NCBI GenBank assembly: GCA_964431685.1 | Contig: CAYSLA010000005.1 | Coordinates: 1 to 50,282 of the forward strand | Direction: 5' to 3' | Length of the DNA: 50,282 nt | DNA from: an uncultured bacterium | GTDB lineage: Bacteria > Armatimonadota > UBA5829 | Shown here: positions 1 to 50,282 of the stretch, piece by piece | How the letters are laid out: each line of letters opens with the position of its first letter | Numbering within the stretch: position 1 is the first letter of the stretch | Notes under the pieces: model-generated | Database searches by the model: none | The model's input: only the letters and a program-made list of their open reading frames with translations | What the model was told of the DNA's origin: nothing | Position numbers and translations under genes: made by a program

Positions 1-5
1 AAAAC

Positions 6-81
6 TGGCTCCCCCGCCTGGACTCGAACCAGGAACCTACTGGTTAACAGCCAGCCGCTCTGCCGATTGAGCTACAGGGGA
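6..81 (-). tRNA. tRNA-Asn (anticodon GUU), CCA encoded
   Basis: The reverse complement folds as a cloverleaf. Acceptor TCCCCTG/CGGGGGA, D-arm GCTC-AATCGGCA-GAGC, anticodon loop CT-GTT-AA, T-arm CCTGG-TTCGAGT-CCAGG, discriminator G plus CCA. Same layout as E. coli tRNA-Asn. Confidence 0.9.
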
Positions 82-95
82 GCGCTAACGTGTTG

Positions 96-125
96 ATTAT
101 ACCAGATATCCGTGGAGACCGTCAA
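96..125 (-). promoter_or_regulatory. sigma70-like promoter for tRNA-Asn
   Basis: The minus strand reads TTGACG, an 18-nt spacer, then TGGTATAAT (extended -10). It ends about 15 nt upstream of the mature tRNA 5' end. Confidence 0.5.
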
Positions 126-244
126 CTACTTCTTTCTGACTGCCCTGCAAGATTCCGCTTTTCCTCGCCACCAGGAAGATATCCCGTTCGTGGCCAGGCG
201 ATTGCGTCTGCAGCCGGTCCGAGAAGACCGGGGGCACGCACCGG

Positions 245-796
245 TCATCCTTTGATAGCACCCATCTGGATACCTTCCACGAAGTAACGCTGGCTCAGCA
301 GAAAGACCAGTATCACAGGTACAACCGCGACCACGGAAGCAGCCATCAACAGGGTCCAGTTTGTGCTATAAAGGCTCTGAAACGAGGCGAGTCCGACTGG
401 CAGAGTCTTCAGCTCAGTGGAATTGGTGACAATCAGCGGCCACATGTAACTGCCCCACGAGCCCATAAACGTAAAAGTCGTGAGCGTGGCCAGCGCCGGC
501 TTGGAAAGCGGCAGTATGACCTTCCAAAAGATGCCAAACAGTGACGCCCCGTCTATCTTGGCAGCGTCGTCAAGGTCACGAGGCAAACTCATGAAGAATT
601 GCCTGAGAAGAAACGTGCCATACGCGCTGAAGATGCCCGGGAGAATCAAGACGGTGTAGGTATCGATCAAGTGGAGCATCTTGCACAGTATGAAGACCGG
701 TATCATAGTCACGGAGCCCGGAATCATCATGGTTGCAAGATAGCCGAAGAACAGTTGTTCCCGGCCCGGAAACCGAAGCCTCGCAAACGCATAGCT
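245..796 (-). pseudogene. carbohydrate ABC transporter permease (MalG/UgpE-like), 5'-truncated fragment
   Basis: The ORF has permease C-terminal motifs (DDAAKIDGAS..FWKVILP, MMIPG..IP). The frame stays open and homologous upstream of the annotated Met (SYAFARLRFPGREQLFFGYLAT). It then hits a stop at 797-799, so the N-terminal ~100 aa and any start are missing. Confidence 0.85.
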
Positions 797-1166
797 TCAC
801 TCCACCTGCTCACATATACTCCGTTCAATCTCAGAACAGTATCATTCAGGTATCCGACAAAATATCGCCTATATAAGCTTCATAACGTGGATAATGTAAG
901 CAAACTCGAATATCATACTCCTTTCCTGGCCGTATGTGCAAGCGCCGTCTGTTGCAGAGGGCGTAGCCTATGAGCGTATGGATCGGGGAGGAAGTGTAAT
1001 TTCGGTTGAGACCAATGTGCCGCGCAGCCTGCCGTCGCCACATATGCCCATCGACAGGTACCCGTCCCCAGTTCGTTCATACAAGTGCTGATACAGGGTC
1101 CCGCACACTCGGAACCAGCTCCGGGACTGCAAATCCCGGACCATCGTCTATGCTACGGGACGGTTC

Positions 1167-1244
1167 TCGTCCCGTAGCAGGTGGGAGCATCCGGAGACAC
1201 GGGGTATGCTTCGGTGACTGGTCTTCGTCCCGAAGCAGGTGGGG
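1167..1244 (+). repeat. direct repeat TCGTCCCG[T/A]AGCAGGTGGG, two copies 59 nt apart
   Basis: Copies at 1167-1185 and 1226-1244 differ at one base. The first is the 3' arm of hairpin CTACGGGAC-ggttctc-GTCCCGTAG (1153-1177). Confidence 0.6.
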
Positions 1245-1420
1245 CCAGGCGCTGTAGTTGCATTCACGATCGGGCGTGTGCGATAATCACGGGCACGGGT
1301 CAAGGGCGAAGCAATACGGAAGGCATGGGAGTTCTCAAGCGCGGCGTGGTACTCGGGAAGCGCATCCCCCATCATGCTCGATGAATTCGAGGTGTAGTTG
1401 CGATGACTTTGTGCTGAACC

Positions 1421-1448
1421 GCGTCGGGACGAAAACCAGTCCCGACGC
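1421..1448 (-). terminator. possible terminator hairpin downstream of the lyase-like gene
   Basis: GCGTCGGGAC-gaaaacca-GTCCCGACGC, a 10-bp perfect stem 19 nt past the stop at 1467. There is no clear U-tract, hence the low confidence. Confidence 0.35.
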
Positions 1449-1466
1449 ATATAGAACACAGATTGG

Positions 1467-3401
1467 TCAACTTGCGCCGCCATCAAGGACGGCTAGCGAA
1501 TCGCCCGAAGGCACGATGACGGGCTGGTAGCCGTTTGCGCTCAGTTCCCACGCTGAGAACGTGCGCAGTCCCGAGGTGTGTTCCGCCGGACAATCATCTT
1601 GGCTTCCACTACCTGCGAGGTTGAACCGCCAGTCATCGGCTGCCAGACCTCCCCCAACTCGGAACCCAAACAGAAACTCGAACCGTTCAGAAGCGGGAAA
1701 CGGCGAGAAACTTCGATACTTCACGGACTGGACCTCAGTGGCCAGACTGTCGGAGCCTGGGTAGCAGCTTGTGCGAACGGCATCAGTCACTCGCCAGCCC
1801 GAACTCTTCTCAGGCAGGAATGGTACGCAAGACATTCGCACACCTGCGTTTTCGATGAAGGTCGTGTCCCCTTCGCTCCAAGCTGTTCCAGCGTGGTGCA
1901 TCAGCCACTCAATCCTTCCCGGCGTCCCCGCACATTCCACAACATCGCGGACAACGACCACATCCGGCCAGAGAGCGACAACGGTGCGGATAAACTTCTT
2001 GAGCCTGGTGCCATAGGTCTTGGAAGCGTCGCACTCAATCATGCCAAAACCGTCTTCCTCTTCCACTCGAACTATGCACCCAGGGTAATCCTTACCCCAC
2101 ACCTGCCCCTGGCCGTCCACCAGCAGCGTGTTGTGACCTATGGTGGACGCGCCGTCAAAGTCCCACCTCGGACCGTCGAAATCAAAGAAGTCAAGCTGAG
2201 CGGAGTACGGCCAGAAGCCCTCGTCCCGGAGCAGAGTCTGTCCTGCAGCCTGAATGACGAACGAAGCCGCGTCGAGATGGCCGTGGCCAACGTCCGATGG
2301 TCCGCATTTTACGCCAACAAACATGTCATCTTTCTGCCATCCCGCGCGGACGGTGCCAACGCCTGTTCTGGGGAAGCGGAACGACTTCCGCCGGGGATGC
2401 TCGGAAGCGATATCTGGATCGTCCAGCGCCAGACCCAGCGGCGAGTCGATGGGAAACCATCGCGCACAGGCTAACCAGTCCGGCCTGTTGTTCTCCCTGG
2501 CCAAGAGCAGAAGCGCCTCGATTTCCCGTCGCCCGAGTTGCGTCCCGTTGTCGGCAAAGCCGTAGGTAGTAGCCGAAGGAGTCGAAAGCATCGCCGGGAA
2601 GTCGCCGGTGGCTTTGAGGGCTGGGTGCTGGTAAAGGTCTGCCGACCCGTCCGTCAGTCTTCGGAGCGCGGTGGCAAAACGCAGCCCCATGTGGAGCGTG
2701 CCAAACCAGTATCCGACGCCCTCCGGCCAATCCCCCTCGGGGGGAACCATGTCGAGGATCTCACATACACCGGCGACACACTCGCTGAGCGCCTCCGCGG
2801 CCTCCGGCCAGTAATTCGCGAACTCACAGATGGCAAGACCAGACTCTCCGAAGCACATTATCTTCCAGTTGCTCTCCAGACCAGCCTTTGACCACCATTC
2901 CACTCGACCGCGGATGGCGGATAGACAAAGATCGAAGAAAGGCCTTCGCAGGTCACTGGCGAGTTGCGCGCTCTCTTGCGCAGTATAGCACGCTCCGAGA
3001 TAGTCGTGCACCATTGCGATGTGAGCGGCGACGTTGGCGATGCAATGATCCATATATAGGCACGTGTGATGCCAGGGGAACTTCCAGGAATCTCTGAGCA
3101 AGAGCGCGTCAACCCTGCGTTTGGCCCAGTCGGCATAAGCTGGTTCTGACGTCAGAAGATAGCCCTCGGCCACATCAGCGGCCTCTTGCGCGTGTATGTG
3201 TGAATCGTAACGAACAGACAAGTCATCCAGTCCGTCAAACTCCGCGGACGACCGCACGATGGAGTCGCAGCGAGCCCTGACATTCTCGATCAGACCCTCA
3301 CGCCGCCGCGCGCGCTCCCTGATCAGGGGAGTCAGCTCTGCATCGAAAAGCAGCCCCCCTCCGTTCGTCAGACTCGGACCATCGGCGAGAGCGTATGACA
3401 T
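1467..3401 (-). CDS. heparinase II/III-like polysaccharide lyase family protein
   Basis: 644-aa intact ORF. Motifs include GHGHLDAASF and GHNTLLVDG typical of the heparinase II/III C-terminal domain, preceded by an alpha/alpha-toroid-like N-terminal half. Confidence 0.7.
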   Translation of the reverse strand: MSYALADGPSLTNGGGLLFDAELTPLIRERARRREGLIENVRARCDSIVRSSAEFDGLDDLSVRYDSHIHAQEAADVAEGYLLTSEPAYADWAKRRVDALLLRDSWKFPWHHTCLYMDHCIANVAAHIAMVHDYLGACYTAQESAQLASDLRRPFFDLCLSAIRGRVEWWSKAGLESNWKIMCFGESGLAICEFANYWPEAAEALSECVAGVCEILDMVPPEGDWPEGVGYWFGTLHMGLRFATALRRLTDGSADLYQHPALKATGDFPAMLSTPSATTYGFADNGTQLGRREIEALLLLARENNRPDWLACARWFPIDSPLGLALDDPDIASEHPRRKSFRFPRTGVGTVRAGWQKDDMFVGVKCGPSDVGHGHLDAASFVIQAAGQTLLRDEGFWPYSAQLDFFDFDGPRWDFDGASTIGHNTLLVDGQGQVWGKDYPGCIVRVEEEDGFGMIECDASKTYGTRLKKFIRTVVALWPDVVVVRDVVECAGTPGRIEWLMHHAGTAWSEGDTTFIENAGVRMSCVPFLPEKSSGWRVTDAVRTSCYPGSDSLATEVQSVKYRSFSPFPASERFEFLFGFRVGGGLAADDWRFNLAGSGSQDDCPAEHTSGLRTFSAWELSANGYQPVIVPSGDSLAVLDGGAS

Positions 3402-3672
3402 CGGTCAAAGCGTCTGTGTCGAATCTGGACATTAGAGTATCCCTTGCGGCTGTGTCAACCACCAACGCCGGTCTGGCCTGCAAAGCCGGATCACCGTTGT
3501 CTCAAATGCTAGTAGTATGTCCCATACTGGACACACAAGTCAATTCGTGCAACAAGACCTTTACTGCTTGCCGCCAAACTCTCACCCAGCTCATCCCCGC
3601 CTCAATCGCGTGACTGCGCGAAGGTGCTTCAGTCCGTTCGTAAGCGAGGACGCCCGATATGCAGGAAATCCA

Positions 3673-3701
3673 TTGACAACAGGCGAAAAGCATGGTATGT
3701 T
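3673..3701 (+). promoter_or_regulatory. candidate sigma70 promoter for the 3801 gene
   Basis: TTGACA (3673-3678), 17 nt, TATGTT (3696-3701), about 100 nt upstream of the ATG. The RBS AAGGAG is 6 nt upstream of that ATG. Confidence 0.4.
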
Positions 3702-3800
3702 GTACTTGACATAATCATATTATACAGCACAGTGAGGATAATGTGCTGCCTGCGCTGGGATATACAGAGGGCGGAAATACTGACCTGAAAAGGAGACGCG

Positions 3801-4985
3801 ATGTTTGCGGTTCGCAGCCTGTTATTGCGGTGGGTCGCTTTGGCTGTCGTTCTGGCTTGGCCCACTGCTGGGCAAACAGCTTTCTGGACGGGCAAGGGCG
3901 CCGTCGCAGTGAAGTACAACGATGACGGCACCTCCGCTGGTGTCACTGTTTCTGACGCCAGGATAGCCTCTGTGCAGTGGCTTATGTACGACTCCGGAAA
4001 GCTCTACGTCGTTGACTATGGCAGCGGCAAAGTCCTGCGATTCGACACCACAACGCGCGCGGTGGACCCCGCTTGGATCATCTCCGATACCACAAACAAA
4101 CCTCTGAGGATCGTTATTGGCCCGGACGGCAAGTTCTGTGTGGTGGTCGTCACGACTGGAGTCGGCAGGCAAGTGGCTCGCTACAATTCGGACGGAACAT
4201 TCGACAAGATCTTGATCACGAATGGCACGGCCACCGGCGAGGCGAGCGATCTTCACTGGGGCTCAAACGGCAAGTTGTATGTTATGGCCGGCGCCGACAG
4301 GAAGCTCTACCGGTTCAACGCTGACGGCACCTTCCTCGATACATTCGCCGACCTCGGCAGCATGTGGATGTTGAACCCAACAGATTTCACGTGGGATGAA
4401 TCCGGTCGAGTTTACATAGGCGACTACGCTGCCGGCAAGGGCATCGTTCGTCTGAAGGCTGACGGCTCCTATGACATCACCCTGGCTGACCCCGGCACAG
4501 GAGAGCACGCGTTGGGCTGGCTCAACGGCAGATTGGTGGCCAACCCGTCGGAAGGAATTAAAGTGTGGGACGAACCGACCAACACCTGGACAGATGTGCA
4601 AAGGCCACCGGTAAGCTGGACACAGGGAATGGCTGTCGAACCTACCACATTTCCGGAACCGGGTTGGATAAAGGTGCACGTAACGCTGTCGGATTTTGCG
4701 GGTGAAGCGTCTCTTAGTCCCGTCAAGATAGAGTTGATGCAGAGCGGCGTTTCAGTTGCCAGCGTGAGCGTCTTCTTGGACGGCAGTGGCAACTATATAT
4801 GGCCGAGACTCAACGCCGGCATCTACGAGGTAGCCGTCTCAGCGAATGGTTGGCTACGAAAGGTCGTGCCGGGTGTGATGGTAAGCGACGACTCCGAGAC
4901 TCTCTGCTCAGTCTCGCTGACCAACGGGGACGTTGACGGCGACAATGAGATAACAAGCACAGATCTAAGTGTTGCACTTGAGTGA
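3801..4985 (+). CDS. secreted NHL/beta-propeller repeat protein with CarboxypepD_reg-like and single dockerin-like C-terminal modules
   Basis: Signal peptide (LLLRWVALAVVLAWPTAG). Repeated blades of the form GKLYVxD...R[FY]NxDGTF. C-terminus ...YEVAVSANGWLRKV...NGDVDGDNEITSTD. Confidence 0.7.
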   Translation: MFAVRSLLLRWVALAVVLAWPTAGQTAFWTGKGAVAVKYNDDGTSAGVTVSDARIASVQWLMYDSGKLYVVDYGSGKVLRFDTTTRAVDPAWIISDTTNKPLRIVIGPDGKFCVVVVTTGVGRQVARYNSDGTFDKILITNGTATGEASDLHWGSNGKLYVMAGADRKLYRFNADGTFLDTFADLGSMWMLNPTDFTWDESGRVYIGDYAAGKGIVRLKADGSYDITLADPGTGEHALGWLNGRLVANPSEGIKVWDEPTNTWTDVQRPPVSWTQGMAVEPTTFPEPGWIKVHVTLSDFAGEASLSPVKIELMQSGVSVASVSVFLDGSGNYIWPRLNAGIYEVAVSANGWLRKVVPGVMVSDDSETLCSVSLTNGDVDGDNEITSTDLSVALE

Positions 4986-5008
4986 ATGTCGGCACACGGG
5001 AGAGTTTG

Positions 5009-8000
5009 ATGCGTGTTAGCAGGATACTCTTAGCGTTTGCAGCGGCCGCTGTGGGACTGTCCAGTCTGACTGCGTGCGCCGGCACCGCCTCCCTGACTGC
5101 CGGTGACCTCGGCCTGTCGCTCGACACTGCCAGCGGCCTTGTGCAGAGCACGGCTCTGTCCGGATATGTGTTCGCTGCGGGCATCAGAAAGCATGGTTTC
5201 TTTATAACAGATTTTGCCGCTGGTACGGCGCCGCAACCGGCAGAAGGAACGCTTTCGTATGACGGTGCGGGGCACCTGACCGGCACCCTCAGCACCGCCA
5301 GTTCACAGGTGCAAATAATCCCATCACTGAAAGCCGTTGGCAGTTACATCTCCTGCCGCGCCCGGGTACTGGACACCTCCAGCCCGCACCGCGACCGGGC
5401 CCTGGTAGTGTCTTTCCGGATCCCGCTGCACGCGGGAAGCGGTCTGTGGCAGTGGGACGATGATCTGCGAGCGTCTCGCACCATATTCTTGGAGGGACTG
5501 GGGGCGACCCTGGCAATCAACGGCAATGATGCAGAAGGCGAGAATTGCAGGCTGCTGGCGGGCGAGGTATATGACATAACCGCGTCGGGGTTTCCGCTTG
5601 TGTCTCAGGTGGTCGGACAGACAAGCGGATGGTGGGCTGACGCCGAGTTCGCGGAGTATTGGAGCGCACCGGGCTATCCCGGCGGCAACTTGTTGTATCG
5701 GATGGAGAAACCCTACAACGACTCAACGCTCTGGGACGTCCTCATCGACGGCTCGCCTGTGGACTGGCTGGGAAGCCCGGACGGTCAGACCTGGGCGCCT
5801 CACACTTATTCGCCTGACCATACCTACAAGTATAGCATTACCGGCACAGGCACGCTCGTCAATTTCTCGCGCCTCGATGCGCTACGTGACAACCGGAGCG
5901 GGAATCTGACACTGGATATCGTGCCGGCAAACCCGGAACTGTCCGAAGGCTACCCATACGAGACTACGCAGCTATACGGTTGGGACCCGCCGTACAGCCT
6001 GAACAGATACATATCCAAGTATCCTTTCTCATCAATGAGGTCAGACAACGCGGCAATATCGATGGCGATCCCCTTGTCCGAACCGCGTATCTACAAGTTC
6101 TCGTACGTACCTCTGCGTAATGGCGAAGGTTACCTCGAAGTCTCGTTCGAGATTGGGCTGTCGCCGGACCTCACGAAATCGCCGAACGAAGCAACAGTTG
6201 AGTTTATAATCTATGCCAACGACCCAGCCTGGGGTTTGCGGTCTGCGGCGCGGAACTACTATGACATCTATCCGGAGACCTTCCACAAGTATGCGAGTCG
6301 CGAGGGTATATGGCTGCTCGGACTGGACTGCGGAGCTGTGTCGGAGCCGTGGGACTTCGGCTTCATGTTCGATGAAGCTGCCACAGCGAGCGACGCTGAG
6401 CTGATCTATGACGACATATTCGACATATACGGGTTAAACTACATAGAACTCGGCGGCGTCTGGGCGGCTTTCACGGGCTACGACGACACTCCGAACGCCG
6501 CTTTCCCGTGGGAGGCAGGCGTGGGCTATGAGGAGCTCGAGACACAGTTCCTGTCCTGGCGCTATCAGAACCCTGCATTCTACGATGCGGTTGAGGCCTC
6601 GGCCCTCTGTGACAAGAATGGCAACTGGATATGGTCGCATTGGACGGATCAGTTTTTCTGGGCTGCAAAGGCTTCTCATCTCAAAGCGTCTCTGGACCCG
6701 GACATACCTGGCGGATACGGCTCCTGGCTTATGAACGCTGTGACGTCTACGCTGGAGAGCCTGGATGCAGGGGACGGCAAGACAGGCGGAGTATTCCTGG
6801 ACAGTCTGTCCGCCAGCATATCAGTGCAGTGGGAAGACTACCGTCGAGCGCATTGGGCATATTCCGACGCAGGGCTTACGTTCAGCCACGATACGAAGAC
6901 GCCGGTTTCGCTGCTCGGCGACGGCGAGTGGAAGTTCGTTCGCGACCTGTCGGCCTTCCTGCGAGCACGGGACAAGTTGATATTGGCCAACGTCTATCCA
7001 GTAGGAGACAAGTTCTTTCACCCGTTTCTGGATGCGTTCGGGATAGAGACTTTCGGTGGTACGTGCGGAGGAAGCTTCTGGCCGTATCTCAGGGTCATGG
7101 CCAACCAGAAGCCCGTGAGCTGGCTGGACTACTTCATGCTCTCCGACGACACGGCTCCTGAGTGGTTCAGCAGGGAAAGGGCAATGAATAACTGTCTTGC
7201 CTGGGGAATGTATCCCGGCACCGCCGACTTCATATACAACAATGCCGCAAATATCGAGGAAGCGAGACCAGTCTACAAAGAATGGATGCCCAGGATTCTC
7301 GAGGTGGGCAGCGCCGGGTGGCAGCCGATAACACTAGCCCAAAGCCCGACAGCAAACGTGTGGGTGGAACGGTTCGGCGACTTTGCCACAAACGGCGTGG
7401 TCTACTTCACAGTCTACTCCAATTGGGATTTCACCGGCAGCCAGGGCGAGATCTCCATCGATAGACAGGGGCTCGGAATCCCCGCAGGAGCGACCCTTAT
7501 CACGGAGGAGCTTACAACCGGCGACACGGTCAACTGGACCCAGGAAGACGGCGGGGCGAGAATGAAGACACAGGTAAGCCTGCCCGGGATTATGAGAACC
7601 CGAGCCATAAGGATCGCTACGCCGCAGGGCCTGTCGGGAGTCTGGGCTGCCAGGGGAGGCGAGTTCCTCCGCAGAGTGCACTCTCAGATGAAGTGGTTGA
7701 TCTACCAGGGCGCGCCGCGCGATCTGAAGTCGGCCATCGATTCACTGTTGCCTCAGGTCAAGGCGCTCGTTGAGCAGTGCGACGACGCTCTGGCAGCCAA
7801 CAATAGCAGGCCGCCGGAAGCTACCCTGATCAGTCTCAGAAACTCCGCCGCGGAGATGGTTGTGCTAATCGGACAATTGAGGCAGGATAACGAGTCGAGC
7901 GTGATCTGCCTGCAGCAGTGCCAGGTCGCACTCGAAGCATTTCAGAAAGCCATGGACCTGCTGCACTTCCTGCCGACTACCCCGACCGGCAGCCTGTCGG

Positions 8001-8470
8001 GACACGTGGAACTCGATTATAGCCTGCTCTGGCGAGAAGCACAGATAGAGATTATACCTGCAGCACAGGAAATGAGCATGGGTATCGTCCTCGGATCCCC
8101 GCTTCAGCAGGGGGCTCTGGCGAAGCGCTATGATCAAGAGATCGACAGTGGCGCTCTCTGGATGAGCAAGCCGCGGCGAGAGCAGTATAAGATGCTCTAC
8201 CAGTTACTGGACGAAACAGGCATACCGCTGCCGGAGATGGCTCTGAGATTCACGCTTTCGAACCCTGCGATATCGTGCGTCCTAAACGGCGCAAAGTCAT
8301 TGGAGGAAGTGGAGCAGAACGTGGCCGCGGCTGAGAAGGGGCCATTGCCTGATGATTTGCTGGGGCGTCTTGCTGAAATATACCAGATGGTCCCGTTCCG
8401 TCCTTACGAAGAACCGTTCGGGCTGCCGTTTGCGTGGCCCTATGCGGGACCAGGAGGTGCAGGCAGATGA
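5009..8470 (+). CDS. large lipoprotein of unknown function fused to the C-terminal half of an aldo/keto reductase
   Basis: The track ORF starts at GTG 4982. An internal ATG at 5009 gives MRVSRILLAFAAAAVGLSSLTAC with a lipobox (LTAC). The last ~170 aa (HVELDYSLLWRE...GIVLGSPLQQG...ALRFTLSNPAISCVLNGAKSLEEVEQNV) match the AKR C-terminal half. Confidence 0.65.
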   Translation: MRVSRILLAFAAAAVGLSSLTACAGTASLTAGDLGLSLDTASGLVQSTALSGYVFAAGIRKHGFFITDFAAGTAPQPAEGTLSYDGAGHLTGTLSTASSQVQIIPSLKAVGSYISCRARVLDTSSPHRDRALVVSFRIPLHAGSGLWQWDDDLRASRTIFLEGLGATLAINGNDAEGENCRLLAGEVYDITASGFPLVSQVVGQTSGWWADAEFAEYWSAPGYPGGNLLYRMEKPYNDSTLWDVLIDGSPVDWLGSPDGQTWAPHTYSPDHTYKYSITGTGTLVNFSRLDALRDNRSGNLTLDIVPANPELSEGYPYETTQLYGWDPPYSLNRYISKYPFSSMRSDNAAISMAIPLSEPRIYKFSYVPLRNGEGYLEVSFEIGLSPDLTKSPNEATVEFIIYANDPAWGLRSAARNYYDIYPETFHKYASREGIWLLGLDCGAVSEPWDFGFMFDEAATASDAELIYDDIFDIYGLNYIELGGVWAAFTGYDDTPNAAFPWEAGVGYEELETQFLSWRYQNPAFYDAVEASALCDKNGNWIWSHWTDQFFWAAKASHLKASLDPDIPGGYGSWLMNAVTSTLESLDAGDGKTGGVFLDSLSASISVQWEDYRRAHWAYSDAGLTFSHDTKTPVSLLGDGEWKFVRDLSAFLRARDKLILANVYPVGDKFFHPFLDAFGIETFGGTCGGSFWPYLRVMANQKPVSWLDYFMLSDDTAPEWFSRERAMNNCLAWGMYPGTADFIYNNAANIEEARPVYKEWMPRILEVGSAGWQPITLAQSPTANVWVERFGDFATNGVVYFTVYSNWDFTGSQGEISIDRQGLGIPAGATLITEELTTGDTVNWTQEDGGARMKTQVSLPGIMRTRAIRIATPQGLSGVWAARGGEFLRRVHSQMKWLIYQGAPRDLKSAIDSLLPQVKALVEQCDDALAANNSRPPEATLISLRNSAAEMVVLIGQLRQDNESSVICLQQCQVALEAFQKAMDLLHFLPTTPTGSLSGHVELDYSLLWREAQIEIIPAAQEMSMGIVLGSPLQQGALAKRYDQEIDSGALWMSKPRREQYKMLYQLLDETGIPLPEMALRFTLSNPAISCVLNGAKSLEEVEQNVAAAEKGPLPDDLLGRLAEIYQMVPFRPYEEPFGLPFAWPYAGPGGAGR

Positions 8471-9786
8471 GGGCAGCGGTGATTGAAGCACCTGGAGTGC
8501 TGAAGATATGGGACATCCCCCAGCCCGTTCCGGGCGAGTATGACGCGTTGTGTGAGAATCTCTACGGAGCGACCTGCACCGGGACAGACACTCATCTCAT
8601 ACGCAATACGTTTCCCTGGGGATGCACGTACCCTGCGATCCTGGGACACGAGAGCATCGGTCGCGTAATCGAATGCGGTAGCAAGGTGAGGAATCTGCGA
8701 GTCGGGGACTTGGTCACGCGAGTGAGCGCACCAGCCGATCCGACAATCGGGCTGTCTGTAAGCTGGGGCGGCTTCGCCCAATACGGAATTGCCCGCGATC
8801 ACTGGGCTATGCGCGCAGATGGACTGAAGCGCAGCCTTTGGAATTCGTACAGACCGAATCAGGTCATTCCACCAAACTTCGACCCCGCAGCCGCCACCAT
8901 GATAATCACGTGGAGAGAGACTCTGAGCTACGTCAGTCGGATGAGGATACACAAAGGAAGCAGAGTCTTAGTTCTAGGCACGGGGGCAAATGGGCTGTCA
9001 ATCGCAAATCAGGCAGCCAACGCCGAGGCGCAGGCGGTTCTGGTGGTCGGATCCACGGCAAGAAAAGAGGCTGCGATGAGGGTTGGAGCCACCGACTTCC
9101 GCGACTACAAGAGCACGGCGCCTGACAAGCACGGTGCCTGGACAAGAGTGTCCAGGCCTACCGCCGCCTCTGCGCCTGACAGTCTGAAGGCCGACTACCC
9201 CGATGGTTTCGACTTCATAATCGACGCAGTAGGAAAGAGGGACAACCTGAACACCTATCTGCCAATGCTGCGTGCAGGCGGAACAGTTGGCGTCTATGGC
9301 ATCGACGACTACAACATCTACAGTATGAACCCACTGCTCCCCGGAGGAAGCTTCACGTTCTTCAACGGAGGCTATGACGAAGAGGAATCGCACGCCAGGG
9401 TCGTTGATCTAATACGAACCGGCGGCCTCAGGGCGGACGACTACCTTACGCAAGGCAATATTGTCCCGCTTGATGATATCGAGCAGGCCTATGCCGTCTC
9501 TCTGGGATTGCAAGCACATCAAGACAGTTGTCGGTCTGACATGAACCCATCCCGGCCCACTTTCGACACGGGATGGGTGAATGCGCTACCACGGGTTCGA
9601 GGGAGCCATCTTCCAAGCCGTGATTTCTCTGAATTGCGTATCGGAGCCGCGGGAGAACAGGCACACGCCCATGTCTTCAGGCTCGTAGTCGTGCTGTTTG
9701 AGCATGGCTTGGCGATCATTGACGAAGACTTCCACAATACGCCTGTCAACGAATATCCGCAGAGATATGTCCTCACGCGGCTCTAA
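8467..9786 (+). CDS. zinc-type (MDR) alcohol dehydrogenase family protein; 3' end probably frameshifted
   Basis: The start ATG overlaps the previous stop (ATGA at 8467-8470). Motifs GHESIGRV and LVLGTGANGL are present. The tail after ~9500 loses homology and overlaps the convergent GH32 gene. An alternative frame ends WDCKHIKTVVGLT* at 9544. Confidence 0.7.
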   Translation: MRAAVIEAPGVLKIWDIPQPVPGEYDALCENLYGATCTGTDTHLIRNTFPWGCTYPAILGHESIGRVIECGSKVRNLRVGDLVTRVSAPADPTIGLSVSWGGFAQYGIARDHWAMRADGLKRSLWNSYRPNQVIPPNFDPAAATMIITWRETLSYVSRMRIHKGSRVLVLGTGANGLSIANQAANAEAQAVLVVGSTARKEAAMRVGATDFRDYKSTAPDKHGAWTRVSRPTAASAPDSLKADYPDGFDFIIDAVGKRDNLNTYLPMLRAGGTVGVYGIDDYNIYSMNPLLPGGSFTFFNGGYDEEESHARVVDLIRTGGLRADDYLTQGNIVPLDDIEQAYAVSLGLQAHQDSCRSDMNPSRPTFDTGWVNALPRVRGSHLPSRDFSELRIGAAGEQAHAHVFRLVVVLFEHGLAIIDEDFHNTPVNEYPQRYVLTRL

Positions 9787-11013
9787 CTCCAACGGCGCGG
9801 CCGTATCCCCGAGCTTGATCGTCTTGTTCGCCGGTTCGACGGCAACGTCGATGCCGCTGGAGTCGTTGTCGCCGGCGTGCACCATTATGCCGAAGCTCTG
9901 GGCATCGCCCTGTGCAGGAGTGGCCATGATCTCGATGGTGTCACCAAAGATATCTTTCAGGCGGTAAGGCATGCCGGATTCGACGGTTATGTCCGACTCG
10001 AGTGTCATTCCATACCTGAGTTGCTCAAGCTCCCGCAGTGGCTTGATGCGCAGCACGCCATCGCTGGGAAGGCTCAACTCGCGCGGCAGGCTCTGAATAC
10101 CGTCCCACAGGCTGTTCCCGCCACCCATACACCACGCCCAGATCACACGTCGCCCGTCAGGCGTAAGCAGACTCTCGGGCGCAAAGAAATCCAGTAATGC
10201 CAAATCTTCGCCCTTCTGACCCCAGTTCATTCGCGCGTGGAAATCCGGCTTGAACTGCTCGTTCTCCCATTCGCCCAGATAGTATCGACAGCCCAGGTTG
10301 TGGCTTATGCACAGCAACATATACTTGTCGCCGATCTTGAAGAAGTTCGGGCAGGATACGTCTTCGTCAGCCTGCACGTCCGGCATCTCGGTGCCCATGA
10401 ACAAGCCCACATAGTCCCAGTGGAGCAGATCCGTCGACTTCATCAGAGTGGGCGGCTTGCCGCTGCCGGGAGTACCTCCAAAGATGGCATAGTAAGTGTC
10501 GCCCTCAAGCCAGCAGTCCGGGTCCCAGTGAGCTATATGGCTGTCGTCCTGGCCTGGACGGATACGCGGCTCAATCGCACAGGGTGCATTCCAGTGATCG
10601 AGCTCGTCGTCGGCAGCGATGGCAATCTGGTTCCTTTCTGACTGGTAACCGTGGTAGATGATGGTGGGAATGCCCTCTTTGTTGAGAAAACAGGTGCCGC
10701 TGAACATACCGTGTCCCATGGTCTGAGGGCTAAGAGACAGGGGATGCCAGCGCCAGTGCACCATATCGGCACTCGAGACGTGCGCATAGCTGCACCCACC
10801 GCCATCGTCGACGATATAGTGCAGATGATACAAGCCTTTGTGGTAGATGGCGCAGTTCGGGTCGGCGGGAAAGGCCCTGCCTTCCGGGTTCACCAAGTGG
10901 TAGGTTGGCCGGCTGCGGTCGGCGATCAGCCTCTTGCGGAAGCTTCGATAGGCTCCGACCTCTTCGGGCGTGGCTTCTACGGTCATAGACGGGGAGACTT
11001 GTTGCGAAAGCAT
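9586..11013 (-). CDS. glycoside hydrolase family 32 (beta-fructofuranosidase/levanase-like)
   Basis: Motifs: YHLVNPEG..ADPN..YHKGLYHLHY, WDP (RDP position), SCPNFF (EC motif), and the C-terminal sandwich LRIFVDRRIVEVFVND. Start chosen at the internal ATG 11013, which has RBS AGGAGA; the track start is 11124. Confidence 0.8.
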   Translation of the reverse strand: MLSQQVSPSMTVEATPEEVGAYRSFRKRLIADRSRPTYHLVNPEGRAFPADPNCAIYHKGLYHLHYIVDDGGGCSYAHVSSADMVHWRWHPLSLSPQTMGHGMFSGTCFLNKEGIPTIIYHGYQSERNQIAIAADDELDHWNAPCAIEPRIRPGQDDSHIAHWDPDCWLEGDTYYAIFGGTPGSGKPPTLMKSTDLLHWDYVGLFMGTEMPDVQADEDVSCPNFFKIGDKYMLLCISHNLGCRYYLGEWENEQFKPDFHARMNWGQKGEDLALLDFFAPESLLTPDGRRVIWAWCMGGGNSLWDGIQSLPRELSLPSDGVLRIKPLRELEQLRYGMTLESDITVESGMPYRLKDIFGDTIEIMATPAQGDAQSFGIMVHAGDNDSSGIDVAVEPANKTIKLGDTAAPLELEPREDISLRIFVDRRIVEVFVNDRQAMLKQHDYEPEDMGVCLFSRGSDTQFREITAWKMAPSNPW

Positions 11014-11169
11014 AGGAATATCTCTCCTGAATGCAATTGTTGGTGTTCGGCGGCTGCCAGGCAGGCGAAGCAAACGCGCATCCTGCCAACGCCAATTATG
11101 GTCTTTGGCAGGATACGCTGTCAAACGAGACGGCTAACGATTGCCGTAAGAGCCGCCGTCTCGCCGAGT

Positions 11170-11266
11170 ACTACGTCATGCCGGTCCTGAATCAAGTTCA
11201 GGATATCCGGCAACCATCCGGAGAAGGGATGGGCCCTGAAACGAGTTCAGGGTGACGTGGTTTCTC
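11170..11266. repeat. composite palindromic element, copy A (multi-hairpin, closing stem ACGTCA/TGACGT)
   Basis: Shares its flanks and central hairpin with 20843-20925: ACTACGTCATGCCGG...CCGGCA[A/C]CCATCCGGAGAAGGGATGGG...AGTTCAGG[G/A]TGACGTGGTTTCTC. It contains CCTGAATCAAGTTCAGG and CCCTGAAACGAGTTCAGGG. Confidence 0.8.
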
Positions 11267-11307
11267 GCATTGACGGCAGCTCTGATGACGATTGCCCGCT
11301 GCAGGCG

Positions 11308-12426
11308 CTATGGTTCCACGATTCGCACAATGTCCGAGGAAGCTCTCACGAGCAGTAGAGGATGGAGACTGCCGTCGGGCGCCTTCGTGCAAGAGGATAT
11401 TGCCGTTATCGCCACATAGGAACCAACTGGCACGGGGCTTATACTCGATGGCACACTCACCGCCATATCCGCTCCGGAACCATCGCTGATCTTGATGCCA
11501 GAGCCGGTTTGCTCTGTAACAACCCCGGTTGTCCGCACCAGTAGCCCTATGTTGCACGGCCCGATGCCTCCCACGACCCCGCGCTGGCCGGTTCCTCTGA
11601 GTGGGTCATAGAACCAGTCGGCCCCGCCAAGCGAGGCGTTGTTCATCGCCAGTGGAGCGATGCTGCCGCTTGCCGTCCTCACCGCGGCGCTAGCGTTTAT
11701 GCAGCGTTCGCCGTCATTTGTGGTCGACGCGACCCCAGCCACAGTTACGCGGGAGCCCGCCGCTAGTCTGTTGTTGGGCCAGTTGACCCGGATTCCGTGA
11801 GACCGATCTTCCGATTCGACATAGAACATATCGGCAAAGGATCGCGTGATCACCGCTCCTTCCATGTTCACGGGCACTCCATCCGGAGCCAGTTTCGAGC
11901 TCCTTATGCCAGTGTAGCTGCCGATAACGGTAAGATCATCCACCGCAAGACCGCCGGGCCCACTGCCCGGGTGTCCGCTCAGAGCAATGCCGGCGCCCTG
12001 GGTCCACCGGTCGGCCGATGAGTCACTGACCGTTGCCGAGTGGCTGACAGGAAGCCCGTTCGCGCTGACACCATCCCACATTATCGTCAGATCGGTCTTG
12101 GACGAGCCGACGTCCACTTTGACAGACAGGGTGGACCACTTCGCGAGATCAACGCCAGTGTGCGGGCTCGAAGCGTTTGTGTATAGGCTGGTCACTGTGC
12201 CGTCGGCGTTCACGCGGTTGATCATCAGCACAAGCGAGCCGCTGCTGATGCTTGTCGCCCTGGCCTCGTATCCGTAGTACGTGGGAGGTGCGCCTTGCGC
12301 CTGCGGGCAGGGGCCGTTGTTGCCGTGGCCACAGGCTGACCGATGGCGAGCCGGTGCCGGTAAAGCGAGCCCGAACACTCGCGACATACGATGGGCTTGA
12401 CAGCGGCATCCCTCGCCGCCGACCAC
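11308..12426 (-). CDS. hypothetical protein, paralog of the decayed gene at 15446-16270
   Basis: 372-aa ORF. Motifs shared with the 15.4-16.3 kb locus: DL[AN]KWSTL, SGSIAPLA[ML]NN, GIG..NIGLLVRTTG, ISSC. No signal peptide is seen and the true start is uncertain. Confidence 0.55.
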   Translation of the reverse strand: MVGGEGCRCQAHRMSRVFGLALPAPARHRSACGHGNNGPCPQAQGAPPTYYGYEARATSISSGSLVLMINRVNADGTVTSLYTNASSPHTGVDLAKWSTLSVKVDVGSSKTDLTIMWDGVSANGLPVSHSATVSDSSADRWTQGAGIALSGHPGSGPGGLAVDDLTVIGSYTGIRSSKLAPDGVPVNMEGAVITRSFADMFYVESEDRSHGIRVNWPNNRLAAGSRVTVAGVASTTNDGERCINASAAVRTASGSIAPLAMNNASLGGADWFYDPLRGTGQRGVVGGIGPCNIGLLVRTTGVVTEQTGSGIKISDGSGADMAVSVPSSISPVPVGSYVAITAISSCTKAPDGSLHPLLLVRASSDIVRIVEP

Positions 12427-15058
12427 TACTGCTTCTCTATCACCAGGAGCCGCAACCCCATAGGGTCAATCGTCACGGATGCCCTGTTATTGGTTAGTTC
12501 CACGTCGGAATTGCCCAAATAGTCCTTGCACGCAGTCGAGAGTCCAGTGAACGCGCTCATATCCAGGGTGACACTCTGCGGCTTGTCAGACCAGTAGTTG
12601 GAGACAACCAGCACAAGCGCCTTTTCGGTATCATAGTAACTCACGAAGACCTCGTCATTGTCCTTTGACACCAGGCTCTTTTTGTTGAAGAACGCAGTAA
12701 ACGTATCGGACGAGAGCTGATACTTGTCATACAACGCCCACATTCGCTGGCTGTAGTTGCCGTATCCCAGCGCCACGCTGCGAGTGTACGCGTCCACAAG
12801 CAACCCCTGAGCCCAGGTCGTGACGATGGGAGTCTCCGGCCTTCGCAGCAGATCGCACGGAACGCCATAAAGCTTTCCATTCATCATCGCACGCAACGCG
12901 CCCGGCTCGGTTCTGGCCATGGGCTCTTTGAATATGGAGCCCTCTCCAGTCCAGTAGGCGCTGATAAGCCCCATCCTTAACGGGTCGGGCCATCCTAAGT
13001 GGCTATCGATGATAAACTCCGGATCTTTCTTCATGCCCTCGTTGTAGATATACTCCATCAGTCTACGATGTTTTCGGATAGCAAACGTACTGATCAGGCG
13101 TCCATACGGATCCACCGTGCCGCATCCGTGCTTTGCGTTAACACACGCAGTCCAACCCAGCCCACCATCGAAGAACACTCCGCTGCCGTCATAGTGGCGG
13201 ACGGCCTGTATGATGCCTCGCGCAAAGAAGTCTCCAAACTCGCTGTTATAGCAGACACCGTAAGATAGCTGTTCGGGGTCTCCAACTCCCTGGTAGATCG
13301 CCAAGCTATACCCTCCAAGATCGGGGTATCCGTTTGGTCTGGCAAGAAACAGATCGTGACACAGTGGAAACTCCGGAATCATATTGGATATCTGAAGGCC
13401 GAAATACGCGATCGTCTTCAAACCATTGGCGCTTCGCCGCGGCGACATAATGCGGCATGTCATCTTCTCTGGCTCCCACCCAGTAGCTGTGATAGTCGGT
13501 CCAGTTTTCGTGGGCGAGAGTAATCTTCACGCCGCTGCCCGCAAGATGTTGGATGAAGCTGCTCTTCTCTCCTGTCGGCGATGTCGCAGTTGGCACATAA
13601 GCTTTGCGGTGATTATTGCAGTCCATCCGGTAGTATGCGTGAAAATCTCTAGTGTCGTTGCGAAGCGGAACTGGAATCATTCCGAATCCGAAGTTTACCT
13701 CGTGGCGCTTCCATCGGGTTTTGCCGTCACTAGTTCGAAGTCTAATCGTAGCACGGCCATCCGGAGTGCGCTCAACTCCGCAGCCTCGATCGTAGTTGCT
13801 CAGATTCCAGCCCACCGGGCCCTCGTTGCATACAAAGAGACCGCGGTATGCTTCGTTCGTATCGGTGGCCAACCCCATATATGAAGTCATGGGCAAGTCG
13901 GTCTTGTCCGTAGGCCTCCCGCATTCTACCGAACGTCTGGCATTCACTGTAGGGACGCGTGCTTACGGGCTTGGCGGGCGATTTTCGGCAAATCAGCATC
14001 CCAAGACAATCCATCGTGACTGCCGCAGGATATCACGATCCAGCTTCAGAGGAATGACCACCTCCAGGTGTCCGTATTCAAAGGAGTTCTTCGATGAGAT
14101 CTTTACATCGTACCAGGTGAAACCGTCATATCGATGATCCGCGGTCACCGTGACAGACTTTCCATCGACTTCGCCTACCGACTGCAACACGATGGCGTTC
14201 TTGTTTCTCGATATGACAGCGACCTTACCGCCGATAGGCAACTTCTTCCCATCAAATAGCAGGTGGATGGGCTTATCCAGAATCCCCCGGGAATCGACCT
14301 CAATCTGGTTTGCAGGTTAACCGTGCTTATCTTGTCCCTGCCCGGCAGGATCTTCTCGGCAACAGTGCGGGACGAACTCCCGGGAACCTCAATCTTGGTT
14401 CCCCCCACTTCAACTGCGTGGATTTCGGCAGTCGGATTCTTGACCACGCAGTCAACAGGGAGCGACACATTTCCTCGTGTATCATACTTAACGGCCCCGA
14501 TGCCCACTTTCTCCACGAACGGCAAGGACTTTTGAGAGAACCAAAGTCTGGAATGGCGCCACGGCGAATGCAGACGGAGTAATGACGGCAAGACAAGTAG
14601 AAACTGTTGACCGGCGAACCACTGTAAACCGCCACCAAAGCCTTCAAGGTTGTGCTCGCAGAGGAATCGAATCCTATATCCAAATACGGTATCTTGATCC
14701 GGACCCGCCAGCAATCTCGCTGCCATCCGGACATCGCTGGTTGCCATGCCGTTCCACGTGCGGTCCTGTATCTTTTCATCAGCGAAAGTGCCCAGAACAT
14801 TCACGGCATAGTGAAAATAGGGACTATCCTCGGAGGCCTTCAGATAGAGCTCCACACGGTCGTCACGGCAAGATGTTGCCATCCCGTTCGCTTGATCCTG
14901 TAGGTTTCCAGCTCGACTTCACAGATACCGTAAACACGAAGTTGAGACCATCTGCGTCGTAGTTCACCGACCATGTCCCAATAAACGCCCTTGGGCAGAG
15001 ATATCCAGTTGGCTCCCGTGGAATCACAGGCGAATACTGTCTGCCGCCGGATAGTCAA
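12426..15058 (-). pseudogene. decayed putative glycoside hydrolase (CBM9-like N-terminus plus a domain homologous to the C-terminal half of 45483-48461), multiple frameshifts
   Basis: Homologous segments are spread over at least five frames (track ORFs 14840-15058, 14175-14882, 14327-14800, 13993-14241, 13306-13947, 12426-13463). One example is HYVAAAKR switching frame to NGLKTIAYFGLQ near 13430. Confidence 0.65.
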
Positions 15059-15318
15059 GATCGCTCATACGGCACTGGAGGCGACTCGTAAGTGTTGAAC
15101 AGGGCTGGCGTTCCATCCATAGCTGCCGTCTGCCATATTGGCCCCACGTCACCAGAAAATCAGTCTTGGTCGTGGGTTTGTAGTCCGCGGTCTGCCTTGC
15201 TTTTTCCCTGGCCTTGGCAAAGACCGGGAACGCCAGTCGCTGCCAGTATGGCTATGATAGCAATGACAACAAGCAACTCAATCAGGGTGAAGGCCGAGCG
15301 GTTTGTTCTGGTATTCAT
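15059..15318 (-). pseudogene. prepilin-type N-terminal cleavage/methylation domain protein, frameshifted and shortened
   Basis: RBS AAGGAG, then ATG at 15318: [27 protein letters not shown]. The expected continuation [17 protein letters not shown] is in another frame. The 3' boundary is uncertain. Confidence 0.6.
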
Positions 15319-15445
15319 CACACAATCTCCTTATGCTATAGTTCCGGCTAACGGGAGGTCCGGCAATCGCCGAGTCGACTTGTCAAGGGTGAGCAAGTCG
15401 CCGGAGTCAGAATCGCCGAATGCTCGGACACACACCGCCTGAAGG

Positions 15446-16270
15446 TCAAGTGTCCACTATCCATTGACTCTGACTGCCGGTATCTCGACTTGCGGTCTCT
15501 ACGGCAATAAGCGTGGCGAGAACAACTCGCAACGTATCCCCGCCGATCTTCTCACAGGAACTAATGCCTGTGACAGTCACGTAAGTGGCGCCAGATGGAA
15601 CCGTTCCATAGACTTTCACGGTTGCGCCGTATCCGTCGTCGATCATAAACCATCCCGCTGACGGATTCTTCTCGCCGACTCTCCCAGTAGTCCTCACGAG
15701 GAGGCCAATATTGTTCAAGCCTATACCACCGGCAGACGCCGGGTTGCCTGGATCCGCTGATGCTTCCGAAATCACCACCGCCGAGAGCCTTGTTGTTAAG
15801 CGCCAGCGGGGCAATCGACCCGCTGCCAACAACCACATGCTTGACCGCGAAGATGTAGCGCTCACCAGACGGAAGTGTCGGCAGCAGTGCCCGAAACACT
15901 GACCTTCTGGCCGACAGCCACTCCGGAACTGACGCCCACGACGCGAATGCCGAATGTCCGGTCGGTTGACCCGAAGTAGAACCCGTCAGAGAGCACCGCT
16001 GTGACCACCGCCGTGCAGGAAACACCCGCATTGTCGGCTGAGGGGTCGCCGCCAAGGCCATAGAGCCCAAGCCCGGTGCCAGACGTCCATCTTTCTGGCG
16101 ACGTATCATGGTAGTCGTATGAAACGCTCAGAGGGTTGTTACTCGCGTCAAAGCCGTCAGACTGCAGCTTGATATACGTCTCACCCGCAAGTACATCGAC
16201 TGTCGCCGTAAGGGTTGACCACTTATTGAGGTCCGTACCCTCCAAGGGGTCCGCCCCATGGCTGAACAGA
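15446..16270 (-). pseudogene. paralog of 11308-12426, 5'-truncated with two internal frameshifts
   Basis: Homology runs through three frames (15862-16305, 15561-16109, 15446-15865). The N-terminal part is replaced by the ISL3 remnant. Confidence 0.7.
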
Positions 16271-16495
16271 GATGCTTGCCGACCATATCGACGGATTGCT
16301 GGCATATATCAAACACAACATAACCAACTCCTATGCGGAGTCCATAAACGGAATGATTCAACTACTAAAAGCCAATGCACGAGGCTTTCGAAGATTCGAG
16401 AACTTCAGGGTAGCCATACTGTTTAACTACGGCAAACTGCATCTCTACCCACAAGAAATCTCATAGAGCCTCGTTTTTCTTGCTGCCGGGCTGGG
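16266..16495 (+). mobile_element. ISL3-family IS remnant (transposase C-terminal ~65 aa plus probable right end)
   Basis: ORF 16272-16466 reads DHIDGLLAYIKHNITNSYAESINGMIQLLKANARGFRRFENFRVAILFNYGKLHLYP, which matches the ISL3 transposase C-terminal signature. The frame opens immediately after a stop, so the rest of the transposase is absent. Confidence 0.65.
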
Positions 16496-16582
16496 CAAGT
16501 GGCAGCAGTTGGGGATGAAATGGCGGTGGGGCGCCGGCACCAGTCGTGGAAGCGGCGTGCCTTGGCGGACGCGAACGAACCT

Positions 16583-17737
16583 TCAGCGAACGTTTGTATG
16601 CGCACCGCCGCCCGTAAGGCTGCGAGAATGTTCGGCTACTCGTCTAATCCTGTCGAATAGCGCGTCGGTAGGCGCGTTATCCCCGAAACCGAGGATGAAT
16701 CGGTCCAACGGCCCGAGGGCATCGGTCATACTCTGCAGGTAACTCTCGAACTCAGACTCGCTGAAGACCGGCGTGAATATAACGGAGGGCAACCCGCCCC
16801 ACATTGTCACGCGGTCTTTCCACAATTCTCGAGTCTGCCGCAGGTCAATTGTCGTCATTGGTTGAGGAGTAAGCGCCTCGACCACCTGGACCCCACACTC
16901 CATCAGCAGCTTGAGAAGAACCCTCATCTCGCCGTCGCCGTGGACTACCAGTATCTTGCCTGCTTTGCTCAGCACCTCACGCGCATCCCGGTAGAATGGC
17001 GCGAAGAACCTCTCGAAGACGGGCGGCGGAGTCATCTCTTCATCGTAGTTCGCGCCAATTTCGATGGCCTGCGCCGGACAGCGACTCGCGAGGTCAAGTA
17101 TCTCGCTCTGCTGCCGTTGGATGGCGCTGATCAGCCGTTCAACTCTGGCCTCATTCTCGTAGAGCTCGTAGTAGAACTGCTCATAGCCCATATACTTGAT
17201 CATCAGTTGATGAGCCGGGAGATGTCCCGAGAAAGGCAGCGCGATACCGTCGGTACCGATGGATTCCACAAACCTGCCATAGACATCATAGTTCTCGGTG
17301 ATCTTCGTGTGGTCGAAGAGGTATTCCAAAGCATCGTAGTCTGCCGGACTCTTGAAGGGAAACACCGTCCGTGCCGCGGTGCCGGCAGCGTCCATCATTT
17401 CCTCGGACATCACATCCACGGAGCTAAGCTCGCCGTATGGGGTGACGATGTATGTGACTGTCTCGCCATACTTGGTGCTGGTATCGATCTCAACATCAGC
17501 AAACTGCGACTTGTAGAACGAGATGTCCCACGCCCCGAAGCCAAAGATGCCGATGTCCAAGTCTCTTTGAATATCCCAGAGCTCGGCGTGTTCGTAGGGC
17601 GCGGGAAGTGTTCCGCAGTTCCTATGATATGAATACCAAAGGTCCATTCGGGCGCTGAATGGAACCCTGTCCACGGCCTCGCCCCGCATCGCCGCCAGCG
17701 CGAGATCACGATGATTGGTCATTCGTCGGTCCTCCAT
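16583..17737 (-). CDS. uroporphyrinogen decarboxylase (URO-D)/MtaA-like family protein
   Basis: 384-aa intact ORF with a URO-D-like layout (...VVHGDGEMRVLLKLLMECGVQVVEALTPQPM...). The call rests on motif resemblance only. Confidence 0.55.
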   Translation of the reverse strand: MEDRRMTNHRDLALAAMRGEAVDRVPFSARMDLWYSYHRNCGTLPAPYEHAELWDIQRDLDIGIFGFGAWDISFYKSQFADVEIDTSTKYGETVTYIVTPYGELSSVDVMSEEMMDAAGTAARTVFPFKSPADYDALEYLFDHTKITENYDVYGRFVESIGTDGIALPFSGHLPAHQLMIKYMGYEQFYYELYENEARVERLISAIQRQQSEILDLASRCPAQAIEIGANYDEEMTPPPVFERFFAPFYRDAREVLSKAGKILVVHGDGEMRVLLKLLMECGVQVVEALTPQPMTTIDLRQTRELWKDRVTMWGGLPSVIFTPVFSESEFESYLQSMTDALGPLDRFILGFGDNAPTDALFDRIRRVAEHSRSLTGGGAHTNVR

Positions 17738-17753
17738 CGGCAGATTGCGTCGC

Positions 17754-20387
17754 CTACTTTCCTTTCGCCTTCTGCTGCAGTTCGTAGAGTTTGTTCATGG
17801 CTTCTATCGGGGACATCACCGAGACGTCCAGCGTTTCCAGCTCGTCCATCACAGGGTCACGCTCCGCCTCGAACAACGAAAGCTGCAGGCGTTCCTGTTT
17901 CACGCTCACTTTCGCGCCTCTCGCCACAGCCTTTCCGCTCGCGCCGTTAGACTCCAGTTCCTTGAGAATATCCTTGGCCCGCTCAATCGCCTCCTGAGGC
18001 AGGCCCGCGAGACGTGCTACCTCAATTCCGTAACTCCTGTCCGTCCCGCCAGGCATGATCTTGCGGAGCCACACGATGCGGTCTTTCTCTTCGCGAACAG
18101 CTATCCGGTAGTTCTTCACTCCCGTAAGCTGCTTTTCCAGTTCATTGAGATGATGATAGTGGGTGGCGAAGAGGGTTCGCGCCTTGAGGCGGTTGATCTG
18201 TTCCGCCACGGCCCACGCGATCGACAGGCCGTCGTATGTGGAAGTGCCTCGGCCAATCTCATCCAGCACGATCAAGCTGCGCATCGTGGCATTGTTGAGT
18301 ATGTTGGCGGTCTCGTTCATCTCCACCATGAAAGTGCTCTGGCCGCTGGCAAGCTCATCGTGCGCGCCGACCCGGGTGAATATGCGGTCCACCACTCCAA
18401 TTACCGCTTCCTCCGCTGGCACAAAAGAACCCATCTGCGCCAGCAGCACAATGAGCGCGACCTGCCGCAGATATGTGGATTTTCCGGCCATGTTGGGACC
18501 GGTTATTATCAGAAGTTGGTCTGTGTCGCAGTCGACGAAGGTGTCGTTTGGAACAAACCTCTCTGCAATGAACTGCTCTACGACCGGATGCCTTCCGTTC
18601 TTGATGCGAAGATCAGCTCCGTCGTTGACTTCCGGTCTCACATATCCACGCGACGCGGCGACTTCCGCCAAAGCGCAAAGCACGTCAACCTCTGCCACCG
18701 CCCTGGCCACTGAGGCAACCGATCGCATCTCGTCAGCCACCTGACTTCGCACCTCGCAGAAAAGAGTGTACTCGAGTTCCTTGGCCTTATCGTCCGCACC
18801 AAGAACCTTGGCCTCCATCTCTTTGAGTTCGGGGGTAATGAAGCGCTCGGCATTGGTGGTGGTCTGTTTGCGTATGTAGTCCTCCGGAACGGCTTCGAGG
18901 TTTGACTTCGTGACCTCAAGATAGTATCCAAACACGGAGTTATAGCCAACCTTGAGGTTCTTGATGCCTGTGCGCTCGCGCTCCTGGGCTTCCAGCCTGG
19001 CAATCCATCCCTTGCCGTCAGTTGAGGCGCTCCTGAGTTCATCCAAATCGGCGCTGTATCCCGGCGCTATGATGCCGCCATCACGGATGGTCAGCGGCGG
19101 CTCCGGCACGATGGAGTGGTCGATAAGCTCGACCAGCGGCTCAAGGAACTCGACTTCGCCCGATAGCGACTGCAGCCGGGGACTCGCTGCCTTGATCAGC
19201 GCACCTTGCAGTGCAGGAAGCTGCTTCAGAGACTCTGCCAGCCCTACCAGGTCGCGCGCGTTCGCGCTCTCCGCGACAATGCGCGCCATGAGCCGCTCGA
19301 GGTCCTGGATGCTTCCGAGCACTTCGCGCAGTTCGCCCCGCAGCAGTGCGTCGTTGTAGAGTTCGGACACCGCGTCCAGACGGCGGTTGATGGCTCCGAC
19401 CTCCAGAAGAGGCTGATCCAGCCACTTGCGCAGCAGTCTGCCGCCCATGGCAGTTCGTGTCTTGTCGATGATGGACAGAAGCGACGCGCCCCTGGTGTCG
19501 GCGCTCATAGAATGCGTCAGCTCCAGATTCCGTCTCGCGGCAGCATCGAGCACCATAAACTCGCTGGTCGAATAGACGCTCATATTCGCGATAGACTGCA
19601 GGGCCCCGGCGTTCGTTTCCTTCAGATAGCCAAGCAGTATTGCCCCAGCCTCCAAGCCGGCGGTCATATCTTCGGCCCCAAAGCCACGAAGCGAGTCAGT
19701 GCCAAACTGGCTGGTGAGAGTCTCCTTGGCAGGGCGGTGGTATATAGCACTTTCTTCGGAGCGAGTCACGGTCGCGCCTGTGGTCTGCTTGATCGGATCA
19801 GCCAGATCCCAGTCGAGTTCACGCAGCAGAACCTCAGCCGGAGCCAATCTTCCGATTTCTTCCAGAAGCCGCCCAGATGCGTCACGCCCGGATACTTCGG
19901 TCACCGCAAACTCGCCGGTGGAGATATCCGCCACCGCAACGCCATAGACCTCGGGCTCGCTGCAGACGGCCACCAGGTAGTTGTTGGATTTGCCGTCCAG
20001 CATGCTGTCTTCGAGCACTGTGCCAGCCGTGACCACACGTGTGACGCCGCGTCTTACTATCTTCTTGGTCTTCTTTGGATCCTCGAGCTGATCGCAAATG
20101 GCGACTCGATAGCCCTTGGAAATCAGACGTGCGACGTAGCGTTCAACGGCATGGTGAGGGAACCCGCACATCGGCACTTCAGCCGCATAGCCTTGAGAGC
20201 GAGAAGTGAGGACAATCTCCAGCTCACGGGAGGCGGTGACAGCATCCTCGCCGAACATCTCGTAGAAATCCCCGAGCCGGAACATCAGGATAACGTCCGG
20301 ATACTGCTCCTTGATCTGCAGATACTGGGCCACCATTGGGGTGACCTTCTTCAAATCCTTGACGTCCTTTATCTCCAAGAGACCCAC
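17754..20387 (-). CDS. mutS: DNA mismatch repair protein MutS
   Basis: 877 aa. N-terminal TPMVAQYLQIKEQYPDVILMFRLGDFYEMF, Walker A GPNMAGKST, and STFMVEM..DEIGRGTSTYDG. Confidence 0.95.
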   Translation of the reverse strand: MGLLEIKDVKDLKKVTPMVAQYLQIKEQYPDVILMFRLGDFYEMFGEDAVTASRELEIVLTSRSQGYAAEVPMCGFPHHAVERYVARLISKGYRVAICDQLEDPKKTKKIVRRGVTRVVTAGTVLEDSMLDGKSNNYLVAVCSEPEVYGVAVADISTGEFAVTEVSGRDASGRLLEEIGRLAPAEVLLRELDWDLADPIKQTTGATVTRSEESAIYHRPAKETLTSQFGTDSLRGFGAEDMTAGLEAGAILLGYLKETNAGALQSIANMSVYSTSEFMVLDAAARRNLELTHSMSADTRGASLLSIIDKTRTAMGGRLLRKWLDQPLLEVGAINRRLDAVSELYNDALLRGELREVLGSIQDLERLMARIVAESANARDLVGLAESLKQLPALQGALIKAASPRLQSLSGEVEFLEPLVELIDHSIVPEPPLTIRDGGIIAPGYSADLDELRSASTDGKGWIARLEAQERERTGIKNLKVGYNSVFGYYLEVTKSNLEAVPEDYIRKQTTTNAERFITPELKEMEAKVLGADDKAKELEYTLFCEVRSQVADEMRSVASVARAVAEVDVLCALAEVAASRGYVRPEVNDGADLRIKNGRHPVVEQFIAERFVPNDTFVDCDTDQLLIITGPNMAGKSTYLRQVALIVLLAQMGSFVPAEEAVIGVVDRIFTRVGAHDELASGQSTFMVEMNETANILNNATMRSLIVLDEIGRGTSTYDGLSIAWAVAEQINRLKARTLFATHYHHLNELEKQLTGVKNYRIAVREEKDRIVWLRKIMPGGTDRSYGIEVARLAGLPQEAIERAKDILKELESNGASGKAVARGAKVSVKQERLQLSLFEAERDPVMDELETLDVSVMSPIEAMNKLYELQQKAKGK

Positions 20388-20470
20388 ACTCCAGGCAACC
20401 GCTGCTAGCTTGCGTATATTGTAGGGTATTGGCCGACCCTACGGCAACAAACAGACAGAAAATCAAGGTA

Positions 20471-20507
20471 TAGACAGGTAGCATCCACAGCCATAATATG
20501 CTATAAT
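20471..20507 (+). promoter_or_regulatory. candidate sigma70 promoter for the small Cys-rich ORF
   Basis: TAGACA (20471-76), 17 nt, TAATAT (20494-99). A second TATAAT lies at 20502-07. The site is in the AT-rich mutS-divergent intergenic region. Confidence 0.45.
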
Positions 20508-20569
20508 AGTAGTAGTTCAAAGACGGATTTCAACGACGAAACCCGAATTGCTCAATGAGGAGAACTATC

Positions 20570-20770
20570 ATGAACTGTGGATTGTGCCACGTTTGCAAGA
20601 ACGACGCGGACTGCGCGTTCCCCCGAAATCAGATCATCACGCAATGTGAGGAGTACGAGTGCGACAATGCTCGTGCTAAGACCCCGGCATCCGAACACCC
20701 GACTCCTGTGGCCCTTTGGGCAACCACGCCCGAAAGGCAGATGGCAGGCGCCGGAGCCTCACGAGGCTGA
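20570..20770 (+). CDS. small cysteine-rich hypothetical protein (66 aa)
   Basis: RBS GAGGAG 7 nt upstream of ATG 20570. MNCGLCHVCKNDADCAFPRNQIITQCEEYEC has 6 Cys in the first 31 aa. The track ORF starts at 20555. Confidence 0.5.
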   Translation: MNCGLCHVCKNDADCAFPRNQIITQCEEYECDNARAKTPASEHPTPVALWATTPERQMAGAGASRG

Positions 20771-20842
20771 TCAAGCTGTCCGGTATGATCCCGACGCTTC
20801 CACGGGGCGGAGGCAATGCTTCCGCCCTCAGCCACACGGTAA

Positions 20843-20925
20843 ACTACGTCATGCCGGACTTGATCCGGCACCCATCCGGAGAAGGGATGGGTCCGGCAGC
20901 CAAGTTCAGGATGACGTGGTTTCTC
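20843..20925. repeat. composite palindromic element, copy B (72-nt core 20846-20917)
   Basis: Closing stem ACGTCAT/ATGACGT. Hairpins GCCGGA-cttga-TCCGGC and ACCCATCC-ggagaag-GGATGGGT. Flanks are identical to copy A. Confidence 0.8.
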
Positions 20926-20990
20926 CCGCGGATTTGGAGCCATCAGGGAGCACGTGGAAGTGCTCCCCTACGAAATGAAAAGCCAGAGCA

Positions 20991-22316
20991 TCAGGAGTAC
21001 TCACTGGCCTTGTCTGGCATAATCCTCATCATGTAGAGTGATACCGGATACATTATCACACCTATAACGAAGATGCCGATGAATACGGTCCTGTAGGAGA
21101 ACATGTCCGCCAGCTTGCCGGTGAGCATTGCCGCAGCCGACAAAGCAGCAACCCCAAAGATGATCTGCAGCGTGAAATGTCCTCCACGATGCTCGGGTTT
21201 CGGCAGGCCATAGCCGAGGACGGACGACGCCGCGTTGAACCCTGCCAGATAGAAGATTCCCAGTCCTATGCTGACGTAGACCCCGGTTGGCGTCGGCATT
21301 AGTATCGCGGGAAGGAATGCGGCGCTCCCAACCAGCGACCACAGCGGCAAAAGGCGTTTGGGCCCGATCCAGTCAGTCAACCAGCCCAGCGGCGCCGCGC
21401 AGAAAACCCTTACTAACAGCGTGATGCTGACCATGATGGGCACCGTGACGTCGGGCATCTTGACCACTTTGAGTCCATAGACATTGAAGAAGTTGATCGT
21501 GTTGGAACCCATACATATCGTCGCAATAGACGTCAGCACCACATAGTTGATGAAACGCTTGTCGTTCCAGAACGCCTTGAGCATCGCCAGCGACCAGGCA
21601 GGCGGAGACTTCTCAACCGGGGTCCGTTTTTCCTTGGCAAACAGGGCCAGAAGATAGCCACTTTGGATGATCACCCACGTCAAGAGCAGCAGGTAACCGT
21701 AAGCTTGCGGCTTGGATACGTGGGTAAGGATGTGGCGGCCAATAGCAGCCGATATGAGCCCCAGGACGGAACCGACTCCGAATGACAGACCGGTGAGGCG
21801 CGCCCGGTACGCCATCGGAATACAGGCGGCTATGTACTCTGTGTGTGGAAGCGAAACAAAACCCCCGAACAAGTGGTGCGCGACAAATGCGACCAGCAGG
21901 AAGCTGATCATAGTCGAGTTCGACCAGCCCAGACTGTGACCAAGAAGGACTCCAACCCCAGCCAGGGCAAGGGGCGCCAGATATGGAATGTTGACACCGA
22001 AGAAGTAGCGCTTCTTGTAGTGGAAGCGACGGGTAATCCACGGAGAGGTAACGATCCCGAGAAAGCCCGCCCAGTTGAGTCCGGTGATAATGCCAATTGT
22101 CGTGTTGCTTGCCCCAAGGTATACCAGAAGCGGCTGCAGCGCCATCTGAGTGTCAGCCCAGCCCATCATGAAGATGGCATCCATCATGACGCAAAAGACC
22201 ATGTTGCGCATGATCTGGCGTTTGGTGAACCCCTGGTTTTCCGGGGCTTCCTCTTCGGACGATGGTTCTGCGACCTTGGCTAACGTCAAGGTGGTGTCAG
22301 TTGACTCTGTATCCAC
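20991..22316 (-). CDS. MFS transporter
   Basis: 441 aa with about 12 hydrophobic helices, a hydrophilic N-terminus, and typical MFS loop spacing. Confidence 0.75.
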   Translation of the reverse strand: MDTESTDTTLTLAKVAEPSSEEEAPENQGFTKRQIMRNMVFCVMMDAIFMMGWADTQMALQPLLVYLGASNTTIGIITGLNWAGFLGIVTSPWITRRFHYKKRYFFGVNIPYLAPLALAGVGVLLGHSLGWSNSTMISFLLVAFVAHHLFGGFVSLPHTEYIAACIPMAYRARLTGLSFGVGSVLGLISAAIGRHILTHVSKPQAYGYLLLLTWVIIQSGYLLALFAKEKRTPVEKSPPAWSLAMLKAFWNDKRFINYVVLTSIATICMGSNTINFFNVYGLKVVKMPDVTVPIMVSITLLVRVFCAAPLGWLTDWIGPKRLLPLWSLVGSAAFLPAILMPTPTGVYVSIGLGIFYLAGFNAASSVLGYGLPKPEHRGGHFTLQIIFGVAALSAAAMLTGKLADMFSYRTVFIGIFVIGVIMYPVSLYMMRIMPDKASEYS

Positions 22317-22354
22317 AAGCCTTTACCTTCCCCATGCATGGATCGGAGTGTTGA

Positions 22355-23002
22355 TCATATCAGTCCCGCGAGCACGGGAAGCATCGTTCGAGCGATGAGT
22401 TCATGGCCTGCCGGGTTCGGGTGGCATCCGTCCGTGGTCAGATCATCGATGGTCTGCTCTGTGCCGGTGGTCGCGGCCATCCAGACCGAATAGTTGTCCA
22501 CTATCGGAACTTCCTCGTCCGCCGCGACCCTGCCGACCGCATCCACGTACGCACCTATCCGACAATTGGGCCCCTCTTCCTTGTACGGACTCCACGCCAT
22601 CCACGAGCCGGTGGCGCTCAATGGGATGGGAGACATCAACACCGCCTGAATCCCGGATGTCTTGGCCAATCGAACCATCCTGCGCAGATTGGCCGCGTAC
22701 TCGTCAGGCGTAAGGTGAGGTTTCGTCTCTCCCTCGTAGACGTAGCTGTCGTTCGTGCCATACATGATGGTCACGCAATCCGGACGATGGCTAATCACGT
22801 CGCGGTCAAATCTCTCGAGAGCGCCACCGGTCTGTTCGCTGCCAACCCCTGAGGCGATGACCTGTGTCTGCAGACCCCTATGGCGAAGCAGTCTTTCGAG
22901 AACTGCCTCGTAGATCTGATCGGCTTCCACACCCGGCCGCACTCCCTTTGTGATTGAGTCTCCAAGGCAGATGACGGTGCATGTTCTATGTGTGCTCGGC
23001 AT
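22355..23002 (-). CDS. SGNH/GDSL hydrolase family protein
   Basis: Block I CLGDSITKG, block III MYGTNDS, block V DGCHPN. Confidence 0.8.
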   Translation of the reverse strand: MPSTHRTCTVICLGDSITKGVRPGVEADQIYEAVLERLLRHRGLQTQVIASGVGSEQTGGALERFDRDVISHRPDCVTIMYGTNDSYVYEGETKPHLTPDEYAANLRRMVRLAKTSGIQAVLMSPIPLSATGSWMAWSPYKEEGPNCRIGAYVDAVGRVAADEEVPIVDNYSVWMAATTGTEQTIDDLTTDGCHPNPAGHELIARTMLPVLAGLI

Positions 23003-23091
23003 TTGTGTGTACTCCTGGGCTCACTCGGTTGCCACGCAGGCGTAGTTATGTAGTTCCAAACTGCCGGTGAATGACTGCTGCCCCGGTGTCC

Positions 23092-24171
23092 CTAAGCTAT
23101 CTGCTGGAGCTGCTCTTTGGTAACCTGATGCTCCAGCGGCTTGCCCGAGAAGAATCTCTCCAACTCCATAACTGCAAGATTACCAACGCGGGCGATGTTG
23201 TTAGAGGATACGCCCGAGATGTGCGGAGTAAAGATCACGTTGGGCAGAGTCCGAAGAGGATGATCCTCGGCAGGCGGCTCCGGGTCAGTGACGTCCAGAC
23301 ACGCCGTTATCCTGCCAGTCTTGAGCTCTTCGTACAGCGCTGCTTCGTCTATCAGAGAACCCCTCGCCGTGTTGATGATGATAGCTCCGTCTTTCATCAT
23401 CTTGAGGTTCTGCGCGTTTATCATGTGATGGGTTTCGGGAAGGCTTGGTGCGTGCAGAGAGATTACGTCGGACTGTCTGACCATATCGTCCAGACTGTCG
23501 CAGCTCACCACGCCCATCTCTTCGGCCCGATGCCGGGATACGAACGGATCGTAGAGCAGGGTCTCCAAGTCAAAGCACTTCAGCAGTCTGATGAAGTGTC
23601 TGCCCGCGTGCCCGGCGCCTACAACGCCGACGTTGATGCGGTAAGTCTCCTTTATGCGCTCCATCTCCACTGGATCCCGCCAGCCACCGTTGTGGATATG
23701 GTCGTTGAGCTGGTAACACCTCTTCATTGATGAGAGCATGAGTCCGAGTGCGTGCTCAGCTACACCGACCGCTATTGCAGAAGCCGCACTGCTTACCGAT
23801 ATGCCCCTGTCCCAGACGGCCTCGGTGACTATGCTCTTGACCGAGCCTGCGGCGTGAGCGATCATCTTCAGAGAGGGGGCCCGATCGAGCAAGTCAGCCG
23901 TAAGCAGCGGAATATCCCAACTGGTGATGCATCCATCGGCCCCGGCGATGACCTCCTTGACCCTGGCAGGATCACCATCCGGCATTGGGCCGTTGACAAC
24001 CTCGGCAAAACCCTTCAGCCTTTCGATATCCTGAGAAGCGATAATCCTCCTTCCCAGGTTGTTTGGAATGGAGTCCGGTATCATGACTGCTATTCTTGGT
24101 TTCAAGTCTATTCCTCGTGAATTACTCGTTGCTGGAAAGCGGTATGCCAAAGCAACGTAGAGTCGCGTCAT
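23092..24171 (-). CDS. D-isomer-specific 2-hydroxyacid dehydrogenase family protein
   Basis: GVVGAGHAGRHF (NAD fold), NTARGSLIDEAAL, LDVTDPEP, PHISG. The start may be downstream (MIPDS...). Confidence 0.8.
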   Translation of the reverse strand: MTRLYVALAYRFPATSNSRGIDLKPRIAVMIPDSIPNNLGRRIIASQDIERLKGFAEVVNGPMPDGDPARVKEVIAGADGCITSWDIPLLTADLLDRAPSLKMIAHAAGSVKSIVTEAVWDRGISVSSAASAIAVGVAEHALGLMLSSMKRCYQLNDHIHNGGWRDPVEMERIKETYRINVGVVGAGHAGRHFIRLLKCFDLETLLYDPFVSRHRAEEMGVVSCDSLDDMVRQSDVISLHAPSLPETHHMINAQNLKMMKDGAIIINTARGSLIDEAALYEELKTGRITACLDVTDPEPPAEDHPLRTLPNVIFTPHISGVSSNNIARVGNLAVMELERFFSGKPLEHQVTKEQLQQIA

Positions 24172-24840
24172 CCTTAACCCGATTCAGGACTGATCCCGCC
24201 ACTCGGCATGTGCGGGACAAGTGCCGGTATGGCCTTGTTTCCGGCAGAAGTGAGGAATCTGCCCTTTGAATCCTCGGCACGCTCAGCAGATTCCTCCGTT
24301 CCATCGCAATGATGCGTGCGACGAGCGTTAGTCGCCTGACTGCCCCGCGTTTTTCAGCGGCACGCTCATGTCGGTACTGGTGACCTCATTGTCACCATCA
24401 GTATCGCCGTTTAAGAGCAGCGTGTCAAGAGTGACGGACTGACCTGCCCAGACGACCACACCGGGGAACACCCGTCTCAGGAATCCGGAAGCGCTCACCT
24501 CGACGTCGTACACACCGGGGTCGAGGTTAAGAAACGCGTAGCCGCCAGGGTTCTGGGCAAGAGTAACGCTCTGGCTGGCAACGGTCACACCCTGCTGCTT
24601 CAGGTCGATAGAGACCGGAAGCAAATCCAAACTCCCAATGAAGCCCTCGAGAGTTATAGACCCTCCCAGGGAGCTTATGTCGCCGCCGTATCTGATGCCG
24701 CTTGAGAGCCTCAGCTCGTCCATACTGCCGAGCAGGTTGTACCAGTTGTGCCCGTCTTGTCTCCCGGCCACCGTCGCGGGGCCGAGCACAGGATCCGGCG
24801 TGCCCATGCTAGTAACATCCTGCGCAAAGACCTGAACTCC

Positions 24841-24864
24841 CCCTGAATCAAGTTCAGGGCAAGA
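24841..24864. repeat. 24-nt palindromic unit R1 (CCCTGAATCAAGTTCAGGGCAAGA)
   Basis: Exact 20-nt core. It lies between LamG segments ...GGRNII and GVQVFAQD, where the paralogs have KFWKN. The frame is not preserved here. Confidence 0.9.
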
Positions 24865-25134
24865 TAATGTTCCGCCCGCCGGACTCTGCGTCCCTCTGCC
24901 ACGTCACCGCGGCGTGAGTCCAGGTGTTCAAGTCCCAGTCGGTTGACGGATCCATAACAGACTGCCAACCGCCCTTGGCATACCAGCCAACCGACATGCG
25001 CATCCGGCCGCCGGTGTAGACCAGCGACCAACTGTAGTCAGCGCCGGTATAGTTCTGCAGGAGCACCCAGTAGCTATTCTCCAAAGTCGGATATAGCCAC
25101 GCTTCGGCAGTAAGGCTGTCTATTCCAAACCCAA

Positions 25135-25154
25135 CCCTGAATCAAGTTCAGGGC
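25135..25154. repeat. palindromic unit R2 (20-nt core)
   Basis: Exact core CCCTGAATCAAGTTCAGGGC. Removing 22 nt (25133-25154) joins YKKV to GFGIDSLTAEAW in frame. Confidence 0.9.
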
Positions 25155-25177
25155 GACTTTCTTGTAGACGCCGCTCT

Positions 25178-25201
25178 CCCTGAATCAAGTTCAGGGCAAG
25201 C
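25178..25201. repeat. 24-nt palindromic unit R3
   Basis: CCCTGAATCAAGTTCAGGGCAAGC. A clean 24-nt insertion within LamG coding sequence. Confidence 0.95.
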
Positions 25202-25219
25202 TATAGTTAACTTGCAGAG

Positions 25220-25243
25220 CCCTGAATCAAGTTCAGGGCAAGC
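25220..25243. repeat. 24-nt palindromic unit R4
   Basis: Identical to R3 and separated from it by 18 nt (6 codons, LQVNY region). Confidence 0.95.
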
Positions 25244-25322
25244 TGTTGCCGAAGCTGGTCTGTCCGGCGATGTAGTGATTGGGCTGGGCGGCTAGACCAG
25301 TGTTGAGCGTCCCATGCACGTC

Positions 25323-25342
25323 CCCTGAATCAAGTTCAGGGC
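25323..25342. repeat. palindromic unit R5 (20-nt core) at a gene-fragment junction
   Basis: Exact core with a tail (TCGA) that differs from the consensus. It supplies the TGA stop of ORF 25336-27774 and directly abuts the truncated LamG fragment. Confidence 0.9.
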
Positions 25343-27774
25343 TCGATTCCGTCGCGCAGAAGCACCATCCGAAGACTGGGGACGATGTTCATGTTCTTCT
25401 CCGGAAGGTCGGTGCCCCCTGAATCAAGTTCAGGGCAAGCTCTGGGATCGGGCGGGTAGAAGTAGGCGAGAGTGCCGTTCCCATATTGTCCGCCTGGATT
25501 AACCCAGGGATTCTGGAAGACTACGTACTCATTCTCCTGCCACCATATCGCTATCGCCCAGGTGGACATACCCTTCGCGCCCATCCACCACACCTTCGGC
25601 GCCATAAGCCGCTGGTCGATGGAAGGAGCGTCTATGAACTGATGGATGGTTTGTGTGTAGTAGGTCCAGACCTCTTTGCCGGCCGGGTACGCAGCAATGG
25701 CCGCCGGCGAAGCGATGTTGAGCGCATCGTTATTCTCTGGTATGAGAATATCAACGTGGTTGCGAAGAGCATCATAGGCCTCGGCGTTGTAGACGTAGGC
25801 ACCCATCTTCACGTCCTTAGCGTGCGGCTGCAGACGGAATGCGTCTATGAAGTTACGGACTCCCTGATACGCGTAGGGCTGCGGTTCGTCAATCTGAACA
25901 AACGCGTTATCAAGCCAGCCTTTGGCCGCCAAGTGAGCAGCAAGCGGCTCGTAGTAGCTGGTCACATATGGCGTCGCGCTCTCCACTGTGGTGTCTGCGA
26001 GAAGAGGGCCGGACTCGTGGCCGATTGAGTGAGTACTCAAGTTCAGTTCATCCAAAACACGGGAGTACTCCACGTCGTATTCTGCGGGGAACGCCGGGAG
26101 CGTGCCTGTGTACCACACGTAAGGAATCAAAGGATTGGTCTCGGCTATCTTGTAGCGAGCCATCTCGGAGACATAATCTCTCGTCAGGCTGTATTTGTCC
26201 ACGCGCTCAGTGACCTTGTGGAACGGAAAAACCTCGGCGCTGGCATATCTGGACATCTGGAAGGATGTCTTGCAGCTCGGCCGCTCCGGCAGAACGAAAT
26301 TCCACACCTTGAGTTCAACCGGCACATTGACCACGCCGGCTGACGTATGCAGGTTCACCTGGCCGTTGTAGGTTCCCGCAGGCATCTGCCTGGGAATGGT
26401 CACGTCTACCCAGATAATGATATTGGGATCACCCGCGTCGAACGACACCGGGGCAAATTTCACCAAAGGATCCGGCAGGTTACCGGTGAATGCGGAGCGT
26501 ATCGGTTCGGTCAGGAACTGGCCCGTCTTCGACGGAGTGTGAATAGGCACATAGCAGGCGCGGCGAATATCGAAATTCCTCTGTGGAACGGTTACGCCGC
26601 CGGGACCAGTAAGACTCGCGCTGACTGAGGTAATCGCTCCCGCCGAGGTTGGGCGGAAGACCAGTTGCAGCGCCTCCGACTCATTACGCGCACATGAGAT
26701 AGAGACCTTGGTACGGTTGGCGCTCGGTGCCTGAGCATTCTCCAGAACCTTTTTTGTGGTGGACGTATACCAAAGACTGCCCAGGCTGCCCGATGGCAGC
26801 GAGTATGATATGTCTTCCTCAACCCATTCGGTGGCTGCAAGCTTGGTAACGTTCAGCGTCTGAGACGGAAGGGAAGATGCCTGCTGACTCGGAACGTGCG
26901 GTGTTATCCCTTCCAGCGGAGAGTAGTACAGGTCATAATACTTTGTGCCACTCGAGGCTGCGTTCAGGACGAACCCCACCTGGCACTCGCGCAAAGAGAT
27001 ATCGTCAGCGGCGGACCCCAGTATACGCTCAAACCGCACTTGCAGTTTGTCATTGATCCAACCCGCTTTGTCCCACGTGTTGAAGTAGTACTCGCGTGAA
27101 TACCATCCGGTTGCAGGTATGTACGGATCGCTGTAGGTGTGCGATACGGGCTGCCACCATAGGTCGTTGACGTTGGAATACGCAGCGGACGAGCCAGACC
27201 CCTTCGCCCAATGGGAGTACCGATACCACGTGTTGGGGTTAACGGTGACATACTGCCAACAGGCGGACCGATCCTGGGCGGTGCCCTGCACAGTCATACA
27301 CCAACTGCCGTCGTGTGAGTTCTGCTGCAAGACAAACGATGCCGGCTGGTCTATGTTCCATCCCACCGGCACGCCGCCGGACTGCTGCTCGAAGTTGCCG
27401 TTCACTACCAGTTCCTGAGTTCCCACCACGATCTTGTAGGCCGCGGACACATTGTCGCTGATCAGGTTGCCGCCCGCGTCGACCTCAACGAGTTTCACGT
27501 TGTCATAAGAGAAGTACTCGTGCTGGAACTTGAACTCGGCCTTCTCATTTAGCCAACTGGTGATCGTCTGAGGCGTCAGATTGAGCGCATACGAACCGGC
27601 TGACGGCACGCTCACAGATATGCGAACTCTGAACGGGTAGTAACTGTCCGTCCAGGGAGCCGCATATACTCCCAAAGCACCAATCACCAGAATGACCGTG
27701 ACGGCCAGAATGCAGAAAAACGATTGCCTGGTTCTGCCAAGGATAGTCTTAGACATATTGTTGTCCATCATCAT
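25336..27774 (-). CDS. DUF4091-like putative glycoside hydrolase (GH123-like), N-terminal membrane anchor; C-terminus truncated
   Basis: 812 aa. Motifs ARNESEALQLVFRP, ELKVWNFVLPE, GNGTLAYFYP...PSLRMVLLRDGIE. The usual continuation (DYE...; compare SIRWEVWAESLQDYAILQ in 48494-50095) is missing, and the ORF stops inside R5. Confidence 0.75.
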   Translation of the reverse strand: MMMDNNMSKTILGRTRQSFFCILAVTVILVIGALGVYAAPWTDSYYPFRVRISVSVPSAGSYALNLTPQTITSWLNEKAEFKFQHEYFSYDNVKLVEVDAGGNLISDNVSAAYKIVVGTQELVVNGNFEQQSGGVPVGWNIDQPASFVLQQNSHDGSWCMTVQGTAQDRSACWQYVTVNPNTWYRYSHWAKGSGSSAAYSNVNDLWWQPVSHTYSDPYIPATGWYSREYYFNTWDKAGWINDKLQVRFERILGSAADDISLRECQVGFVLNAASSGTKYYDLYYSPLEGITPHVPSQQASSLPSQTLNVTKLAATEWVEEDISYSLPSGSLGSLWYTSTTKKVLENAQAPSANRTKVSISCARNESEALQLVFRPTSAGAITSVSASLTGPGGVTVPQRNFDIRRACYVPIHTPSKTGQFLTEPIRSAFTGNLPDPLVKFAPVSFDAGDPNIIIWVDVTIPRQMPAGTYNGQVNLHTSAGVVNVPVELKVWNFVLPERPSCKTSFQMSRYASAEVFPFHKVTERVDKYSLTRDYVSEMARYKIAETNPLIPYVWYTGTLPAFPAEYDVEYSRVLDELNLSTHSIGHESGPLLADTTVESATPYVTSYYEPLAAHLAAKGWLDNAFVQIDEPQPYAYQGVRNFIDAFRLQPHAKDVKMGAYVYNAEAYDALRNHVDILIPENNDALNIASPAAIAAYPAGKEVWTYYTQTIHQFIDAPSIDQRLMAPKVWWMGAKGMSTWAIAIWWQENEYVVFQNPWVNPGGQYGNGTLAYFYPPDPRACPELDSGGTDLPEKNMNIVPSLRMVLLRDGIEP
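25417..25440. repeat. 24-nt palindromic unit R6, in phase inside the DUF4091-like ORF
   Basis: Identical 24-mer. On the minus strand it occupies exactly 8 codons (GCT TGC CCT GAA CTT GAT TCA GGG = ACPELDSG). Confidence 0.95.
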
Positions 27775-27856
27775 TGTACTCCTTATTCACCCCACAGGAC
27801 CCAGGACTGCCAACACCCTGCGAAGGCCCTGTATCACTCCTCGACCGTGGAAGATG

Positions 27857-27882
27857 TGTGGGGCCGGACTTCCGGCCCCACA
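27857..27882 (-). terminator. GC-rich hairpin downstream of the LamG gene
   Basis: TGTGGGGCCGG-actt-CCGGCCCCACA, an 11-bp stem 17 nt past the stop at 27899. The inner GCCGGACTTCCGGC resembles hairpin H1 of element B. There is no clear U-tract. Confidence 0.4.
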
Positions 27883-27898
27883 TCCTTGAAATGCCGAA

Positions 27899-28843
27899 CT
27901 ACTGACCGATCTCGTCAATGTTCGGGATAATAGTCCCTACATCGGCAGCATCAATGGTGTTGTCACCGTTCACATCACCGTTAGTGAGCGAGAAGTTGGC
28001 AGAAGCGGTCTGCCCGATCTCGACCACCACTCCGGAAGCTTTCTGCCGAAGGAATCGGCCCGCGTTGGCGTAGACGTCGTAGGTTCCCGGTTCAAGCTTG
28101 TTGAAACTGTATGAACCCGGATTGCTGGACACGGTCACCGTCTGCGTGGCAACCGTATTGGCCCCCTGTTTGAGCTCAACCTTGACCGGGACCGGCGCGA
28201 AGCTCGCACTGACGTCCTGAAGCGTAATCTGCCCAGCGATGTTGCCCACGGGCACTCCGTATCTGAGGACATTGGACATCCTGAACTCATCGATCTGGCC
28301 GAGGAAGTTGTACCAGGGATGACCGTCTACCCATCTACCGCCCACACTGGCAGGGCCGCCAATTGGCGCCGCCAGACCAAGCAGCGTAACATCCTGCTCG
28401 AAGACCATAACGCCGTTCTTCCAGAACTTGATGATGTTAGCTCCGCCGGTGTCTGACCTCTTCTGATAGGTAACAGCAGCATGCTGCCAGGGCGCGCTCG
28501 GCCCCGCCTCCCACTCAGTCACGTCATCTTGTACCAGTTGCCAGTTCCCGCTGGCATACCAGCCAAAACCCATGCGCATCTTGCCGGCAACATAGGTGAA
28601 GCTCCACTGGTAGTTGCCGCCAGTGTAGTTCTGGATCATAACCCAGTAGCTGTTCGCCTCGTAGGGCTTAATCCAGCACTCAATCGTCAGATCGTCGGTA
28701 TAGGAACCAAGAAGGGCGTTAGCGGGCAGGTCAATCTTCTTATACCCTCCATCGTAGACAATCTTCAGGGCATTTCCAAAACCCGCTTTGTCACTGGCAA
28801 CGTAGTGGTCTGCCTGTATCGCCTTCAGCCACAGTGATACCTG
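27899..28843 (-). pseudogene. LamG / CarboxypepD_reg / dockerin-like paralog lacking start, signal peptide and N-terminal ~55 aa
   Basis: The stop-to-stop frame is open from 28843. Homology begins at QADHYVASDKAGFGNALKIVYDGGYKKIDLP (~28816). The first Met in the track (28639) lies inside the LamG domain. Confidence 0.75.
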
Positions 28844-29879
28844 TTACCACCTGCTTCAGGAACCCTGGCGCGGATATCGCCACGTCATACGTTCCGGCCT
28901 CCATATTGCCGAAGCTGAATATTCCAGGGTTGCTCGTGAAAGTCACGGTCTGAGTCTGGAGCACCGTGGCGCCCTGCTTCAGCTCTACCGTCACCGGGAC
29001 GAGCGTAAGGTCTCCGACGTATCCCTGCAGTGTAACTGTGCCGCCAATAGATATCTCCTGGGTTCCGTACCTCAGTACATCTGAGAGCCTGAACTCATCG
29101 ATCTGGCCCAGCACGTTGTAGTAAGGATGGCCGTCCATCCTCCCACCAAGTGTGGCGGGGCCGTTGACCGCGGTCGGTTCGCCAGTATCCGGATCGGGTC
29201 CTCCTTCGCTGAACCCCCAACCAGTGACATCCTGCCGCAGGACTTGCTCGCCGTTCTTCCAGAACTTTACTATGTCACGCCCGCCAGTGTCGGATCTTCT
29301 CTGAACAGTTACAGCGGCGTGATTCCAGACACCGATTTCCCAGTCCGTCGAACTGTCGGTGACGTCCTTCCATCCGCCAAAGCCGTACCAGCCCAGATAC
29401 ATGCGCATCTTCCCAGCATCGTACAACATACCCCAGTTGTAGTCGCCGCCGGTATAGTTCACGAAGATGACCCAGTACGTGTTGGGCTCGACCGGGCGAA
29501 TCCACGCCTCCATCGTAAAGTCGCTCGGCCCCATCCAGAACTTCACATTGTCCGGATAGGGCACTTCAGGGAAACCTACATTCTTGTAGATGAACCCGGT
29601 ATAGTGAATGCGCAGAGCGTTGCCAAAACCGGCCTTGTCACTCACAACGTGGTGATCGACCTGTCCGGCCAACCCCGTATTGAGCGTTCCATTTACGGGG
29701 TTAGGAGCAGAATCAATAACTGTCGTGGACGTCAGGTCTTCGTCAAAATGAAGCAGTAGCCGAGTGTTCGCGTCCGCGTCGAACGGCTGGGTCCAGTCGG
29801 TGTAGTTCTGTGCGCACAGCGGCGCGCAAAGCGCTACAAACACAGCAAGAGAAAGCCACACCAATTGTCTTCTCAACAT
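28791..29879 (-). pseudogene. LamG / CarboxypepD_reg paralog lacking its C-terminal dockerin-like end
   Basis: RBS GGAAGGAGA, then ATG 29879 (MLRRQLVWLSLAVFVALCAPLCAQ signal peptide). The ORF ends ...GFLKQVVTGITVAEGDTGRPLRCQ*, where the paralogs continue about 35 aa to the NGDxDGDN motif. Confidence 0.7.
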
Positions 29880-30133
29880 TACATGTCTCCTTCCACGAAA
29901 TAATCGAATGACTCGACGGTCACTCGTCAGGTTTTGCCCGGAACGCCGCTGCATACCGCCAGGCGCATGCCGGGCCAGATCAGACTACAACTGTACTGGC
30001 TGCCACACCTCCCCCCAAGAATGTATCGTGCAGCACTGCACCAATCACCCAAGTCCTGCCAGGCCGGATCCGATTGGCATCACAAGGCCCTACGGGTCCG
30101 ACCCGCTCTTCTGTGTCGCGTAATACTACTGTT

Positions 30134-30162
30134 ATTATGCAACCGGTACGGCCAATTGTCAA
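30134..30162 (-). promoter_or_regulatory. sigma70 promoter of the LamG paralog at 29879
   Basis: The minus strand reads TTGACA, 17 nt, CATAAT. The surrounding motif (ACTACTGTTAYTAT...TGTCAAG) is conserved with 43561-43600. This implies a 5' leader of about 245 nt. Confidence 0.6.
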
Positions 30163-30415
30163 GTGCTTGTCGCCAACTTTTTTCCGTTTTTGACAAAAAA
30201 CTTCCCTACCCGCACCCCAAGGTGGGCAATCATGCGGCATTTGAGCCTGAAATCGCTTGGATGTCCACTGTCTATTATTCGGTACACTTTGCCTGCGACT
30301 GTAGTGCGGGCAACCCGATTCTTTGCGTGTTCTTGCCGTATATACAGAGCCAGTACAGTTGTCATGAGCACGGCCGTTCAGCGTCTCGGGCGCGTCACGA
30401 CGACCGAGACGCGAT

Positions 30416-31183
30416 TCACCACGACGTCCAGCCGCCGTCCACCTGGAGCGTCTGGCCCGTGATGTAGGATGAGTCTTCAGACGCCAAGAACAGCACAGCT
30501 CCGGCAACTTCGGCCTGTCTGCCGATTCTGCCCATAGGAACGGACTGCTCCAGGTTCGCCATAAAATCAGGTGAGTCGACCCGCATCTGCTCGTGCGGAA
30601 ACGGCCCTGGGGCTATGCAGTTTACCCGGATGTTCCGTGCCGCCCAGTAGACCGCCAGATACCTGGTCATCTGGACAATCCCCGCCTTGGATACGCCGTA
30701 GTCGATGGGATTCGGATTCATCGGCGGCGGGTAGTTGCTGAGCCTGGGAGCCACCAAACCGTACATTGAGCTAAATAGGATGATGCTCCCGCCGTCGTGC
30801 ATCGCATGGGCAGCCTCCCGCGCGAGGAAGAAGGTGCCAGTCAGATTGACGTGCATCGATGAGTCGAACTCATCCCAGGTCAAATCCTCAACTCGCTTAT
30901 TGAGATGCAGCCAGGTGGAATTGACCATAATATCGAGCTTGCCGAATCTCTCCAGAGTCGCGGCAACCGCGGACCGGCAGGACTTCTCGTCTCCGACATC
31001 CAGCGCAATAGAATGCACTTGGCCCGGTGCGTCCAAGTCCTGGGCGAGCTGTGCAGCCCTGGTCTCATTCACATCGGCAATGGCAACCGAGGCGCCGCAC
31101 TCCACCAGTCTCCTGCACGCCGGAGCGGTCAGATACCCAGCTCCTCCAGCCATCAAAGCTACTTTACCAGACATATTTGTCAT
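30416..31183 (-). CDS. SDR family oxidoreductase
   Basis: GGAGYL (TGxxxGxG-like), NSTW, YGVSKAG (YxxxK). Start chosen at ATG 31183 with an AGAGG RBS; the track start is 31201. Confidence 0.8.
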   Translation of the reverse strand: MTNMSGKVALMAGGAGYLTAPACRRLVECGASVAIADVNETRAAQLAQDLDAPGQVHSIALDVGDEKSCRSAVAATLERFGKLDIMVNSTWLHLNKRVEDLTWDEFDSSMHVNLTGTFFLAREAAHAMHDGGSIILFSSMYGLVAPRLSNYPPPMNPNPIDYGVSKAGIVQMTRYLAVYWAARNIRVNCIAPGPFPHEQMRVDSPDFMANLEQSVPMGRIGRQAEVAGAVLFLASEDSSYITGQTLQVDGGWTSW

Positions 31184-31193
31184 TTGTTTACCT

Positions 31194-34100
31194 CTAGTCA
31201 ACTGATAACTCGTGTCTCACGGTCTTGCCAGATACTGCTTCGACGGCCTCGATACACCACTTGCCTCTGGGGTCGTTCAGCGCAACTGGGATGTCGTATG
31301 CACCTTCGCCGGCTTTCAGATAGACCGCTCTGCTCAAGTATGACCTGAGCCGGTTTTCGGAGTCAAACACCTTTACGTTCACCGTGTGGTTACCCGGATT
31401 CTGACCATCGCCGGATCTCACGCGGAGCTTTAGCGTAACGGCGTTTCCCCGCTTGACGCGCGTGTCGCCGCCCATCTGCAATCCATCCACCCTGTAGGGC
31501 AGTAGTGCGAGTAACGATGCGTCGCCCGAGGCCATCCTGGTCTGGGCTGTATCGGTGTAACCCAGGTAAGCCTTGTCGCGTACGCTGTACAGGTGCCCTG
31601 AGCGCTTCAGAGGCACGCTGACGTCGAAGTCACGGTGATTACGCACAAAGAAATCTCGGATCACCCCGATGTAGTCAATGTCTCCGTCTGTATAGGCGAA
31701 AACCTCCGTGTGCGGCACCGGAGCGCGATCGGAAGTAACATTGTAGGGCGGTCTCACGTTCCCATAGAACGAGATGAAACCCCGAATGATGTCTTTGTAG
31801 TCGTCCTCCACACCGTTGCGCCGCGCGTTGAAGTACGCGTAAAGATCAGAATTGAGAAACAACGTGCGGCCCTTGCCATACTGATTCACGATGAACACAG
31901 GGACACCGAACTCGTTGTGTCCGGTGGCCGTGCCAGTGGTGACCTTGATATCCGGATGGCAGAAAAGGCCTCTTAGTTCTCCGTTCATTGGTCCGAAGTT
32001 GTCATCAACACTGATCCGGCAGTCACGTTTCTCGACCCCGTAGGAAGACCTCTCTATGCCAAACACATCGTCAAGCGGGCTCTTGTCGTAGAACTTGCAG
32101 TGCTCATCGCGAATACCTGTCCGGTAGTCCGCGATAAGCATGCCGCCATTGCTCACGAAGTCACGGATGTTCGCAATCTCCTGCGAACCCAGCGACTCCA
32201 CGAACGGCAGAACCATAACCGAGTACTGACCGCCACTGAGTTTGCCTTGTTCGATCTCCTGTCGAGCGATCATCTCCGGCTGGAAACCCAGGTCAGAGAA
32301 GAGGGTGAGGAAGTTCTTCGTTGCGGTGGCATAGTGGCCGACTGGCTCGATGTCGCCGAAGAGCTTGAGTTCGTCCGGATCACTGCCGCACATAGGCTTC
32401 TTGAACCAGTCGTCGTTGATGAGGCCGAGGTTATTGACGTGCAAACCCATACCGCTGGAAAGAGTACTGGCGTGCCAGTTGTTCTCCGAGTAGTGGATCG
32501 CGATCGGGTCTGGGGCCAGGTCGGCGTGTTTCAGAATCGTGCCCGCACCTTCCTGTATCTCATTCGCGGTCTTCAGTATCTGCGCATAGATGGACGACGG
32601 CTTGAGGTCGATATCATAGGCGTCACACTCCGGACCGAGGAACGTGGCGGTCCACCACCACACACTGTTGAAGCCGGCGAACGCCATATACCAGGGCGTG
32701 TAGGTAAGTCCCCAGGTTGAATCGAGCCCGTTCATCCAGCCGCCGCGCAGGTTATCCTTGCTCGTGAACGACCTCACGCACTGGCCATTGAACATCTTGT
32801 TCGGGTACGCCCCCTTGATCTGATACTGAGCATAGACGTTGTTGATGTCCAGTCCACGTGTGTACTTGAACCAGTCGTATCCGTCGTAGCTTGAGTACTG
32901 CTCGCAGCCGTCGTAGCCGACCTTTGCGCCAGGATGGATGGTGTGTATGAGATCCCTGAAATCATAGTGGAGGTTCATGAAGCTGTCCGTAAGGAACATG
33001 CGATAGTCTACCCACGGCGACGGGTTCTTCTCGTCGGCAAGCAGTTGCTGCTCGTCCTGCACGGTCACCGCGTCAAAGGAAGTGTATGAACTGTCCCACT
33101 GTTTGTTCAGGGCAGAAATATCCGTGTAGTGGTTCCGTAGCCAGTCCCTGAAAAGCCCCACGACCTTGGGCGAGGTGGAGAAGCGCCCCTTGGGATCAAA
33201 TGCGCTCAGGTATATCTCATCACCAAGAGTGTAGCCCGGACTGCCATACTTGGAGAAAGCACGAGCTGCTATCTGCGCGCGTTCTCGCATTCCACCAACC
33301 CACTCTTCGCTGAACATTCCATCATCCAGCAGAGTTCCAGCCAACACCGTGGTATAGGGCATGCCTACCAGGCCGGATGCCGCAAAGGCCCTCGCGCTTA
33401 CTTCGTCGTGCCCGCAGTTGGCAAAGCCGGTGACACCGGAGTTGTATATGACGTCGTGGTACTTCTTGCTTCTGACATCGTCACCAGCGCCGGACCACAA
33501 CCATATCTGAAAGTCCTTGCTCTCAGCCTTCTCCGGAATCGTAAACTCCACCGTTTTCCTGTCGAGCAACCGAGCACCGGAACGCAGGCTCAGCCTGACA
33601 TAGTTCAACACGCTGAGCGAGCCTTCCGGAACACGCATCGTGATATTCTGTGGAAGAGACGAATAGTCCCTTGTGAAGTAGCGGCGACCGTGAACGTCGT
33701 CTATGTCGACTGTAAGGGACAACCGATTGGCAGCATCGGAATAACCGATGTCCAGATTGAGCTCATCGCCAGTTCTCAGAGTGTCTTTTGTCAGCTTGGC
33801 GGATGTGATGGCAGGATTGCTGTCCACCGCGTGCATTACTGATATCCAGTCGACAATTGACCCGTCGCGAGAGAGGTCGAGCTCGATGCAGTAGGGGCCG
33901 TTGGGCAGATCCGGAAGCTTGATCTGCACAGATCGTGCGCCTGGCCTGACCTCAGAAATTCCCTGGGCCATCTTGTTACAGTCTACGTCGACTACTCGCC
34001 AAGCCGCTGCTCGCGGTGCGTCAGCCTCCGCGAGACTCACAAGACAAGACGTCTCGCTATCCATCCGGGCTTCTTCAATCTCCCCGGCGTCGATGCCTTT

Positions 34101-34820
34101 GCCGAGTTTGTAGATCAGGCTGGCAACCCGGCGGTACTTGTACTGGTCGTCAAGCAGGGTTTTGCTCAGCGATACCAGGTAGCCAAACCTGCTGTCGCCC
34201 TGATAGTTGACTGTGGCAACGCGACCTTTGCCGAAACGGTAGTATCTGTCTTGAAAGCCACGCACTTCCGAGATAGAACCAAATCTGTTCAGATTCAGCT
34301 TCAGCTCTTCGAACGCGAGGCCGGTCTTCTTCATGTCCTCGAGAGCTTCATCTCCGAGCCCGATGGCCAGCAGCCTGGCTCCCCCCGACACCTTGTCGAT
34401 GATGGCCTGTCGGACAACCTCAGGGTACTTGCCCCACGAGGGGTTGGCCCCCAGGACGATCACATCCCAGTTCCTGCTCAGCGCTGCAAGCGCATCACTG
34501 GTCATGCGCGGCTCGGGAACCCGCAGTTCGGTCCAATACACGGTGCGTCTCTCGAACTCGTCAGGATAGTAGGAGGCCCCTGTCCTGATTGTCGCGATCA
34601 GGCAGTCCATCCGGTCAGCGAGTTCCAGAGAATCGCGATGCGCCGGATACAACGCGATGGACAGTATCTTGACCCTGCCGTGCTTCAGACCGGCGAGCGG
34701 CACACCGTCAGGGGATACTATTGTCTGATACCCTTCGGCGTCGCCGTGGACAAGCCCGAGTGCGGGCAGCGCCGATAACGCCAGCGACACTGCCGCTGCT
34801 AACAGCAAGCGTATGAACAA
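31194..34820 (-). CDS. large secreted GH42-like (beta-galactosidase-like) family protein, 1208 aa
   Basis: Signal peptide MFIRLLLAAAVSLALSALPALG. GH42-like RDWLRNHYTDISALNKQWDSSYTSF. Trimerisation-domain-like YSVMVLPFVESLGSQEIANIRDFVSNGGMLIA. Confidence 0.65.
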   Translation of the reverse strand: MFIRLLLAAAVSLALSALPALGLVHGDAEGYQTIVSPDGVPLAGLKHGRVKILSIALYPAHRDSLELADRMDCLIATIRTGASYYPDEFERRTVYWTELRVPEPRMTSDALAALSRNWDVIVLGANPSWGKYPEVVRQAIIDKVSGGARLLAIGLGDEALEDMKKTGLAFEELKLNLNRFGSISEVRGFQDRYYRFGKGRVATVNYQGDSRFGYLVSLSKTLLDDQYKYRRVASLIYKLGKGIDAGEIEEARMDSETSCLVSLAEADAPRAAAWRVVDVDCNKMAQGISEVRPGARSVQIKLPDLPNGPYCIELDLSRDGSIVDWISVMHAVDSNPAITSAKLTKDTLRTGDELNLDIGYSDAANRLSLTVDIDDVHGRRYFTRDYSSLPQNITMRVPEGSLSVLNYVRLSLRSGARLLDRKTVEFTIPEKAESKDFQIWLWSGAGDDVRSKKYHDVIYNSGVTGFANCGHDEVSARAFAASGLVGMPYTTVLAGTLLDDGMFSEEWVGGMRERAQIAARAFSKYGSPGYTLGDEIYLSAFDPKGRFSTSPKVVGLFRDWLRNHYTDISALNKQWDSSYTSFDAVTVQDEQQLLADEKNPSPWVDYRMFLTDSFMNLHYDFRDLIHTIHPGAKVGYDGCEQYSSYDGYDWFKYTRGLDINNVYAQYQIKGAYPNKMFNGQCVRSFTSKDNLRGGWMNGLDSTWGLTYTPWYMAFAGFNSVWWWTATFLGPECDAYDIDLKPSSIYAQILKTANEIQEGAGTILKHADLAPDPIAIHYSENNWHASTLSSGMGLHVNNLGLINDDWFKKPMCGSDPDELKLFGDIEPVGHYATATKNFLTLFSDLGFQPEMIARQEIEQGKLSGGQYSVMVLPFVESLGSQEIANIRDFVSNGGMLIADYRTGIRDEHCKFYDKSPLDDVFGIERSSYGVEKRDCRISVDDNFGPMNGELRGLFCHPDIKVTTGTATGHNEFGVPVFIVNQYGKGRTLFLNSDLYAYFNARRNGVEDDYKDIIRGFISFYGNVRPPYNVTSDRAPVPHTEVFAYTDGDIDYIGVIRDFFVRNHRDFDVSVPLKRSGHLYSVRDKAYLGYTDTAQTRMASGDASLLALLPYRVDGLQMGGDTRVKRGNAVTLKLRVRSGDGQNPGNHTVNVKVFDSENRLRSYLSRAVYLKAGEGAYDIPVALNDPRGKWCIEAVEAVSGKTVRHELSVD

Positions 34821-34838
34821 GGTATTTCCCTCCGATTA

Positions 34839-35171
34839 TCACTTGACATCCAGGAACGCATAGGAACTCAGCCCGCTGACCGTATCCGTAGCCTGCACTC
34901 TCCAGATGCCGGGTTTATCATTGAGCGCGAGTTTTGTCACCATAGATCCACTGTTGCCATCAACTAGTATGTTATGCGCATAGCACCTGACCTCGGTGCC
35001 GTCCGGGCCAAAGAACTGTATGTGAGAGTTGGTCCGCGACTTTGACTTGGAGTCCGTGGAAACAGACACTGACAGCTTTAGCTCCTTGCCTCGAGTCGCT
35101 GTCTGAGGAAGCTTCAGCGCAACTGATTTGACCCGATAGGGTGTTACTGCGTACAGCTTGGCCTCACATGG
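34839..35171 (-). pseudogene. C-terminal domain of the 35172-37046 gene, cut off by an in-frame TAA
   Basis: It is in the same frame as 35172-37046 with no other stop. PYRVKSVALKL...FFGPDGTEV...ALNDKPGIWRVQATDTVSG aligns with the C-terminus of the 1208-aa paralog (PYRVDGLQM...VALNDPRGKWCIEAVEAVSG). Confidence 0.75.
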
Positions 35172-37046
35172 TTAGATATTGGCCTTGACCTCGTCGCCAA
35201 ACCCTATATATCGCTTCTCGCGAACGTCATAGATGTGGCCACTGGTGTCCAGCTTGAGGGTGCAGTCAAGTCCCTGGCCTTTCTGCATGCGTGATTCCTG
35301 GGGCACATAGTAACTGGTGCGGAATGACTCTTGGACCAGCGGGTAGTACACGACGTTGTCCGACCCCACAAACTTGCCTATCCGATAGTACGGCGCACTC
35401 TTCTCAGGATAGTACGGTGTGGTAATTGTCACGGCCCGCAGGGGGTAGTCCTCGCCCAGTGCCTTTCGGAAGACCTCGCGGTACGCACGCGCCATCGACT
35501 CCCTGCCTGCCATCGGATCGTGGTAAGGTCCCGGCAGCGGATCGGGCAGATAGACTTTGTAGTTGCTCAGATATGAGTTGACGAACACTGCGCGCCCGGC
35601 TCCGTGTTTCTTTGAGGTGACCAGGGGCAGAGCATCCGTAAATGTGCTGATCACTTCCGCCTGAACTGGCTCGTCATAGCAGGTCACGTAGTTGACCTTC
35701 TCCAGCAGATAGGGCCAGTCAAAGCCTATGGCTCCGGCGTATCTGGTACCCTCAATGCCAAACCTGAACTTGCTGTCCCGCTCCTGAAGGGACTCGAGTG
35801 TAGCGCCGTGAATATCCGCGAACAGCTTGTCCATATAAAGGCGGTACTCCAGCCACGGCGCAAAGGTGTAGATCTCGTCGCCGTCTCCGGCTCTCAGATC
35901 GTCCTTGCTTATCTCGCCGGCAACGCCTCCGCCGCCCACCTCCACGTCGGAGCGTGCCAATGTCTCACTTATGTTGCCCAGCTCAGCCGGTTGGGTTTCA
36001 CCGAATGACTTGTAGGACGTTCCCCAGCTCCTGTTGAACCGCGAGAGGTCGCCCGCATACGACTGCTCCATCCACTTTCGGAAGGCCTCGATGTTCTTTG
36101 GCGCGTATGACATCCAGCTCTGCTGCTCGTCGCCGGACAGGTATGTATCTACCCCCCACTTCTTGGCCACGTCCGCGTTCCGGTTCACGTGCCACACGTA
36201 TTGGGAAACGAACGCGTCGTCTCCAAGCACCATCCGGCTTTCATCGGCCGGCCTCCAGAGTCGATTATCCTCGGCTCTCGCAAGGTATGAGAGAACTCCA
36301 GCGGAGTACTGGAAGATCGGCCTGATACCGTGCACGGCCAACGTGCCAAAGAAGTCATCCAAGACCCCATCCCACTCCTCGTCAGACAGCTTCTGGGACG
36401 CATAGTAGTTTGCGTACGCCGTACTCCCCACAACGCCCACATCTCTCTGAGTCTTGAGCGCGTGCAGTGCCCAGGGCCTGTTGAACTGGAATGGCGCTTC
36501 GCCCCACACGTCGAAGACGAACTCCTCAACTTTGTGGTCGAAATCGTCCAGTCCGCAGGCCACCGGTTTCTTGACCACGTCGACGATCTTCCCGGCGTTC
36601 TTGAGAGTCACCGACAAGAAGACCCCACTGCTCTTCGCATCTGAAGTGTCCATATTGAATCGCGCTTTGCCGCCGTCGACACGCCTGGAGTCGGACCAGA
36701 TAAGACGATCGTAACCGTCGTGGACTTCAGCCTGCAAGGTGTCTCCGGCGGAGGCCGAGTCGAGAACCACATCAAACGTTCCTCCGGCCTTGGGGTAGCC
36801 TGACTTTGCTGTCTGAACTTCCTTGATTCCCGGCCGTGTGCCTTCGACTGGGACGACACAGAAGTCCAACGTCCTGCCATACATGTCCTTGAGCCATAGA
36901 TTTGCGAGGTTTTCGCCCTTCCTGACAACCGAAAACGCCTCCGCCAGCGGCACGCGGACTGCGCCTGCTCCGTCCGTATTCACGGCGAAAGCCGCGCTTG
37001 AGCAGAGCTCATAGTTCTTATCTCTGAGTTCGCTCACCAGCGTCAT
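35172..37046 (-). CDS. GH42-like family protein, middle segment of a split paralog
   Basis: 624 aa. FRKWMEQSYAGDLSRFNRSWGTSYKSF. Colinear with residues ~430-1090 of the 1208-aa protein. Confidence 0.65.
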   Translation of the reverse strand: MTLVSELRDKNYELCSSAAFAVNTDGAGAVRVPLAEAFSVVRKGENLANLWLKDMYGRTLDFCVVPVEGTRPGIKEVQTAKSGYPKAGGTFDVVLDSASAGDTLQAEVHDGYDRLIWSDSRRVDGGKARFNMDTSDAKSSGVFLSVTLKNAGKIVDVVKKPVACGLDDFDHKVEEFVFDVWGEAPFQFNRPWALHALKTQRDVGVVGSTAYANYYASQKLSDEEWDGVLDDFFGTLAVHGIRPIFQYSAGVLSYLARAEDNRLWRPADESRMVLGDDAFVSQYVWHVNRNADVAKKWGVDTYLSGDEQQSWMSYAPKNIEAFRKWMEQSYAGDLSRFNRSWGTSYKSFGETQPAELGNISETLARSDVEVGGGGVAGEISKDDLRAGDGDEIYTFAPWLEYRLYMDKLFADIHGATLESLQERDSKFRFGIEGTRYAGAIGFDWPYLLEKVNYVTCYDEPVQAEVISTFTDALPLVTSKKHGAGRAVFVNSYLSNYKVYLPDPLPGPYHDPMAGRESMARAYREVFRKALGEDYPLRAVTITTPYYPEKSAPYYRIGKFVGSDNVVYYPLVQESFRTSYYVPQESRMQKGQGLDCTLKLDTSGHIYDVREKRYIGFGDEVKANI

Positions 37047-37082
37047 GCTGAACTCGATTCAGCACCCAGACGTTCCCTTCTC
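37041..37082. repeat. partial copy of the composite palindromic element, at an ORF boundary
   Basis: CGTCATGCTGAACTCGATTCAGCACCCAgacgtTCCCTTCTC. Compare the reverse complement of element A, CGTCACCCTGAACTCGTTTCAGGGCCCATCCCTTCTC. It contains the palindrome GCTGAA-ctcga-TTCAGC (37047-37063). Confidence 0.7.
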
Positions 37083-38438
37083 TACCGCTACCTCCAGCAC
37101 ACCATTCTCGGCCTTCGCTGAGACTATCCGGACCGCGGGCTTCCGGGCTGAAACGCTGTATATAAGGTCGATTAGAAAAGCGTAGAAGTTCTCGCTCGGA
37201 GTCGGCATGGTCTTGTAGAATCCAAACTCCGGCAAGAACGCGCTTCCCATAAAGTTGAGTTTCTCTCGATAGAGAAAGTTTTCGTATCTGAGGAGAGCCA
37301 CACTGCCGCTGCCGTGGTTTCCCAGAGAGAGCATGTCTTCGGGAAGCGGCTTCATCAGTTGGACCTTGTCCAATGCAAACCGAGAAATGACCCGGGACTG
37401 CAGCTCGGGTGTAGAGCTCAGGCTGGAAAGCACGGCGTCCATATCCCCAAGCATACATTCTTTCAGCGGGTTAGAGTATATGAGGCCAGTTCCGGACTTC
37501 ACCTTGGCGAGAATGGCTGTCCGTACACTCTGGGGCAGATCTGACCATTTCACGCTGGCGCCGAGCATTAGTACGTCCCAGTCGTGAGACAGCAAGTTCA
37601 GCGCCTTCTGCTCTTCGACTATCGTCATCGCGGGCACTTCGGGTTGGTCGCCAGTGGAGTTCCAAATTATGGGAACCCAGTCCCACTTGAGGTCCATGCG
37701 CTGGTTGAGTTCGGCGATGTCCCTGAACTGACCCATGTGCGTGAAGAACAAGGCTCTGACAGTGCCGACGGCCGAAGGCGCCGACCAGACGACGTGAGGG
37801 GTGACCACTTCCGTGTTCATCTGCAGCCAGGCGCTGAGGGAGGCATCTCGCATCCAAAGCTCCTCCAGACTCATTGTAGCCTGAGGACGAACCAGCTCAC
37901 GGCTGCCGCTGCCCCGGGTCACCTCGATCTCATTGATCTTACAGCCCCAGTAGTTGCGCACGAATACAGCGACGTAGCGCCCATAGCCGGTCAGTCCACT
38001 GAAATCGACGAACGGCGAGACGGCGTCCGCAAGGCTGGCTTGATCATAGTTGGCGAATGGCTTGCGCTCGGCGAGGAACTGCAGCTTGTCCAGCGTCTCT
38101 CCTGCGTAGACGGCGAAATGCGGTTTGAGATTCACCCAGGCACTGGTGTAGTTGTTGGTGGTGCCCGAGTAGATTCTCACGTGATCTATGAACTCCGGCT
38201 TCTCCAGATCGATGAGCACATATGTATGATCACTCCAGTTGTCGCCCCAGTCGGCGAAAGTCTCCACATCACCGTCGGTAATCCGGGAGAAGAACGCCGC
38301 CGTGGTGTTCACGACGGGCAGAGTGACCACCTTCTTGCCCAGTGCCACGTTAGTCCGGTCGTCGGCCCCGAACGCGGCAGATATCATCGAGACCGTCAAT
38401 ACCAAGAGCAAGAAACAAACCCAAGCCAAACGACGCAT
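37059..38438 (-). CDS. discoidin (F5/8 type C)-like domain protein, N-terminal segment of the split GH42-like paralog
   Basis: Signal peptide. ITDGDVETFADWGDNW..YVLIDLEKPEFIDHVRIYSG (discoidin-like). VRALFFTHMGQFRDIAELNQRMD and WDVLMLGASVKWSDLPQSVRTAILAKVKSG align with the N-terminus of the 1208-aa protein. Confidence 0.65.
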   Translation of the reverse strand: MRRLAWVCFLLLVLTVSMISAAFGADDRTNVALGKKVVTLPVVNTTAAFFSRITDGDVETFADWGDNWSDHTYVLIDLEKPEFIDHVRIYSGTTNNYTSAWVNLKPHFAVYAGETLDKLQFLAERKPFANYDQASLADAVSPFVDFSGLTGYGRYVAVFVRNYWGCKINEIEVTRGSGSRELVRPQATMSLEELWMRDASLSAWLQMNTEVVTPHVVWSAPSAVGTVRALFFTHMGQFRDIAELNQRMDLKWDWVPIIWNSTGDQPEVPAMTIVEEQKALNLLSHDWDVLMLGASVKWSDLPQSVRTAILAKVKSGTGLIYSNPLKECMLGDMDAVLSSLSSTPELQSRVISRFALDKVQLMKPLPEDMLSLGNHGSGSVALLRYENFLYREKLNFMGSAFLPEFGFYKTMPTPSENFYAFLIDLIYSVSARKPAVRIVSAKAENGVLEVAVEKGTSGC

Positions 38439-38547
38439 TTGCTGTCTCCTTTATAGAGGACCGTTGCTTTGGGATTTCGGCCTCATCCGGCCAGACTCAC
38501 CTGGCCCGCGACGAGGCGCGACGCATCCAACGCACGAACAACGCAAA

Positions 38548-40275
38548 CTAAGCTCCAAACTCGAGATGCCCCATATCGTCCGGGAACGGCAGGCTCCAGA
38601 GTATGTAGAACCAGATGTTGGTTTCCTCCTTCGCTCGAATGCCTCTGAGAGGATTGATGCCCCACCGGTCTCCGGGGCTCGGCGCTCGAACACCCAGCGA
38701 ATCGAAAGGAGTAGTTATTGTGCCGACCCATTTGTCTGATTCCGCCGTCACCGAGGACTTCCAGTCTTCGTTCCACTCCTCGTCCGAGTAGGCGTGCTGG
38801 GACCTCTCGTTCGCCGGAGACACTCCCAGGTGAATGTAGTCCTGGTGTGAGTGCTGCGGGTCAATGAAGATGTTGAACGAGTTTACGTAGTAGTAGAATG
38901 TGCGCGAGCCCAGCACATCGAGATAGTACTGTTTCTCGGGTTGCTCCACCTGCGGTGCAAGCGCAGCCGGCATGTTGGAATCGTGACACGTGAATCTGAA
39001 CACCAACTCCCTGTCCGTATACGCTATCTTCACGGACGTCATTTCCGAGGGTATCTGCTCCGCCTTCACACCGCTGTTGAAAAGGAAGTCGGCATAGTCG
39101 GGCACACAGGACCAGTCTATATCCAACGTCGAACCGGTGGAAACCCTTGCCGCCTTCAGAACCCTCTTGTACTTGGGTTCGCCGAGGTTCATCGATCTGA
39201 TGGTCATCATCAATTTGGAGCGCAGCACAGCGTCAGACTCATAGAGCATCATGTCGTCAACGCCCTCGGCCTCCGCACGCTCAACGTAGTCATCAACCAG
39301 ATCGGGGTAGTTGCCATCATAGCAGCATATGCCGGGGACAACCTTGGTCTTGGCGGTGTCCACCTGTGACCTGAGGCAGTGGTACATGTCCACTCCTTCC
39401 TGAGGCCTTATGCTGTACTTTATGGACATGGAGGTTGCCATCTGGATGTGGCCTTCTGCGCTTAGTTCGGGCACGTCAAGGCAGAGCCACTTCTTGTTAT
39501 CAACAGGCCAGAGCATCAAGGACAGCTCTTTGCCGGGAGACGTGCTGTGCAACTTTCGGCTGATTTCTCTAACAAAGCTGGTCTGGATATCGGTCTTGAA
39601 TGCAAGCCATGTTGGGTCGTCCGCTGGCAGGTCAATCGGGTCGACTCCGTGTTTCCCTTTGAAGTGTGCTCTGATCTCCGGGTTATACCCCATACGGTGG
39701 ACGCCATTGCCATCAGCCGACGGGCAAGCGTTATGGCGTACGAAATCCAGCATCAGACCTTCGGCTCCGTAGGCGAGCAGCTCGTCCACAACCGCCAGTT
39801 TGTGCTGTCTTACTTCGTCGTAGAAGAAATCAAGCGTGCCGCTGTAGCTCCTGCCCTCACGATCCATCTGCCAGAACTGCGGACGCTCCCTGGCAAACTG
39901 CCCGAGGAACGCGCCACCGTGGTCATCCTCGTACATACTGTACCAGATGTAGAGCTTAATTCCGAACTCTTCAGCGGCCTTCACAGCATCAAGGATAGGA
40001 TCATACTCGTGGAAGTCCATCACCCGAAGATACTCTACACTCATCGTAGGCTGAGGATAGAGCTGCATCTTCTTCCACTCGTCATAGCCGTACCTGTCCT
40101 GCACTTGAGCCACCTTGCTCGGATAGCAGGCGAGTCCTCCATTGAAAGCACGAATGTATACTTCCGTGATACCGGCGACTTTCATCTGGTCAAGGATCGA
40201 GTAGAGGCCTGGTTTGCCCCAGGCTCCGCCTAAGGCAGTCCAGTCACAAAACGTACATAGGGCTCTGATATTCAC
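38548..40275 (-). CDS. putative glycoside hydrolase (GHL10/DUF187-like TIM barrel) with C-terminal CBM9-like domain
   Basis: 575 aa, GTG start with GGGAGG RBS. The N-terminal half is TIM-barrel-like (ITEVYIRAF..., EGLMLDFVRH). The C-terminal part is CBM9-like (IAYTDRELVFRFTCHD...WVGTITTPF..LG). Confidence 0.55.
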   Translation of the reverse strand: MNIRALCTFCDWTALGGAWGKPGLYSILDQMKVAGITEVYIRAFNGGLACYPSKVAQVQDRYGYDEWKKMQLYPQPTMSVEYLRVMDFHEYDPILDAVKAAEEFGIKLYIWYSMYEDDHGGAFLGQFARERPQFWQMDREGRSYSGTLDFFYDEVRQHKLAVVDELLAYGAEGLMLDFVRHNACPSADGNGVHRMGYNPEIRAHFKGKHGVDPIDLPADDPTWLAFKTDIQTSFVREISRKLHSTSPGKELSLMLWPVDNKKWLCLDVPELSAEGHIQMATSMSIKYSIRPQEGVDMYHCLRSQVDTAKTKVVPGICCYDGNYPDLVDDYVERAEAEGVDDMMLYESDAVLRSKLMMTIRSMNLGEPKYKRVLKAARVSTGSTLDIDWSCVPDYADFLFNSGVKAEQIPSEMTSVKIAYTDRELVFRFTCHDSNMPAALAPQVEQPEKQYYLDVLGSRTFYYYVNSFNIFIDPQHSHQDYIHLGVSPANERSQHAYSDEEWNEDWKSSVTAESDKWVGTITTPFDSLGVRAPSPGDRWGINPLRGIRAKEETNIWFYILWSLPFPDDMGHLEFGA

Positions 40276-40398
40276 TTAGCAAACCTCCCTGGTCGCTGAG
40301 AATTGGAGAATTGGGATTTCGTCCGCATGCCGGGTGCACGGATGCAGTAATGGCTTTCGGGAATGTCATCTGTCAAATGGCGCGCACGTCTGCTAATA

Positions 40399-41123
40399 CT
40401 ACAGCCGATCAGGATTGAACACGCTGTTGGCCCACTTCGCACAAGTGCTGCTAAGGGTAGTCCACTTCATCCACTTGGCGTGACCATCGGCGTATACCAG
40501 CGTGGTCCCGCCAGCGTGCCTGGACCACCAGTTGCCGGACTTCGCCTTGTCACTGGGATCGGAACCATAGGCGTAGTACTCGCCCATCGTGTAGCCAGCT
40601 ATCGGCGATGCGACGTCGCAATCGAATGCTCCGTAGGGTCTTAGCGCAATATACCAACCGATATTCCATCCGTAGTCCTGAACGATTACAACGTCTGATG
40701 GCCTCTTGATCACGTTCAGGCTCTTGCCGAACAGCAGATTGCCGTTCGCTACATAAGAGAGCCCTTTCTCATCGGTCACCAGAGAGGTCTTTATTGAGCT
40801 GGGGCAGATAAACACGCCAAAGCTCTTCAGGTAGGGCAGAATACCTCTTCCCCAGTTGAAATACTGCGCGTAAGCGGGGGAAGTGTCATACCACGCTCCC
40901 CACGCGTCGTCCAGGATTCACTGTATTGCGTGGGCAGGATGTCGTCATTGTCCTGCGTGTACATGTCAATTGCGAGGCCGATCTGCTTGCAGTTGCTTAG
41001 GCAAGTAGACTGCCTGGCCTTGTCACGCGCTTGCGCAAAGACTGGAAACAGGATTGCGGCAAGTATCGCGATGATTGCTATGACAACAAGAAGTTCTATA
41101 AGTGTAAATCCGGTCTTCCTCAT
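40399..41123 (-). pseudogene. prepilin-type N-terminal domain / DUF1559-like protein, frameshifted
   Basis: [58 protein letters not shown]. The frame breaks near 40910, and the continuation [40 protein letters not shown]... is in another frame (track ORFs 40827-41123 and 40399-40815). Confidence 0.75.
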
Positions 41124-41197
41124 GTTGCTCTCCTCCTATCGCATCCGTATCGTGCGGTCTTGGTTTTCGCTGTGAACAGAGTCCAGGCACGACGCCG

Positions 41198-42331
41198 CTA
41201 ACTGCCGTAGGGCAGTGCGAGCAGGTCATGCACGCTGTTGATCGTGATTTCGTCAGCATCGCCCATCGGATAGCCGCAGGAGCCTCTGATGAGTATCGTG
41301 GGCGTGATGAGCACTTTTCTGGGATTCACATCTTTACCGTCTAATATGTCTTTGAGCATCACAACAGCCCTGCGCGCCATATCAGCAATCGGACTCAAGA
41401 TCACGGTCACATCCCGACGCAAATAATAACCTGACAAGGAATGCGTATATCCCACCATACCTATGTCCCGTCCAAGCTCCAATCCGGCTTCCGACAAGTA
41501 CGTAACGGCCGATGCCGTCATCTCTGCACCGCGAGTGATTATCGCGTCAGGCCTCGAGTCAGAAACAGCCTGCTTGGCGAGAAGATAGCCTGCATCCATT
41601 TCCGGGAGATTGTCCGTACAGAACGACTCCGGCTGCATCCCGTAACCGGCCGACAGGGTGTGGAACTGCGACCTGAGGCTCTCGTCCTCCTCAGCACACA
41701 GCAAAGCCACCTTCTGGTGTCCCAGTCTAGACAGGTGCATCAAAGCAGTGTTGATGGCATACAGTTTGTCCACAACAATGCTGTGTATGTCCGGATCCGG
41801 CAGATCAACGGTGACCCACACAAACGGAATACCTTCTTCCCTCAGCAGCATAATGTCGTTGATGGGCATTCTGGAAGCGATGATGAGTCCATCGATGTGC
41901 TTCATACGGATGTTCTTCCAGAACAGAGGGTTATCTTCCATGCTTGTGCTGTTGAGGGGAGTGCTGAAGACCTGGATATTGAGTGCCTGATTCACGCACT
42001 CGTCTGATACACCCCGCATTATCTCGGACAACTGCATGCTGGATGTACCGTGTATATCCAGGAACGTCACACCGACTGTGGGCGTCGGAGCGGAATAGAG
42101 CGAGAACAGCTTCTCCCTGTCTTTGACAAACAGCCCCTTGCCGGGACGGCTTCCAACAACGCCCTCCGCCTTCAGCACGTCGATCGCCTTTATGGCAGTA
42201 ACCGTGCTCACGTCAAAGTCCTTTGTTATGTCTCGATAGGAAGGAAGCCTGTCGTCGCCCAACGGGTCAGACATCAGGTTCTGGACGAGAGCGTTTTTTA
42301 CTTGGACGTAAAGCGGTTCTTCGGTATGCAT
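41198..42331 (-). CDS. GntR-family HTH regulator fused to a LacI/PBP1-type sugar-binding domain
   Basis: N-terminal winged helix (LPSYRDITKDFDVSTVTAIKAIDVLKAEGVVGSRPGKGLFV), followed by a periplasmic-binding-protein-like fold. Confidence 0.75.
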   Translation of the reverse strand: MHTEEPLYVQVKNALVQNLMSDPLGDDRLPSYRDITKDFDVSTVTAIKAIDVLKAEGVVGSRPGKGLFVKDREKLFSLYSAPTPTVGVTFLDIHGTSSMQLSEIMRGVSDECVNQALNIQVFSTPLNSTSMEDNPLFWKNIRMKHIDGLIIASRMPINDIMLLREEGIPFVWVTVDLPDPDIHSIVVDKLYAINTALMHLSRLGHQKVALLCAEEDESLRSQFHTLSAGYGMQPESFCTDNLPEMDAGYLLAKQAVSDSRPDAIITRGAEMTASAVTYLSEAGLELGRDIGMVGYTHSLSGYYLRRDVTVILSPIADMARRAVVMLKDILDGKDVNPRKVLITPTILIRGSCGYPMGDADEITINSVHDLLALPYGS

Positions 42332-42416
42332 TAGATATTACCCCTGCAAATCGGGCCTACACAAGCAAAGACAGAGATGCTCCCGCACCATGGCGAGAGC
42401 ATCGACGAACATATAC

Positions 42417-43286
42417 CTACTTCGATCTGCGGCGAAGCGCAGAACCGATTGCGGCACAGCAACCCATCGCGAGCACCGCTAGTGATGCGGGCTCAGGAAC
42501 AGGAGCAGCTCCATAACGGATCGAGTCCGAGATTCTAAGCTCATCCATCTGGCCAAGGAAGTTGTACCACGGATGGCCATCAATCCACCTGACAGCCACT
42601 CCTGCCGGCCCGCCTATCGGATTCGGCAGGCCGAGAAGTGTACTGTCCTGCTCGAAGACCATGACGCCATTCTTCCAGAACTTCACGACATCAACTCCAC
42701 CGGTATCCGATCTTCTCTCGTGAGTCACAGCAGCGTGCACCCAGGGAGCATTCGGTCCGGCCTCCCAGTCCGTCACGTCATCCTGGACGACTTGCCACGC
42801 ACCGGCGCTGTACCAGCCAAGGCCCATGCGCATCTTGCCAGCGACATTGGTGAATGTCCACTGGTAGTCGCCTCCAGTGTAGTTCTGGACGATATTCCAG
42901 TAGCTGTTCGCCTCATACGGCTTGAGCCAGCACTCGATGGTCAAATCTTTGTCGCCAATCGCCAACTTGTCATCCGCGGGCAGGTCGATCTTCTTGTACG
43001 CGCCGTCGTATACGATCTTCAGCGCATTGCCAAACCCGGCTTGGTCACTCGCGACATAATGGTTTGCCTGGCCGGCCAGACCGGCGTTCAGAGTGCCATT
43101 GATGTTGTTCCCGCTGGAGTCGTTTGCGGTAACAGCATCCAGACCGTCGTCGAAGCGCAGAAGCAGCAAAGTGTTGGCATCTGCATCGAACGGCTCGTCC
43201 AGTCAGTGTAGTTCGCCGCAAAAGCCGCTGTAAGGGCAAACAAAGAAACGACTACCACACACAAAACTGTTCTGAAGTACTTCATC
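42417..43286 (-). pseudogene. LamG (Laminin_G_3-like) protein with PEP-CTERM anchor; 1-nt frameshift after the signal peptide
   Basis: MKYFRTVLCVVVVSLFALTAAFAANYTDWT is in one frame and EPFDADANTLLLLRFDDGL... in the next. C-terminus VPEPASLAVLAMGCCAAIGSALRRRSK (PEP-CTERM). Confidence 0.8.
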
Positions 43287-43569
43287 TCGATTTCCTCTTT
43301 CTCATACGCTAGTTCCAGATATGGCTTAACCACTAAGCCACTGCATCGGACAGATCAATGCCTCATCCGACATCCATCACATATCGAAGCAGCAGCCGAC
43401 CCGTACCGGTCAGTTGTGCCCAGCGCAATCGGTCGGCGACACGAATGACATCGCACTCTCAGCCGTCCTCCTCACACGGCCTCCGCCAACATCTTATCTT
43501 CTCCAATGCCGGCCCGGCGCTCTGCTGTCACCTGTCGCACAAGCGATCTGCACACCCATTACTACTGTT

Positions 43570-43598
43570 ACTATACACCCAGTACACCCGTATGTCAA
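43570..43598 (-). promoter_or_regulatory. sigma70 promoter of the PEP-CTERM LamG gene
   Basis: The minus strand reads TTGACA, 17 nt, TATAGT. The motif is conserved with 30134-30162. This implies a 5' leader of about 280 nt. Confidence 0.6.
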
Positions 43599-43657
43599 GG
43601 GCTTTTGTCAAGTTTTCTTGCTTTTTTCTCGGCTTGCTGTATCGGGCGAGCTATGCG

Positions 43658-45007
43658 TTAGTGGTTGTCGATCTCGCCAACAAACCCGTAGAGGTGGGAC
43701 TGCGTTGCTCGGACACGTACGAACTGCCCAGCAGTAGCTACGGAGCCTGGAAAGTTCGCAGTCTTGTTCTGACGCGTAAGACCGGTCAGACGGCCATCGT
43801 GTTTGGGGCTGATTCCCTCAACCAGAACCTCATAAGTGCGGCCGACCTGAGAGGCGTTGATCAGGCTGGTGATCTCGTTTTGTAGCTCGATGAGTCTGTT
43901 GAGGCGCGCCATCTTGACGCGCTCCGTCAGATGCCCGTCCATCGCGGCGGCGGCGGTACGGGGAATGGGGTTGAACGAGAACATGAAAGCCGAGTCGAAT
44001 CTGACATCCTCGACAAGCCTCAATGTGTTCTCGAACTGCTCCTGGGTCTCTCCGGGAAACCCCACAAGCAGATCAGTAGTAATCGCGATATCCGGCATAG
44101 CGGAGCGCAGAGCGGCGACCCTCTCGCGGAACACTGCGGAGGTGTACTTCCTGTTCATACGCGCCAACACCTCATCGTCTCCCGACTGCACCGCAAGGTG
44201 AATGTGCTCGCACACCTTTGGCAGCTCAGCCATCGCTTCTATGAGTCGATCTGACAAGTCCTTTGGATGGCTGGTAGTGAATCTGATGCGTTCGATCCCG
44301 GCAACCTCGCTTACCTTGCGCAGTAGATCAGCGAAATCGGTGCTTATCCCCAAGGTCGCTCCGTAGGAGTTCACGTTCTGGCCGAGCAAGGTTATCTCCT
44401 TCCGGCCCAATGCCGCAAGTTGAGTTGCCTCCTCCACGATTTCGTCCAGCGGCCGGCTGCGCTCCCGCCCGCGCACATAGGGCACGACGCAATACGCGCA
44501 GTAGTTGTCACATCCGTACATTGCGGGAAGAAAGCTCTTGAGCGCAGTCCCCTGACGGTCTACTCTCTGTGGCAGGGACCGTGCGGCGTCGCCGGGTTGC
44601 TCCGGCATATCCAGAGCGGCCGCAAATGAACGCCGCTCTTCAATGCGGCGAATGATGTCCGGAATCTGGTGAATGGCCGCGGTTCCCACCACGAAGTCCA
44701 GGTACGGCCGGCCCTTACGGAGCGCGCTGCCTTCGCGCTGGGCCATGCACCCGCACACACCGATTATCATCCATGGACGCTGCTCTTTGAGTATTCTCAG
44801 TTCACCCAGCTTGCTCTTCGCCTTCTGCTCCGGCTTTGCCCGCACGCTACAGGTCACCAGTACAGCTATGTCAGCCTCATTTGCTTCTTGGGTCGGGGCA
44901 AGACCCATCTGCATAAGAAGACTCGAGATCTGCTCTGAGTCGTCCTCGTTCATCTGGCAGCCCCAAGTGTAAATGATAAATCGGTTCACGGTTACGCGCA
45001 CTCTCAT
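43658..45007 (-). CDS. miaB: tRNA-2-methylthio-N6-dimethylallyladenosine synthase MiaB
   Basis: 449 aa. UPF0004 N-domain (IYTWGCQMN), radical-SAM CDNYCAYC, and a TRAM C-terminus. Confidence 0.9.
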   Translation of the reverse strand: MRVRVTVNRFIIYTWGCQMNEDDSEQISSLLMQMGLAPTQEANEADIAVLVTCSVRAKPEQKAKSKLGELRILKEQRPWMIIGVCGCMAQREGSALRKGRPYLDFVVGTAAIHQIPDIIRRIEERRSFAAALDMPEQPGDAARSLPQRVDRQGTALKSFLPAMYGCDNYCAYCVVPYVRGRERSRPLDEIVEEATQLAALGRKEITLLGQNVNSYGATLGISTDFADLLRKVSEVAGIERIRFTTSHPKDLSDRLIEAMAELPKVCEHIHLAVQSGDDEVLARMNRKYTSAVFRERVAALRSAMPDIAITTDLLVGFPGETQEQFENTLRLVEDVRFDSAFMFSFNPIPRTAAAAMDGHLTERVKMARLNRLIELQNEITSLINASQVGRTYEVLVEGISPKHDGRLTGLTRQNKTANFPGSVATAGQFVRVRATQSHLYGFVGEIDNH

Positions 45008-45198
45008 TCCTATGAATGAAGACAGTATATCACGTTATCTGCCAAGAGCACACTTCGGCAAAGCTGGCATCAACCCAAACGGTTGACTCTCGAGCATACC
45101 GATTGGTAAAGTGCATTTTATTTGCGTAGCATCGTCTGAAATAACCCGATATTGGGTATGTACATGATGGAAGCATCCTACGAAAGGAGGCTACGACG

Positions 45199-45411
45199 AT
45201 GACTGGGCATTGCGGAAAATGTGGCAAAGAGCTATCCCAGGTCGTAGATAACTCCGGGAACACTGGGAATTACGGGTCTGGCGACCTGCAGGATATGAAC
45301 ACTTGTGCGTTTCTGGTATGCGAGGACTGCGTCGAAACCCACAGCGACATGTGTGAGAGCGTAGACGTCTGCACTGTCGAATACGGAGACTGCGACTGCA
45401 GCGATTGCTAG
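45199..45411 (+). CDS. small cysteine-rich hypothetical protein (70 aa, 12 Cys)
   Basis: RBS AGGAGG 8 nt upstream of the ATG. HCGKCG...CAFLVCEDCVETHSDMCESVDVCTVEYGDCDCSDC. Followed by a strong hairpin. Confidence 0.55.
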   Translation: MTGHCGKCGKELSQVVDNSGNTGNYGSGDLQDMNTCAFLVCEDCVETHSDMCESVDVCTVEYGDCDCSDC

Positions 45412-45428
45412 TCGATATCTGAGAAAAC

Positions 45429-45469
45429 AGTGCCCAAGGGCGAGCATTGCTGCTCGTTCCTTGGGCACT
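45429..45469. terminator. bidirectional terminator-like hairpin between convergent genes
   Basis: AGTGCCCAAGG...CCTTGGGCACT (11-bp outer stem) enclosing CGAGCA-ttgc-TGCTCG. It lies between the stops at 45411 (+) and 45483 (-). Confidence 0.6.
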
Positions 45470-45482
45470 TAGCAACTGACAT

Positions 45483-48461
45483 TCAGGGCTCAATGACTAT
45501 CAGCCAGCCCTTGGCCGGGTCTACCGAGACGGTGCCCGCCGGGTCGAAATTGGCGGCATCCTGAAAGCCTGCAATGGCGGGAGCGTGCATCCGGACTGCC
45601 TTGCGGTCCAGACCGAGAGCTTCCCAGTCTATTCTCATCTTGAGGTCTACCCTCTCGGTAGCCCAGCTTGCGAGCGATACCAGAGTTCTGTCGGGCCGTT
45701 TGTAAACAGTCGCCAGAACATCTTCTCGGCCCGTCTTCACTGGGCAGTCCTTGTCCCAGTATCCGATCCAATCAGCGTCTTTGACCCCGAACTCATCCCA
45801 GAACTTCCACATGGCAGGGGCCGACTGGTGCTGCCGACCGGTCATACCGTAGAGCATTCCTCGATAGGCATTGCCCCCGTTCTCGTAGTTGAGCATCTCA
45901 CTTGTGAGACCAAACGGAATCCCCGATATCTCCACCAGCCAGTAGTCCGGCAGGCTGTTGTAGTCGTACCCCTCACCGATCCACAGGTTTGAGAAGTAGG
46001 GCATGTGCTCCATATACTGATTGGCCGGACTCACTTTGAAGTCGAGATAGTCGTAGTTATTGCCGGAATGGAAGTTGATCCGGTAGTTCGGATTCTCGCG
46101 AGCCATAACCCTGGCCACGCGCTTCATGATCTCGCGGTCATAGCCTATACCATCCAGGTACAGACCGTCCACCCCGGTATGCGACATCAACCAGCCCATG
46201 CCTTCAACATAGTAGTTGTGCCAGCGTGAAAGCCCCTGGGTGCCGATCGACGCGTCTGTGACTCCGCCGCCCAGCGGCTGCCGCCAGGCCGGTACGTAAC
46301 CGGACACCAGGTGCTCGATCAACCACGGATAGCCACCGCCAGGCTTGTTGAGAAACGCCGCCTTGTCGGTGTAGCTGAGTACGTCGTTCGTTGTGAAGAC
46401 CTCATCTCCCAGGCTTCTGAGAGGCCACATCTCCGCAACATAGTTGCTGAGTTCGCGAACGGTGTAGTAGATGTTTACCCCGGCGCCTTTTACTTTGGCT
46501 TCGTCCACCAGAGATTTGAGCGAATCCACGGTCAGAAACGGGTAGTTGATGTAGGGATTCTGGGGACTGGAATGATGAACGTGGACTATGTTTCCGCCGT
46601 TGTCCAGCGAGCCATAGCGCCAGTTCCAGTGGTTGGAGTCGATGCGCCTGAATGGAGTGATCAACATTCGGAAGCGAAGCTCAAAAGTCTCCCCTGCAGC
46701 CAGTTCCCTCGGGCCTGTATAGGCCCTGACGACCACCGCATCCCCGTCTTCCACGATGTCGCACCCGCCATTGCCACCGTTGTTCCACGACTCGGGAACG
46801 TATTCGAGGCTAAAGAGCTCCCATACATCCCGCTCTCCGCAGAGCTTCACCTGCAGGCCGGCGTCCACGCCACCAAGCCAGACCATCTGGTCAGCACGCT
46901 GGCCCCACTTCCATCTCCATTCCGGCGGACGTTTCGCGCCACGGAAAGCCATGCCCATCATGTACTCGGCAACGTCTTTGCGAATCGGCACTTCCAGACA
47001 CATACCCTTGAAGCTGGCTGGCTTCTTTGTCTTGATCATCAGCCTGAACGTAACGCACCCATCAAACTCGACCCTAGCGACGCACCCCGCGGCAAGCCCT
47101 CCCCCGACGGCCTCGGCCCCCATATCAACAGCACTCTTGCCCTCGCGAATGGCTGAAGCCCGACTGCCTCCCCAGCCTATCACTCCCCGGTCCGTCTCCA
47201 GGTTCAGGCGAACCGGTTCGCTGAGTATCTCAATTCCTCTGCTCTTGATGCTCTCCGGCATGCACAGGCGGCCAAACCGCACCTCCCGATCGAGAAGTCT
47301 AACCGTGTTGTTCTTAACCACCAGCGGGGTGTAAGGCCCAACAAGCTCGTCATCTATCCCCAGGCCGGAGTTGAGCCACTTGAGCCGGGACATCCGCCAC
47401 AGATCATCGACTCCGCCGTCTTCAATTACCGGTCCGGCGACAGTGAGGCTGATCTTCACCGACGATGTGGTGGACCCGTGCGGAGCGATCCACGCCGTGC
47501 CCTCGTAGGTGCCTGCAGCATCTCTAGGAATCTCCACCAGCACCCAAAGCGCGCGCACCATGCCCTGGCCCACTGAGAACTTCGGTCGGATCGGTCTGCC
47601 CAGCCAGTCGTTTCCGGCGGTGTTTATGCAGGTTATCGCGGCGGTCGATATCGTCTTACCGTCGCCTGACTTCAGATCGGAGAATGCAACCTCGACATCC
47701 TCGATCTGTGATCTACACGCGAAAACCCCTATCTGAAACGCATAGTATTCGCCCGGTTGCGCCTGACCCACAAACTCGTCGCCGGGTCCGCTTCGAATCC
47801 ACTTGAGAGGCACATCATCGGGCATCCGGATCGCATTCCCGCGGTCTTCGGGGAACAGCAGGTAGGACCTGCCTGGTTTGGAGTTGACCATCCCGGCGAC
47901 TTCGTCATCGGTCGCGACAACTTCCATTGGGTCGAACCTGTGGAACTCGCCTCGAGCCTGAATCTGAACCAACTCTGCCTGCGGCAGCGACAGCCACTTG
48001 CGCTGCGTGAGCGACTCTTTTGCCAGTCCATTGGCGGCAACCCACGCGGCATCCGCAGTGTCCTCCGGTTTGAAGTAGGTTCCTGGATCGTCGAAGTTCT
48101 GTTTGCCCGCGACGTACGGCATGTAGTAGACGTAGTAGTCACCCGGCACGGTCTGAGGCTGGAAAGCGATCTCTCCTACATAACGGTCTATCGCAAGATC
48201 GACCTTGTTGGCTATGGGCTTGCCTGTAGCAGCATCCGCGACGATGATGCGCTTGGCCTGGGGATCGCGGTCTCTCCTGCGCCACTCGATCCGGGCCCGG
48301 ACCGCATCCGCGGGCTCGTTGACGCGGAGAACCGCCCGGTGGTTACCGTGACCGTCTTCCTGCCAGTCCTCCACTCCGTAGCTCACGTCCTGCGCCATCG
48401 CACCAACCTCCGCCAAAGTCAGAATGCCGAGCGTCAAGAGAAGACGAACCAACACACCCAT
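45483..48461 (-). CDS. large secreted hypothetical protein, putative glycoside hydrolase (same family as the decayed gene 12426-15058)
   Basis: 992 aa with a signal peptide. The C-terminal half (DGLYLDGIGYDREIMKRV..INFHSGNN..NLWIGEGYDY..MWKFWDEF..WLIVIEP) is colinear with 12426-13947 (GVFFDGGLG..IIDSHLGW..AYWTGEGSIF..MWALYDKY..LRLLVIEKQ). Confidence 0.6.
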   Translation of the reverse strand: MGVLVRLLLTLGILTLAEVGAMAQDVSYGVEDWQEDGHGNHRAVLRVNEPADAVRARIEWRRRDRDPQAKRIIVADAATGKPIANKVDLAIDRYVGEIAFQPQTVPGDYYVYYMPYVAGKQNFDDPGTYFKPEDTADAAWVAANGLAKESLTQRKWLSLPQAELVQIQARGEFHRFDPMEVVATDDEVAGMVNSKPGRSYLLFPEDRGNAIRMPDDVPLKWIRSGPGDEFVGQAQPGEYYAFQIGVFACRSQIEDVEVAFSDLKSGDGKTISTAAITCINTAGNDWLGRPIRPKFSVGQGMVRALWVLVEIPRDAAGTYEGTAWIAPHGSTTSSVKISLTVAGPVIEDGGVDDLWRMSRLKWLNSGLGIDDELVGPYTPLVVKNNTVRLLDREVRFGRLCMPESIKSRGIEILSEPVRLNLETDRGVIGWGGSRASAIREGKSAVDMGAEAVGGGLAAGCVARVEFDGCVTFRLMIKTKKPASFKGMCLEVPIRKDVAEYMMGMAFRGAKRPPEWRWKWGQRADQMVWLGGVDAGLQVKLCGERDVWELFSLEYVPESWNNGGNGGCDIVEDGDAVVVRAYTGPRELAAGETFELRFRMLITPFRRIDSNHWNWRYGSLDNGGNIVHVHHSSPQNPYINYPFLTVDSLKSLVDEAKVKGAGVNIYYTVRELSNYVAEMWPLRSLGDEVFTTNDVLSYTDKAAFLNKPGGGYPWLIEHLVSGYVPAWRQPLGGGVTDASIGTQGLSRWHNYYVEGMGWLMSHTGVDGLYLDGIGYDREIMKRVARVMARENPNYRINFHSGNNYDYLDFKVSPANQYMEHMPYFSNLWIGEGYDYNSLPDYWLVEISGIPFGLTSEMLNYENGGNAYRGMLYGMTGRQHQSAPAMWKFWDEFGVKDADWIGYWDKDCPVKTGREDVLATVYKRPDRTLVSLASWATERVDLKMRIDWEALGLDRKAVRMHAPAIAGFQDAANFDPAGTVSVDPAKGWLIVIEP

Positions 48462-48493
48462 AGTGATACCTCAATACTGTCCGAAATCAGGCA

Positions 48494-50095
48494 TCAGCCC
48501 AGCAGCACTGACTCCCGAAGTTCCGTGATCCATTCCTCATTCTTCGGGAAGTCGTTGTAGTCGCGGATCGCGGCAAGCCTTGGATCATCCGGGTCTATGC
48601 CTGCGGTCTGCAGAATGGCATAGTCCTGAAGCGATTCGGCCCACACCTCCCAGCGTATGCTCGGCAGAGGTCCGTTCTCGCCAGGGTAGACCACATACGG
48701 ATCGCCATGCGCCAAGCCGGGCCAGGCATCGCCGCAATCCTGGGTAAATGGATCTGTCATCTGCTGTGTCTGAAACTTATGCCAGTAGTTGTAACCCCAG
48801 TGCAGGAACCCTTGCGCCTTCAACCTGTAGAAGATCCACCCGGCCATTCTGATCTTGGCAAGCGGTGTGTCGATCAGCCTGTTGAGGTACGGGCCTCGAG
48901 GCCCGCAGCAGAAATAAACCCAGCTCTCGATTCCAGCGTCCAGATACTCTCTGGCGGAGCTGGTGACTGGGATGGGGATGTCCGTCAGGCCCTCTTTGCC
49001 ATATCGGATATCACTCATCGCGTCAGCAACCCTCATCCACGGCGCAAGCTCCTTGAGCAGTGAGCGGGCTGCGCGGTAGTTTGCCAGGTGATCGTCGCCG
49101 TGCGGTTCGTCTGATACGTGAAAGAGCGATTTGCCCAGCAGGTCTTCGGCCACAAGGAACTTGTGAAACTCCGGCAGGAACTGGGCCAGGAAGTTTCGAT
49201 AGATATCGGAAGTGGCACCTGTCTCGAACGGCCACAGCAGCGAGTCGGGGTCCGAGTTGGACCGGTATATCCGAAGCGCCTTCTCGACTCCCCACTGCCA
49301 GAAGAAATGCGTCCACTCAAACATCTGAGCGCCGCAGCTTGTCGCGAGATCGGTCCACCGCTTGACCAGTGTGAAGTCAAACTCATACTTTCCCTGTGAA
49401 ACCTCGCGCACGCCAATGAGCTGGTGCGGACGCTTGACTCCGTCGGTGGGAGGTGTAAAGATGGGCACGTACTGGCAGTCGCCGCCATGCTCGACCAAGT
49501 CTCGCATGTATGGCTCGACTATCGTCCAGAAGCGCTCCTCGTATGGGTCCACTCTGTACCAGTCGCAGATGGCGTCGGCGTAGAACCAGTGCGTAACCGG
49601 GAAACCTCTGCGCGGCTGAAGCACGAGCTGGGCAGCCCTAACAGTGGCCTGCATCTCCGGAAGAAAGTCATCACCCGCCTTGAACTTGACGGTTATCGCC
49701 TGCTCACCCACCGGGCAGTCGCCGGGCACGAACACTTCCACCCAAAAGGAGTGGCTTTCGTATGGGCCAATCTGAACCTGGCAATCCGAAAAAAGAGGAT
49801 CAGGGGCCGGGCCTGGGATTCGGCCTATGCCGTCGAGTTCTTCAGCTTCAGTCTCAGTATTCAGGTGCTTGACGAATACATACCCAACGCGTCTGGCGCG
49901 AACGCTGACGTCTTCCGAACACTCGACTTCCACGGAGACGTCGACAGCCGCCGTAGTTTCGTTGCGCACGCAGGCCTGGAACGAGACCTTGCCTCCACGG
50001 GCAGAGACTAGACTGATCCGTTGAACATCCTCGGACGCGGTTGCGGGAAAAACGCGGCTCAGCGAAGACTGGAGCCAGCACGAAGGACCATTCAT
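48494..50095 (-). CDS. DUF4091 domain protein (GH123-like putative glycoside hydrolase)
   Basis: 533 aa. ARGGKVSFQACVRN, LVLQPRRGFPVTHWFY, GDPYVVYPGENGPLPSIRWEVWAESLQDYAIL. Confidence 0.7.
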   Translation of the reverse strand: MNGPSCWLQSSLSRVFPATASEDVQRISLVSARGGKVSFQACVRNETTAAVDVSVEVECSEDVSVRARRVGYVFVKHLNTETEAEELDGIGRIPGPAPDPLFSDCQVQIGPYESHSFWVEVFVPGDCPVGEQAITVKFKAGDDFLPEMQATVRAAQLVLQPRRGFPVTHWFYADAICDWYRVDPYEERFWTIVEPYMRDLVEHGGDCQYVPIFTPPTDGVKRPHQLIGVREVSQGKYEFDFTLVKRWTDLATSCGAQMFEWTHFFWQWGVEKALRIYRSNSDPDSLLWPFETGATSDIYRNFLAQFLPEFHKFLVAEDLLGKSLFHVSDEPHGDDHLANYRAARSLLKELAPWMRVADAMSDIRYGKEGLTDIPIPVTSSAREYLDAGIESWVYFCCGPRGPYLNRLIDTPLAKIRMAGWIFYRLKAQGFLHWGYNYWHKFQTQQMTDPFTQDCGDAWPGLAHGDPYVVYPGENGPLPSIRWEVWAESLQDYAILQTAGIDPDDPRLAAIRDYNDFPKNEEWITELRESVLLG

Positions 50096-50282
50096 TATTT
50101 ATCCTCACAAACAAGCTTATTGCAGGAGTCGTAATCAAGGGGTGCGGTCAAGACATCTTGTAGACCGTTTGGCACAAACCCAACCAGCGTCTAGTGTAAC
50201 GATTTGATGGGATGATAGTCAAGAAACCGCGTTGCATCACGAGAGATCGCACCGTAATCGATTCGTTGCATCATTTGAGATC

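Follow-up and report, generated by a model that had tools for sequence, protein, structure and literature searches.

What kind of element occupies the hairpin-rich intergenic interval at positions 11170-11266 of a 50,282-nt stretch of Armatimonadota DNA (hereafter the window)? The window is a chromosome segment of about 57% GC that is also present in a JGI metagenome as Ga0212121_10000340, and the MutS it encodes reaches no more than about 80% identity to those of Armatimonadota MAGs. An initial annotation, made from the letters of the sequence, had described a 97-nt composite element that shares its ends and a central hairpin with a second copy at 20843-20925 (copies A and B), and had suggested that a small CTGAA palindrome can enter the larger element and that a CTAC tetranucleotide at its left border marks it as REP-like. 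Our analysis indicates that element A is very probably a complete copy of a non-autonomous IS66-type MITE. Such an element is of a known kind and is an ordinary selfish repeat; the modular palindrome cargo is what is unusual about it.

Extent and structure of copy A

We first consider where the element begins and ends. Copy A spans 11146-11288 (143 bp). The 97 nt delimited initially (11170-11266) correspond to its core, or inner part, whereas the whole element exceeds those borders by about 24 nt leftward and about 22 nt rightward. Copy A is bracketed by a perfect 8-bp target-site duplication, CGATTGCC, found at 11138-11145 and again at 11289-11296; the same geometry was detected at 19-21 of 24 other loci. 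Its terminal inverted repeats are imperfect and start with GTAAGAG. The left repeat, GTAAGAGCCGCCGTCTCGCCGAGTACTAC (11146-11174, + strand), is an IS66-type end that includes the CTAC of the initial annotation, and the right repeat, GCATTGACGGCAGCTCTGATGA (11267-11288, + strand), is degenerate relative to the consensus ACATAGTCTGAGCTCTTAC, its end reading GCTCTGATGA where the family consensus has GCTCTTAC. The terminus, GTAAGAGCTCAGTCTCGCTGAGTAC in the family, occurs in copy A as the variant GTAAGAGCCGCCGTC. Subterminally, GAGCCGCCGTC on the left is complementary to GACGGCAGCTC on the right, replacing GAGCTCAGTC and GACTGAGCTC of the consensus; the left variant also occurs at another locus, L031. 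Because the departure from the consensus is complementary at the two ends, copy A looks like a member of a subfamily and not like a decayed copy.

The cores of A and B both folded into a closing stem and three hairpins, with the paired ends and the central hairpin as initially drawn (+ strand, -56.9 and -51.0 kcal/mol, z -7.1 and -6.4, respectively). In copy A, ACUACGUCA pairs with UGACGUGGU to form the closing stem (11170-11178 / 11253-11261). Hairpin 1 (GCCGG...CCGGC, 11180-11211) contains a nested CTGAA palindrome at 11186-11202 and is followed by hairpin 2 (CCATCC-GGAGAAG-GGATGG, 11214-11232) and hairpin 3 (CCCTGAA-ACGAG-TTCAGGG, 11234-11252), all annotated on the + strand. Both CTGAA palindromes reported for copy A are present: the pattern CCTGAA-N5-TTCAGG occurs twice inside it and nine times in the window (one with 1 mismatch), against 0.15 expected window-wide, and six of the nine lie at 24842-25434.

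Copy A has the stop codon of a hypothetical gene (11308-12426, - strand) on one side and the start of a GH32 gene (9586-11016, - strand) on the other. A strong sigma-70-like site is situated 22 nt outside its left end, on the - strand and facing the GH32 gene, and no promoter-like or intrinsic terminator-like site was found within the element. Copy A has no plausible coding capacity, and the ORFs that run across A or B are spurious overlaps on a hairpin-rich repeat.

A dispersed family with 8-bp target duplications

We scanned JGI metagenome contigs once with the 19-nt hairpin-2 sequence as the query. The scan returned 65 loci which, with the two sites of the window, make 67 matches; 49 had the full architecture, and 24 distinct full-length copies of 124, 139 or 206 bp were recognized. 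The family consensus, GTAAGAGCTCAGTCTCGCTGAGTACTACGTCATGCCGG[ACTTGAT or TCCTGAATCAAGTTCAGGATAT]CCGGCACCCATCCGGAGAAGGGATGGGTCCTGAACCAAGTTCAGGATGACGTGGTTTCTCACATAGTCTGAGCTCTTAC, is accordingly 124 or 139 bp long. It starts with GTAAGAGCTCAGTCT... and finishes with ...AGTCTGAGCTCTTAC, and its terminal inverted repeats are GTAAGAGCTCAG(T/A)CT at both ends. Every family copy sits between ORFs. The 8-mers flanking the 24 distinct copies agreed at 8/8 positions in 9 loci, at 7/8 in 10 and at 6/8 in 1; there was no duplication at 2 loci, and the 2 further loci reach 8/8 once the boundary is shifted by 1 nt. Random 8-mer pairs at equal spacing, used as a control, agreed at 7/8 positions or better in 0.1% of trials.

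Copy number was also apparent from k-mer depth in four public runs that contain the window's contig (X1-X4). In run X1, the summed depth was 1400-1800 over the core compared with 8-10 over the flanks, an excess of about 150-fold, and the ratios in X2-X4 were similar. We conclude that these communities contain the family in very many copies. Several of the scanned loci occur alongside the window's genome, as illustrated by the flanks of L013 and L064 in run X3. Loose contig ends in the depth runs read GTAAGAGCTCA... and ...GAGCTCTTAC. No contig with an empty site for A or B was present in X1-X4, where the assembler contigs break at the repeat, and the mobility of copy A is therefore deduced from its duplications.

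An abundant family of IS66-type MITEs is thereby documented, both in an Armatimonadota genome and in other genomes that occur in the same samples; it has many copies in freshwater metagenomes that contain Armatimonadota. Such repeats have practical consequences: they break metagenome assemblies, with contigs ending inside them in all four runs, they create spurious ORFs, and they could be mistaken for small-RNA genes.

A search of GTDB representative genomes with the pattern CTACGTCATGCCGG-N40-70-TGACGTGG gave 4 hits, none of which belongs to the family. Two of the 4 are long palindromes of 92 nt in one alphaproteobacterial MAG, which we rejected as relatives: they share only ACGTCATGCCGG...CCGGCATGACGTGG, and a covariance model of the core rates them well only because they had been selected by those ends.

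Relationship to IS66-family insertion sequences

The mutS locus of a relative whose MutS is 80% identical (L005) contains an IS with one ORF, which encodes a DDE_Tnp_IS66 domain; the ends of this IS are GTAAGAGTTCACTCTC... and ...GAGAGTGAACTCTTAC, and it has an 8-bp duplication, CGCACGGC. Homologues of its transposase were numerous, mostly on contigs of about 1.5 kb, and four of them were inspected. The ISs in L077 and L078 have the ends GTAAGAGCTCACTCTC... and ...TGAGTACT(G/A)C, and the IS in L080 has the end GTAAGAGCTCAGTCTTCC... and an 8-bp duplication, ATTAGTTT. The ISs in L005, L077, L078 and L080 each carry one PF03050 DDE_Tnp_IS66 ORF of about 450 aa, and the ends common to them are GTAAGAG(C/T)TCA(C/G)TCT... 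and ...TGAGTACTAC. In BLAST comparisons, positions 1-28 of the MITE consensus (GTAAGAGCTCAGTCTCGCTGAGTACTAC) matched the IS right ends in L077, L078 and L005 with 85-88% identity over 26-28 nt, and positions 1-15 matched the L080 left end with 100% identity. The MITE core showed no BLAST similarity to the interiors of these ISs beyond chance words of 8-10 nt. Since the ends of the MITE match those of these ISs, and the ISs in L005 and L080 likewise have 8-bp duplications, we assign the MITE to the IS66 type. We looked for an autonomous IS whose ends equal those of the MITE and recovered none, the closest being 85-100% identical over 15-28 nt, so the partner is known at the family level only. 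No transposase, of the IS66 family or with a Y1_Tnp domain, was detected among the 20 largest ORFs of the window.

Published members of the IS66 family fit this assignment. ISDge4, of the ISBst12 group, has ends GTGACTACTCAGCA and GTAACTGCTCAGCA and an 8-bp repeat, CCTCGATG (PMC12898284), and ISDrpg6 makes 8-nt repeats (PMC10017437). The ISBst12 group and the present family share ends that open with GTAA.. and continue with a GCTCAG-like sequence (GTAACTGCTCAGCA in ISDge4; GTAAGAGCTCAGTC here), together with an 8-bp direct repeat. Compared with IS66 ISs, the MITE has no transposase gene and resembles an IS only over about 28 nt on the left and about 20 nt on the right.

MITE as a general term is described in PMC3189936, where MITEPsy1 of Pseudomonas syringae, which is paired with ISPsy2, is listed as 'IS5?' with a 4-nt duplication. 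Like bacterial MITEs such as MITEPsy1/ISPsy2, the present family is short and non-coding, with IS-like inverted ends, a duplication of fixed length and dispersed intergenic copies, and mobilization in trans is presumed, as it is for other bacterial DDE-type MITEs. Unlike MITEPsy1, its ends are of the IS66/ISBst12 type and its duplication is 8 bp long. It also departs from usual MITEs in that its interior is not a collapsed IS but an unrelated three-hairpin module, which is found without the ends as well.

We propose that an IS66-family DDE transposase (ISBst12-like group) would mobilize the element in trans by binding the GTAAGAGCTCAG... ends and cutting the target with an 8-bp stagger. The multi-hairpin core, with its closing stem and three hairpins, would be a passenger not derived from the IS, and one or two of its hairpins would represent the CTGAA palindrome that is also found free in this genome. 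The 139-nt subfamily may have arisen when the palindrome replaced the 7-nt loop of hairpin 1, after which both forms would have transposed.

A modular interior

The composite, modular nature of the element, proposed from copies A and B, is borne out by the family. Hairpin 1 exists in a short form, GCCGG-ACTTGAT-CCGGC, in the 124-nt copies and in a long form with the 17-nt sequence CCTGAATCAAGTTCAGG in the 139-nt copies. The two differ by exactly 15 nt, an indel that splits the copies cleanly, and both forms occur at many loci, flanked there by separate duplications. Because the diverged cores (the L024 array described below and a third copy in the window, C) have no CTGAA palindrome in hairpin 1, the palindrome is most simply explained as a later acquisition, and the idea that the small palindrome enters the larger element is upheld in this form, with CCTGAATCAAGTTCAGG in hairpin 1 as a probable secondary addition. 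In hairpin 3, likewise a CTGAA palindrome, the second base of the loop varies.

Further modules were observed. At five loci, a 206-bp variant contains an extra module of 67 nt placed exactly between AAGTTCAG and GATGACG. The L024 locus holds 7.6 tandem copies of a 94-nt unit made up of the core without terminal repeats, with the short hairpin 1, and a 17-nt linker. The MITE interior is a mosaic of smaller palindromic modules, unusually structured and modular, and the family offers a clear case of this construction. Pneumococcal BOX elements and rhizobial RIMEs also consist of interchangeable hairpin-forming modules whose number varies between copies. These elements are likewise modular but have no known sequence relationship to the present family, in which the outer modules are IS66-type ends.

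Cores without terminal repeats

Copy B (20843-20925, + strand) consists of the core only, in the short hairpin-1 form, and has neither terminal repeats nor a duplication. The conserved segments that had been reported for A and B were recovered as exact blocks: ACTACGTCATGCCGG, CCATCCGGAGAAGGGATGG and TGACGTGGTTTCTC are present at both copies and have no other site in the window at 0 mismatches, the chance expectation for the 19-mer being 0 matches. Pairwise alignment placed the main differences in hairpin 1, which is shorter in B by the 15-nt indel, as had been noticed, and in the 5' arm of hairpin 3, where B has TCCGGCAGCC in place of TCCTGAATC; the rest of B is identical to the short-form consensus. 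The sequences around A and B are unrelated to each other.

Copy C (24163-24243, - strand), which the initial annotation had missed, is a diverged core without terminal repeats (nhmmer E 3e-4). It keeps the architecture, with a hairpin 1 (GCCGG...CCGGC) that has a different 13-nt loop, a hairpin 2 of different sequence (TCCCGC...GCGGGA), a degenerate hairpin 3 (TCCTGAATCGGGTTAAGGA) and the end TGACGCG. The covariance model of the core, the type of check that had been suggested, matched copy A with 91 bits, copy B with 88 bits and copy C with 45 bits (E 1.4e-11).

Copy B lies 66 nt past the stop of an MFS gene and about 450 nt before mutS, with that stop codon on one side and a cluster of weaker promoter-like sites on the other. 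We considered, and rejected, a role for B as a conserved cis element upstream of mutS. At this locus, three relatives with 78-80% MutS identity have nothing like B, and a miaB-like gene directly precedes mutS, either in overlap with it or at a distance of about 150 nt. It follows that B is no conserved regulatory element of mutS.

Copy B keeps the sequence ACTAC, which in the MITE is derived from the IS, and descent of B from a MITE copy is thus likely. We looked for decayed terminal repeats in the flanks of B, and the similarity was not significant (p 0.08-0.26). As B has the family core but flanks in which terminal repeats are not significantly recognizable, it is not explained by a MITE that has simply decayed: neutral decay cannot remove the ends and yet leave the core perfect. 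Copies B and C are either MITE remnants that have lost their ends or products of a spread of the core that is independent of the terminal inverted repeats (TIRs). In this genome, the ends are less well conserved than the core, a hint that the core itself is acted upon.

Free CTGAA units in a GH123-like gene

The window also contains free CTGAA units. Six units of the form CCCTGAATCAAGTTCAGGGC(AAG), with the same 17-nt palindrome as hairpin 1 of copy A, start at 24841, 25135, 25178, 25220, 25323 and 25417 (24841-25439, + strand). They are located inside a disrupted GH123-like gene, in its C-terminal LamG/CarboxypepD_reg part. Homology to three paralogues runs through the units, with frame steps 2 -> 0 -> 1 -> 2, and the stop codon of an 812-aa ORF is supplied by one of them. 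A low-depth contig of run X3 has no first unit and reads CTCC-GTTCTTCCAGAACCGG-ATAATG at the site, as conserved in the paralogues, and the window reads CTCC-CCCTGAATCAAGTTCAGGGCAAG-ATAATG; the site is polymorphic between samples. The first unit replaced 15-16 native bases by 22-23, which adds 7 nt and thereby explains the change of frame. The replaced native sequence was itself a small palindrome, GTTCT-TCC-AGAAC. Elsewhere such units are rare: about 540 kb of related loci contained four distinct sites. By these sequence comparisons, the free CTGAA units are real insertions or replacements in a gene. A 23-nt palindrome that replaces native coding sequence, six times in one gene, may merit a study of its own.

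The CTGAA palindrome might be an element of about 23 nt that overwrites small native hairpins, with the core spreading without TIRs (copies B and C, the L024 array) or being retained through selection, either as an RNA or as a protein-binding module. The 7-nt hairpin-1 loop in the MITE and GTTCT-TCC-AGAAC in the LamG-domain gene both fit such overwriting, which could be HUH-type or proceed by template switching. We regard this broader proposal as unlikely.

RNA structure or DNA palindromes

If the core were a structured non-coding RNA, either a multi-copy small RNA or a cis module, the terminal repeats would merely spread it and its function would reside in the fold of three hairpins, one candidate part being the conserved GGAGAAG loop. 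Several properties of the core are in line with this explanation. The folds are strong and non-random, and G-U pairs give the + strand a stability advantage of 7-9 kcal/mol over the - strand. The proposed structure is paired in 95% of cells across 35 distinct cores. In A and B, conservation is higher in the core than at the ends, copy C retains the overall architecture despite its different hairpin-2 sequence, and the tandem array at L024 is built of core-only units.

The initial annotation had called for a test of compensatory changes, and such changes were confined to hairpin 3. Three of its pairs changed on both sides, whereas the other helices are nearly invariant and therefore uninformative either way. 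The signal is small, 8 cells with only these three pairs changed on both sides, and 53 of 500 shuffles also reached that count. They comprise a U-A to C-G change in copy A, a C-G to U-A change in L064 and in the array at L024, for which L042 and L053 show C·A intermediates, and one A-U to G-C change. These changes do not separate RNA structure from maintenance of a DNA palindrome. Template switching keeps DNA palindromes symmetric without any RNA function, and one variant of copy A, found in L041 and in run X4, has AAGCTGCCGGATATCCGG instead of AAGTTCAGGATATCCGG, which makes a perfect GCCGGATATCCGGC; this hairpin-1 variant looks like a template-switch mutation in a quasi-palindrome.

Other observations also argue against a functional RNA. 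Orientation relative to co-directional neighbours was mixed, with 3 copies sense and 11 antisense when scored by eye with ORFs as proxies for genes, a weak trend. The element itself has no promoter-like or terminator-like site, as described above, and Rfam 15 gave no match to it: at the gathering threshold, the whole window returned one tRNA only, and a permissive scan of 10900-11500 returned chance-level hits only. Copy A was contained in none of the RNA runs, and the sole contact with RNA data came from the L043 query, which matched one 166-nt contig of depth 2.8 in one metatranscriptome run, too little to be informative. Nothing in the data requires a functional RNA, and we consider this explanation quite improbable next to an IS66-type MITE with palindromic cargo.

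Comparison with REP elements

The CTAC at the left border had been taken as the tetranucleotide typical of REP elements bound by RAYT transposases. Copy A would then be a REP/REPIN-type element, in which a palindrome beside GTAG/CTAC is spread by a RAYT (Y1 HUH) transposase. CTAC does precede the closing stem in both A and B, and this genome has small CTGAA palindromes that resemble REPs, some of them free and some within larger elements. The CTAC belongs, however, to the 28-nt IS66-type terminal repeat (...GAGTACTAC, compare ...TGAGTACTAC in the ISs) and only about 11 of 25 aligned copies have it, the others reading GAAC, GTCG, ATAC, CCAC, CTGC or CAAC; no part of the element varies more across copies than the stretch between the left repeat and the closing stem. 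Its placement differs as well: the GTAG tetranucleotide of E. coli REPs is 5' of the palindrome, whereas on the strand that reads GTAG here it is 3' of hairpin 1. Moreover, the family shows inverted repeats at its termini and target duplications of 8 bp, which are hallmarks of DDE-transposase elements and which REP/RAYT systems are not known to produce. The variable CTAC, the terminal repeats and the target duplications together rule out the REP-type class for A-type copies, and the tetranucleotide is better read as part of an IS66-type end. No Y1_Tnp domain was detected among the 20 window ORFs scanned, and we attach very little probability to a REP-type origin.

REP, BIME and REPIN systems are likewise small GC-rich intergenic palindromes combined into mosaics, and the free CTGAA units are REP-sized. 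The A-type family is unlike REP/RAYT systems in having inverted ends and duplications, in having no conserved GTAG/CTAC, and in that no RAYT gene was seen among the ORFs scanned.

Finally, the notion that A and B are a mere two-copy segmental duplication in this contig, which is suggested by the presence of just two high-identity copies in the 50-kb window, has practically no probability given the unrelated flanks of A and B, the core depth of about 150 times that of the flanks and the 24 distinct full-length copies at unrelated loci, which bear out the element family that the initial annotation had anticipated.

CTGAA units within and between coding sequences

Six CTGAA palindrome units of 23 nt, all in the same orientation, lie at window positions 24841, 25135, 25178, 25220, 25323 and 25417 (span 24841-25439), where they break up a GH123-like gene on the minus strand (pieces 25336-27774 and 24328-24807) within its LamG/CarboxypepD_reg region. 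The units cause three frame shifts in this gene and also provide its stop codon. The first unit is absent from one contig of X3, one of the four public sequencing runs holding the window's contig, and native GTTCTTCCAGAACCGG stands in its place; therefore, 15-16 nt were replaced by a 22-23-nt unit. The first-unit site is polymorphic between samples (window versus X3 contig).

Elsewhere in the window, the short spacer between two ORFs (37040-37073, minus strand) is taken up by GCTGAATCGAGTTCAGC, a palindrome of the CTGAA type, with ATGACG after it. The TGA within this palindrome is the stop codon of the ORF at 37059-38438, and the ATG that follows is the start codon of the ORF at 35172-37046.

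Variants of the MITE and its nested palindrome

We found an allele of copy A, the 143-bp IS66-type MITE of the window, at locus L041 (501-632) and in a second run, X4, in which CTGCCGG (window 11196-11202) stands where the nested palindrome has TTCAGG. This allele has lost the CTGAA palindrome and gained a perfect GCCGGATATCCGGC, and it looks like a template-switch mutation.

A larger, 206-bp MITE variant, present at several loci, arises from a 67-nt module within hairpin 3 (L073 2097-2163; also L014, L029, L048 and L071). The module, which itself contains two small hairpins (TCAATCATGGCGCTTCGCGCC...AGACCTTGAGGGTCTTCTTTCTGAGTAG), is inserted exactly after AAGTTCAG and may represent a different type of miniature element nested in the MITE.

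Tandem and neighbouring elements

Two full MITE copies form a head-to-tail pair 8 nt apart at L011 (677-814 and 823-961). At L024, a tandem array (6669-7385) comprises 7.6 copies of a 94-nt unit, made up of a diverged core without terminal repeats and a 17-nt linker. A sequence about 55 nt long that can form a hairpin flanks the array, with one copy on each side (6560-6615 and 7404-7460). A second, distinct MITE-like element of about 120 bp (L021 594-714, equivalent to L023 4777-4897) lies 13 nt from a main-family MITE copy and has ends of the same type (GTAAGAGTTCAGAGTCCGTG...CACGGATTGTGAACTTTTGC). Long palindromic repeats in one alphaproteobacterial MAG, each about 92 nt (L001 5376-5467 and L002 3716-3807), have the same ends as the core (CTACGTCATGCCGG...CCGGCATGACGTGG) and are probably unrelated to it.

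Gene surroundings of copies A and B

At a distance of 22 nt from copy A's left end, a strong sigma-70-like promoter site (TTGACA-18-CATAAT, 11/12 matches; 11095-11124, minus strand) is directed at the GH32 gene. Copy B, a core without terminal repeats, is located at the mutS-proximal edge of a block full of glycan-utilisation genes (20388-43657), including MFS, GDSL lipase, GH123/LamG paralogue, GH42-like and GntR/LacI-type regulator genes. This block fills the interval between mutS and a miaB-like gene (43658-45007), which immediately precedes mutS in relatives and is 23 kb away in the window.

Follow-up and report, generated by a model that had tools for sequence, protein, structure and literature searches.

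Six copies of a short stem-loop are packed into 600 bp of the stretch of DNA analysed here (50,282 nucleotides; the window), and comparison with related genes indicates that they are insertions and not native coding sequence. We put at roughly 0.7 the probability that they are recent DNA-level insertions of a bare, tag-less stem-loop of a pan-bacterial family, the CGTC-tagged REPs. The elements have no evident function for their host gene, which they inactivate or truncate, and their local clustering is extreme, with none of the tag-less form in the other 49.7 kb.

The core CCCTGAATCAAGTTCAGGGC is present in six exact copies on the plus strand, starting at 24841, 25135, 25178, 25220, 25323 and 25417, and allowing up to three mismatches gives eight matches in the window where 0.02 are expected by chance (100 shuffles). 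Its arms are 7 bp (CCCTGAA/TTCAGGG) and its loop 5 nt, the 3′ tails are AAGC in three copies and AAGA in one, the start-to-start spacings are 294, 43, 42, 103 and 94 bp, and four of the six reading frames across the unit are open; in all of this, as in the copies and their starts, the original prediction is reproduced. Folded as single-stranded DNA the unit has a free energy of −6.5 kcal/mol (z = −3.9). Read on the gene strand, the full unit is 5′-AGCTTG-CCCTGAA-CTTGA-TTCAGG-3′ (24 nt); three copies have this length and the others lack bases at the 5′ end (22, 19 and 19 nt), the 3′ end being common to all. The bases preceding the cores on this strand are AGCTTG (three copies), ATCTTG, ATCGAG and AAGTCG, and in each copy the extent of identity to the 24-mer equals the length of the insertion. 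All six lie head-to-tail in the same orientation with no target-site duplication, and the junctions of e1, e3 and e4 are clean, with microhomology at neither end. The elements are:

25418..25441, minus strand: e1, full 24-nt unit AGCTTGCCCTGAACTTGATTCAGG, exact copy; in-frame insertion in the GH123 gene
25324..25342, minus strand: e2, 19-nt unit GCCCTGAACTTGATTCAGG; its internal TGA ends the 811-aa GH123 ORF
25221..25244, minus strand: e3, full 24-nt unit in the LamG remnant; clean 24-nt gap against A1 and A2
25179..25202, minus strand: e4, full 24-nt unit in the LamG remnant; in frame, with two TGA stops
25136..25154, minus strand: e5, 19-nt unit, 5′-shortened; shifts the reading frame
24842..24863, minus strand: e6, 22-nt unit CTTGCCCTGAACTTGATTCAGG; shifts the frame

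and the genes around them are:

25336..27774, minus strand: truncated GH123 glycoside hydrolase ORF of 811-812 aa (Pfam GH123_cat), containing e1 and ending at the stop inside e2
24328..25323, minus strand: LamG / CarboxypepD_reg / dockerin-like paralog remnant, its first ~60-70 codons missing, interrupted by e3-e6
27899..29879, minus strand: LamG paralogs A1 and A2, joined out of frame near 28800, hairpin-free

The copies are regarded as insertions because all seven aligned GH123 homologs lack the residues of e1 and the LamG paralogs cleanly lack e3, a comparison made with homologs of 47-53% identity to the window ORF and with paralogs rather than with orthologs. No empty allele was found at any of the six sites. 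Element e1 encodes eight extra residues, ACPELDSG, at a point where the homologs (about 855 aa) read YFYPPxPx|GxxLxEKD. Element e3, which in the gene frame reads (S)LP*T*FR with two TGA stops, has no counterpart in the aligned DNA of A1 and A2 (GGCAAC|GCTCTG), paralogs that serve as the reference for the LamG sequence before insertion. Frame and residue colinearity suggest that e4-e6 were likewise absent from the ancestral LamG gene: the flanks of e4 (NY|ESGVYKKV) are colinear with HYTGFIYKNV of A1; the identity of e5 to the 24-mer ends at the G before the stem, and its removal restores the frame (KKVVGFGID); and e6 occupies a site without 15 nt (KFWKN) that both paralogs have, where the paralog sequence ATCAAGTTCTGG resembles the element's own loop and arm, ATCAAGTTCAGG. 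Deletion of all six units (132 nt), as set by identity to the 24-mer alone, leaves a single uninterrupted frame of 1104 codons without any other lesion. On the reconstructed remnant protein Pfam finds Laminin_G_3 and CarboxypepD_reg, with no lesion besides e3-e6 and the missing start. It had been predicted that the segments between copies are not foreign spacers and that the elements were inserted; the intervals (18-274 nt) are indeed colinear pieces of the host genes, and the absence of the 25417 copy (e1) from the GH123 homologs and of the 25220 copy (e3) from the paralogs counters the objection that the motif is conserved coding sequence.

The original prediction is amended on two points. 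The segments between copies were described as a LamG gene, which is correct for the pieces downstream of the 25323 copy; the 25417 copy and everything upstream belong to GH123. Nor is the sequence otherwise coding, for the GH123 ORF stops at the TGA inside the 25323 copy; what is left of the LamG gene is broken and no longer translated, and within it two of the elements e3-e6 add TGA stops and two shift the frame. Element e2 is no more than 3 nt from the boundary at which GH123 homology stops (RDGIE/D) and the interior of the LamG paralog starts (VHGTLNTG, as against PVNGTLNTG in A1), the GH123 homologs going on past this point as D[YFM]EYA and about 60 further residues. At the junction GH123 lacks about 65 residues of its C terminus, and the neighbouring LamG/dockerin gene lacks about 60-70 codons of its N-terminal part. 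The fusion would most simply have arisen when two direct copies recombined and the DNA between them was lost, e2 being the scar. Removal of the 19 nt of e2 joins RDGIED-VHGTLNTG in frame, which on the scar reading is a 1-in-3 coincidence and counts against it; an in-frame joint would be expected if a functional fusion gene had existed first.

The restored frame also invites a reading in which nothing is broken and the units are bypassed in translation or cut from the mRNA, yielding a 1104-residue GH123-LamG-dockerin protein. Translational bypass has precedents in T4 gene 60 and the yeast mitochondrial 'byp' elements, each unit here is a stable hairpin, and LamG domains are present in some GH123 homologs. 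We nevertheless consider such recoding very improbable: sequence inspection finds matched take-off and landing codons at none of the six copies, three different lengths would need to be skipped, the missing C-terminal GH123 residues are conserved ones, the 24-mer also occurs elsewhere in intergenic DNA, within other hairpins and in tandem arrays, and recent pure insertions equally predict an intact frame.

The cluster is not an assembly chimera. It is 100% identical in contigs of JGI 3300022556, 3300025145, 3300013091 and 3300025279, of ENA ERZ27245470 and ERZ27245789, and of Logan SRR5214704, and the independence of these assemblies (at least seven contigs from several samples and different assemblers, including MEGAHIT k141 contigs at ENA, some with SNPs against the window elsewhere) excludes an artefact, the possibility that the original prediction had set against itself. 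Short identical palindromes at irregular short spacing, and the breaking of several contigs within the cluster, might also recall an adapter, a CRISPR-like array or transcription terminators, but we give such explanations almost no credence, as the core is found in genomes of cultured isolates as well. The element matches no Rfam family, the cluster has no tandem periodicity, and a T-tract is absent after five of the six copies. A CRISPR array, with regular repeats, foreign spacers of 26-72 nt and cas genes, was considered and rejected: the intervals are irregular and the 'spacers' are pieces of the host genes, and the ORFs scanned include no cas-like gene.

Sequence comparison assigns the hairpin core to the CGTC-tagged REP superfamily (Di Nocera et al. 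2013, PMC3733652), whose stem-loop it is; we equate this superfamily with the dRS3/NTS repeats and the 'Ssn-related motifs' (Chenal et al. 2025, PMC11893778). Tagged copies in Bacteroidota, Treponema, Sulfurimonas, Melainabacteria, Alphaproteobacteria and others have the 19-mer CCCTGAA-CTTGA-TTCAGGG as their stem-loop. A second objection to the original prediction, that the motif might occur nowhere else, is met by two diverged copies in the window, by more than 119 genome loci with the exact 19-mer core in many phyla (about 4 expected by chance), and by 99 metagenome loci. Elsewhere the core is usually tagged and intergenic, an (N)GTCA tag preceding it in 88 of 209 distinct contexts of the exact core, and the tagged form has an 8-bp stem, a 5-nt loop and a TCT tail. 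The stem of the six copies is 7 bp, the closing A...T pair of the tagged form (ACCCTGAA/TTCAGGGT) being here G...N. Small GIY-YIG genes (PF01541) lie 19-150 bp from family hairpins in seven loci of other genomes that have the identical core, in six of which there are hairpins on both sides, and three of the ORFs scanned match PF01541; this pairing matches both published accounts (PMC11893778, PMC3733652). The element had been thought to be an undescribed class, a view that the known stem-loop, its tags and its GIY-YIG neighbours displace.

Tagged or diverged relatives lie in the window itself:

11174..11257, plus strand: two diverged intergenic family copies (matches at 11185 and 11234)
20847..20872, plus strand: canonical CGTC-tagged copy CGTCATGCCGGACTTGATCCGGCACC, intergenic
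24166..24190, plus strand: canonical CGTC-tagged copy CGTCATCCTTAACCCGATTCAGGAC, intergenic, about 140 nt downstream of the remnant's stop codon
37041..37066, plus strand: canonical CGTC-tagged copy CGTCATGCTGAACTCGATTCAGCACC, between two genes

Four are tagged intergenic copies (11234, 20847, 24166 and 37041). At 11174-11213 the loop of a CGTC hairpin is replaced by a second hairpin, TCCTGAATCAAGTTCAGGA, and the copy at 11234-11257, CCCTGAAACGAGTTCAGGGTGACG, contains TGACG, the reverse complement of the CGTCA tag.

Insertions of the core are also found in other genes and repeats. Some housekeeping genes tolerate in-frame copies: in HisF the insertion amounts to 8-9 residues relative to solved HisF structures, and the translations of LeuRS, Mfd, CarB and GlnE read as further examples. 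In contigs from termite gut the repeat CTCGCAAT^GACGGG is interrupted by the unit, and one locus (L183) has an uninterrupted copy of that motif, CCTCGCAATGAC. Another locus (L161) carries a head-to-tail array of three copies, with the same local clustering as the window. The bases AGC precede TTG plus the core in 24 of 75 distinct metagenome contexts, and an unbiased genome scan finds the partial tags TG and TTG before 9 (P = 0.001) and 4 (P = 0.01) of 43 untagged exact cores; the basis of the 5′ truncation series is three copies here and modest statistics elsewhere.

We suggest that insertion involved single-stranded DNA, either as the incoming copy or as the target, and probably took place at the replication fork. 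In favour are the shared orientation, the ability of the unit to form a hairpin, its frequent landings within hairpin loops or at the base of another hairpin's stem, and the GC skew. The skew of the plus strand (−0.04) would place the gene strand as the lagging-strand template, but gene orientation is a confounder (86% of coding bases are on the minus strand), and the single-stranded and fork steps rest on skew and copy orientation. Insertion would be strongly local, and one copy may favour the next.

Enzyme-free template switching, or copy-choice, would account for much of the same pattern: a stalled nascent strand copies a hairpin elsewhere, such as the tagged copy at 24166 or an earlier insertion, and returns by microhomology. 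The confinement of the tag-less form to 600 bp, with similar clustering and a tandem array at L161, is consistent with this, as are the fixed 3′ end with variable 5′ extent, the loss of 15 nt at e6 beside a paralog counterpart (ATCAAGTTCTGG) that resembles the element, the CAAGTT present 9 nt downstream of e3, and the absence of a transposase from the window. We think it possible but unlikely, since the identical 24-mer, including its non-palindromic AGCTTG, recurs with sharp boundaries in unrelated organisms and sites, a pattern not easily produced unless donor and cut sites are defined, and the junctions of e1, e3 and e4 show none of the microhomology that such a return uses.

A more specific version of the insertion reading, which we regard as speculative and distinctly unlikely, is that the tag-less 24-mer is a discrete, extremely small mobile module copied by a polymerase-dependent process anchored at one end, perhaps by synthesis that is primed at a nick and has a small hairpin or circle as its template. 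Copying of this kind would explain the fixed 3′ end, graded 5′ truncations, head-to-tail arrays, lack of target duplication, landings next to (CG)TC and intense local hopping. No candidate copying enzyme was found in the window. If the proposal is true, the identical unit in termite-gut and groundwater genomes and in that of the present organism would mean that machinery, and not sequence alone, is shared or exchanged across phyla, and the cluster would be a record of six recent events that can be dated and that could reveal the long-sought means by which CGTC/Ssn-type repeats propagate.

Among known systems, REPINs are inverted doublets with a GTAG tag served by a RAYT (HUH/Y1) gene, and resemble the elements described here as miniature hairpin repeats that are often clustered and thought to move via single-stranded DNA (Bertels & Rainey 2011, PMC3116915). 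The six copies differ from them in having no GTAG tag, in their direct orientation and in the lack of a RAYT in the window; no Y1_Tnp domain appears in Pfam scans or in the JGI Pfam calls for the contig. A RAYT or IS200/IS605-type TnpA had been named as one candidate mobiliser to look for, but the partner known for this family is a different one, and the 50-kb window encodes neither. Elhai and colleagues are said to have described in 2008 the cyanobacterial Nostoc repeats SDR4-6, mobile-looking units of 21-27 nt, nested in one another and inside genes, their enzyme reportedly not known; in these respects the 24-mer is like them, and the sequences are said to be unrelated.

The Rickettsia palindromic elements (RPEs), reportedly found inserted in frame in protein-coding genes by Ogata and colleagues in 2000, are classically about 100-150 bp and usually present as a single copy per gene. 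The tolerated in-frame e1, together with the HisF, LeuRS, Mfd and CarB cases, is like them; unlike them, the repeat here measures 19-24 nt, and every copy but e1 disrupts the frame, through TGA stops (e2-e4) or a frameshift (e5-e6). The comparison with RPEs made in the original prediction was relevant but understated, as RPE-4 and RPE-6 correspond to the CGTC-4 and CGTC-1 families (PMC3733652).

Ssn, the partner known for this family, is a small GIY-YIG single-stranded DNA nuclease whose NTS repeats are rarely intragenic (2%) and form clusters that flank Neisseria surface-protein genes and lower the integration of incoming DNA; for SsnA, the GTC upstream of the palindrome and the C just after it are most important for cleavage and binding (PMC11893778). 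The tagged type shares the CGTCA-headed hairpin and the small single-domain GIY-YIG genes flanked in seven loci, and repeats cluster near surface-protein genes in both. The cluster could consist of functional recombination-control sites, kept for an Ssn-type nuclease that shapes recombination or transformation among LamG/dockerin surface-protein genes, and it does lie, fixed and identical in all samples, in a rearranged LamG paralog block (the out-of-frame A1/A2 junction and the e2 fusion junction). We find this quite improbable, however: the six copies have neither the upstream GTC nor the C after the palindrome, they disrupt genes where NTS clusters flank them, and no ssn (small GIY-YIG) gene is present in the 50-kb window. 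The published degenerate pattern for Ssn-related motifs (SRM), HGTCWYN(0-2)YYVSBRHN(0-5)WNVSBRGN(0-2)RNCYNB, matches none of the six, nor the tagged consensus of the CTGAA-CTTGA-TTCAG type, and its single match in the window is unrelated (0.64 expected by chance).

CGTC-tagged REPs have an unpaired CGTC (TGTC/CCTC) 5′ of a stem-loop with an 8-9-bp stem starting A-T and a 4-5-nt loop, and are mostly intergenic, with head-to-head dimers predominating and head-to-tail ones negligible (PMC3733652). They are, like the present core, small stem-loops with 4-5-nt loops spread over many phyla, with intragenic members and no known dedicated transposase (PMC3733652), and many core copies elsewhere have the CGTC(A) head, the 8-bp A-T-initiated stem and the short tail. 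Core identity places the six copies, which have a 5-nt loop, with this family; they depart from several of its defining traits, with AGCTTG or its shortened forms in place of the CGTC head, a 7-bp stem, no head-to-head dimers and intragenic sites. What is unusual here is the tag-less 24-nt form, the 5′-shortened copies, and the presence of six, head-to-tail, within 600 bp of one gene.

The window contains six exact copies of the 20-mer CCCTGAATCAAGTTCAGGGC, all on the forward strand, and allowing up to three mismatches adds only two further matches in the window, both intergenic (11185 and 11234; shuffled expectation 0.02). The hairpin has 7-bp arms and a 5-nt loop – folding as ssDNA at -6.5 kcal/mol (z = -3.9) – and the tails, spacings and open-reading-frame count in the original prediction agree with a recheck of the sequence. 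An assembly artefact is refuted by contig comparison, with 1.3-2.1 kb around the cluster 100% identical in separate assemblies (four JGI metagenomes, two ENA MEGAHIT assemblies and one Logan assembly), some of whose contigs carry SNPs relative to the window elsewhere. Several contigs terminate within the cluster, which is normal for a repeat. Three independent assemblies are broken at or beside e1 and e2 (the end of contig L123 and the starts of L230 and L233, window ~25340-25440), indicating that the cluster fragments short-read assemblies. No empty or polymorphic alleles were found among contigs with the neighbouring proteins, all of which carry the identical cluster, and a divergent-strain contig (L228) ends before it; the copies are fixed in the population. 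An E-value-mode Rfam scan of 24000-26000 gave chance-level matches only, and tandem-repeat and terminator scans gave nothing above chance.

The six copies and the GH123 ORF (copies by forward-strand start; insertion extents defined solely by identity to the 24-mer AGCTTG...CAGG of the minus, or gene, strand)
25336-27774, minus strand: GH123 glycoside hydrolase ORF of 811-812 codons; homologs have ~855 residues and are 47-53% identical
25417: e1, 24 nt
25323: e2, 19 nt
25220: e3, 24 nt
25178: e4, 24 nt
25135: e5, 19 nt
24841: e6, 22 nt

Each copy is a pure insertion of the same unit, whose 3′ end is fixed and whose 5′ end varies. Copies e1, e3 and e4 have 25 nt in common on the gene strand (AGCTTGCCCTGAACTTGATTCAGGG), and identity to the 24-mer is confined to the 3′ part from CTTG... 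in e6 and from G... in e2 and e5. Relative to A1 and A2, two hairpin-free LamG paralogs in the window (27899 to 29879, minus strand), e3 is a clean 24-nt gap between GGCAAC and GCTCTG in a DNA alignment, and alignment with GH123 homologs shows e1 to be an exact insertion of eight codons. Its eight residues, ACPELDSG, are the sole private insertion of the window GH123 relative to seven aligned homologs; when solved GH123 structures were searched to place e1, the alignment was limited to the N-terminal domain. In the gene frame, e3 and e4 each bring in two TGA stops (LP*T*FR), and e5 and e6 cause frameshifts. At the e6 site, 15 nt (KFWKN) of both paralogs are absent, and the paralog sequence there, ATCAAGTTCTGG, is similar to the element's own ATCAAGTTCAGG. 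Neither target duplication nor flank complementarity was present in a by-eye check of the flanks. The copies are recent, as shown by their mutual identity and by the otherwise intact host sequence; together they add eight residues to GH123, terminate it, and disrupt a LamG remnant.

Once the six units (132 nt) are deleted, RDGIED is restored at e2 and a single frame of 1104 codons remains, free of any other lesion. We judge recoding (bypass or RNA excision of the units) highly improbable, since no copy is flanked by matching take-off and landing codons, the skipped segments would be of three different lengths, the C-terminus of GH123 is absent, and the 24-mer is found elsewhere in non-coding places.

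The window GH123 ends at RDGIE, its TGA stop codon lying within e2, and all seven aligned homologs go on with D[YFM]EYA and ~60 conserved residues. Directly past e2, another frame reads VHGTLNTGLAAQ, matching PVNGTLNTGLAGQ in the interior of the LamG/CarboxypepD_reg/dockerin-like paralog A1, itself found 3 kb upstream. Because the GH123 C-terminus is cut off and an A1-interior match follows e2, the 'LamG gene' is a 5′-truncated remnant fused to a 3′-truncated GH123; the earlier description of the segments between copies as consecutive LamG pieces applies only past e2, the part before it being the GH123 that holds e1 and has its stop in e2. Copy e2 is ≤3 nt from the junction, and the chance of an insertion ≤3 nt from a pre-existing junction is ~0.2%. 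The fusion probably arose by deletion between two direct copies, with e2 left behind, although the in-frame outcome is then a 1-in-3 coincidence, which is counted against deletion. Elsewhere in the window (28790-28840, minus strand), A1 runs out of frame into the interior of A2 (…ITVAEGDTG followed by RPLRCQ*, then DHYVASDKAGFGN in another frame), a second rearrangement of tandem LamG/dockerin-like genes with no hairpin at the joint. The window constitutes a glycan-utilisation locus comprising three GH123-like genes, GH42, GH32, a heparinase-like gene, several paralogs of the LamG/CarboxypepD_reg type and a gene for a DUF1559/N-methyl protein, and has a tRNA-Asn gene at its start (6-81, minus strand). 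Among named GH123 homologs, the closest come from MAGs of Pirellulales and Verrucomicrobia, hinting at a PVC-group source.

Other organisms show AGCTTG...CAGG to be a discrete unit. AGC precedes TTG plus the 19-nt core in 24 of 75 distinct metagenome contexts, three 24-mers lie head-to-tail in an array at locus L161, and in termite-gut contigs the 24-mer splits a repeat motif (CTCGCAAT^GACGGG), of which contig L183 has one unsplit copy, CCTCGCAATGAC. The insertion point is 5′ of GA in 17 of the 24 contexts, and the 24-mer is often exactly at the tag/stem border of another hairpin repeat – on the other strand, directly after (CG)TC. An unbiased genome scan finds partial 5′ tags enriched before untagged exact cores (TG, 9/43; TTG, 4/43), consistent with a series of 5′-shortened units.

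The core itself is widespread. In one genome per species, the exact 19-mer is found at >119 loci among the matches listed (chance expectation ~4), spanning Bacteroidota, Treponema, Sulfurimonas, Nitrospirota, Melainabacteria, Patescibacteria, Alphaproteobacteria, Chloroflexota, Armatimonadota and others, cultured isolates included. At most of these listed loci the form is (C/T)GTCA-CCCTGAA-CTTGA-TTCAGGG-TCT, in AT-rich intergenic DNA, and tagged copies are often 10-20 nt from an inverted cousin (e.g. GTCATGCTGAACTTGATTCAGCATC) that has compensating stem changes with loop and tag constant. This dominant form agrees with the CGTC-tagged REP superfamily as described, whose members have a CGTC head, an 8-9-bp stem that opens with A-T, a 4-5-nt loop and a short tail; head-to-head dimers and occasional intragenic members occur, and Rickettsia RPE-4 and RPE-6 are counted with the CGTC families (PMC3733652). 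The original prediction was right to see a gene colonised by a palindromic element. The element does not, however, constitute the new class that had been suggested, its core being the stem-loop of the CGTC-REP hairpin. Hairpin-encoded peptide strings are absent from the supplements of PMC3733652, and a full-text literature search with 15-mers of the hairpin found no paper.

The window has tagged intergenic copies at 11234, 20847, 24166 and 37041, and one nested form:
11174-11213: hairpin of the CGTC-tagged type seen at 20847-20872 (CGTCATGCCGG-ACTTGA-TCCGGCAC), with the loop replaced by a second hairpin, TCCTGAATCAAGTTCAGGA
Such hairpin-in-loop nesting is also seen at loci L009, L080, L091, L109, L070 and L117. 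Beside tagged copies at L161 (reverse strand, 690-800), L116, L036, L007 and L068, the 3′ arm, TGAC tag and ~10 nt of flank are repeated in tandem (for example GGATGACGGCAGAGATGTGAG, five times), duplicating the region of reported Ssn-type nuclease cutting.

Untagged cores account for 121 of 209 distinct contexts, 29 of those 121 being in frame inside long ORFs, from which we conclude that ORF colonisation by the hairpin is widespread and often tolerated. An in-frame copy in HisF is an 8-9-residue insertion relative to solved HisF structures, and LeuRS, Mfd, CarB and GlnE are further carriers (genes named by reading translations). The only other dense one-orientation cluster seen is that of L161, where 600 bp hold six copies, including a tandem of three, in host sequence of putative coding status that has no Pfam match.

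No transposase, reverse transcriptase or ssn gene was found in the 50-kb window. Apart from a 64-aa ISL3 fragment (an ISL3-family transposase fragment by JGI call, near 16.3-16.5 kb, ~16270-16470), Pfam scans of the window reveal nothing but genes for glycan utilisation and housekeeping; domains of the HUH/Y1, reverse-transcriptase, GIY-YIG and integrase types are absent from the 20 large ORFs scanned and from the JGI Pfam calls for the contig, and tblastn of the window with a GIY-YIG query gave no match. We also clustered ORFs near the hairpin at 119 genome loci among the matches listed and 99 metagenome loci. In seven loci, a GIY-YIG ORF of 90-120 residues has same-type hairpins at distances of 19-150 bp, six of these loci having them on both sides, and all three GIY-YIG ORFs scanned match PF01541. 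These loci resemble the NTS-ssnA-NTS layout, whereas the published Ssn-related motif (SRM) pattern does not match their hairpins. The GIY-YIG genes of L026, L061, L100/L210, L001, L029 and L087 sit among alternating CCTGAA-type and GCTGAA/GCCGAA-type hairpins. No neighbours specific to the AGCTTG form emerged from the same clustering. ORFs that by eye resemble transposases lie 20-350 nt from untagged hairpins in two groups of metagenome contexts (L136, L178 and L222; L140, L155, L158, L179, L196, L213 and L214), one with an IS110-like C-terminus and the other with a possible DDE/integrase-like ORF; the latter group has one constant flank and one that differs, as if the hairpin were an IS end or an IS target.

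The hairpin unit, its single orientation, and its preference for the loops and feet of other hairpins hint at insertion via single-stranded DNA; insertion is also probably strongly local. GC skew on the forward strand is -0.04, and the minus strand holds 86% of coding bases, making the gene strand, on which the NTS-sense form lies, the probable lagging-strand template, a tentative assignment since skew and gene orientation are confounded. The main rival for mechanism is an enzyme-free template-switch origin of the copies. The propagation mechanism is the interesting part of this unusually dense and fresh cluster, a natural record of repeat insertion and gene damage that displays an eight-residue insertion, premature termination, frameshifting and a probable gene-fusing deletion. 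For annotation, CGTC-type hairpins yield split and spurious ORFs, and break assemblies.

The six copies represent a miniature variant, 19-24 nt long and tag-less, within the CGTC-REP hairpin family. Unlike CGTC-tagged REPs, they have neither the CGTC head nor the T-C after the stem – in Neisseria the most important bases for SsnA cleavage and binding (PMC11893778) – and their stem is 7 bp rather than 8-9 bp; they are all head-to-tail and intragenic, at six per 600 bp. We equate CGTC-REP hairpins here with the dRS3/NTS repeats, generalised as Ssn-related motifs, which are bound and cut, as ssDNA only, by small GIY-YIG nucleases whose genes the motif flanks (PMC11893778); the published degenerate SRM pattern has no match to the CTGAA-type hairpin. 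A 2013 survey found no dedicated transposase for CGTC-type repeats (PMC3733652), and the partner protein described in 2025, Ssn, is an ssDNA nuclease that revealed no copying route (PMC11893778). Most CGTC-type copies are old and intergenic, so that insertion boundaries are normally invisible; here homologs and paralogs allow the pre-insertion state to be rebuilt, and boundaries, lengths of 24, 22 and 19 nt, orientation, lack of duplication and landing sites can thus be read.

Follow-up and report, generated by a model that had tools for sequence, protein, structure and literature searches.

The CGTC-tagged superfamily of REP sequences was defined by Di Nocera, De Gregorio and Rocco (2013, BMC Genomics 14:522; PMC3733652) and includes dRS3 of Neisseria as well as RPE-4 and RPE-6 of Rickettsia. 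Its members are built from an unpaired CGTC (or TGTC or CCTC) tag, an 8- to 9-bp stem that starts with an A-T pair, a 4- to 5-nt loop and a short tail, and they were reported in five phyla, including in Gramella forsetii and Sulfurovum (PMC3733652). The copies are dispersed, most of them extragenic, and head-to-head dimers dominate (PMC3733652). Intragenic copies were described in DNA-repair and tRNA-synthetase genes, and small palindromes within genes, sometimes twice at nearby sites, are known for REP and RPE elements (PMC3733652). The authors who defined the superfamily left open whether new copies still form (PMC3733652).

Here we describe an Armatimonadota locus at which the hairpin CCCTGAA-CTTGA-TTCAGGG is present in six perfect 19-nt copies, all in a single orientation, within 595 bp. 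The window, i.e., the whole stretch of DNA analyzed, comprises 50,282 bp, and the exact 19-mer starts on its plus strand at positions 24841, 25135, 25178, 25220, 25323 and 25417. We labeled the copies A to F, in downstream order along the minus strand, in which direction the start-to-start spacing is irregular (in plus-strand order 294, 43, 42, 103 and 94 nt), with 18 to 19 nt between three of the units. Since shuffled windows contained zero matches to the 19-mer, and since the probability of six copies in 595 of 50,282 bp is ~1e-9 under uniform placement, chance was excluded. The hairpin has a 7-bp stem (CCCTGAA/TTCAGGG) and a 5-nt loop, and as single-stranded DNA it folds with -6.5 kcal/mol (z = -3.9). 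The units and the genes in which they lie, together with a paralog used as reference, are the following.

25336 to 27774, minus strand: GH123-family glycoside hydrolase ORF of 812 aa (Pfam GH123_cat), which carries unit A
25417 to 25440, minus strand: unit A, GCTTG plus the 19-nt hairpin, preceded by A (flank AGCTTG); 24-nt cassette, frame kept
25323 to 25341, minus strand: unit B, 19-nt core without the AGCTTG extension, 5' flank GAG; frame +1
25220 to 25243, minus strand: unit C (R4), clean 24-nt insertion between FGN and ALQVNY, flank AGCTTG; reads LP*T*FR, frame kept
25178 to 25201, minus strand: unit D (R3), clean 24-nt insertion between VNY and (E/K)SGVYKKV, flank AGCTTG; reads LP*T*FR, frame kept
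25135 to 25153, minus strand: unit E, core preceded by GTCG (19 or 22 nt); frame +1, 8 to 13 LamG codons missing
24841 to 24863, minus strand: unit F, core preceded by (T)CTTG; frame +1, four codons missing
24328 to 25322, minus strand: remnant of a LamG, CarboxypepD_reg and dockerin-like gene (Pfam Laminin_G_3, CarboxypepD_reg)
28791 to 29954, minus strand: intact paralog (LamG plus CarboxypepD_reg), free of units

Like the CGTC-tagged REPs, the units have a 5-nt loop and relatives in many phyla, with intragenic copies that encode extra residues (sometimes two per gene) and no known linked transposase. Moreover, more than 100 genomes contain the same 19-nt hairpin, usually with a (C)GTCA tag and a TCT tail. 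Unlike the canonical members, however, none of the units has the CGTC tag: A, C and D are preceded by AGCTTG, F by TCTTG, B by GAG and E by GTCG, whereas tagged copies make up 87 of the 133 matches listed from elsewhere, plus the relatives at 11234 and 37041 of the window. Although the loop length fits, the 7-bp stem is missing the canonical outer A-T pair (ACCCTGAA...TTCAGGGT), and there is no constant tail 3' of the units, while canonical copies continue with TC(T). The arrangement differs as well, with six intragenic copies in direct orientation here and a head-to-tail tandem in the metagenome contig L135 (see below); several copies are out of frame, introduce stops or adjoin deletions.

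The GTAG-type REP and REPIN sequences and their RAYT transposases (TnpA_REP, HUH Y1) offer a second comparison. They too combine a short tag with a hairpin in a non-coding element of 20 to 40 nt, and single-strand mobilization in trans has been proposed for them. Tag and sequence are different, no GTAG is located beside any unit, and no RAYT is encoded in the 50-kb window. REPINs are inverted doublets and nearly always extragenic. RPE-1 of Rickettsia and its relatives are palindromes inserted in frame without destroying the host gene, as is unit A and as are the copies in Mfd, LeuRS and GlnRS genes elsewhere, but they are 100 to 150 bp long, compared to 19 to 24 nt, and most copies at our locus are disruptive. 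Short stop-bearing hairpins within coding sequence, some of them frame-changing, also occur as translational-bypass inserts (the T4 gene 60 gap and byp of Magnusiomyces mitochondria). In contrast to these, our units are not flanked by matched take-off and landing codons, their host gene is shortened and has lost conserved residues, and the element is mainly intergenic elsewhere.

Two further classes were considered. The short palindromic 24-nt direct repeats, three of them with 18- to 19-nt spacers, are reminiscent of CRISPR arrays, which were ruled out because the spacing is irregular, the spacers are contiguous gene sequence homologous to the paralog, and neither cas genes nor a leader is present. 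The features of a MITE were not found either: the unit is a single 7-bp hairpin, no IS with such ends was seen, and units A, C and D have no target duplication beyond 1 nt. The latter is in line with the earlier note on this DNA, which had reported no obvious target-site duplication at two of the units.

The 24-nt insertions

The earlier note concerned units R3 and R4 and stated that their removal restores a homologous LamG reading frame. The two units are identical (plus strand, CCCTGAATCAAGTTCAGGGCAAGC; minus strand, GCTTG followed by CCCTGAACTTGATTCAGGG). Indeed, deletion of both at their exact coordinates yielded the stop-free minus-strand peptide GLAAQPNHYIAGQTSFGNTLQVNYKSGVYKKV, which aligned without gaps to residues 102 to 126 of the paralog (HVVSDKAGFGNALRIHYTGFIYKNV). 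The sequence read through the deletion (...HYIAGQTSFGNTLQVNYKSGVYKKV) was gap-free on the paralog. In the gene frame, each of the two units is translated as S L P * T * F R, confirming that each adds two TGA codons. Recoding of TGA was ruled out because 13 of the 28 long ORFs of the window end in TGA, which is an ordinary stop there.

The note had further proposed that each insertion is exactly 24 nt long, and we analyzed whether other lengths fit equally well. Since a scan of single units with 48-nt flanks was confounded by the neighboring units, a joint deletion scan of R3 and R4 (lengths of 15 to 33 nt, all offsets) was scored against the paralog. The pair (24, 24) was best with a score of 106, followed by (24, 27) with 104, and all remaining pairs reached at most 97. 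Judged by the paralog alone, the preference for 24 nt is clear at R4 but slight at R3. The length is nevertheless fixed by the 25-mer AGCTTGCCCTGAACTTGATTCAGGG common to three units, by unit A, which corresponds to exactly 8 codons in comparison to eleven orthologs, and by a 24-nt tandem period in contig L135. The boundary at R3 and R4 can slide by 1 nt, the note having allowed for 1 to 2 nt.

R3 and R4 (units D and C) belong to a set of six, of which no more than three have a length that is a multiple of three. This property is not a clue to the insertion process: the length belongs to the unit (5 + 19 nt), and B, E and F shift the frame by +1. Similarly, the statement that no flanking sequence is lost applies to R3, R4 and A, but not to B, E and F, where gene sequence is missing beside the hairpin.

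No two of the six units have the same bases 3' of the hairpin (GGC, GAC, CTC, AGA, TTG and GGA), and the spacers between the units are contiguous LamG or GH123 gene sequence. Because the spacers are non-repeated and contiguous, a segmental duplication was ruled out. Intrinsic terminators were discarded since T-runs are lacking, except at one unit and on the non-coding strand only. An Rfam E-value scan of positions 24700 to 25600 gave only sub-threshold chance matches and no matching family. Carriage by phages was also ruled out, with only 4 matches in 2.9 million viral contigs.

Host genes and genomic setting

To infer the ancestral state, we used the paralog for the LamG part and orthologs for the GH123 part. 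The GH123 orthologs (849 to 913 aa, 43 to 53% identity) share the pattern ...YFYPPxPx-G(T/S)xLxxK...VPSLRxxLxRDGIED[YF]EYA..., which is followed by ~60 further residues. Unit A is stop-free in frame and contributes ACPELDSG to the GH123 protein. These residues stand between PPDPR and GTDLPEK as an exact 8-codon insertion, and all 11 of 11 orthologs read directly from PPxPx to G(T/S)xL without them. After RDGIE, the orthologs continue with D[YF]EYA... for ~60 aa, while the window sequence changes at unit B to LamG homology, beginning at paralog residue 87. Unit B, located at the GH123/LamG junction, supplies the TGA that closes the 812-aa ORF, which thus ends ~60 aa short of the usual C-terminus. 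According to these alignments, a GH123 gene that has lost its 3' end is joined at unit B to a LamG gene lacking its 5' end.

The reconstructed LamG part gave no match in a word-indexed protein search. An exhaustive search with the paralog revealed 11 further LamG homologs, resulting in an alignment of 13 sequences (the window gene and 12 homologs). The window gene is without the signal peptide and the first strand (DWTQPF...LLHFDE...), which are present in 12 of the 12 homologs. At the site of unit E, 12 of 12 homologs have 12 to 24 residues and the window gene has ~4. At unit F, the F-x-x-N of the conserved F-x-x-N-G motif is gone and the G is kept. When the units are left out, the remnant and the paralog share 47% identity over 294 aa (E = 8e-92), and the alignment has gaps precisely where units E (13 aa) and F (4 aa) stood.

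Units C to F split the LamG remnant into three frames, and defects are found only at the units. When all six units were removed, one ORF of 1104 aa without any other defect was obtained, with GH123_cat, Laminin_G_3 and CarboxypepD_reg domains and a dockerin-like tail. In summary, A, C and D were each inserted as a clean 24-nt block and no target sequence was lost, whereas B, E and F, in which the AGCTTG extension is incomplete, coincide with lost gene sequence on that side. Based on the frame breaks at the units and the GH123/LamG truncation, we conclude that the LamG part is a pseudogene. Since the unit copies do not differ from one another and the remnant is otherwise undamaged, this pseudogene is young.

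Gene callers split the former locus into genes of 811 aa, 70 aa (76 aa in two assemblies) and 159 aa. The calls in the LamG remnant at 24711-25031 and 24328-24807 are hypothetical proteins that now exist as database protein clusters P0165 and P0170. These split calls are annotation artefacts of the hairpin insertions.

The structure was the same in seven assemblies from at least six samples (JGI 3300022556, 3300025145, 3300013091 and 3300025279; ENA ERZ27245470 and ERZ27245789; Logan SRR5214704), which contained all recoverable units at 99.93 to 100% identity. The search for alleles without R3 and R4 came back empty, as none of the seven assemblies represents an allele lacking any unit.

In the relatives L157 and L159, miaB and mutS are adjacent, while in the window miaB (43658-45007) and mutS (17754-20387) are 23 kb apart. 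The interval 20388-43657 is a glycan-degradation island with a GH42-like gene, three GH123-family genes, genes for LamG proteins and a GntR/LacI-type regulator gene; from the gene order, it looks like a lineage-specific insertion. Because miaB and mutS are adjacent in relatives and separated by the island here, we regard the locus as accessory DNA. The window MutS is 80% identical to MutS of Armatimonadota MAGs. At the MutS-anchored loci of these relatives no synteny with the unit locus was detected, nor did the neighborhoods of the GH123 orthologs show synteny with the window.

Small paralogous secreted proteins are encoded beside GH genes at 27899-28639, 28791-29954, 42417-43169 and 3801-4985. 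They are composed of LamG and/or CarboxypepD_reg and dockerin-like modules, and the C-terminal part of the interrupted gene belongs to this group. The only transposase-related sequence seen in the window is a 64-aa fragment of an ISL3-family DDE transposase at ~16.3 kb (L120 21306-21500).

The hairpin and the 24-mer in other genomes

The identical 19-mer was found in at least 119 contigs of species-representative genomes; our own estimate of the chance expectation is ~4 matches in 596 Gb. The matches come from many phyla and groups, including Bacteroidota, Spirochaetota, Campylobacterota, Chloroflexota, Nitrospirota, Melainabacteria, CPR groups, and Alpha- and Gammaproteobacteria. Among the matches listed, TGAC is present 3' of the 19-mer in 87 of 133 cases, and the flanks GA...TGAC in 80 of 133; on the other strand, these flanks correspond to (C)GTCA-hairpin-TC(T). 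Neighboring repeats covary in the outer stem pairs, e.g., GTCA-TG-CTGAACTTGATTCAG-CA-TCT. The 19/19 identity with tagged copies from, among others, Flavobacteriia (including Christiangramia), Sulfurimonas and Treponema fits a relationship of the hairpin to the CGTC members, among which it is placed by the published description of the superfamily and not by a published consensus. Hairpin sequence variants gave no match in full-text literature, and the supplements of PMC3733652 contain neither the hairpin sequence nor the encoded peptides.

Relatives of the hairpin that are of canonical form, though diverged, are present in the window itself.

11185 to 11257, plus strand: two diverged intergenic hairpin relatives, the second of which (11234) has the canonical flank ...TTCAGGGTGACG (reverse complement, CGTCA-hairpin)
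37041 to 37064, plus strand: CGTC-tagged relative CGTCA-TGCTGAA-CTCGA-TTCAGCA at a gene boundary

Among the matches listed, 12 of 134 copies in other genomes are located in frame inside long ORFs. From the translations, inspected by eye, we recognized among these ORFs apparent housekeeping genes, namely those for Mfd, LeuRS, GlnRS, HisF, a GltB-like protein, GlnE and a SNF2 helicase. Stop-free in-frame sites were seen at L018 2849, L028 1313, L094 3550 and 4387, L095 4957, L049 6541 and L047 6284, and the peptides DPELDSGQ, ALNLIQGL and SPESSSGQ are encoded by in-frame hairpins in unrelated phyla.

The exact 24-mer was present in 29 metagenome contigs. In many of them, and also in L004, it sits in the loop of another REP or exactly between the tag and the stem, and removal of the 24 nt from the host REP restores CGTC directly followed by ATTGCGAG. 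In L148, the 24-mer is intergenic, and the sample from which this contig originates also holds the window organism. Hairpins nested in the loops of hairpins of the same superfamily were additionally observed at L009 2350, L109 3983, L014 5840, L080 227, L091 7595 and L117 875, an example being GTCATTCCGG[CCCTGAATCAAGTTCAGGG]TTCGGAATCT. The nesting points to loops, or the tag-stem junction, as favored sites of entry or exchange.

A second cluster was detected in contig L135 (Ga0136653_10092594), which contains, in 600 nt, six copies of the 24-mer with the same orientation. A perfect 24-nt tandem array (3.4x) is made up of three of these. The units lie within apparent coding segments in shifting frames; a Pfam analysis of the reconstructed L135 peptide gave no match, so coding status is assigned here from open frames alone. 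The metagenome of L135 also contains a contig 99.985% identical to the window, and L135 is presumably part of the same genome. Clustering in the same orientation is thus reproducible between the window locus and L135, and unlinked single copies also exist.

At 627-779 of L135, two 21-nt tandem arrays (CGTCATCCCTCACATCTCTGC, 5.4 copies, and CATCGCCTTGATCGGGCACGT, 2.2 copies) are located beside a canonical hairpin, TCCCGAATCAAGTTCGGGATGAC. Comparable repeated runs made up of a tag plus half a stem (TTCAGGGTGACnnn...) were seen 3' of the hairpin at several genome loci, e.g., in L007, L036 and L116.

Origin of the cluster

On balance, we consider it probable that this locus became a pseudogene through a tag-less, REP-derived hairpin cassette that is mobilized in trans and strongly prefers nearby sites. 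The unit would be a miniature non-coding mobile repeat of the REP type, representing the hairpin core of the CGTC-tagged family. In this Armatimonadota lineage, a stripped derivative would circulate in which CGTCA is replaced by AGCTTG and the TCT tail is absent (24 nt), or of which only the bare 19-nt core remains. Within 600 bp of an accessory glycan-degradation locus, the cassette has been inserted no fewer than six times and always in the same orientation. It would have been moved as single-stranded DNA, in trans, by a hairpin-recognizing enzyme, with a RAYT or IS200-like HUH tyrosine transposase as a model. Reinsertion preferentially nearby and on the same strand would produce clusters, uniform orientation and tandem copies, and the adjacent deletions would result from cuts or strand transfer at the hairpin's 5' foot.

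RAYT/IS200-type HUH transposases work on the lagging-strand template (PMC6006769). The GC skew of the plus strand is negative across the whole window, and most genes are on the minus strand. The strand carrying AGCTTG and the hairpin might be the lagging-strand template, which would be compatible with the GC skew and the gene strand.

Several observations count against mobilization of a REP-derived cassette in trans. CGTC-type REPs have no known dedicated transposase (PMC3733652), and no HUH gene was found in the 50-kb window. At ~22 insertion sites, whose flanks the earlier note had thought worth comparing for a target motif, neither a consensus motif nor a target duplication beyond the 1-nt boundary ambiguity was detected. 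At the MutS-anchored loci of relatives and the loci of GH123 orthologs, no ortholog of the LamG part without units was found. Finally, direct-orientation clusters and tandem copies are atypical for the CGTC family, as are units without the tag, the A-T stem base and the tail.

The earlier note had favored local copy-paste or a templated process. In its explicit form, this explanation assumes one arrival of the unit, after which the other copies were made by template switching or repair synthesis from a neighbor into breaks or gaps, without any transposase. The extreme clustering seen both at our locus (six copies in 595 bp) and in L135 (six in 600 nt), the perfect 24-nt tandem array, the single orientation of all copies and the missing target duplication agree with it, and deletions beside hairpins are expected of hairpin-stalled replication. 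We nevertheless consider it unlikely, because the identical 24-mer also exists as single copies at unlinked and unrelated loci and precisely nested in other REPs, because template switching would hardly give identical 24-nt boundaries at three sites, and because the spacers are contiguous gene sequence, so that the cluster is no segmental duplication. What stands of the earlier proposal is the local burst, which is real and was seen again in L135; a purely local origin is insufficient, given a 19-nt hairpin in at least 119 contigs and a 24-mer at unlinked loci and in unrelated metagenomes. The local bias may come from short-range hopping of a transposed unit or from copying with a neighboring unit as the template.

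That the hairpins form a functional array, selected in place as RNA stabilizers, terminators or protein-binding sites 3' of a shortened GH123 gene, appears very unlikely to us. In its favor, a role as RNA elements is considered for REPs located 3' of ORFs (PMC3733652), the 812-aa ORF takes its stop codon from unit B, and the structure is fixed in every sample with the locus. However, a T-run follows only one unit and only on the non-coding strand, the units destroy recognizable coding sequence of the second gene, and relatives show no conservation of the array. It is highly improbable that the locus still encodes one protein and that the units are skipped by the ribosome, similarly to T4 gene 60 or byp, or are removed from the mRNA. 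Such a reading could build on the 1104-aa frame, which is free of other stops and frameshifts once the units are taken out, on the three +1 shifts, which sum to zero so that the last segment returns to the GH123 frame, and on the fact that every unit is a hairpin with stop codons. It is contradicted by the unit borders, at which inspection of the sequence revealed no matching take-off and landing codons, by unit B, which joins truncated genes (the ~60-aa GH123 C-terminus, the LamG signal peptide and the first strand are missing), by the conserved residues lost at E and F, and by the occurrence of the same hairpin in ordinary intergenic DNA elsewhere. The chance that the units are an assembly or sequencing artefact is practically negligible: short repeats can mislead assemblers and contig L122 stops directly after unit B, but seven independent assemblies (JGI, ENA and Logan) of at least six samples show the same units at 99.93 to 100% identity.

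Going beyond the trans-mobilized cassette as such, we tentatively raise the possibility, which we regard as rather doubtful, that the 24-nt AGCTTG cassette is a currently active micro-transposon that arose from CGTC REPs and moves by a hairpin-directed single-strand process in which neither a tag nor a linked transposase is needed.

The unit is a stripped member of a known and widespread class of palindromic repeats, and intragenic insertion of such repeats has been documented before. New features are the 24-nt cassette without a tag, its bursts of same-orientation copies, the tandem array and the deletions anchored at hairpins, in a phylum outside the earlier surveys compared. The hairpin also yields spurious or altered ORFs in metagenome annotation, for example those with ...PELDSG... 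or ...LNLIQG....

How REP-type palindromes multiply is still unsettled, and the locus is unusually clean material for this question. It offers six identical copies whose junctions are defined to the nucleotide, three clean 24-nt insertions for which orthologs and a paralog provide a check, three copies with deletions on the tag side, and a second cluster with a tandem array. Any mechanism is constrained to be strand specific, local, prone to adjacent deletions, free of target duplication and independent of the tag, and the 24-nt unit is a defined substrate for in vitro tests. If the cassette is indeed a micro-transposon, it would be among the smallest discrete mobile DNA units, with local bursts, tandems, nesting and hairpin-foot deletions as its products, and the window locus and L135 would be natural snapshots of its activity with exact before-and-after junctions.

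Follow-up and report, generated by a model that had tools for sequence, protein, structure and literature searches.

How do two unrelated genes come to lie broken against each other on either side of a 20-nt palindrome? The window analysed here (50,282 nt; JGI 3300022556 contig Ga0212121_10000340) carries the sequence CCCTGAATCAAGTTCAGGGC on its + strand at 25323-25342, and this copy of the unit, R5, separates a glycosidase-like gene from a LamG gene (LamG-3; Table 1). The initial annotation had described R5 as a junction between two truncated, unrelated genes, and had proposed that recombination between two element copies, one in each gene, deleted the intervening DNA.

The 812-codon glycosidase ORF (Pfam match: GH123_cat) terminates at ...LLRDGIEP*; its TGA (25336-25338) lies inside R5, whose right side adjoins the GAG codon of E811 and which thus provides the stop. 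All members of a set of ten homologues (849-913 aa, 43-53% identity) continue past RDGIE with D[FY]EYA... for ~63 residues, and none ends there, indicating that the gene is truncated at its 3′ end. The named homologues are from Pirellulales and Verrucomicrobia MAGs.

The left side of R5 adjoins the D codon of DVHGTL... in LamG-3. Directly past the unit, the minus strand reads, in a different frame, DVHGTLNTGLAAQPNHYIAGQTSFGN (DVHGTLNTGL...), which aligns from residue ~87 of a complete LamG paralogue at 28791-29954; LamG-3 therefore lacks a start codon, a signal peptide, and ~60-90 codons. By tblastn, the rest of the window contains no match to the lost C-terminal part of the glycosidase or to the lost N-terminal part of LamG-3. 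The annotated picture thus holds for the exact joining of the two genes at R5, for the stop codon within the unit, and for the continuation of family members beyond RDGIE; LamG-3 does begin mid-domain, with a loss that amounts to ~60-90 codons and not the ~45 first proposed.

The downstream LamG sequence was also considered as a lost domain of the glycosidase protein and rejected: in LamG-glycosidase fusion relatives the LamG domain is N-terminal (residues ~100-250), upstream of the glycosidase domains. The neighbourhood of a distant relative (P0002) has no LamG gene downstream and is therefore uninformative.

R5 marks a real deletion that comprises ~63 glycosidase codons, the intergenic spacer, and ~60-90 LamG-3 codons. 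Its size is roughly 0.45-0.65 kb, as reckoned from 63 codons plus a stop, the spacer, and the 60-90 codons. That the deletion is real follows from the ~63-residue extension of the homologues, the absence of the missing parts from the window, and the recovery of the junction in at least seven independent assemblies, in which the R6-R5-LamG arrangement is identical to the base (JGI 3300022556; JGI 3300025145, a second JGI sample, L153; ENA ERZ27245470, L147; Logan SRR5214704, L148; and runs X2, X3, and X4, whose junction contigs are from different samples and studies). This identity shows that the junction is no assembly chimera.

Table 1. Coordinates of the junction, of the unit copies, and of the pieces of LamG-3 in the window
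Feature	Position	Strand	Remarks
GH123/DUF4091 glycosidase-like gene	25336..27774	-	812-aa ORF; lacks ~63 C-terminal codons; carries R6
LamG-3 pseudogene (Laminin_G_3, CarboxypepD_reg, dockerin-like tail)	24328..25322	-	lacks 5′ end
LamG-3 piece	25322-25245	-	DVHGTLNTGL...
LamG-3 piece	25219-25203	-	LQVNY
LamG-3 piece	25177-25155	-	SGVYKKV
LamG-3 piece	25134-24864	-	GFGIDSLTAEAW...GGRNII
LamG-3 piece	24840-24328	-	VQVFAQDV...dockerin-like end
R1, unit + AAG (shortened tail)	24841..24863	+	replaces 15 nt of native LamG-3 (GTTCTTCCAGAACCG); frameshift
R2, unit without tail	25135..25154	+	replaces ~22 nt of native LamG-3; frameshift
R3, unit + AAGCT	25178..25202	+	24-nt insertion in LamG-3, stop-codon frame
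R4, unit + AAGCT	25220..25244	+	24-nt insertion in LamG-3, stop-codon frame LP*T*FR
R5, exact 20-nt hairpin without AAGCT tail	25323..25342	+	unit match; junction identical across independent assemblies
R6, unit + AAGCT	25417..25441	+	clean 24-nt in-frame insertion in the GH123/DUF4091 gene
Two degenerate unit relatives (3 mismatches each)	11185..11253	+	inside a ~90-nt intergenic repeat with a second occurrence at 20848-20925

The Unit and Its Copies

Six exact copies of the unit (R1-R6) are present in the window; they share one orientation, span 596 bp at spacings of 294, 43, 42, 103, and 94 bp, and are all intragenic direct singlets. The only other matches are two relatives with three mismatches (starts 11185 and 11234). 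With three mismatches allowed, dinucleotide-preserving shuffles of the window give a chance expectation of 0.02 matches, and none of 100 shuffles attained eight. The unit folds into a 7-bp stem with a 5-nt loop (TCAAG), with a folding energy as single-stranded DNA of -5.9 to -6.5 kcal/mol (z about -3.6 to -3.9). Rfam has no match in the window at the gathering threshold, and at E≤10 only chance hits over 24700-25600; a text search of the papers covered found no occurrence of the unit sequence. A split GH123_N gene at 11308-13947 was dropped as a candidate when tblastn with the 992-aa paralogue gave no hits.

The tail that follows the unit varies among the copies (Table 1): it is complete at three, shortened at one, and missing from two. 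R5 is followed by TCGA and not by AAGC(T), a departure from the consensus that the initial annotation had already noted.

A second locus (L128) can be assigned to the population of the window, as its flanks equal loose ends in runs X1-X3. It is one of 29 JGI metagenome loci with the 24-mer that includes the AAGC tail, and it carries six copies in one orientation (four dispersed and two further copies in tandem), three of which form a 24-nt tandem array. All six have full tails and sit inside another interrupted reading frame, for which Pfam gave no identification.

These observations fit a 24-nt non-coding mobile element, CCTGAATCAAGTTCAGGGCAAGCT, that inserts 3′ of a C without target-site duplication. 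The definition is based on the empty site at R6, the restoration of FGNAL at R4 and of VNYESG at R3 when 24 nt are removed, and the 24-nt period of the L128 triple. CCTGAATCAAGTTCAGGGCAAGCT and the C before it fold into a 7-bp hairpin that has a short single-stranded tail behind it. The layout on the minus (G-rich) strand is a 5′ tag, AGCTT, and then the hairpin (AGCTT-GCCCTGAACTTGATTCAGGG), as in a tagged REP. Two of the three reading frames of the element are open on the coding strand, and the third gives stop codons.

Clean Insertions and Eroded Copies

R6 is an exact 24-nt in-frame insertion. It is read through as ACPELDSG (...PDPR-ACPELDSG-GTDL...), eight codons that are missing from all ten homologues, and a ~95%-identical strain (runs X12/X13, a 243-nt contig) has exactly 24 nt fewer at this site and still encodes PDPRGT. 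Within LamG-3 the coding pieces are in colinear order with the paralogues, occupy three reading frames, and have a unit between each pair. Removal of 24 nt at R4 yields FGN(A/T)LQVNY, colinear with FGNALRIHY and FGNALKIVY of the paralogues; removal of 24 nt at R3 yields VNY(E/K)SGVYKKV, to be compared with IVYDGGYKKI and IHYTGFIYKNV. On the evidence of this alignment, R3 and R4 are clean 24-nt insertions as well. No target-site duplication is present at R3, R4, or R6, and the only base common to ten insertion sites is a C immediately 5′ (or a T immediately 3′). R3 and R4 are read in the frame that contains stop codons (LP*T*FR), which makes LamG-3 a pseudogene. All four LamG paralogues of the window are damaged, suggesting that these host genes were already expendable.

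The remaining copies within LamG-3 are eroded. A contig chain of run X4 that covers 24779-25497 has R2-R6 unchanged and lacks R1: in place of CCCTGAATCAAGTTCAGGGCAA (22 nt) it has GTTCTTCCAGAACCG (15 nt), with GGRNIIRFWKNGVQVFAQ restored in frame, and the same native allele is found in run X6. At R2, a contig of run X9 (24986-25178; one difference outside the unit) reads ...CCAA ATTTGACACTCTGGGG...; this native allele is 2 nt longer than the window and gives VYKKVALPQSVKFGFGIDS in frame. The empty-site alleles of R1, R2, and R6 come from short Logan contigs of low depth (2-4x) and from strains that are near-identical or ~95% identical to the window.

R1 is most simply explained as a 24-nt insertion plus a 17-nt deletion that took part of the tail and adjoining native DNA, and R2 most simply as a 24-nt insertion plus a 26-nt deletion that took the tail and adjoining native DNA. 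The deletion at R2 may have occurred between the CAGGGC of the unit itself and a native CAGGGC; the last 30 nt of the X9 contig hold three further differences, which makes this microhomology uncertain. Both sites share with R5 an unaltered left edge of the unit and erosion on its tail side, so that half of the six copies show one-sided, tail-side loss. The native DNA replaced at R1 and R2 folds weakly and non-significantly (z -1.3 and 0.15, respectively), and native hairpins were accordingly dropped as targets.

The X4 haplotype, with R2-R6 and without R1, indicates that copies were gained stepwise and that the R5 deletion is older than R1, which is the youngest copy. The empty-site alleles of R1, R2, and R6 establish that the element moved recently in this population. 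It drives rearrangement at this locus, much as the initial annotation had supposed.

Origin of the R5 Junction

The best explanation for R5, to which we assign a probability of about one half, is that a single copy inserted in LamG-3 and that a deletion then ran from its tail side into the glycosidase gene. The copy would have inserted just 5′ of the surviving DVHGTL codons; the deletion would have set out from the tag-side foot of the hairpin and would have had its other end in the glycosidase gene, following codon E811. Either of two plausible causes may lie behind it: the enzyme responsible for moving the element, perhaps an HUH-type single-strand transposase of the IS200/IS605-RAYT kind, may have cleaved and joined aberrantly at the tag, or the hairpin may have stimulated slippage at microhomology. 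This course of events is preferred because it needs fewer events and because half of the six copies display its pattern. At R1, R2, and R5 the boundary of the erosion falls within or at the tag, which is what aberrant cleavage and joining there would leave if it produced adjacent deletions.

Two considerations weigh against the single insertion. The microhomology visible at the R5 deletion is at most 1 nt (the C at 25342), and a ~0.5-kb deletion with so little homology is intrinsically rarer than one between two 24-nt direct repeats. Moreover, erosion of the tail side is not obligatory, since six of the six L128 copies have full tails. Among the JGI, ENA, and Logan contigs of the species none has the undeleted arrangement, and all share the R5 junction; we therefore infer both the original insertion site of R5 and the size of its deletion. 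The glycosidase protein search returned no homologue between 100% and 52% identity, a search with the 159-aa C-terminal ORF of LamG-3 matched only itself, and one with the repaired LamG-3 gave no match, the window's own ORF likewise not being recovered. The contig of the ~95%-identical lineage in X12/X13 ends at 25355, 12 nt short of R5.

The chief competitor is the route originally proposed, in which two direct copies, one near the 3′ end of the glycosidase gene and the other within the 5′ part of LamG-3, underwent recombination or slippage, so that the interval was lost and a hybrid R5 was left. Deletion between direct repeats of 20-24 nt that lie 0.5 kb from each other is a frequent type of event, and several features of the locus suit such an origin: the copies are dense enough (spacings of 42-294 bp) to make one in each gene plausible, R6 shows that the glycosidase gene can be hit, and the copies are without exception direct repeats, an orientation from which deletions arise. 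However, the product should retain the AAGC(T) tail of the glycosidase-side copy, whereas in R5 the unit is directly followed by TCGATTCC (glycosidase codons). The missing tail means that an additional, earlier tail loss is needed (two insertions, a tail loss, and a recombination). Nor is there any polymorphic deletion between the L128 copies in three runs (X1-X3), and the parental arrangement was not found by protein searches. We regard this origin as doubtful, although it is the strongest of the alternatives. The earlier proposal is therefore sustained in placing a deletion at an element copy, and its two-copy route, as stated, is unsupported because of the missing tail.

It is improbable that the deletion was unrelated to the element, the unit having been inserted later at the junction by chance or copied in as filler during break repair. 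Deletions are tolerated here, as all four LamG genes are decaying, and one that involves no unit did occur in the locus: the junction of two other truncated paralogues (the LamG-1/LamG-2 fusion at ~28811) has none. On the other hand, a tail-less unit exactly on a pre-existing junction would be a coincidence, and the same one-sided loss in three of six copies ties the deletions to the element.

An artefact or an organised array (assembly chimera, adapter contamination, CRISPR-like array, shufflon, or programmed cassette) would account for brief palindromic repeats of one sequence that alternate with unique DNA, yet it can be set aside with near certainty and was rejected. Assemblies of different samples from JGI, ENA, and Logan show one and the same structure, and what look like "spacers" are colinear stretches of a single LamG coding sequence at irregular spacings (42-294 bp). 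All copies are direct, neither cas nor recombinase genes are present in the vicinity, Rfam gave no match, and complete long-read chromosomes from other phyla contain the unit too.

Distribution, Known Small Elements, and Possible Mechanism

To our knowledge, mobile DNA below about 50 nt has scarcely been documented. Its principal example, the cyanobacterial small dispersed repeats (SDRs), rests on comparative inference within one family. The evidence here is more direct: almost identical wild strains differ in having filled or empty alleles of the 24-nt hairpin, the insertions in coding genes are exact and in frame, and there is a repeated one-sided tie to deletions, one of which fused two genes. 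R5 is thus a rare documented case in which a very small element breaks genes and marks deletions in a wild population. If this behaviour is general, such elements would contribute unnoticed to pseudogene formation, small indels, and protein-loop insertions in uncultivated bacteria, and to contig breaks and mis-called ORFs in metagenome assemblies.

The exact 20-mer is found at more than 116 loci among the matches listed from a scan of one genome per species; by our own estimate about one match is expected by chance in 596 Gb. The matches listed are from Nitrospirota, Dehalococcoidia, Rhodospirillales, Thermaceae, Patescibacteria, Elusimicrobiota, Brocadiia, Bacteroidota, and others, and include complete long-read chromosomes. 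The flank consensus across loci is (G)A-unit-A(G/A)GCTC. In these other genomes the unit is depleted within open frames of at least 600 nt (24%, versus 73% of control positions). It nevertheless occurs in frame in conserved genes, namely those for LeuRS (L034 and L092), class II ribonucleotide reductase (L069), MurE (L015), GlnE (L007), a GltB-like protein (L013), acyl-CoA dehydrogenase (L061), and PBP2 (L031), where it translates to ALNLIQG, TLNQVQG, DPESSSG, or CPELDSG. Copies in Nitrospirota are flanked by direct heptamer repeats (e.g., L015, L034, L069, and L103). An identical 20-mer core across phyla points to conserved trans-acting machinery that can be tested biochemically.

Among known systems, Elhai and colleagues reportedly described, in Genome Research in 2008 (18:1484), SDRs of Nostocaceae as predicted hairpins of 21-27 nt, proposed them as the smallest mobile elements, and found them nested in or next to their own copies and inside tandem heptamer repeats. 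The present element is similar, by that description, in its 24-nt size, its hairpin, the 24-nt tandem array of L128, and the heptamer context in Nitrospirota. It differs in its spread across phyla, in a host whose gene content suggests a non-cyanobacterium, and in a mobility that is backed by empty-site alleles in natural populations and tied to adjacent deletions. SDRs, which are also cited in PMC3116915 and PMC2884548, are reported only from Nostocaceae (PMC5861425).

The element resembles bacterial REP sequences in being a ~20-25-nt stem-loop with a conserved 4-5-nt tag at the foot of the hairpin, in being non-coding and without target-site duplication, and in varying between strains in its presence or absence. 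REPs are palindromes of 20-40 bp able to form a stem-loop. Intragenic REPs have been reported as well, such as one in uvrA of Opitutus terrae; the tag of REPs and REPINs is a GTAG or CGTC tetranucleotide at one end, and this is where RAYT cuts (PMC3733652). The tag of the present element is neither of these (AAGCT on the + strand, AGCTT/GCTT on the minus strand). In addition, the copies in the window are intragenic direct singlets, in contrast to REPs, which are predominantly extragenic and often form inverted doublets (REPINs), and the identical 20-mer spans many phyla, whereas REP families are usually lineage-specific. Of the systems compared, REPs and SDRs come closest to the element, and REPs are its nearest relatives in mechanism.

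Other comparisons are more distant. Rickettsia palindromic elements (RPEs), which are likewise non-autonomous, lie in frame in protein genes and are translated as extra segments (PMC10969869). The read-through of R6 as eight extra residues is alike in this respect, as are the in-frame copies of the unit in LeuRS, ribonucleotide reductase, and MurE genes elsewhere. RPEs are ~100-150 bp in length and confined to Rickettsia, and so about six times longer than the 24-nt element. MITEs (e.g., Correia/NEMIS, ERIC, and Nezha), which measure 50-500 bp and have terminal inverted repeats and target-site duplications, share with it a non-autonomous, repeated, hairpin-forming nature and the ability to interrupt or modify genes; the element differs in its 24 nt and its lack of duplication. 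CRISPR repeats differ through the irregular spacing of the element, the derivation of the "spacers" from one LamG gene, and the absence of cas genes.

Hairpin-defined ends, lack of target-site duplication, and orientation bias are also points of likeness to IS200/IS605. Orientation is uniform within each of the two loci (the window and L128; 12 of 12 copies), and the combination of hairpin, tag, absence of duplication, uniform orientation, and clustering is characteristic of single-strand transposition guided by a hairpin, as carried out by HUH tyrosine transposases (IS200/IS605 and RAYT/REP). The GC skew of the + strand is negative across 10-50 kb, so that it is on the G-rich strand that the tag lies 5′ of the hairpin. 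This placement fits strand-specific single-strand transposition and is no proof of it. The element inserts preferentially close to existing copies, in one orientation and without target-site duplication. The only transposase gene found in the 50-kb window and the 1.5-kb L128 locus is a 64-aa ISL3 fragment, no RAYT gene was seen there, and our view of the enzymology of element movement is a guess.

A broader and decidedly tentative proposal is that this 20-24-nt hairpin is among the smallest mobile elements, active today and with an identical core across phyla, and that it may be mobilised in trans by a widespread enzyme; depending on the frame, its insertion would either kill genes or add loops of 7-8 residues to essential proteins (LeuRS, ribonucleotide reductase, and MurE), and its tag side would seed deletions of tens of bases to ~0.5 kb. 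A candidate for the trans-acting enzyme would be an HUH nuclease that recognises the AACTTGATT loop. This conserved loop is similar to the nick sites of pC194/phiX174-type origins (CTTG^AT) and to the targets of IS91 (CTTG/GTTC).

LamG gene decay

The palindromic unit is absent from the junction at which LamG-1 and LamG-2, two of the paralogous LamG genes, meet; this is the second fusion of truncated genes in the window. LamG-1 (28791-29954) lacks its last ~35 residues after ...GITVAEGDTG and passes directly into LamG-2 in a different frame, the latter beginning mid-domain at DHYVASDKAGFGNAL and being short of ~95 residues. Strain L150 (99.2% identical) shares this junction. A fourth LamG paralogue, with a PEP-CTERM-like tail (VPEPASLAVLAMGCCAAIGSALRRRSK) at its end, is split between two frames, one encoding the signal peptide (MKYFRTV...ANYTDWT) and the other the remainder of the protein (EPFDADANT...), so that none of the window's four LamG genes is undamaged. 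A protein search with the repaired product (305 aa) of LamG-3, the unit-bearing pseudogene, returned no match, a result that is not trustworthy because the identical 159-aa ORF of the window was also missed; that ORF was recovered when used as the query itself.

Location of features in the window and at external loci (L numbers) matching the unit or the window
Feature	Location	Strand	Remarks
tRNA gene	9-81	-	Rfam match at gathering threshold
Intergenic repeat	11173-11266; 20848-20925		~90 nt, two hairpins
ISL3 transposase remnant	~16272-16466	+	64-aa ORF; DDE_Tnp_ISL3 Pfam match
LamG-1/LamG-2 junction	28766-28841		two truncated genes fused; joint at ~28811
Fourth LamG paralogue	42417-43285		frameshift at ~43196
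Short repeats besides the unit	L128 (Ga0136653_10092594) 600-800; 1386-1457		several
LeuRS	L034:5059; L092:2061		in-frame 20-mer
Class II RNR	L069:946		in-frame 20-mer
MurE	L015:1457		in-frame 20-mer
GlnE	L007:6540		in-frame 20-mer
GltB-like protein	L013:4387		in-frame 20-mer
Acyl-CoA dehydrogenase	L061:4401		in-frame 20-mer
PBP2	L031:6176		in-frame 20-mer
Loop-sharing hairpins	e.g. L014, L016, L057, L074, L100, L140		example: GTCATGCTGAACTTGATTCAGCATC

Strand bias and a transposase remnant

Across window positions 10001-50000, the + strand shows negative GC skew throughout and most genes lie on the minus strand, so the + strand is probably the lagging-strand sequence; the tail lies 3' of the unit on the + strand in all six window copies. 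The ISL3 remnant is the sole transposase-like sequence seen in the window, and the tRNA gene is its single Rfam match at the gathering threshold.

Related repeats and hairpins

The two copies of the intergenic repeat differ in their first hairpin, which is GCCGGACTTGATCCGGC in the copy at 20848; in the copy at 11173 the loop is swapped for TCCTGAATCAAGTTCAGGAT, a near-copy of the unit, apparently through an older insertion in which a unit-like hairpin became nested. At L128, the second unit-bearing locus, which belongs to the same population as the window and where the interrupted host gene has no match in Pfam, the 24-nt element (the unit with its tail) occurs three times head-to-tail, together with two 21-nt repeats (CCCTCACATCTCTGCCGTCAT, five tandem copies, and CGCCTTGATCGGGCACGTCAT, two copies) and a distinct hairpin, CCCGAACTTGATTCGGG, with a loop equal to that of the unit in the opposite sense.

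Among the matches listed, the identical 20-mer lies in frame within conserved genes of other phyla at eight loci. In Nitrospirota the same heptamer repeat (e.g., GAAATTC) stands on both flanks of the 20-mer, an arrangement like the heptamer surroundings described for SDRs of cyanobacteria. Many unrelated genomes contain hairpins whose differing stems share a common centre (GAACTTGATTC / GAATCAAGTTC); this pattern suggests a large superfamily of hairpins defined by the loop. The shared loop is presumably similar to CTTG^AT, the site nicked by HUH proteins of the pC194/phiX174 type.

Follow-up and report, generated by a model that had tools for sequence, protein, structure and literature searches.

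A cluster of probable recent hairpin-repeat insertions in a GH123 gene and the adjoining LamG gene of an uncultured Armatimonadota bacterium

Introduction

RPE-1, credited to Ogata and colleagues in 2000, is reportedly a repeat of about 100–150 bp (30–50 aa) that occurs in Rickettsia only and leaves its host genes intact. Translational bypass elements are represented by T4 gene 60 and the byps of Magnusiomyces mitochondria. Two further systems of short hairpins resemble the locus described here.

CGTC-tagged REPs are defined by a 5′ tag (CGTC, TGTC or CCTC), a stem of 8–9 bp that starts with an A·T pair, a loop of 4–5 nt and a CCA tail. They include Neisseria dRS3 and the Rickettsia conorii elements RPE-4 and RPE-6, in-frame intragenic copies that encode extra residues have been documented, and no dedicated transposase was found for them in the 2013 survey (Di Nocera, De Gregorio & Rocco 2013, BMC Genomics 14:522, PMC3733652). 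Ssn proteins are GIY-YIG single-strand nucleases with SRM hairpins in an SRM-ssn-SRM layout, and cut ssDNA on the 5′ side of the tag, a few nt away from it; NTS are rarely intragenic (2%), and the biological role of Ssn outside Neisseria was left open (Chenal et al. 2025, Nat Commun 16:2388, PMC11893778).

We analysed a stretch of 50,282 nt, hereafter the window, from an uncultured bacterium of the Armatimonadota lineage UBA5829 (GenBank assembly GCA_964431685.1, contig CAYSLA010000005.1, positions 1 to 50,282). An initial annotation had singled out one copy of a 24-nt palindromic repeat, R6, as an in-phase insert of eight codons in an 812-aa ORF.

Results

An eight-codon insert in the GH123 ORF

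Re-reading of the sequence reproduced exactly the coordinates, codons and flanks that had been annotated for R6. The codons GCT TGC CCT GAA CTT GAT TCA GGG occupy 25440..25417 on the minus strand, encode residues 779–786 (ACPELDSG) and stand between ...YFYPPDPR and GTDLPEKNMNIVPSLR. These residues are absent from all 16 homologs compared at the site (39–53% identity; from Pirellulales, Verrucomicrobia and further MAGs), each of which reads YFYPPxPx directly followed by GxxLxxKD. Because no homolog has residues at the insert position, R6 is a clean, lineage-specific insertion of 24 nt, and the alignment bears out what had been proposed. The annotation had also invoked a DUF4091 paralog at 48494-50095 with a much shorter loop. 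That paralog contains PYVVYPGENGPLPS as described but is only ~25% identical and stays unaligned at the R6 site in BLASTP; at the sequence level, the evidence for insertion is that of the closer homologs and not of this paralog.

Structure prediction, which had been suggested as a check, placed R6 in a low-confidence coil: residues 779–785 have pLDDT below 50 in an AlphaFold (AF2) model whose fold matches GH123 structures (Foldseek), a value that is partly an effect of model building on residues with no counterpart in the alignment. Matches in a sequence-only PDB search stopped short of the insert region. The core has four stop-free phases, of which R6 occupies one, and in an expressed ORF R6 would, judging from the model, form an eight-residue coil insert; the predicted tryptic peptide that covers it is ACPELDSGGTDLPEK. 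For the 19-nt core, two of the three phases per orientation are expected to be stop-free by chance.

Coordinates of the features discussed are collected in Table 1.

Table 1. Hairpin units R1 to R6, the genes that carry them and tagged family members in the window; positions are counted from its first letter.
Feature	Position	Strand	Remarks
GH123-type (DUF4091) glycoside hydrolase ORF, 812 aa	25336..27774	−	Carries R6, ends in R5
R6, complete unit	25417..25441	−	25-nt block C+CCTGAATCAAGTTCAGGGCAAGCT common to R3 and R4; net insertion 24 nt
R5, 19-nt core only, without the AGCTTG part	25323..25341	−	TGA at 25336-25338 is the stop of the 812-aa ORF
R4, complete unit inside LamG gene C	25220..25244	−	Read LP-stop-T-stop-FR; 24-nt net insert fits FGN-A-LQVNY against paralog FGNALRIHY
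R3, complete unit inside LamG gene C	25178..25202	−	Read LP-stop-T-stop-FR
R2, core then CGA(C)	25135..25156	−	Net length congruent to 1 mod 3, frameshift
R1, core plus CAAG(AT)	24841..24863	−	Frameshift, stop phase
Gene C remnant (Laminin_G_3 + CarboxypepD_reg + dockerin-like tail)	24328..25322	−	Broken by R1–R4
Tagged CGTC-type REP (CGTCATGCCGG...TCCGGCA) with second hairpin TCCTGAATCAAGTTCAGGA nested in its loop	11174..11215	+	Intergenic
Canonical family member CGTCA-CCCTGAA-CTCGT-TTCAGGG-CCCA	11230..11257	−	Intergenic
Canonical family member CGTCA-TGCCGGA-CTTGA-TCCGGCA-CCCA	20847..20874	+	Intergenic (MutS / MFS)
Canonical family member CGTCA-TGCTGAA-CTCGA-TTCAGCA-CCCA	37041..37068	+	Intergenic

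Truncation of the same ORF at R5

R5 sits 94 nt downstream of R6 and closes the same ORF; there the truncated GH123 gene (...RDGIE) meets an N-terminally truncated LamG gene, gene C (DVHGTLNTG...). All 16 homologs run ~70 aa beyond RDGIED, a conserved C-terminal extension that the 812-aa ORF lacks. The description of this ORF as otherwise open therefore holds for the frame in which R6 lies but not for the 3′ end, where the R5 stop has taken the place of the missing residues. Across the 812 codons there is no internal lesion, and the Pfam GH123_cat match extends to profile position 318 of 324. Since the reading frame is free of internal lesions and the catalytic domain is nearly whole, the GH123 ORF may still work despite its truncation. 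Its product is most likely a C-terminally truncated enzyme with an eight-residue coil insert, a predicted outcome that is ordinary for the enzyme itself.

Five sibling copies and the broken gene C

The 19-nt core CCCTGAATCAAGTTCAGGG, a hairpin that reads CCCTGAA-TCAAG-TTCAGGG on the + strand, is present in six exact copies in the window, all on the + strand, at 24841, 25135, 25178, 25220, 25323 and 25417, and in two diverged copies at 11185 and 11234. Shuffles gave an expectation of 0 core matches, and the chance of six copies within 600 nt of a 50-kb window is ~1.5e-9. Read in gene sense, the unit is AGCTTG-CCCTGAA-CTTGA-TTCAGG(G); its stem has 7 bp and its loop 5 nt, and it folds with an energy of about −9 kcal/mol. 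Successive units are separated by 275, 24, 23, 84 and 75 nt, and the spacers are consecutive pieces of LamG coding sequence; this content and the irregular spacing rule out a CRISPR array. A MITE was also ruled out, the unit being a single hairpin with no TIR and with no direct repeats (TSD) beside R3, R4 or R6. The same sample holds one further CORE+CAAG copy (L163); within the window, the 24-nt unit is seen only in the 600-nt cluster. Rfam gave no match in the cluster with gathering thresholds, nor did a permissive scan, and literature searches for the repeat DNA strings and the peptides they encode returned nothing relevant.

R6 is the only one of the six local copies that is compatible with translation. 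Four of its five siblings read in the P-stop-T-stop-FR phase and three shift the frame. Gene C lacks ~85 N-terminal residues and is 46–47% identical to its paralogs A and B. Comparison with the paralogs gives single-residue sites at R3 and R4 and missing residues at R1 and R2: at the R2 site gene C is 7–12 residues shorter, in a loop that is variable in length, and R1 stands in place of a KFWKN motif present in both paralogs, the exact insert boundaries and the R1 and R2 deletions resting on paralogs at ~46% identity. In-silico removal of the six units (19 or 24 nt each) yields one open frame of 1105 codons with GH123_cat, Laminin_G_3 and CarboxypepD_reg domains. As it stands, the downstream LamG gene is dead.

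Searches for the undisturbed locus were negative. They brought to light neither an allele with empty sites nor a close ortholog for the cluster, and no intact ortholog of gene C, for which a word-index search that also missed the window's own paralogs gave one weak match. MutS points to Armatimonadota as the source of the DNA, and not to the PVC superphylum that the names of the GH123 homologs had suggested. Relatives with ~80% identical MutS showed no synteny with the window, and the ancestral locus was not recovered; miaB adjoins mutS in these relatives, and in the window ~23 kb of glycan-utilisation genes lie between the two. The joint of paralogs A and B is a similar fusion with no hairpin, so deletions at the locus need no hairpin element. 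Taken as a whole, the region gives the impression that insertions came in a recent burst, into a gene array that is rearranging and probably decaying.

Relationship of the core to tagged hairpins

Four tagged copies are dispersed over the intergenic spacers of the window. On sequence grounds, the 19-nt core is a member of the CGTC-tagged REP / Ssn-related hairpin family, and the in-gene copies are an untagged 24-nt variant of it. Against this placement, the in-gene units have no CGTC tag, no A·T pair at the stem base and no CCA tail. Where the tag would stand they have AGCTTG (R3, R4 and R6), TCTTG (R1), AGTCG (R2) or TCGAG (R5). Their stem, CCCTGAA/TTCAGGG, is 7 bp long with a G·C base, and foreign tagged copies have an 8-bp stem, ACCCTGAA/TTCAGGGT; there is no conserved tail, and the window's intergenic copies end in CCCA. 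The loop agrees with the definition of the family: CTTGA is dominant among foreign family hairpins (128 of 257, with CTTGT in 25). Also at odds with the placement, a regular expression of the published degenerate SRM sequence, HGTCWYN(0-2)YYVSBRHN(0-5)WNVSBRGN(0-2)RNCYNB, matched the NTS control and none of the tagged or untagged copies with a CTGAA stem and CTTGA loop.

The hairpin in other genomes

The exact 19-mer was found at more than 119 loci in GTDB species representatives, spread over more than 10 phyla. Among 134 exact copies in these representatives, 96 have the canonical GA-core-TGAC flank, and in 139 of 155 foreign hairpins GTCA is preceded by C or T, in agreement with the CGTC/TGTC tag, 5-nt loop and CCA tail of the published definition (PMC3733652). 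Long ORFs hold a greater share of the untagged copies (10/38) than of the others (5/96). In-frame untagged copies add 9 aa to HisF and 10 aa to GlnRS relative to solved homologs; in other phyla the 19-mer also lies in frame in CarB, LeuRS, YggS and T9SS domains, and three diverged T9SS-domain orthologs carry the hairpin at one common site. The 25-nt block is present in many unrelated organisms and genes. One locus (L142) confirms the 24-nt period by a threefold tandem array and has four further units that break up a coding region, whose coding status rests on GC3 periodicity, Pfam giving no domain in the reconstructed protein. Isolate genomes with the hairpin include Pseudoalteromonas citrea DSM 8771, Mesonia mobilis DSM 19841 and Pedobacter. 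The viral collection gave four matches to the 19-mer, and phage contigs are no notable reservoir. At some low-GC loci, AAGATTCAAGAT-like repeats flank the hairpin.

In six foreign genomes the exact 19-mer lies directly beside a GIY-YIG gene of ~90 aa with a single domain, either on one side or on both (L104, with the gene at 6788-7069 and cores at 6643 and 7115; L030, L065, L033, L091 and L005). The Pfam GIY-YIG E-values of these genes range from 1e-14 to 5e-18. A tblastn search of the window found no GIY-YIG gene of this type, nor was any candidate mobilising gene (ssn, RAYT or other) found there.

Discussion

We consider it probable, at roughly 70%, that R6 is one of six recent, local insertions, at the DNA level, of an untagged 24-nt hairpin unit of the CGTC-REP/Ssn type. 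The copies would have entered, in a single orientation, the 3′ end of the GH123 gene and the adjoining LamG gene within an accessory glycan-utilisation region. R3, R4 and R6 would represent clean 24-nt insertions, while at R1, R2 and R5, which have no AGCTTG end, target DNA would have been lost on that side; R5 would mark a deletion of ~0.6 kb that fused the truncated GH123 and LamG genes and supplied the GH123 stop. Multiplication was probably in cis, and the one-sided deletions may go back to cleavage or instability on the hairpin's 5′ side, where Ssn nucleases cut. The identity of all cores and the lack of other lesions in the genes suggest that the insertions are recent. Repeat invasion of this kind is known, and the cluster stands out by its unusual density; it is not a specially tolerated loop.

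It is possible, if unlikely, that R6 is a tolerated, RPE-like decoration of a functional enzyme, kept by virtue of a permissive phase and a surface loop. The stop-free, lineage-specific position in a predicted coil fits this, as do the retention of GH123_cat to 318/324 in an ORF with no other lesion and the identical hairpins in frame in housekeeping genes elsewhere, including the common site in the T9SS orthologs. Yet the low pLDDT is partly a model artefact of unaligned residues, and the same ORF is truncated 94 nt further on, with ~70 conserved residues gone. Since four of the five siblings stand in the stop phase and three shift the frame, copies evidently persist whether tolerated or not; the identity of all cores leaves too little time for selection to have acted on them; and with R5 ending the ORF at a deletion joint as well, the locus shows no sign of a selective filter. 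The likeness to Rickettsia palindromic elements that had been drawn for R6 survives at the level of class, the CGTC-REP superfamily having in-ORF copies and including RPE-4 and RPE-6 (PMC3733652), but not as an account of persistence through a tolerated frame and loop, since sibling copies in lethal phases persist too. Similarly doubtful is that the copies arose by replication template switching, in which a hairpin stalls the fork, the nascent strand copies its neighbour via microhomology and out-of-register rejoining leaves deletions, all with no trans-acting enzyme. This would explain the extreme clustering in one orientation, the variable boundaries (19, 22, 24 and possibly 25 nt) and the deletions beside three units, and it gains from the existence of 24-nt-period tandem arrays and of one other CORE+CAAG copy in the same sample. 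The junctions, however, have no clear microhomology beyond a single C/G, and the first copy must have come by another route, because the same 25-nt block recurs in many unrelated organisms and genes.

Other accounts fare worse. It is very unlikely that the 19-bp repeats are sites for a site-specific recombinase that remodels the C-terminus of a secreted protein in a shufflon-like or programmed manner: the gene that has them at its 3′ end does encode a secreted glycan-binding protein, with R5 at a deletion joint, but all the repeats are direct and none inverted, most bring stops or frameshifts, no recombinase gene is present in the 50 kb, and the same sequence is dispersed between genes in many phyla. 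That the units are removed or bypassed in expression, by translational bypass or RNA excision, leaving a functional 1105-codon gene, is a still slimmer prospect. Deletion of the units restores a perfect open frame and the hairpins are stable, several with a stop at their start; against this, no single removal rule suffices (the length to be taken out varies from site to site: 19, 22 or 24 nt), matched take-off and landing codons are absent, and Rfam has no match. This reading is largely refuted by the coding sequence missing at R5, R1 and R2, for R5 joins fragments that are contiguous in no homolog (the losses are ~70 aa in GH123 and ~85 aa in gene C), and the conserved KFWKN is replaced by R1. 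The probability of an assembly or library artefact (adapter or chimeric hairpin) is close to negligible. A short palindrome in identical copies from metagenomes might raise that suspicion, and one ENA contig breaks just past R5; nonetheless, 3601 nt with this structure are identical in four assemblies from different pipelines and at least two samples (JGI 3300022556, JGI 3300025145, ENA ERZ27245470 and Logan SRR5214704), and the hairpin also occurs in isolate genomes.

Under the preferred reading of recent local insertions, the six identical fresh copies provide a concrete substrate for testing mobilisation, through read-level polymorphism and with Ssn in vitro; it is useful in that its boundaries are clean at 24 nt, all copies point one way, relatives exist in tandem arrays and the deletions are one-sided. 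As to annotation, such loci will yield truncated or split proteins from gene callers, and the recurrent metagenomic peptides PELDSG, LNLIQG, PESSSG and LNQVQG are repeat-encoded and are no functional motifs. More speculatively, the untagged 24-nt unit (C followed by CCTGAATCAAGTTCAGGGCAAGCT) could be a distinct, active, Ssn-derived nano-element that multiplies in cis along ssDNA, makes tandem arrays, nests in REP loops and leaves one-sided deletions after cleavage on its 5′ side, a proposal that we regard as quite improbable. If it were true, hairpin-driven erosion and remodelling of genes would extend across bacterial phyla, and the extra loops in HisF, GlnRS, CarB, LeuRS and other proteins would be rare in-frame survivors.

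Each of the known systems shares some features with this locus. Translational bypass elements are likewise short hairpin inserts in ORFs, and in some the hairpin begins with a stop; unlike them, the units here have no matched take-off and landing codons, are uneven in length and are accompanied by loss of coding sequence at three of six sites. REPINs and their RAYTs (GTAG-tagged REPs) resemble the cluster as non-autonomous hairpin repeats that are thought to move as ssDNA, that cluster (BIMEs) and that serve as targets for other elements. Here, in contrast, there is no GTAG tag, no inverted doublet and no RAYT nearby, and whereas REPINs are lineage-specific, this hairpin core is identical across phyla. 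With RPE-1 the locus has in common a palindromic repeat that lies in frame in protein genes, its extra residues being thought to fall in surface loops. The unit here is 24 nt long, it has family members in many phyla and, of the six local copies, a single one is translatable: R6 alone is an in-frame insertion, R1–R5 bring stops or frameshifts, and R5 truncates its host, whereas the host genes of RPE-1 reportedly stay intact.

Parallels also exist with CGTC-tagged REPs and with NTS and SRM. Like the former, the hairpins are short stem-loops with 5-nt loops, in many copies across phyla and apparently for the most part intergenic, between co-directional genes, and the window's intergenic copies bear the CGTC(A) tag and the CCA tail; what differs is that six units lie within 600 nt in direct orientation, that most disrupt the frame and that tandem 24-nt arrays exist. 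In comparison with NTS and SRM, the in-gene units lack the upstream nucleotides reported to be critical for cleavage, and the window has no ssn. The hairpin architecture of CGTCA, palindrome and C-containing tail is nevertheless the same, the side on which Ssn cuts is the side of sequence loss at R1, R2 and R5, and the 19-mers that flank GIY-YIG genes in six genomes reproduce the published SRM-ssn-SRM arrangement.

Hairpin copies in the GH123 and LamG genes

The core CCCTGAA-TCAAG-TTCAGGG, a perfect hairpin with a predicted folding energy (as RNA) of approximately -9 to -10 kcal/mol, occurs six times in the window without mismatch (R1–R6, table), where shuffles predict no match. The probability of six copies falling inside 600 nt of 50 kb is approximately 1.5e-9. 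A one-assembler artefact is ruled out by 3601 nt carrying all six units that are 100% identical in four assemblies (contigs of JGI 3300022556, JGI 3300025145, ENA ERZ27245470 and Logan SRR5214704). The ENA contig among these (k141_779417), an independent one, stops just past R5, as though assembly broke at the repeat cluster.

Positions of hairpin copies and associated genes (L-numbers denote contigs or loci found in sequence searches)
Feature	Position	Strand	Remarks
R1 core	24841	+	exact match
R2 core	25135	+	exact match
R3 core	25178	+	exact match
R4 core	25220	+	exact match
R5 core	25323	+	exact match
R6 core	25417	+	exact match
Two diverged core copies	11185 and 11234		window
Intergenic tagged copies	11230-11257; 20847-20874; 37041-37068		window; CCCA tail
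GIY-YIG (Ssn-like) gene with 19-mer	L104 6643-7133		gene 6788-7069, cores 6643 and 7115
GIY-YIG (Ssn-like) gene with 19-mer	L030 18-743
GIY-YIG (Ssn-like) gene with 19-mer	L065, L033, L091, L005
HisF, Dehalococcoidia MAG			+9 residues (SPESSSGQP) relative to solved HisF
GlnRS, Candidatus Nitrotoga MAG			+10 residues relative to E. coli GlnRS
LeuRS, Saccharimonadales			composite with other family hairpins
GlnE-like protein			in-gene copy
CarB			same insert in four samples
YggS-like proteins			in-gene copies
PBP2			in-gene copy
T9SS C-terminal sorting domains, three, diverged	L132, L145, L146		hairpin-encoded LNQVQGK at one common site

R6 lies in an 812-aa ORF (25336..27774, minus strand) encoding a GH123-type (DUF4091) glycoside hydrolase. 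Re-reading of the window reproduced exactly the position, codons and flanks reported for it in the initial annotation: GCT TGC CCT GAA CTT GAT TCA GGG (25440..25417, minus strand) forms codons 779–786, ACPELDSG, between ...YFYPPDPR and GTDLPEKNMNIVPSLR. The corresponding position is empty in 16 of 16 GH123 homologs (39–53% identity; named members are Pirellulales and Verrucomicrobia MAGs), all of which read YFYPPxPx/GxxLxxKD, so R6 is, as judged from this alignment, a clean insertion of eight codons, lineage-specific as had been suspected. An AlphaFold2 model of the ORF, based on the same 16 homologs (mean pLDDT 85, pTM 0.82), best matches the GH123-type beta-N-acetylgalactosaminidases 8k2f, 8k2j and 5l7r. 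Residues 779–785 have pLDDT <50 and no secondary structure; this is compatible with a loop, but low confidence is expected anyway for residues missing from the alignment.

The ORF had been described as otherwise open. The phase of R6 is indeed open (PELDSG), but a TGA within R5 (25336–25338) closes the frame and approximately 70 C-terminal residues are missing. Beyond R5 the minus strand still has coding signal, now in other frames, which extends across R4, R3, R2 and R1 and joins a 159-aa ORF (24328..24807). In-silico deletion of 19 nt at R1, R2 and R5 and of 24 nt at R3, R4 and R6 restores one uninterrupted 1105-codon frame with Pfam matches to GH123_cat, Laminin_G_3 and CarboxypepD_reg. A 25-nt block, C+CCTGAATCAAGTTCAGGGCAAGCT, is common to R3, R4 and R6, but each adds a net 24 nt. 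Of the six phases in which the core can be read, four have no stop, as seen directly in the sequence. Relative to the local frame, R1, R3, R4 and R5 are in the P*T*FR phase, which has two stops, and R2 is open (LNLIQ), yet the frame is shifted. R6 happens to be the sole translatable copy of the six. Persistence through a tolerated frame and loop, as first proposed, is wrong for this locus, since R5 truncates the same gene and four copies are in the stop phase.

Sequence losses at the hairpins and rearrangement of the array

After RDGIED, all GH123 homologs run on for the approximately 70 residues (YEYAxxLExL...AIExL) missing from the window, with near-invariant Y, W, W and R columns in the 16-member alignment. 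In place of this C-terminal extension, the window past R5 has the start of a LamG domain, belonging to gene C, a LamG/CarboxypepD_reg gene remnant with 46–47% identity to the upstream paralogs A (28791..29954) and B (27899..28639). Because the extension is missing and gene C starts at the equivalent of residue 87 in paralog A, comparison with homologs places R5 at a deletion or fusion joint rather than at a simple insertion. The Pfam catalytic-domain match runs to profile position 318 of 324 (residue 805), so the enzyme core may be retained, with only the family-specific extension missing.

In a three-way paralog alignment, the R4 and R3 sites involve one residue each (FGN-A-LRIHY in A, FGN/A/LQVNY in C), which fits 24-nt inserts. 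KFWKN, present in both A and B, is lost from gene C at R1, and at R2 gene C is 7–12 residues short. Gene C is dead. The A/B boundary (28640–28830, minus strand) is also a fusion joint: A lacks approximately 35 C-terminal residues, and B, without approximately 95 N-terminal residues, has coding sequence extending upstream of its own ATG to ~28800 in a frame differing from that of A. No hairpin was found at this joint, and the LamG/GH123 array is therefore rearranging in general.

The glycan-utilisation genes of the window encode a heparinase II/III-like protein, GH32, GH42, two GH123-type proteins and LamG proteins. The riddled genes lie in approximately 23 kb of such genes (20400–43650) between mutS (17754–20387) and a miaB-like radical-SAM gene (43658–45007). 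The MutS is ~80% identical to Armatimonadota MAG proteins, and in two relatives at this identity (L176, L178) mutS adjoins miaB, so the intervening 23 kb probably represents an accessory island. No family hairpins were found in the 22-kb loci of these relatives. Elsewhere in the window, a 64-aa ORF at ~16275–16469 (plus strand) with a DDE_Tnp_ISL3 match in a precomputed gene table (L001 21306–21500) is probably a transposase remnant, and a tRNA gene (9–81, minus strand) is the sole Rfam match at gathering threshold.

The hairpin in other genomes

Among the matches listed, the exact 19-mer occurs at >119 loci in GTDB species representatives, some of them isolates, including Treponema, Sulfurimonas, Flavobacteriia, Pedobacter, Melainabacteria, Nitrospirota, Rhodospirillales, Patescibacteria, Dehalococcoidia, Armatimonadota and Pseudoalteromonas. 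In 96 of 134 listed genome copies the context is GA-core-TGAC, on the opposite strand (C/T)GTCA-CCCTGAA-CTTGA-TTCAGGG-TC(T/C); a partner hairpin with the same loop and other stem bases is often nearby. In tag, loop and tail, these copies match CGTC-tagged REPs, which have a CGTC/TGTC tag, a 4–5-nt loop and a CCA tail, occur in five or more phyla, and include Neisseria dRS3 and Rickettsia RPE-4/-6 (Di Nocera et al. 2013, PMC3733652). The window's intergenic copies carry the tag, with a CCCA tail. At 11174–11215, the loop of a CGTC-type REP (compare the intact 20847–20874) holds another hairpin, TCCTGAATCAAGTTCAGGA, the diverged copy at 11185; in L124 and L168 the unit is likewise nested in loops of other REPs. 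In five loci (L120, L011, L040, L070, L072) the hairpin is followed by two or three repeats of a TTCAGGG(T/C)GAC 3′ half-site every ~21 nt.

Open stretches of 200 codons or more contain 15 of the 134 listed copies, and untagged copies are enriched there (10/38 versus 5/96). In-frame survival inside genes is thus recurrent for this very hairpin, which supports the analogy to Rickettsia palindromic elements as a general phenomenon. LNQVQGK at one site in three diverged T9SS domains suggests an old, inherited, translated insert. Dehalococcoidia bacterium CG2_30_46_9 has five exact cores on four contigs (L098, at 3140–3937 and 3657–5468; L012, L026, L027), several in frame inside genes (HisF, GltB-like, and two near N-termini). 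In low-GC organisms (L154, YggS-like; L133, L135, L164), AAGATTCAAGAT-like direct repeats on both sides of the hairpin (peptide KIQD...KIQD) represent a target duplication of ~12 nt or, alternatively, a longer composite element.

In a metagenome scan, core+CAAG was found at 48 loci of widely different G+C (0.37–0.63), many sharing a CAAGCT extension. One of them, L142, has within ~600 nt four single units and three more placed head to tail (24-nt period); the region is coding by GC3 periodicity, with frames 0, 1, 1, 0 across units. The region is a second case of riddled coding sequence, its units having the same orientation to the sense strand as those in the window. On this contig (Ga0136653_10092594, 1–1464, another metagenome) single units are 24/25 nt, the threefold tandem array ends the contig, a 21-nt tandem repeat (gtcatccctcacatctctgcc) occurs five times at ~640–770, and a canonical hairpin has the CCCA tail of the window's intergenic copies. 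In the sample behind one window assembly, the unit is on just one further contig (L163), where it is intergenic.

Origin of the insertions

These data are best read as a local and recent burst in which an untagged 24-nt CGTC-REP/SRM derivative inserted repeatedly, at the DNA level, into the GH123 and LamG genes of an accessory, rearranging gene array. That every core is identical and the genes bear no further lesion suggests recency; clustering, single orientation and the L142 parallel point to proliferation in cis.

Template switching between nearby hairpins is one candidate mechanism; in the other, an Ssn-like enzyme acting on ssDNA would mobilise and cleave the hairpins. Ssn, a single-domain GIY-YIG nuclease of ~94 aa, binds hairpins of this class (NTS/SRM) as ssDNA and cuts a few nucleotides upstream, and the hairpins typically flank its gene (Chenal et al. 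2025, PMC11893778). When ORFs near the 19-mer were clustered across the 119 listed loci, a ~90-aa GIY-YIG gene (Pfam PF01541) was directly flanked by the exact 19-mer at six, in Flavobacteriia, Elusimicrobium, Neomarinimicrobiota and others; no ssn homolog was found within the window. The published degenerate SRM sequence gives no match to this A/T-richer CTGAA-stem subfamily. The three units without the AGCTTG end lost adjoining target DNA on the Ssn cut side, which would fit such an enzyme but may be coincidence; the in-gene units also lack nucleotides reported to matter for cleavage.

Thus the initial observation stands and its assignment to an RPE-type class was right, but the selective explanation fails here. 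CGTC-tagged REPs have no known dedicated transposase, and intragenic in-frame copies are documented (PMC3733652). Intragenic REP/RPE-type hairpins are a known kind; what is unusual is the variant, a 24-nt unit without a tag that occurs in a cluster and is accompanied by deletions.

Follow-up and report, generated by a model that had tools for sequence, protein, structure and literature searches.

A CGTC-tagged palindromic repeat at the stop/start boundary of an interrupted GH42-like gene in an uncultured Armatimonadota bacterium

Two long open reading frames (ORFs) that occupy the same frame on either side of a stop codon raise the question of whether one gene has become two working genes or has been broken. 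Such a pair lies on the minus strand of the 50,282-nt stretch of DNA analyzed here (the window). The upstream ORF (37059..38438, 459 codons) has its own AGGAG ribosome-binding site, is 67% identical to the ortholog P0001 and ends ...VAVEKGTSGC-TGA; the downstream ORF (35172..37046, 624 codons) is 69% identical to P0001 and gives a weak GH42 match. The boundary reads GTA GAG AAG GGA ACG TCT GGG TGC TGA ATC GAG TTC AGC ATG ACG CTG on the coding strand, with the TGA at 37059..37061, the four codons IEFS, and an ATG at 37044..37046, 12 nt past the stop, all in one frame. These coordinates and frames agree with the initial annotation of the locus, which had read the arrangement as gene fission caused by insertion of an element carrying its own stop and start.

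The boundary sequence was identical in seven independent assemblies from seven samples (JGI, ENA and Logan), so that a sequencing or assembly error is excluded and the stop is real in the population. This population is nearly clonal across assemblies, and the protein encoded by the 624-codon ORF was found identical on eight contigs. One Logan contig starts inside the repeat described below, 23 nt before the ATG, and resembles a repeat-induced break in the assembly graph.

The 42 nt at the boundary (37041-37082) had been reported to resemble a composite repeat of the window, element A, at about 37 of 47 aligned positions. Using 11170-11265 as the element A reference stretch, we obtained a local alignment with 36 of 47 columns identical and a score of 24, and the palindrome GCTGAA-TCGAG-TTCAGC, the CGTCAT end and the central-loop motif TCCCTTCTC (37074..37082, plus strand; complement of GAGAAGGGA) were all found at the boundary in the element alignment. 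None of 1,484 other 66-nt tiles of the window (mean 8.9, sd 1.5, maximum 20) and none of 2,000 shuffles (maximum 15) reached this score, which stands about 10 sd over the window background; the one tile with a score of 20 (about 24157-24222) is a remnant of an element. The window contains nine occurrences of the pattern CTGAAN5TTCAG (0 expected, none in shuffles) and three of GAGAAGGGA (0.49 expected), the latter in two elements and at the boundary. In addition, 37041-37071 matches exactly, over 31 nt, a repetitive extragenic palindrome (REP) at L147:783-813, on an unrelated contig from this metagenome series. When the 61-nt region was folded as a whole it was no better than shuffles (z = -0.59), and only the local hairpin was notable. 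These comparisons show that the 42 nt derive from the element.

If the stop were a simple nonsense mutation (CGA to TGA) in a variable loop, the resemblance to the element would have to be coincidental. Most codons of the patch could indeed lie one base from a codon for the residue of P0001 or P0004, if codon choice is left free. Against this reading stand the 31-nt exact match elsewhere, the absence of any tile or shuffle with the observed score, and the otherwise complete confinement of GAGAAGGGA to elements, and we regard it as scarcely credible.

We next compared the boundary hairpin with the features of CGTC-tagged REPs listed in Table 1 of Di Nocera, De Gregorio & Rocco 2013, BMC Genomics 14:522 (PMC3733652). 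Members of this family have a CGTC (or TGTC/CCTC) tag, a stem of 8-9 bp starting with AT, a loop of 4-5 nt and a CCA tail; they occur mostly as head-to-head dimers, intragenic units have been documented, and a dedicated transposase is not known for them (PMC3733652). The boundary unit (37041..37072, plus strand, antisense to the gene) is composed of CGTC, ATGCTGAA, CTCGA, TTCAGCA(C) and CCA GACG, where CCCAGACG is the stretch after TTCAGCA. Its tag, at 37041-37044, is unpaired; the stem ATGCTGAA/TTCAGCAC comprises seven pairs and an A·C at the first position, an imperfection shared by the local copy at 20847, and encloses the loop CTCGA. The CCCA at 37065-37068 is a CCA-type 3' tail like those of the copies at 11257(-) and 20847(+), and a hairpin census of the window (8-position stem, 5-nt loop, CCCA tail) returned exactly these two sites and 37041(+).

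The boundary REP is identical at 25/29 positions to the common variant CGTCATGCTGAACTTGTTTCAGCATCCAT, which was found 35 times in the GTDB loci fetched. It is also repeated in the genome: besides the 31-nt copy in L147, numerous copies occur across 34 loci of the sample series, and sample, GC content and tetranucleotide similarity suggest that these contigs share one genome with the window. A GTDB palindrome scan gave matches in many, mostly unrelated phyla, with the consensus gaGAYCCTGAAACAAGTTCAGGRTGACG and covarying partner-hairpin stems, by which the pan-bacterial CGTC-tagged REP family was recognized. The boundary hairpin is a complete CGTC-tagged REP with every structural feature set out in PMC3733652. 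It is a single unit inside a reading frame, not an extragenic head-to-head dimer. A search of the window with Rfam at gathering thresholds returned one tRNA and nothing for the elements, and the palindrome as a text string gave no result in the literature.

A gapped-pattern scan of metagenomes identified 34 loci with element A, and their alignment defined the full element as a miniature inverted-repeat transposable element (MITE) of 124 or 139 nt, i.e., with two size classes. The terminal inverted repeats (TIRs) measure 12 bp (GTAAGAGCTCAG/CTGAGCTCTTAC) in 15 full copies, and target site duplications (TSDs) of 8 bp flank 14/15 distinct full copies, almost all of which are intergenic. The interior consists of a head-to-head REP dimer around a central hairpin, and in the 139-nt class the loop of the left REP encloses another palindrome. 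Of the two reference copies in the window, both on the plus strand, the first (11146..11288, intergenic), which is the element A of the initial annotation, belongs to the 139-nt class and has degenerate ends and a flanking duplication, (A)CGATTGCC; the second (20846..20925, between an MFS gene and mutS) is a degraded MITE reduced to its core, whose left REP (CGTCATGCCGGACTTGATCCGGCACCCA) is simple.

By alignment to the full element, the boundary corresponds to an internal 42-nt fragment of the MITE (37041-37082), comprising one REP and part of the central loop. No match to the MITE TIRs better than chance was found near 37041-37082, and neither an 8-bp target duplication nor added length was detected at the boundary. 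Lacking TIR, TSD and length change, the boundary excludes MITE transposition as the route of arrival. As the initial annotation had proposed, both the stop and the start lie in element sequence: in the coding-strand sense, the 5' arm of the REP hairpin (GCTGAA) contains the TGA, and the CAT of the tag CGTCAT yields the ATG as its complement.

To establish the ancestral state of the gene, four orthologs were compared (48-68% identity), i.e., the full-length P0001 (1,471 aa, 66% identity), P0003 (1,478 aa, 48% identity) and P0010 (1,478 aa, about 50% to P0001), and the partial P0004 (68% identity). All four form a single continuous chain at the site, which makes the unsplit gene ancestral and the split derived. 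A neighboring 575-aa gene is conserved on the contigs of P0001, P0003 and P0010, that is, on every ortholog contig with visible neighbors. The 1208-aa paralog adjacent in the window is, as noted before, continuous through the region, but at just 22-32% identity it is a poorer comparison than the orthologs. Separate orthologous ORFs with a boundary free of element similarity would have spoken against an element-derived split; the orthologs are continuous and the boundary is a REP. The window MutS is ~80% identical to MutS of Armatimonadota MAGs. Relatives at this level of identity (L133-L136) were not syntenic and had no REPs of the boundary type in the 48 kb sampled, and a profile search of metagenome and genome contigs with the ortholog alignment found no relatives.

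The number of codons between the conserved D/N and E[LV]RD is exactly 24 in the window and in 4/4 orthologs, and the 14 window codons EKGTSGC*IEFSMT stand one for one for AQEALPDRLASGLT of P0001. This equal spacing indicates a 42-for-42-nt replacement of native sequence, not an insertion. At the TGA position, P0001 and P0004 have Arg, P0003 has Phe and P0010 has Gly, while the ATG position is Leu in all four, as part of a conserved Gly-Leu. Of the earlier proposal of gene fission by element insertion, the element-derived DNA and the derived split therefore stand; insertion does not, as the length is unchanged, and a working fission is unlikely for the reasons given below.

Equal length in all orthologs would also be explained if a stop-free REP with a CCGG stem had been ancestral in this loop, as in the repeats of Rickettsia (RPEs), and had later become a CTGA-stem REP, changing CGG (Arg) to TGA. 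Under this alternative the CCGG-stem REP of the window lineage would have been converted to the CTGA-stem type by another REP. Read in frame, a CCGG-stem REP would give C-R-I-K-S-G-M-T where P0001 has D-R-L-A-S-G-L-T, and strains are indeed seen to differ by patches in REP arms (TTCAGG versus CTGCCGG) where the rest of the DNA is identical. In two orthologs, however, the DNA at the site (L008 and L129) has no REP likeness, with REP-alignment scores of 10 and 8 that equal the background mean, and neither locus holds any REP. Furthermore, a comparable loop in the distant paralog, AEADAPRAAAW, is specified by ordinary, non-REP DNA, so that the Pro-x-Arg motif looks native. We consider an ancestral in-frame REP unlikely.

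The condition of the rest of the gene bears directly on whether the two ORFs could be working parts. In the middle fragment, ortholog alignment places an in-frame deletion of about 272 codons at 35646..35660 (...PVQAEVI / STFTDALP...; minus strand, as are the following features), which removes the Glyco_hydro_42M (GH42M) region as defined by Pfam on the paralog and the orthologs; in the orthologs, AEV microhomology is present at both edges. The fragment ends at a second in-frame stop, TAA (35172..35174), where orthologs have Tyr or His (ANI-Y/H-PCEAK). A remnant of the C-terminal domain continues in frame after the TAA (34839..35171), as seen on alignment to the ortholog C-terminus, and its 110 codons align to P0001 1362-1470 with 55% identity, E = 3e-45 and no gaps. 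Overall, 38438-34839 forms a single frame of 1,200 codons that has two stops and one large deletion but no frameshift. The absence of a frameshift over 1,200 codons means either that the decay is very recent or that the fragments are still under some selection.

A functional fission, in which the element supplied both stop and start and the two polypeptides cooperate through translational coupling, was the reading first given to the locus. The stop and the ATG share a frame at a distance of 12 nt, the arrangement is fixed in the seven assemblies, the downstream ORF is open for 624 codons at 69% identity to P0001, and a terminating ribosome would melt the hairpin over the AUG. This ATG abuts or sits within the REP hairpin, for which the predicted RNA structure, at -14.3 kcal/mol, includes the AUG. 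Several findings argue against such coupling. No Shine-Dalgarno (SD) sequence precedes the ATG at 37046, whereas most window genes, including the N-terminal ORF, have AGGAG-type sites. When the ortholog segment was modeled with AlphaFold (pLDDT 72, rising to about 80 in the relevant strands), the stop mapped to a loop that joins strands 2 and 3 within a single predicted β-sandwich, and the cut would therefore fall within a domain, not between domains. The downstream part has lost about 272 codons, GH42M among them, and is cut again by the TAA; all four orthologs are unsplit. Finally, the possibility that other element copies place a stop plus an ATG at gene boundaries was not borne out, with no convincing case among about 36 copies inspected. 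In sum, the cut is not at a domain border, the 12-nt spacer offers neither an SD nor an overlapping stop and start, and the parts are not intact, and we judge a working two-part gene to be quite improbable. A candidate second REP-derived ATG start codon, in L152, was rejected, as its N-terminus looks spurious.

Termination followed by reinitiation 12 nt after the stop can occur without an SD, and some translation of the 624-codon ORF is possible. Productive translation of this ORF is nevertheless probably lacking.

The UGA might instead be recoded, as selenocysteine or by programmed readthrough with the aid of the hairpin, since it does lie within a stable one. It is placed, however, in the 5' arm and not upstream of the hairpin, and orthologs have Arg, Phe or Gly at this position, not Cys or Sec. 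TGA ends many long ORFs of the window and the second interruption is a TAA; TGA, TAA and TAG all end long ORFs there as normal terminators, so that recoding is not indicated. We attach almost no weight to this alternative.

Taken together, the data are best explained by a recently inactivated pseudogene damaged by repeat DNA, a reading to which we assign a probability of roughly 0.7. An internal MITE fragment, i.e., a REP and part of the central loop, would have overwritten, base for base, the DNA for a surface loop in the GH42-like glycoside hydrolase gene of an uncultured Armatimonadota bacterium. Read antisense, this type of REP always holds a TGA (stem CTGAA) and an ATG (tag CGTCAT); in the frame occupied here the two are in phase, such that translation stops and an ATG follows 12 nt on. 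Their occurrence in phase within the REP explains the stop-plus-start pairing as a by-product of the repeat sequence, not an adaptation. A truncated N-terminal product may still be made. With two further lesions in the same frame, breakage of the gene by repeat DNA is most likely, rather than a working gene in two parts. The fragment would have arrived by template-directed replacement, either short-patch conversion or insertion with deletion, and not by transposition. We know of no established mechanism by which REPs achieve an exactly length-neutral replacement.

This length-neutral replacement is the sole non-routine feature of the locus, the remainder amounting to a piece of a known repeat family that lies within a decaying gene. 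A more general possibility is that in this lineage REP sequence spreads into coding DNA, and breaks it, by template-directed short-patch overwriting (conversion) with little or no change in length, as opposed to transposition. Such conversion would account for the 42-for-42 exchange at the boundary, for a swap of a REP arm between strains (11197-11200) and for the palindromes of a LamG-domain remnant. The strain variant L156 of the MITE at 11146-11288 is 99.7% identical over 1,063 nt and differs in one REP-arm patch only, TTCAGG versus CTGCCGG; elsewhere, the substitutions that separate assemblies from the window fall in tight clusters. The LamG-domain remnant (24837-25447) contains six identical palindromes that take the place of part of the sequence equivalent to the paralogs, and palindromes of the boundary's family there accompany net length changes of +24, +24, +7, -2 and -11 nt. 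These values were read manually from the frames and alignment A4, since an automated gapped alignment of the remnant DNA to its paralogs was too noisy to size the palindrome events, and they place a net change of zero within the observed range. We put this generalization forward tentatively and regard it as rather doubtful. Any copy containing GAGAAGGGAACGTCTGGGTGCTGAA would be a direct donor of the boundary patch. As a separate observation, the GH123-like gene at 25336-27774 likewise has as its terminator a TGA that falls within a palindrome of the boundary's family.

If repeat damage is the correct reading, the sequence of a small palindromic repeat is by itself enough to truncate a gene and to offer a codon for restart, and automatic annotation then lists two "genes" where one broken gene exists. 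A general conversion-type mechanism, if true, would bear on how CGTC REPs, which lack a transposase, form and propagate, a question left open in PMC3733652.

The locus can be compared with several known systems. REPINs are REP doublets mobilized by REP-associated tyrosine transposases (RAYTs), with GTAG-type REPs and a linked RAYT gene. The full MITE likewise contains REP doublets in inverted orientation that could fold into a long hairpin, but the tag here is CGTC and not GTAG, and the doublets have the DDE-type hallmarks of TIR plus TSD; no RAYT-like gene was found in the subset of window ORFs examined. IS66 elements have a terminal inverted repeat starting GTAAGCG and 8-bp direct repeats (PMC11946415). 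The full MITE resembles IS66-type MITEs in its ends (GTAAGAGCTCAG/CTGAGCTCTTAC, GTAAG) and its 8-bp target duplications, and end sequence and TSD length together suggest a link to an IS66 transposase; the boundary, by contrast, has only the internal 42 nt, with neither TIR nor TSD, and hence represents no MITE insertion.

Rickettsia RPEs are palindromic repeats of the same superfamily, CGTC-1 corresponding to RPE-6 and CGTC-4 to RPE-4 (PMC3733652), and like the boundary they lie inside coding sequence, where the affected protein segments are typically loops or linkers. In RPE-bearing genes the repeat is translated without a stop and lengthens the product by REP-encoded residues (20-30 amino acids in the case of dimers or grouped repeats), and these genes are believed to specify functional proteins (PMC3733652). 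At the boundary, in contrast, no residues are added, a TGA is introduced in frame, and the host gene is otherwise damaged by a deletion and a second stop.

With the CGTC-tagged REPs themselves, the boundary shares the tag, the 8-position stem starting with AT, the 5-nt loop, the CCA-type tail and, in the full elements, the dimers. The ends of CGTC REPs can give flanking ORFs their stop codons (PMC3733652), whereas the boundary unit gives an in-frame stop and an ATG together and replaces native sequence instead of adding to it. The family is now placed in the Armatimonadota, a phylum outside the five listed in PMC3733652, and unlike the CGTC-tagged REPs described there, its dimers are here packaged in a MITE with transposon-type terminal repeats and target duplications.

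The full element A, represented by metagenome loci L137-L170 and by the window copy at 11146-11288, is a MITE, either 124 or 139 nt long, that carries a dimer of CGTC-tagged palindromic repeats (REPs). Insertion of this MITE, including its 8-bp duplication, adds 132 or 147 nt, each of which is divisible by three. Within its loop, the left REP of the 139-nt class harbors a nested palindrome, TCCTGAATCAAGTTCAGGATA.

The contig L156, which originates from a different sample, is 99.7% identical to window positions 10715-11776 over 1,063 nt, with the sole difference affecting one REP arm at 11197-11200 (TTCAGG versus CTGCCGG), i.e., a patch change limited to the repeat. Contig L147 contains, at its positions 600-900, a tandem cluster of ~110-nt units, in which a GCTGAA-type REP is paired with one of the CCGAA type. 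Among the left flanks compared (L146, L147 and L152), L147 and L152 have the right part of an element in common and part ways from a position within the REP stem, suggesting rearrangement at REPs.

Palindromes were also found on the minus strand at 24837-25447, within a GH123-like ORF and the LamG-type domain that follows it (together 24328-27774). One GCCCTGAACTTGATTCAGGG copy is translated through in frame in the GH123-like ORF (25336-27774), and the terminal TGA of this ORF sits within the next copy. The LamG-type domain, which has paralogs at 27899-28639, 28791-29954 and 42417-43169, harbors four further identical GCCCTGAACTTGATTCAGGG copies. In two cases the copy is a clean insertion of 24 nt (AGCTTGCCCTGAACTTGATTCAGG) that adds two TGA codons; at the others, paralog-equivalent sequence has been replaced and the frame shifted. 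Lesions beyond the palindromes were not seen over ~1.1 kb. Directly downstream of the LamG-type remnant, at 24157-24222, lies a degraded element fragment (CCTGAATCGGGTTAAGG), which was the top-scoring background tile in the element-similarity test.

In the broken GH42-like gene, upstream of ATG 37046, the contigs of three assemblies (L005, L006 and L007) begin at a distance of 23 or 127 nt. With a distance of 23 nt the break lies within the REP, in agreement with the REP being repeated exactly in the genome over at least 31 nt. The adjoining gene, encoding the 1,208-aa paralog, displays tight clusters of 5-6 substitutions per 12-18 nt between otherwise identical assemblies, i.e., at 34806-34823 versus L001 and L131, and at 31481-31492 versus L005. 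L001, labelled as a contig close to the window in length (50,381 nt), still differs from it in this patch. These clusters resemble short tracts of recombination between strains. The window's only Rfam match at the gathering threshold was a tRNA gene (9-81, minus strand).

The hairpin CGTCAY-NCTGAA-CTTGWT-TTCAGN, with covarying stems, was present in GTDB genomes (loci L009-L128) from Sphingomonadales (many matches), Bacteroidota, Treponema, Patescibacteria, Gracilibacteria, Elusimicrobia, Nitrospinota, Rickettsia and others. For CGTC REPs, PMC3733652 lists five phyla, a narrower host range than this one.
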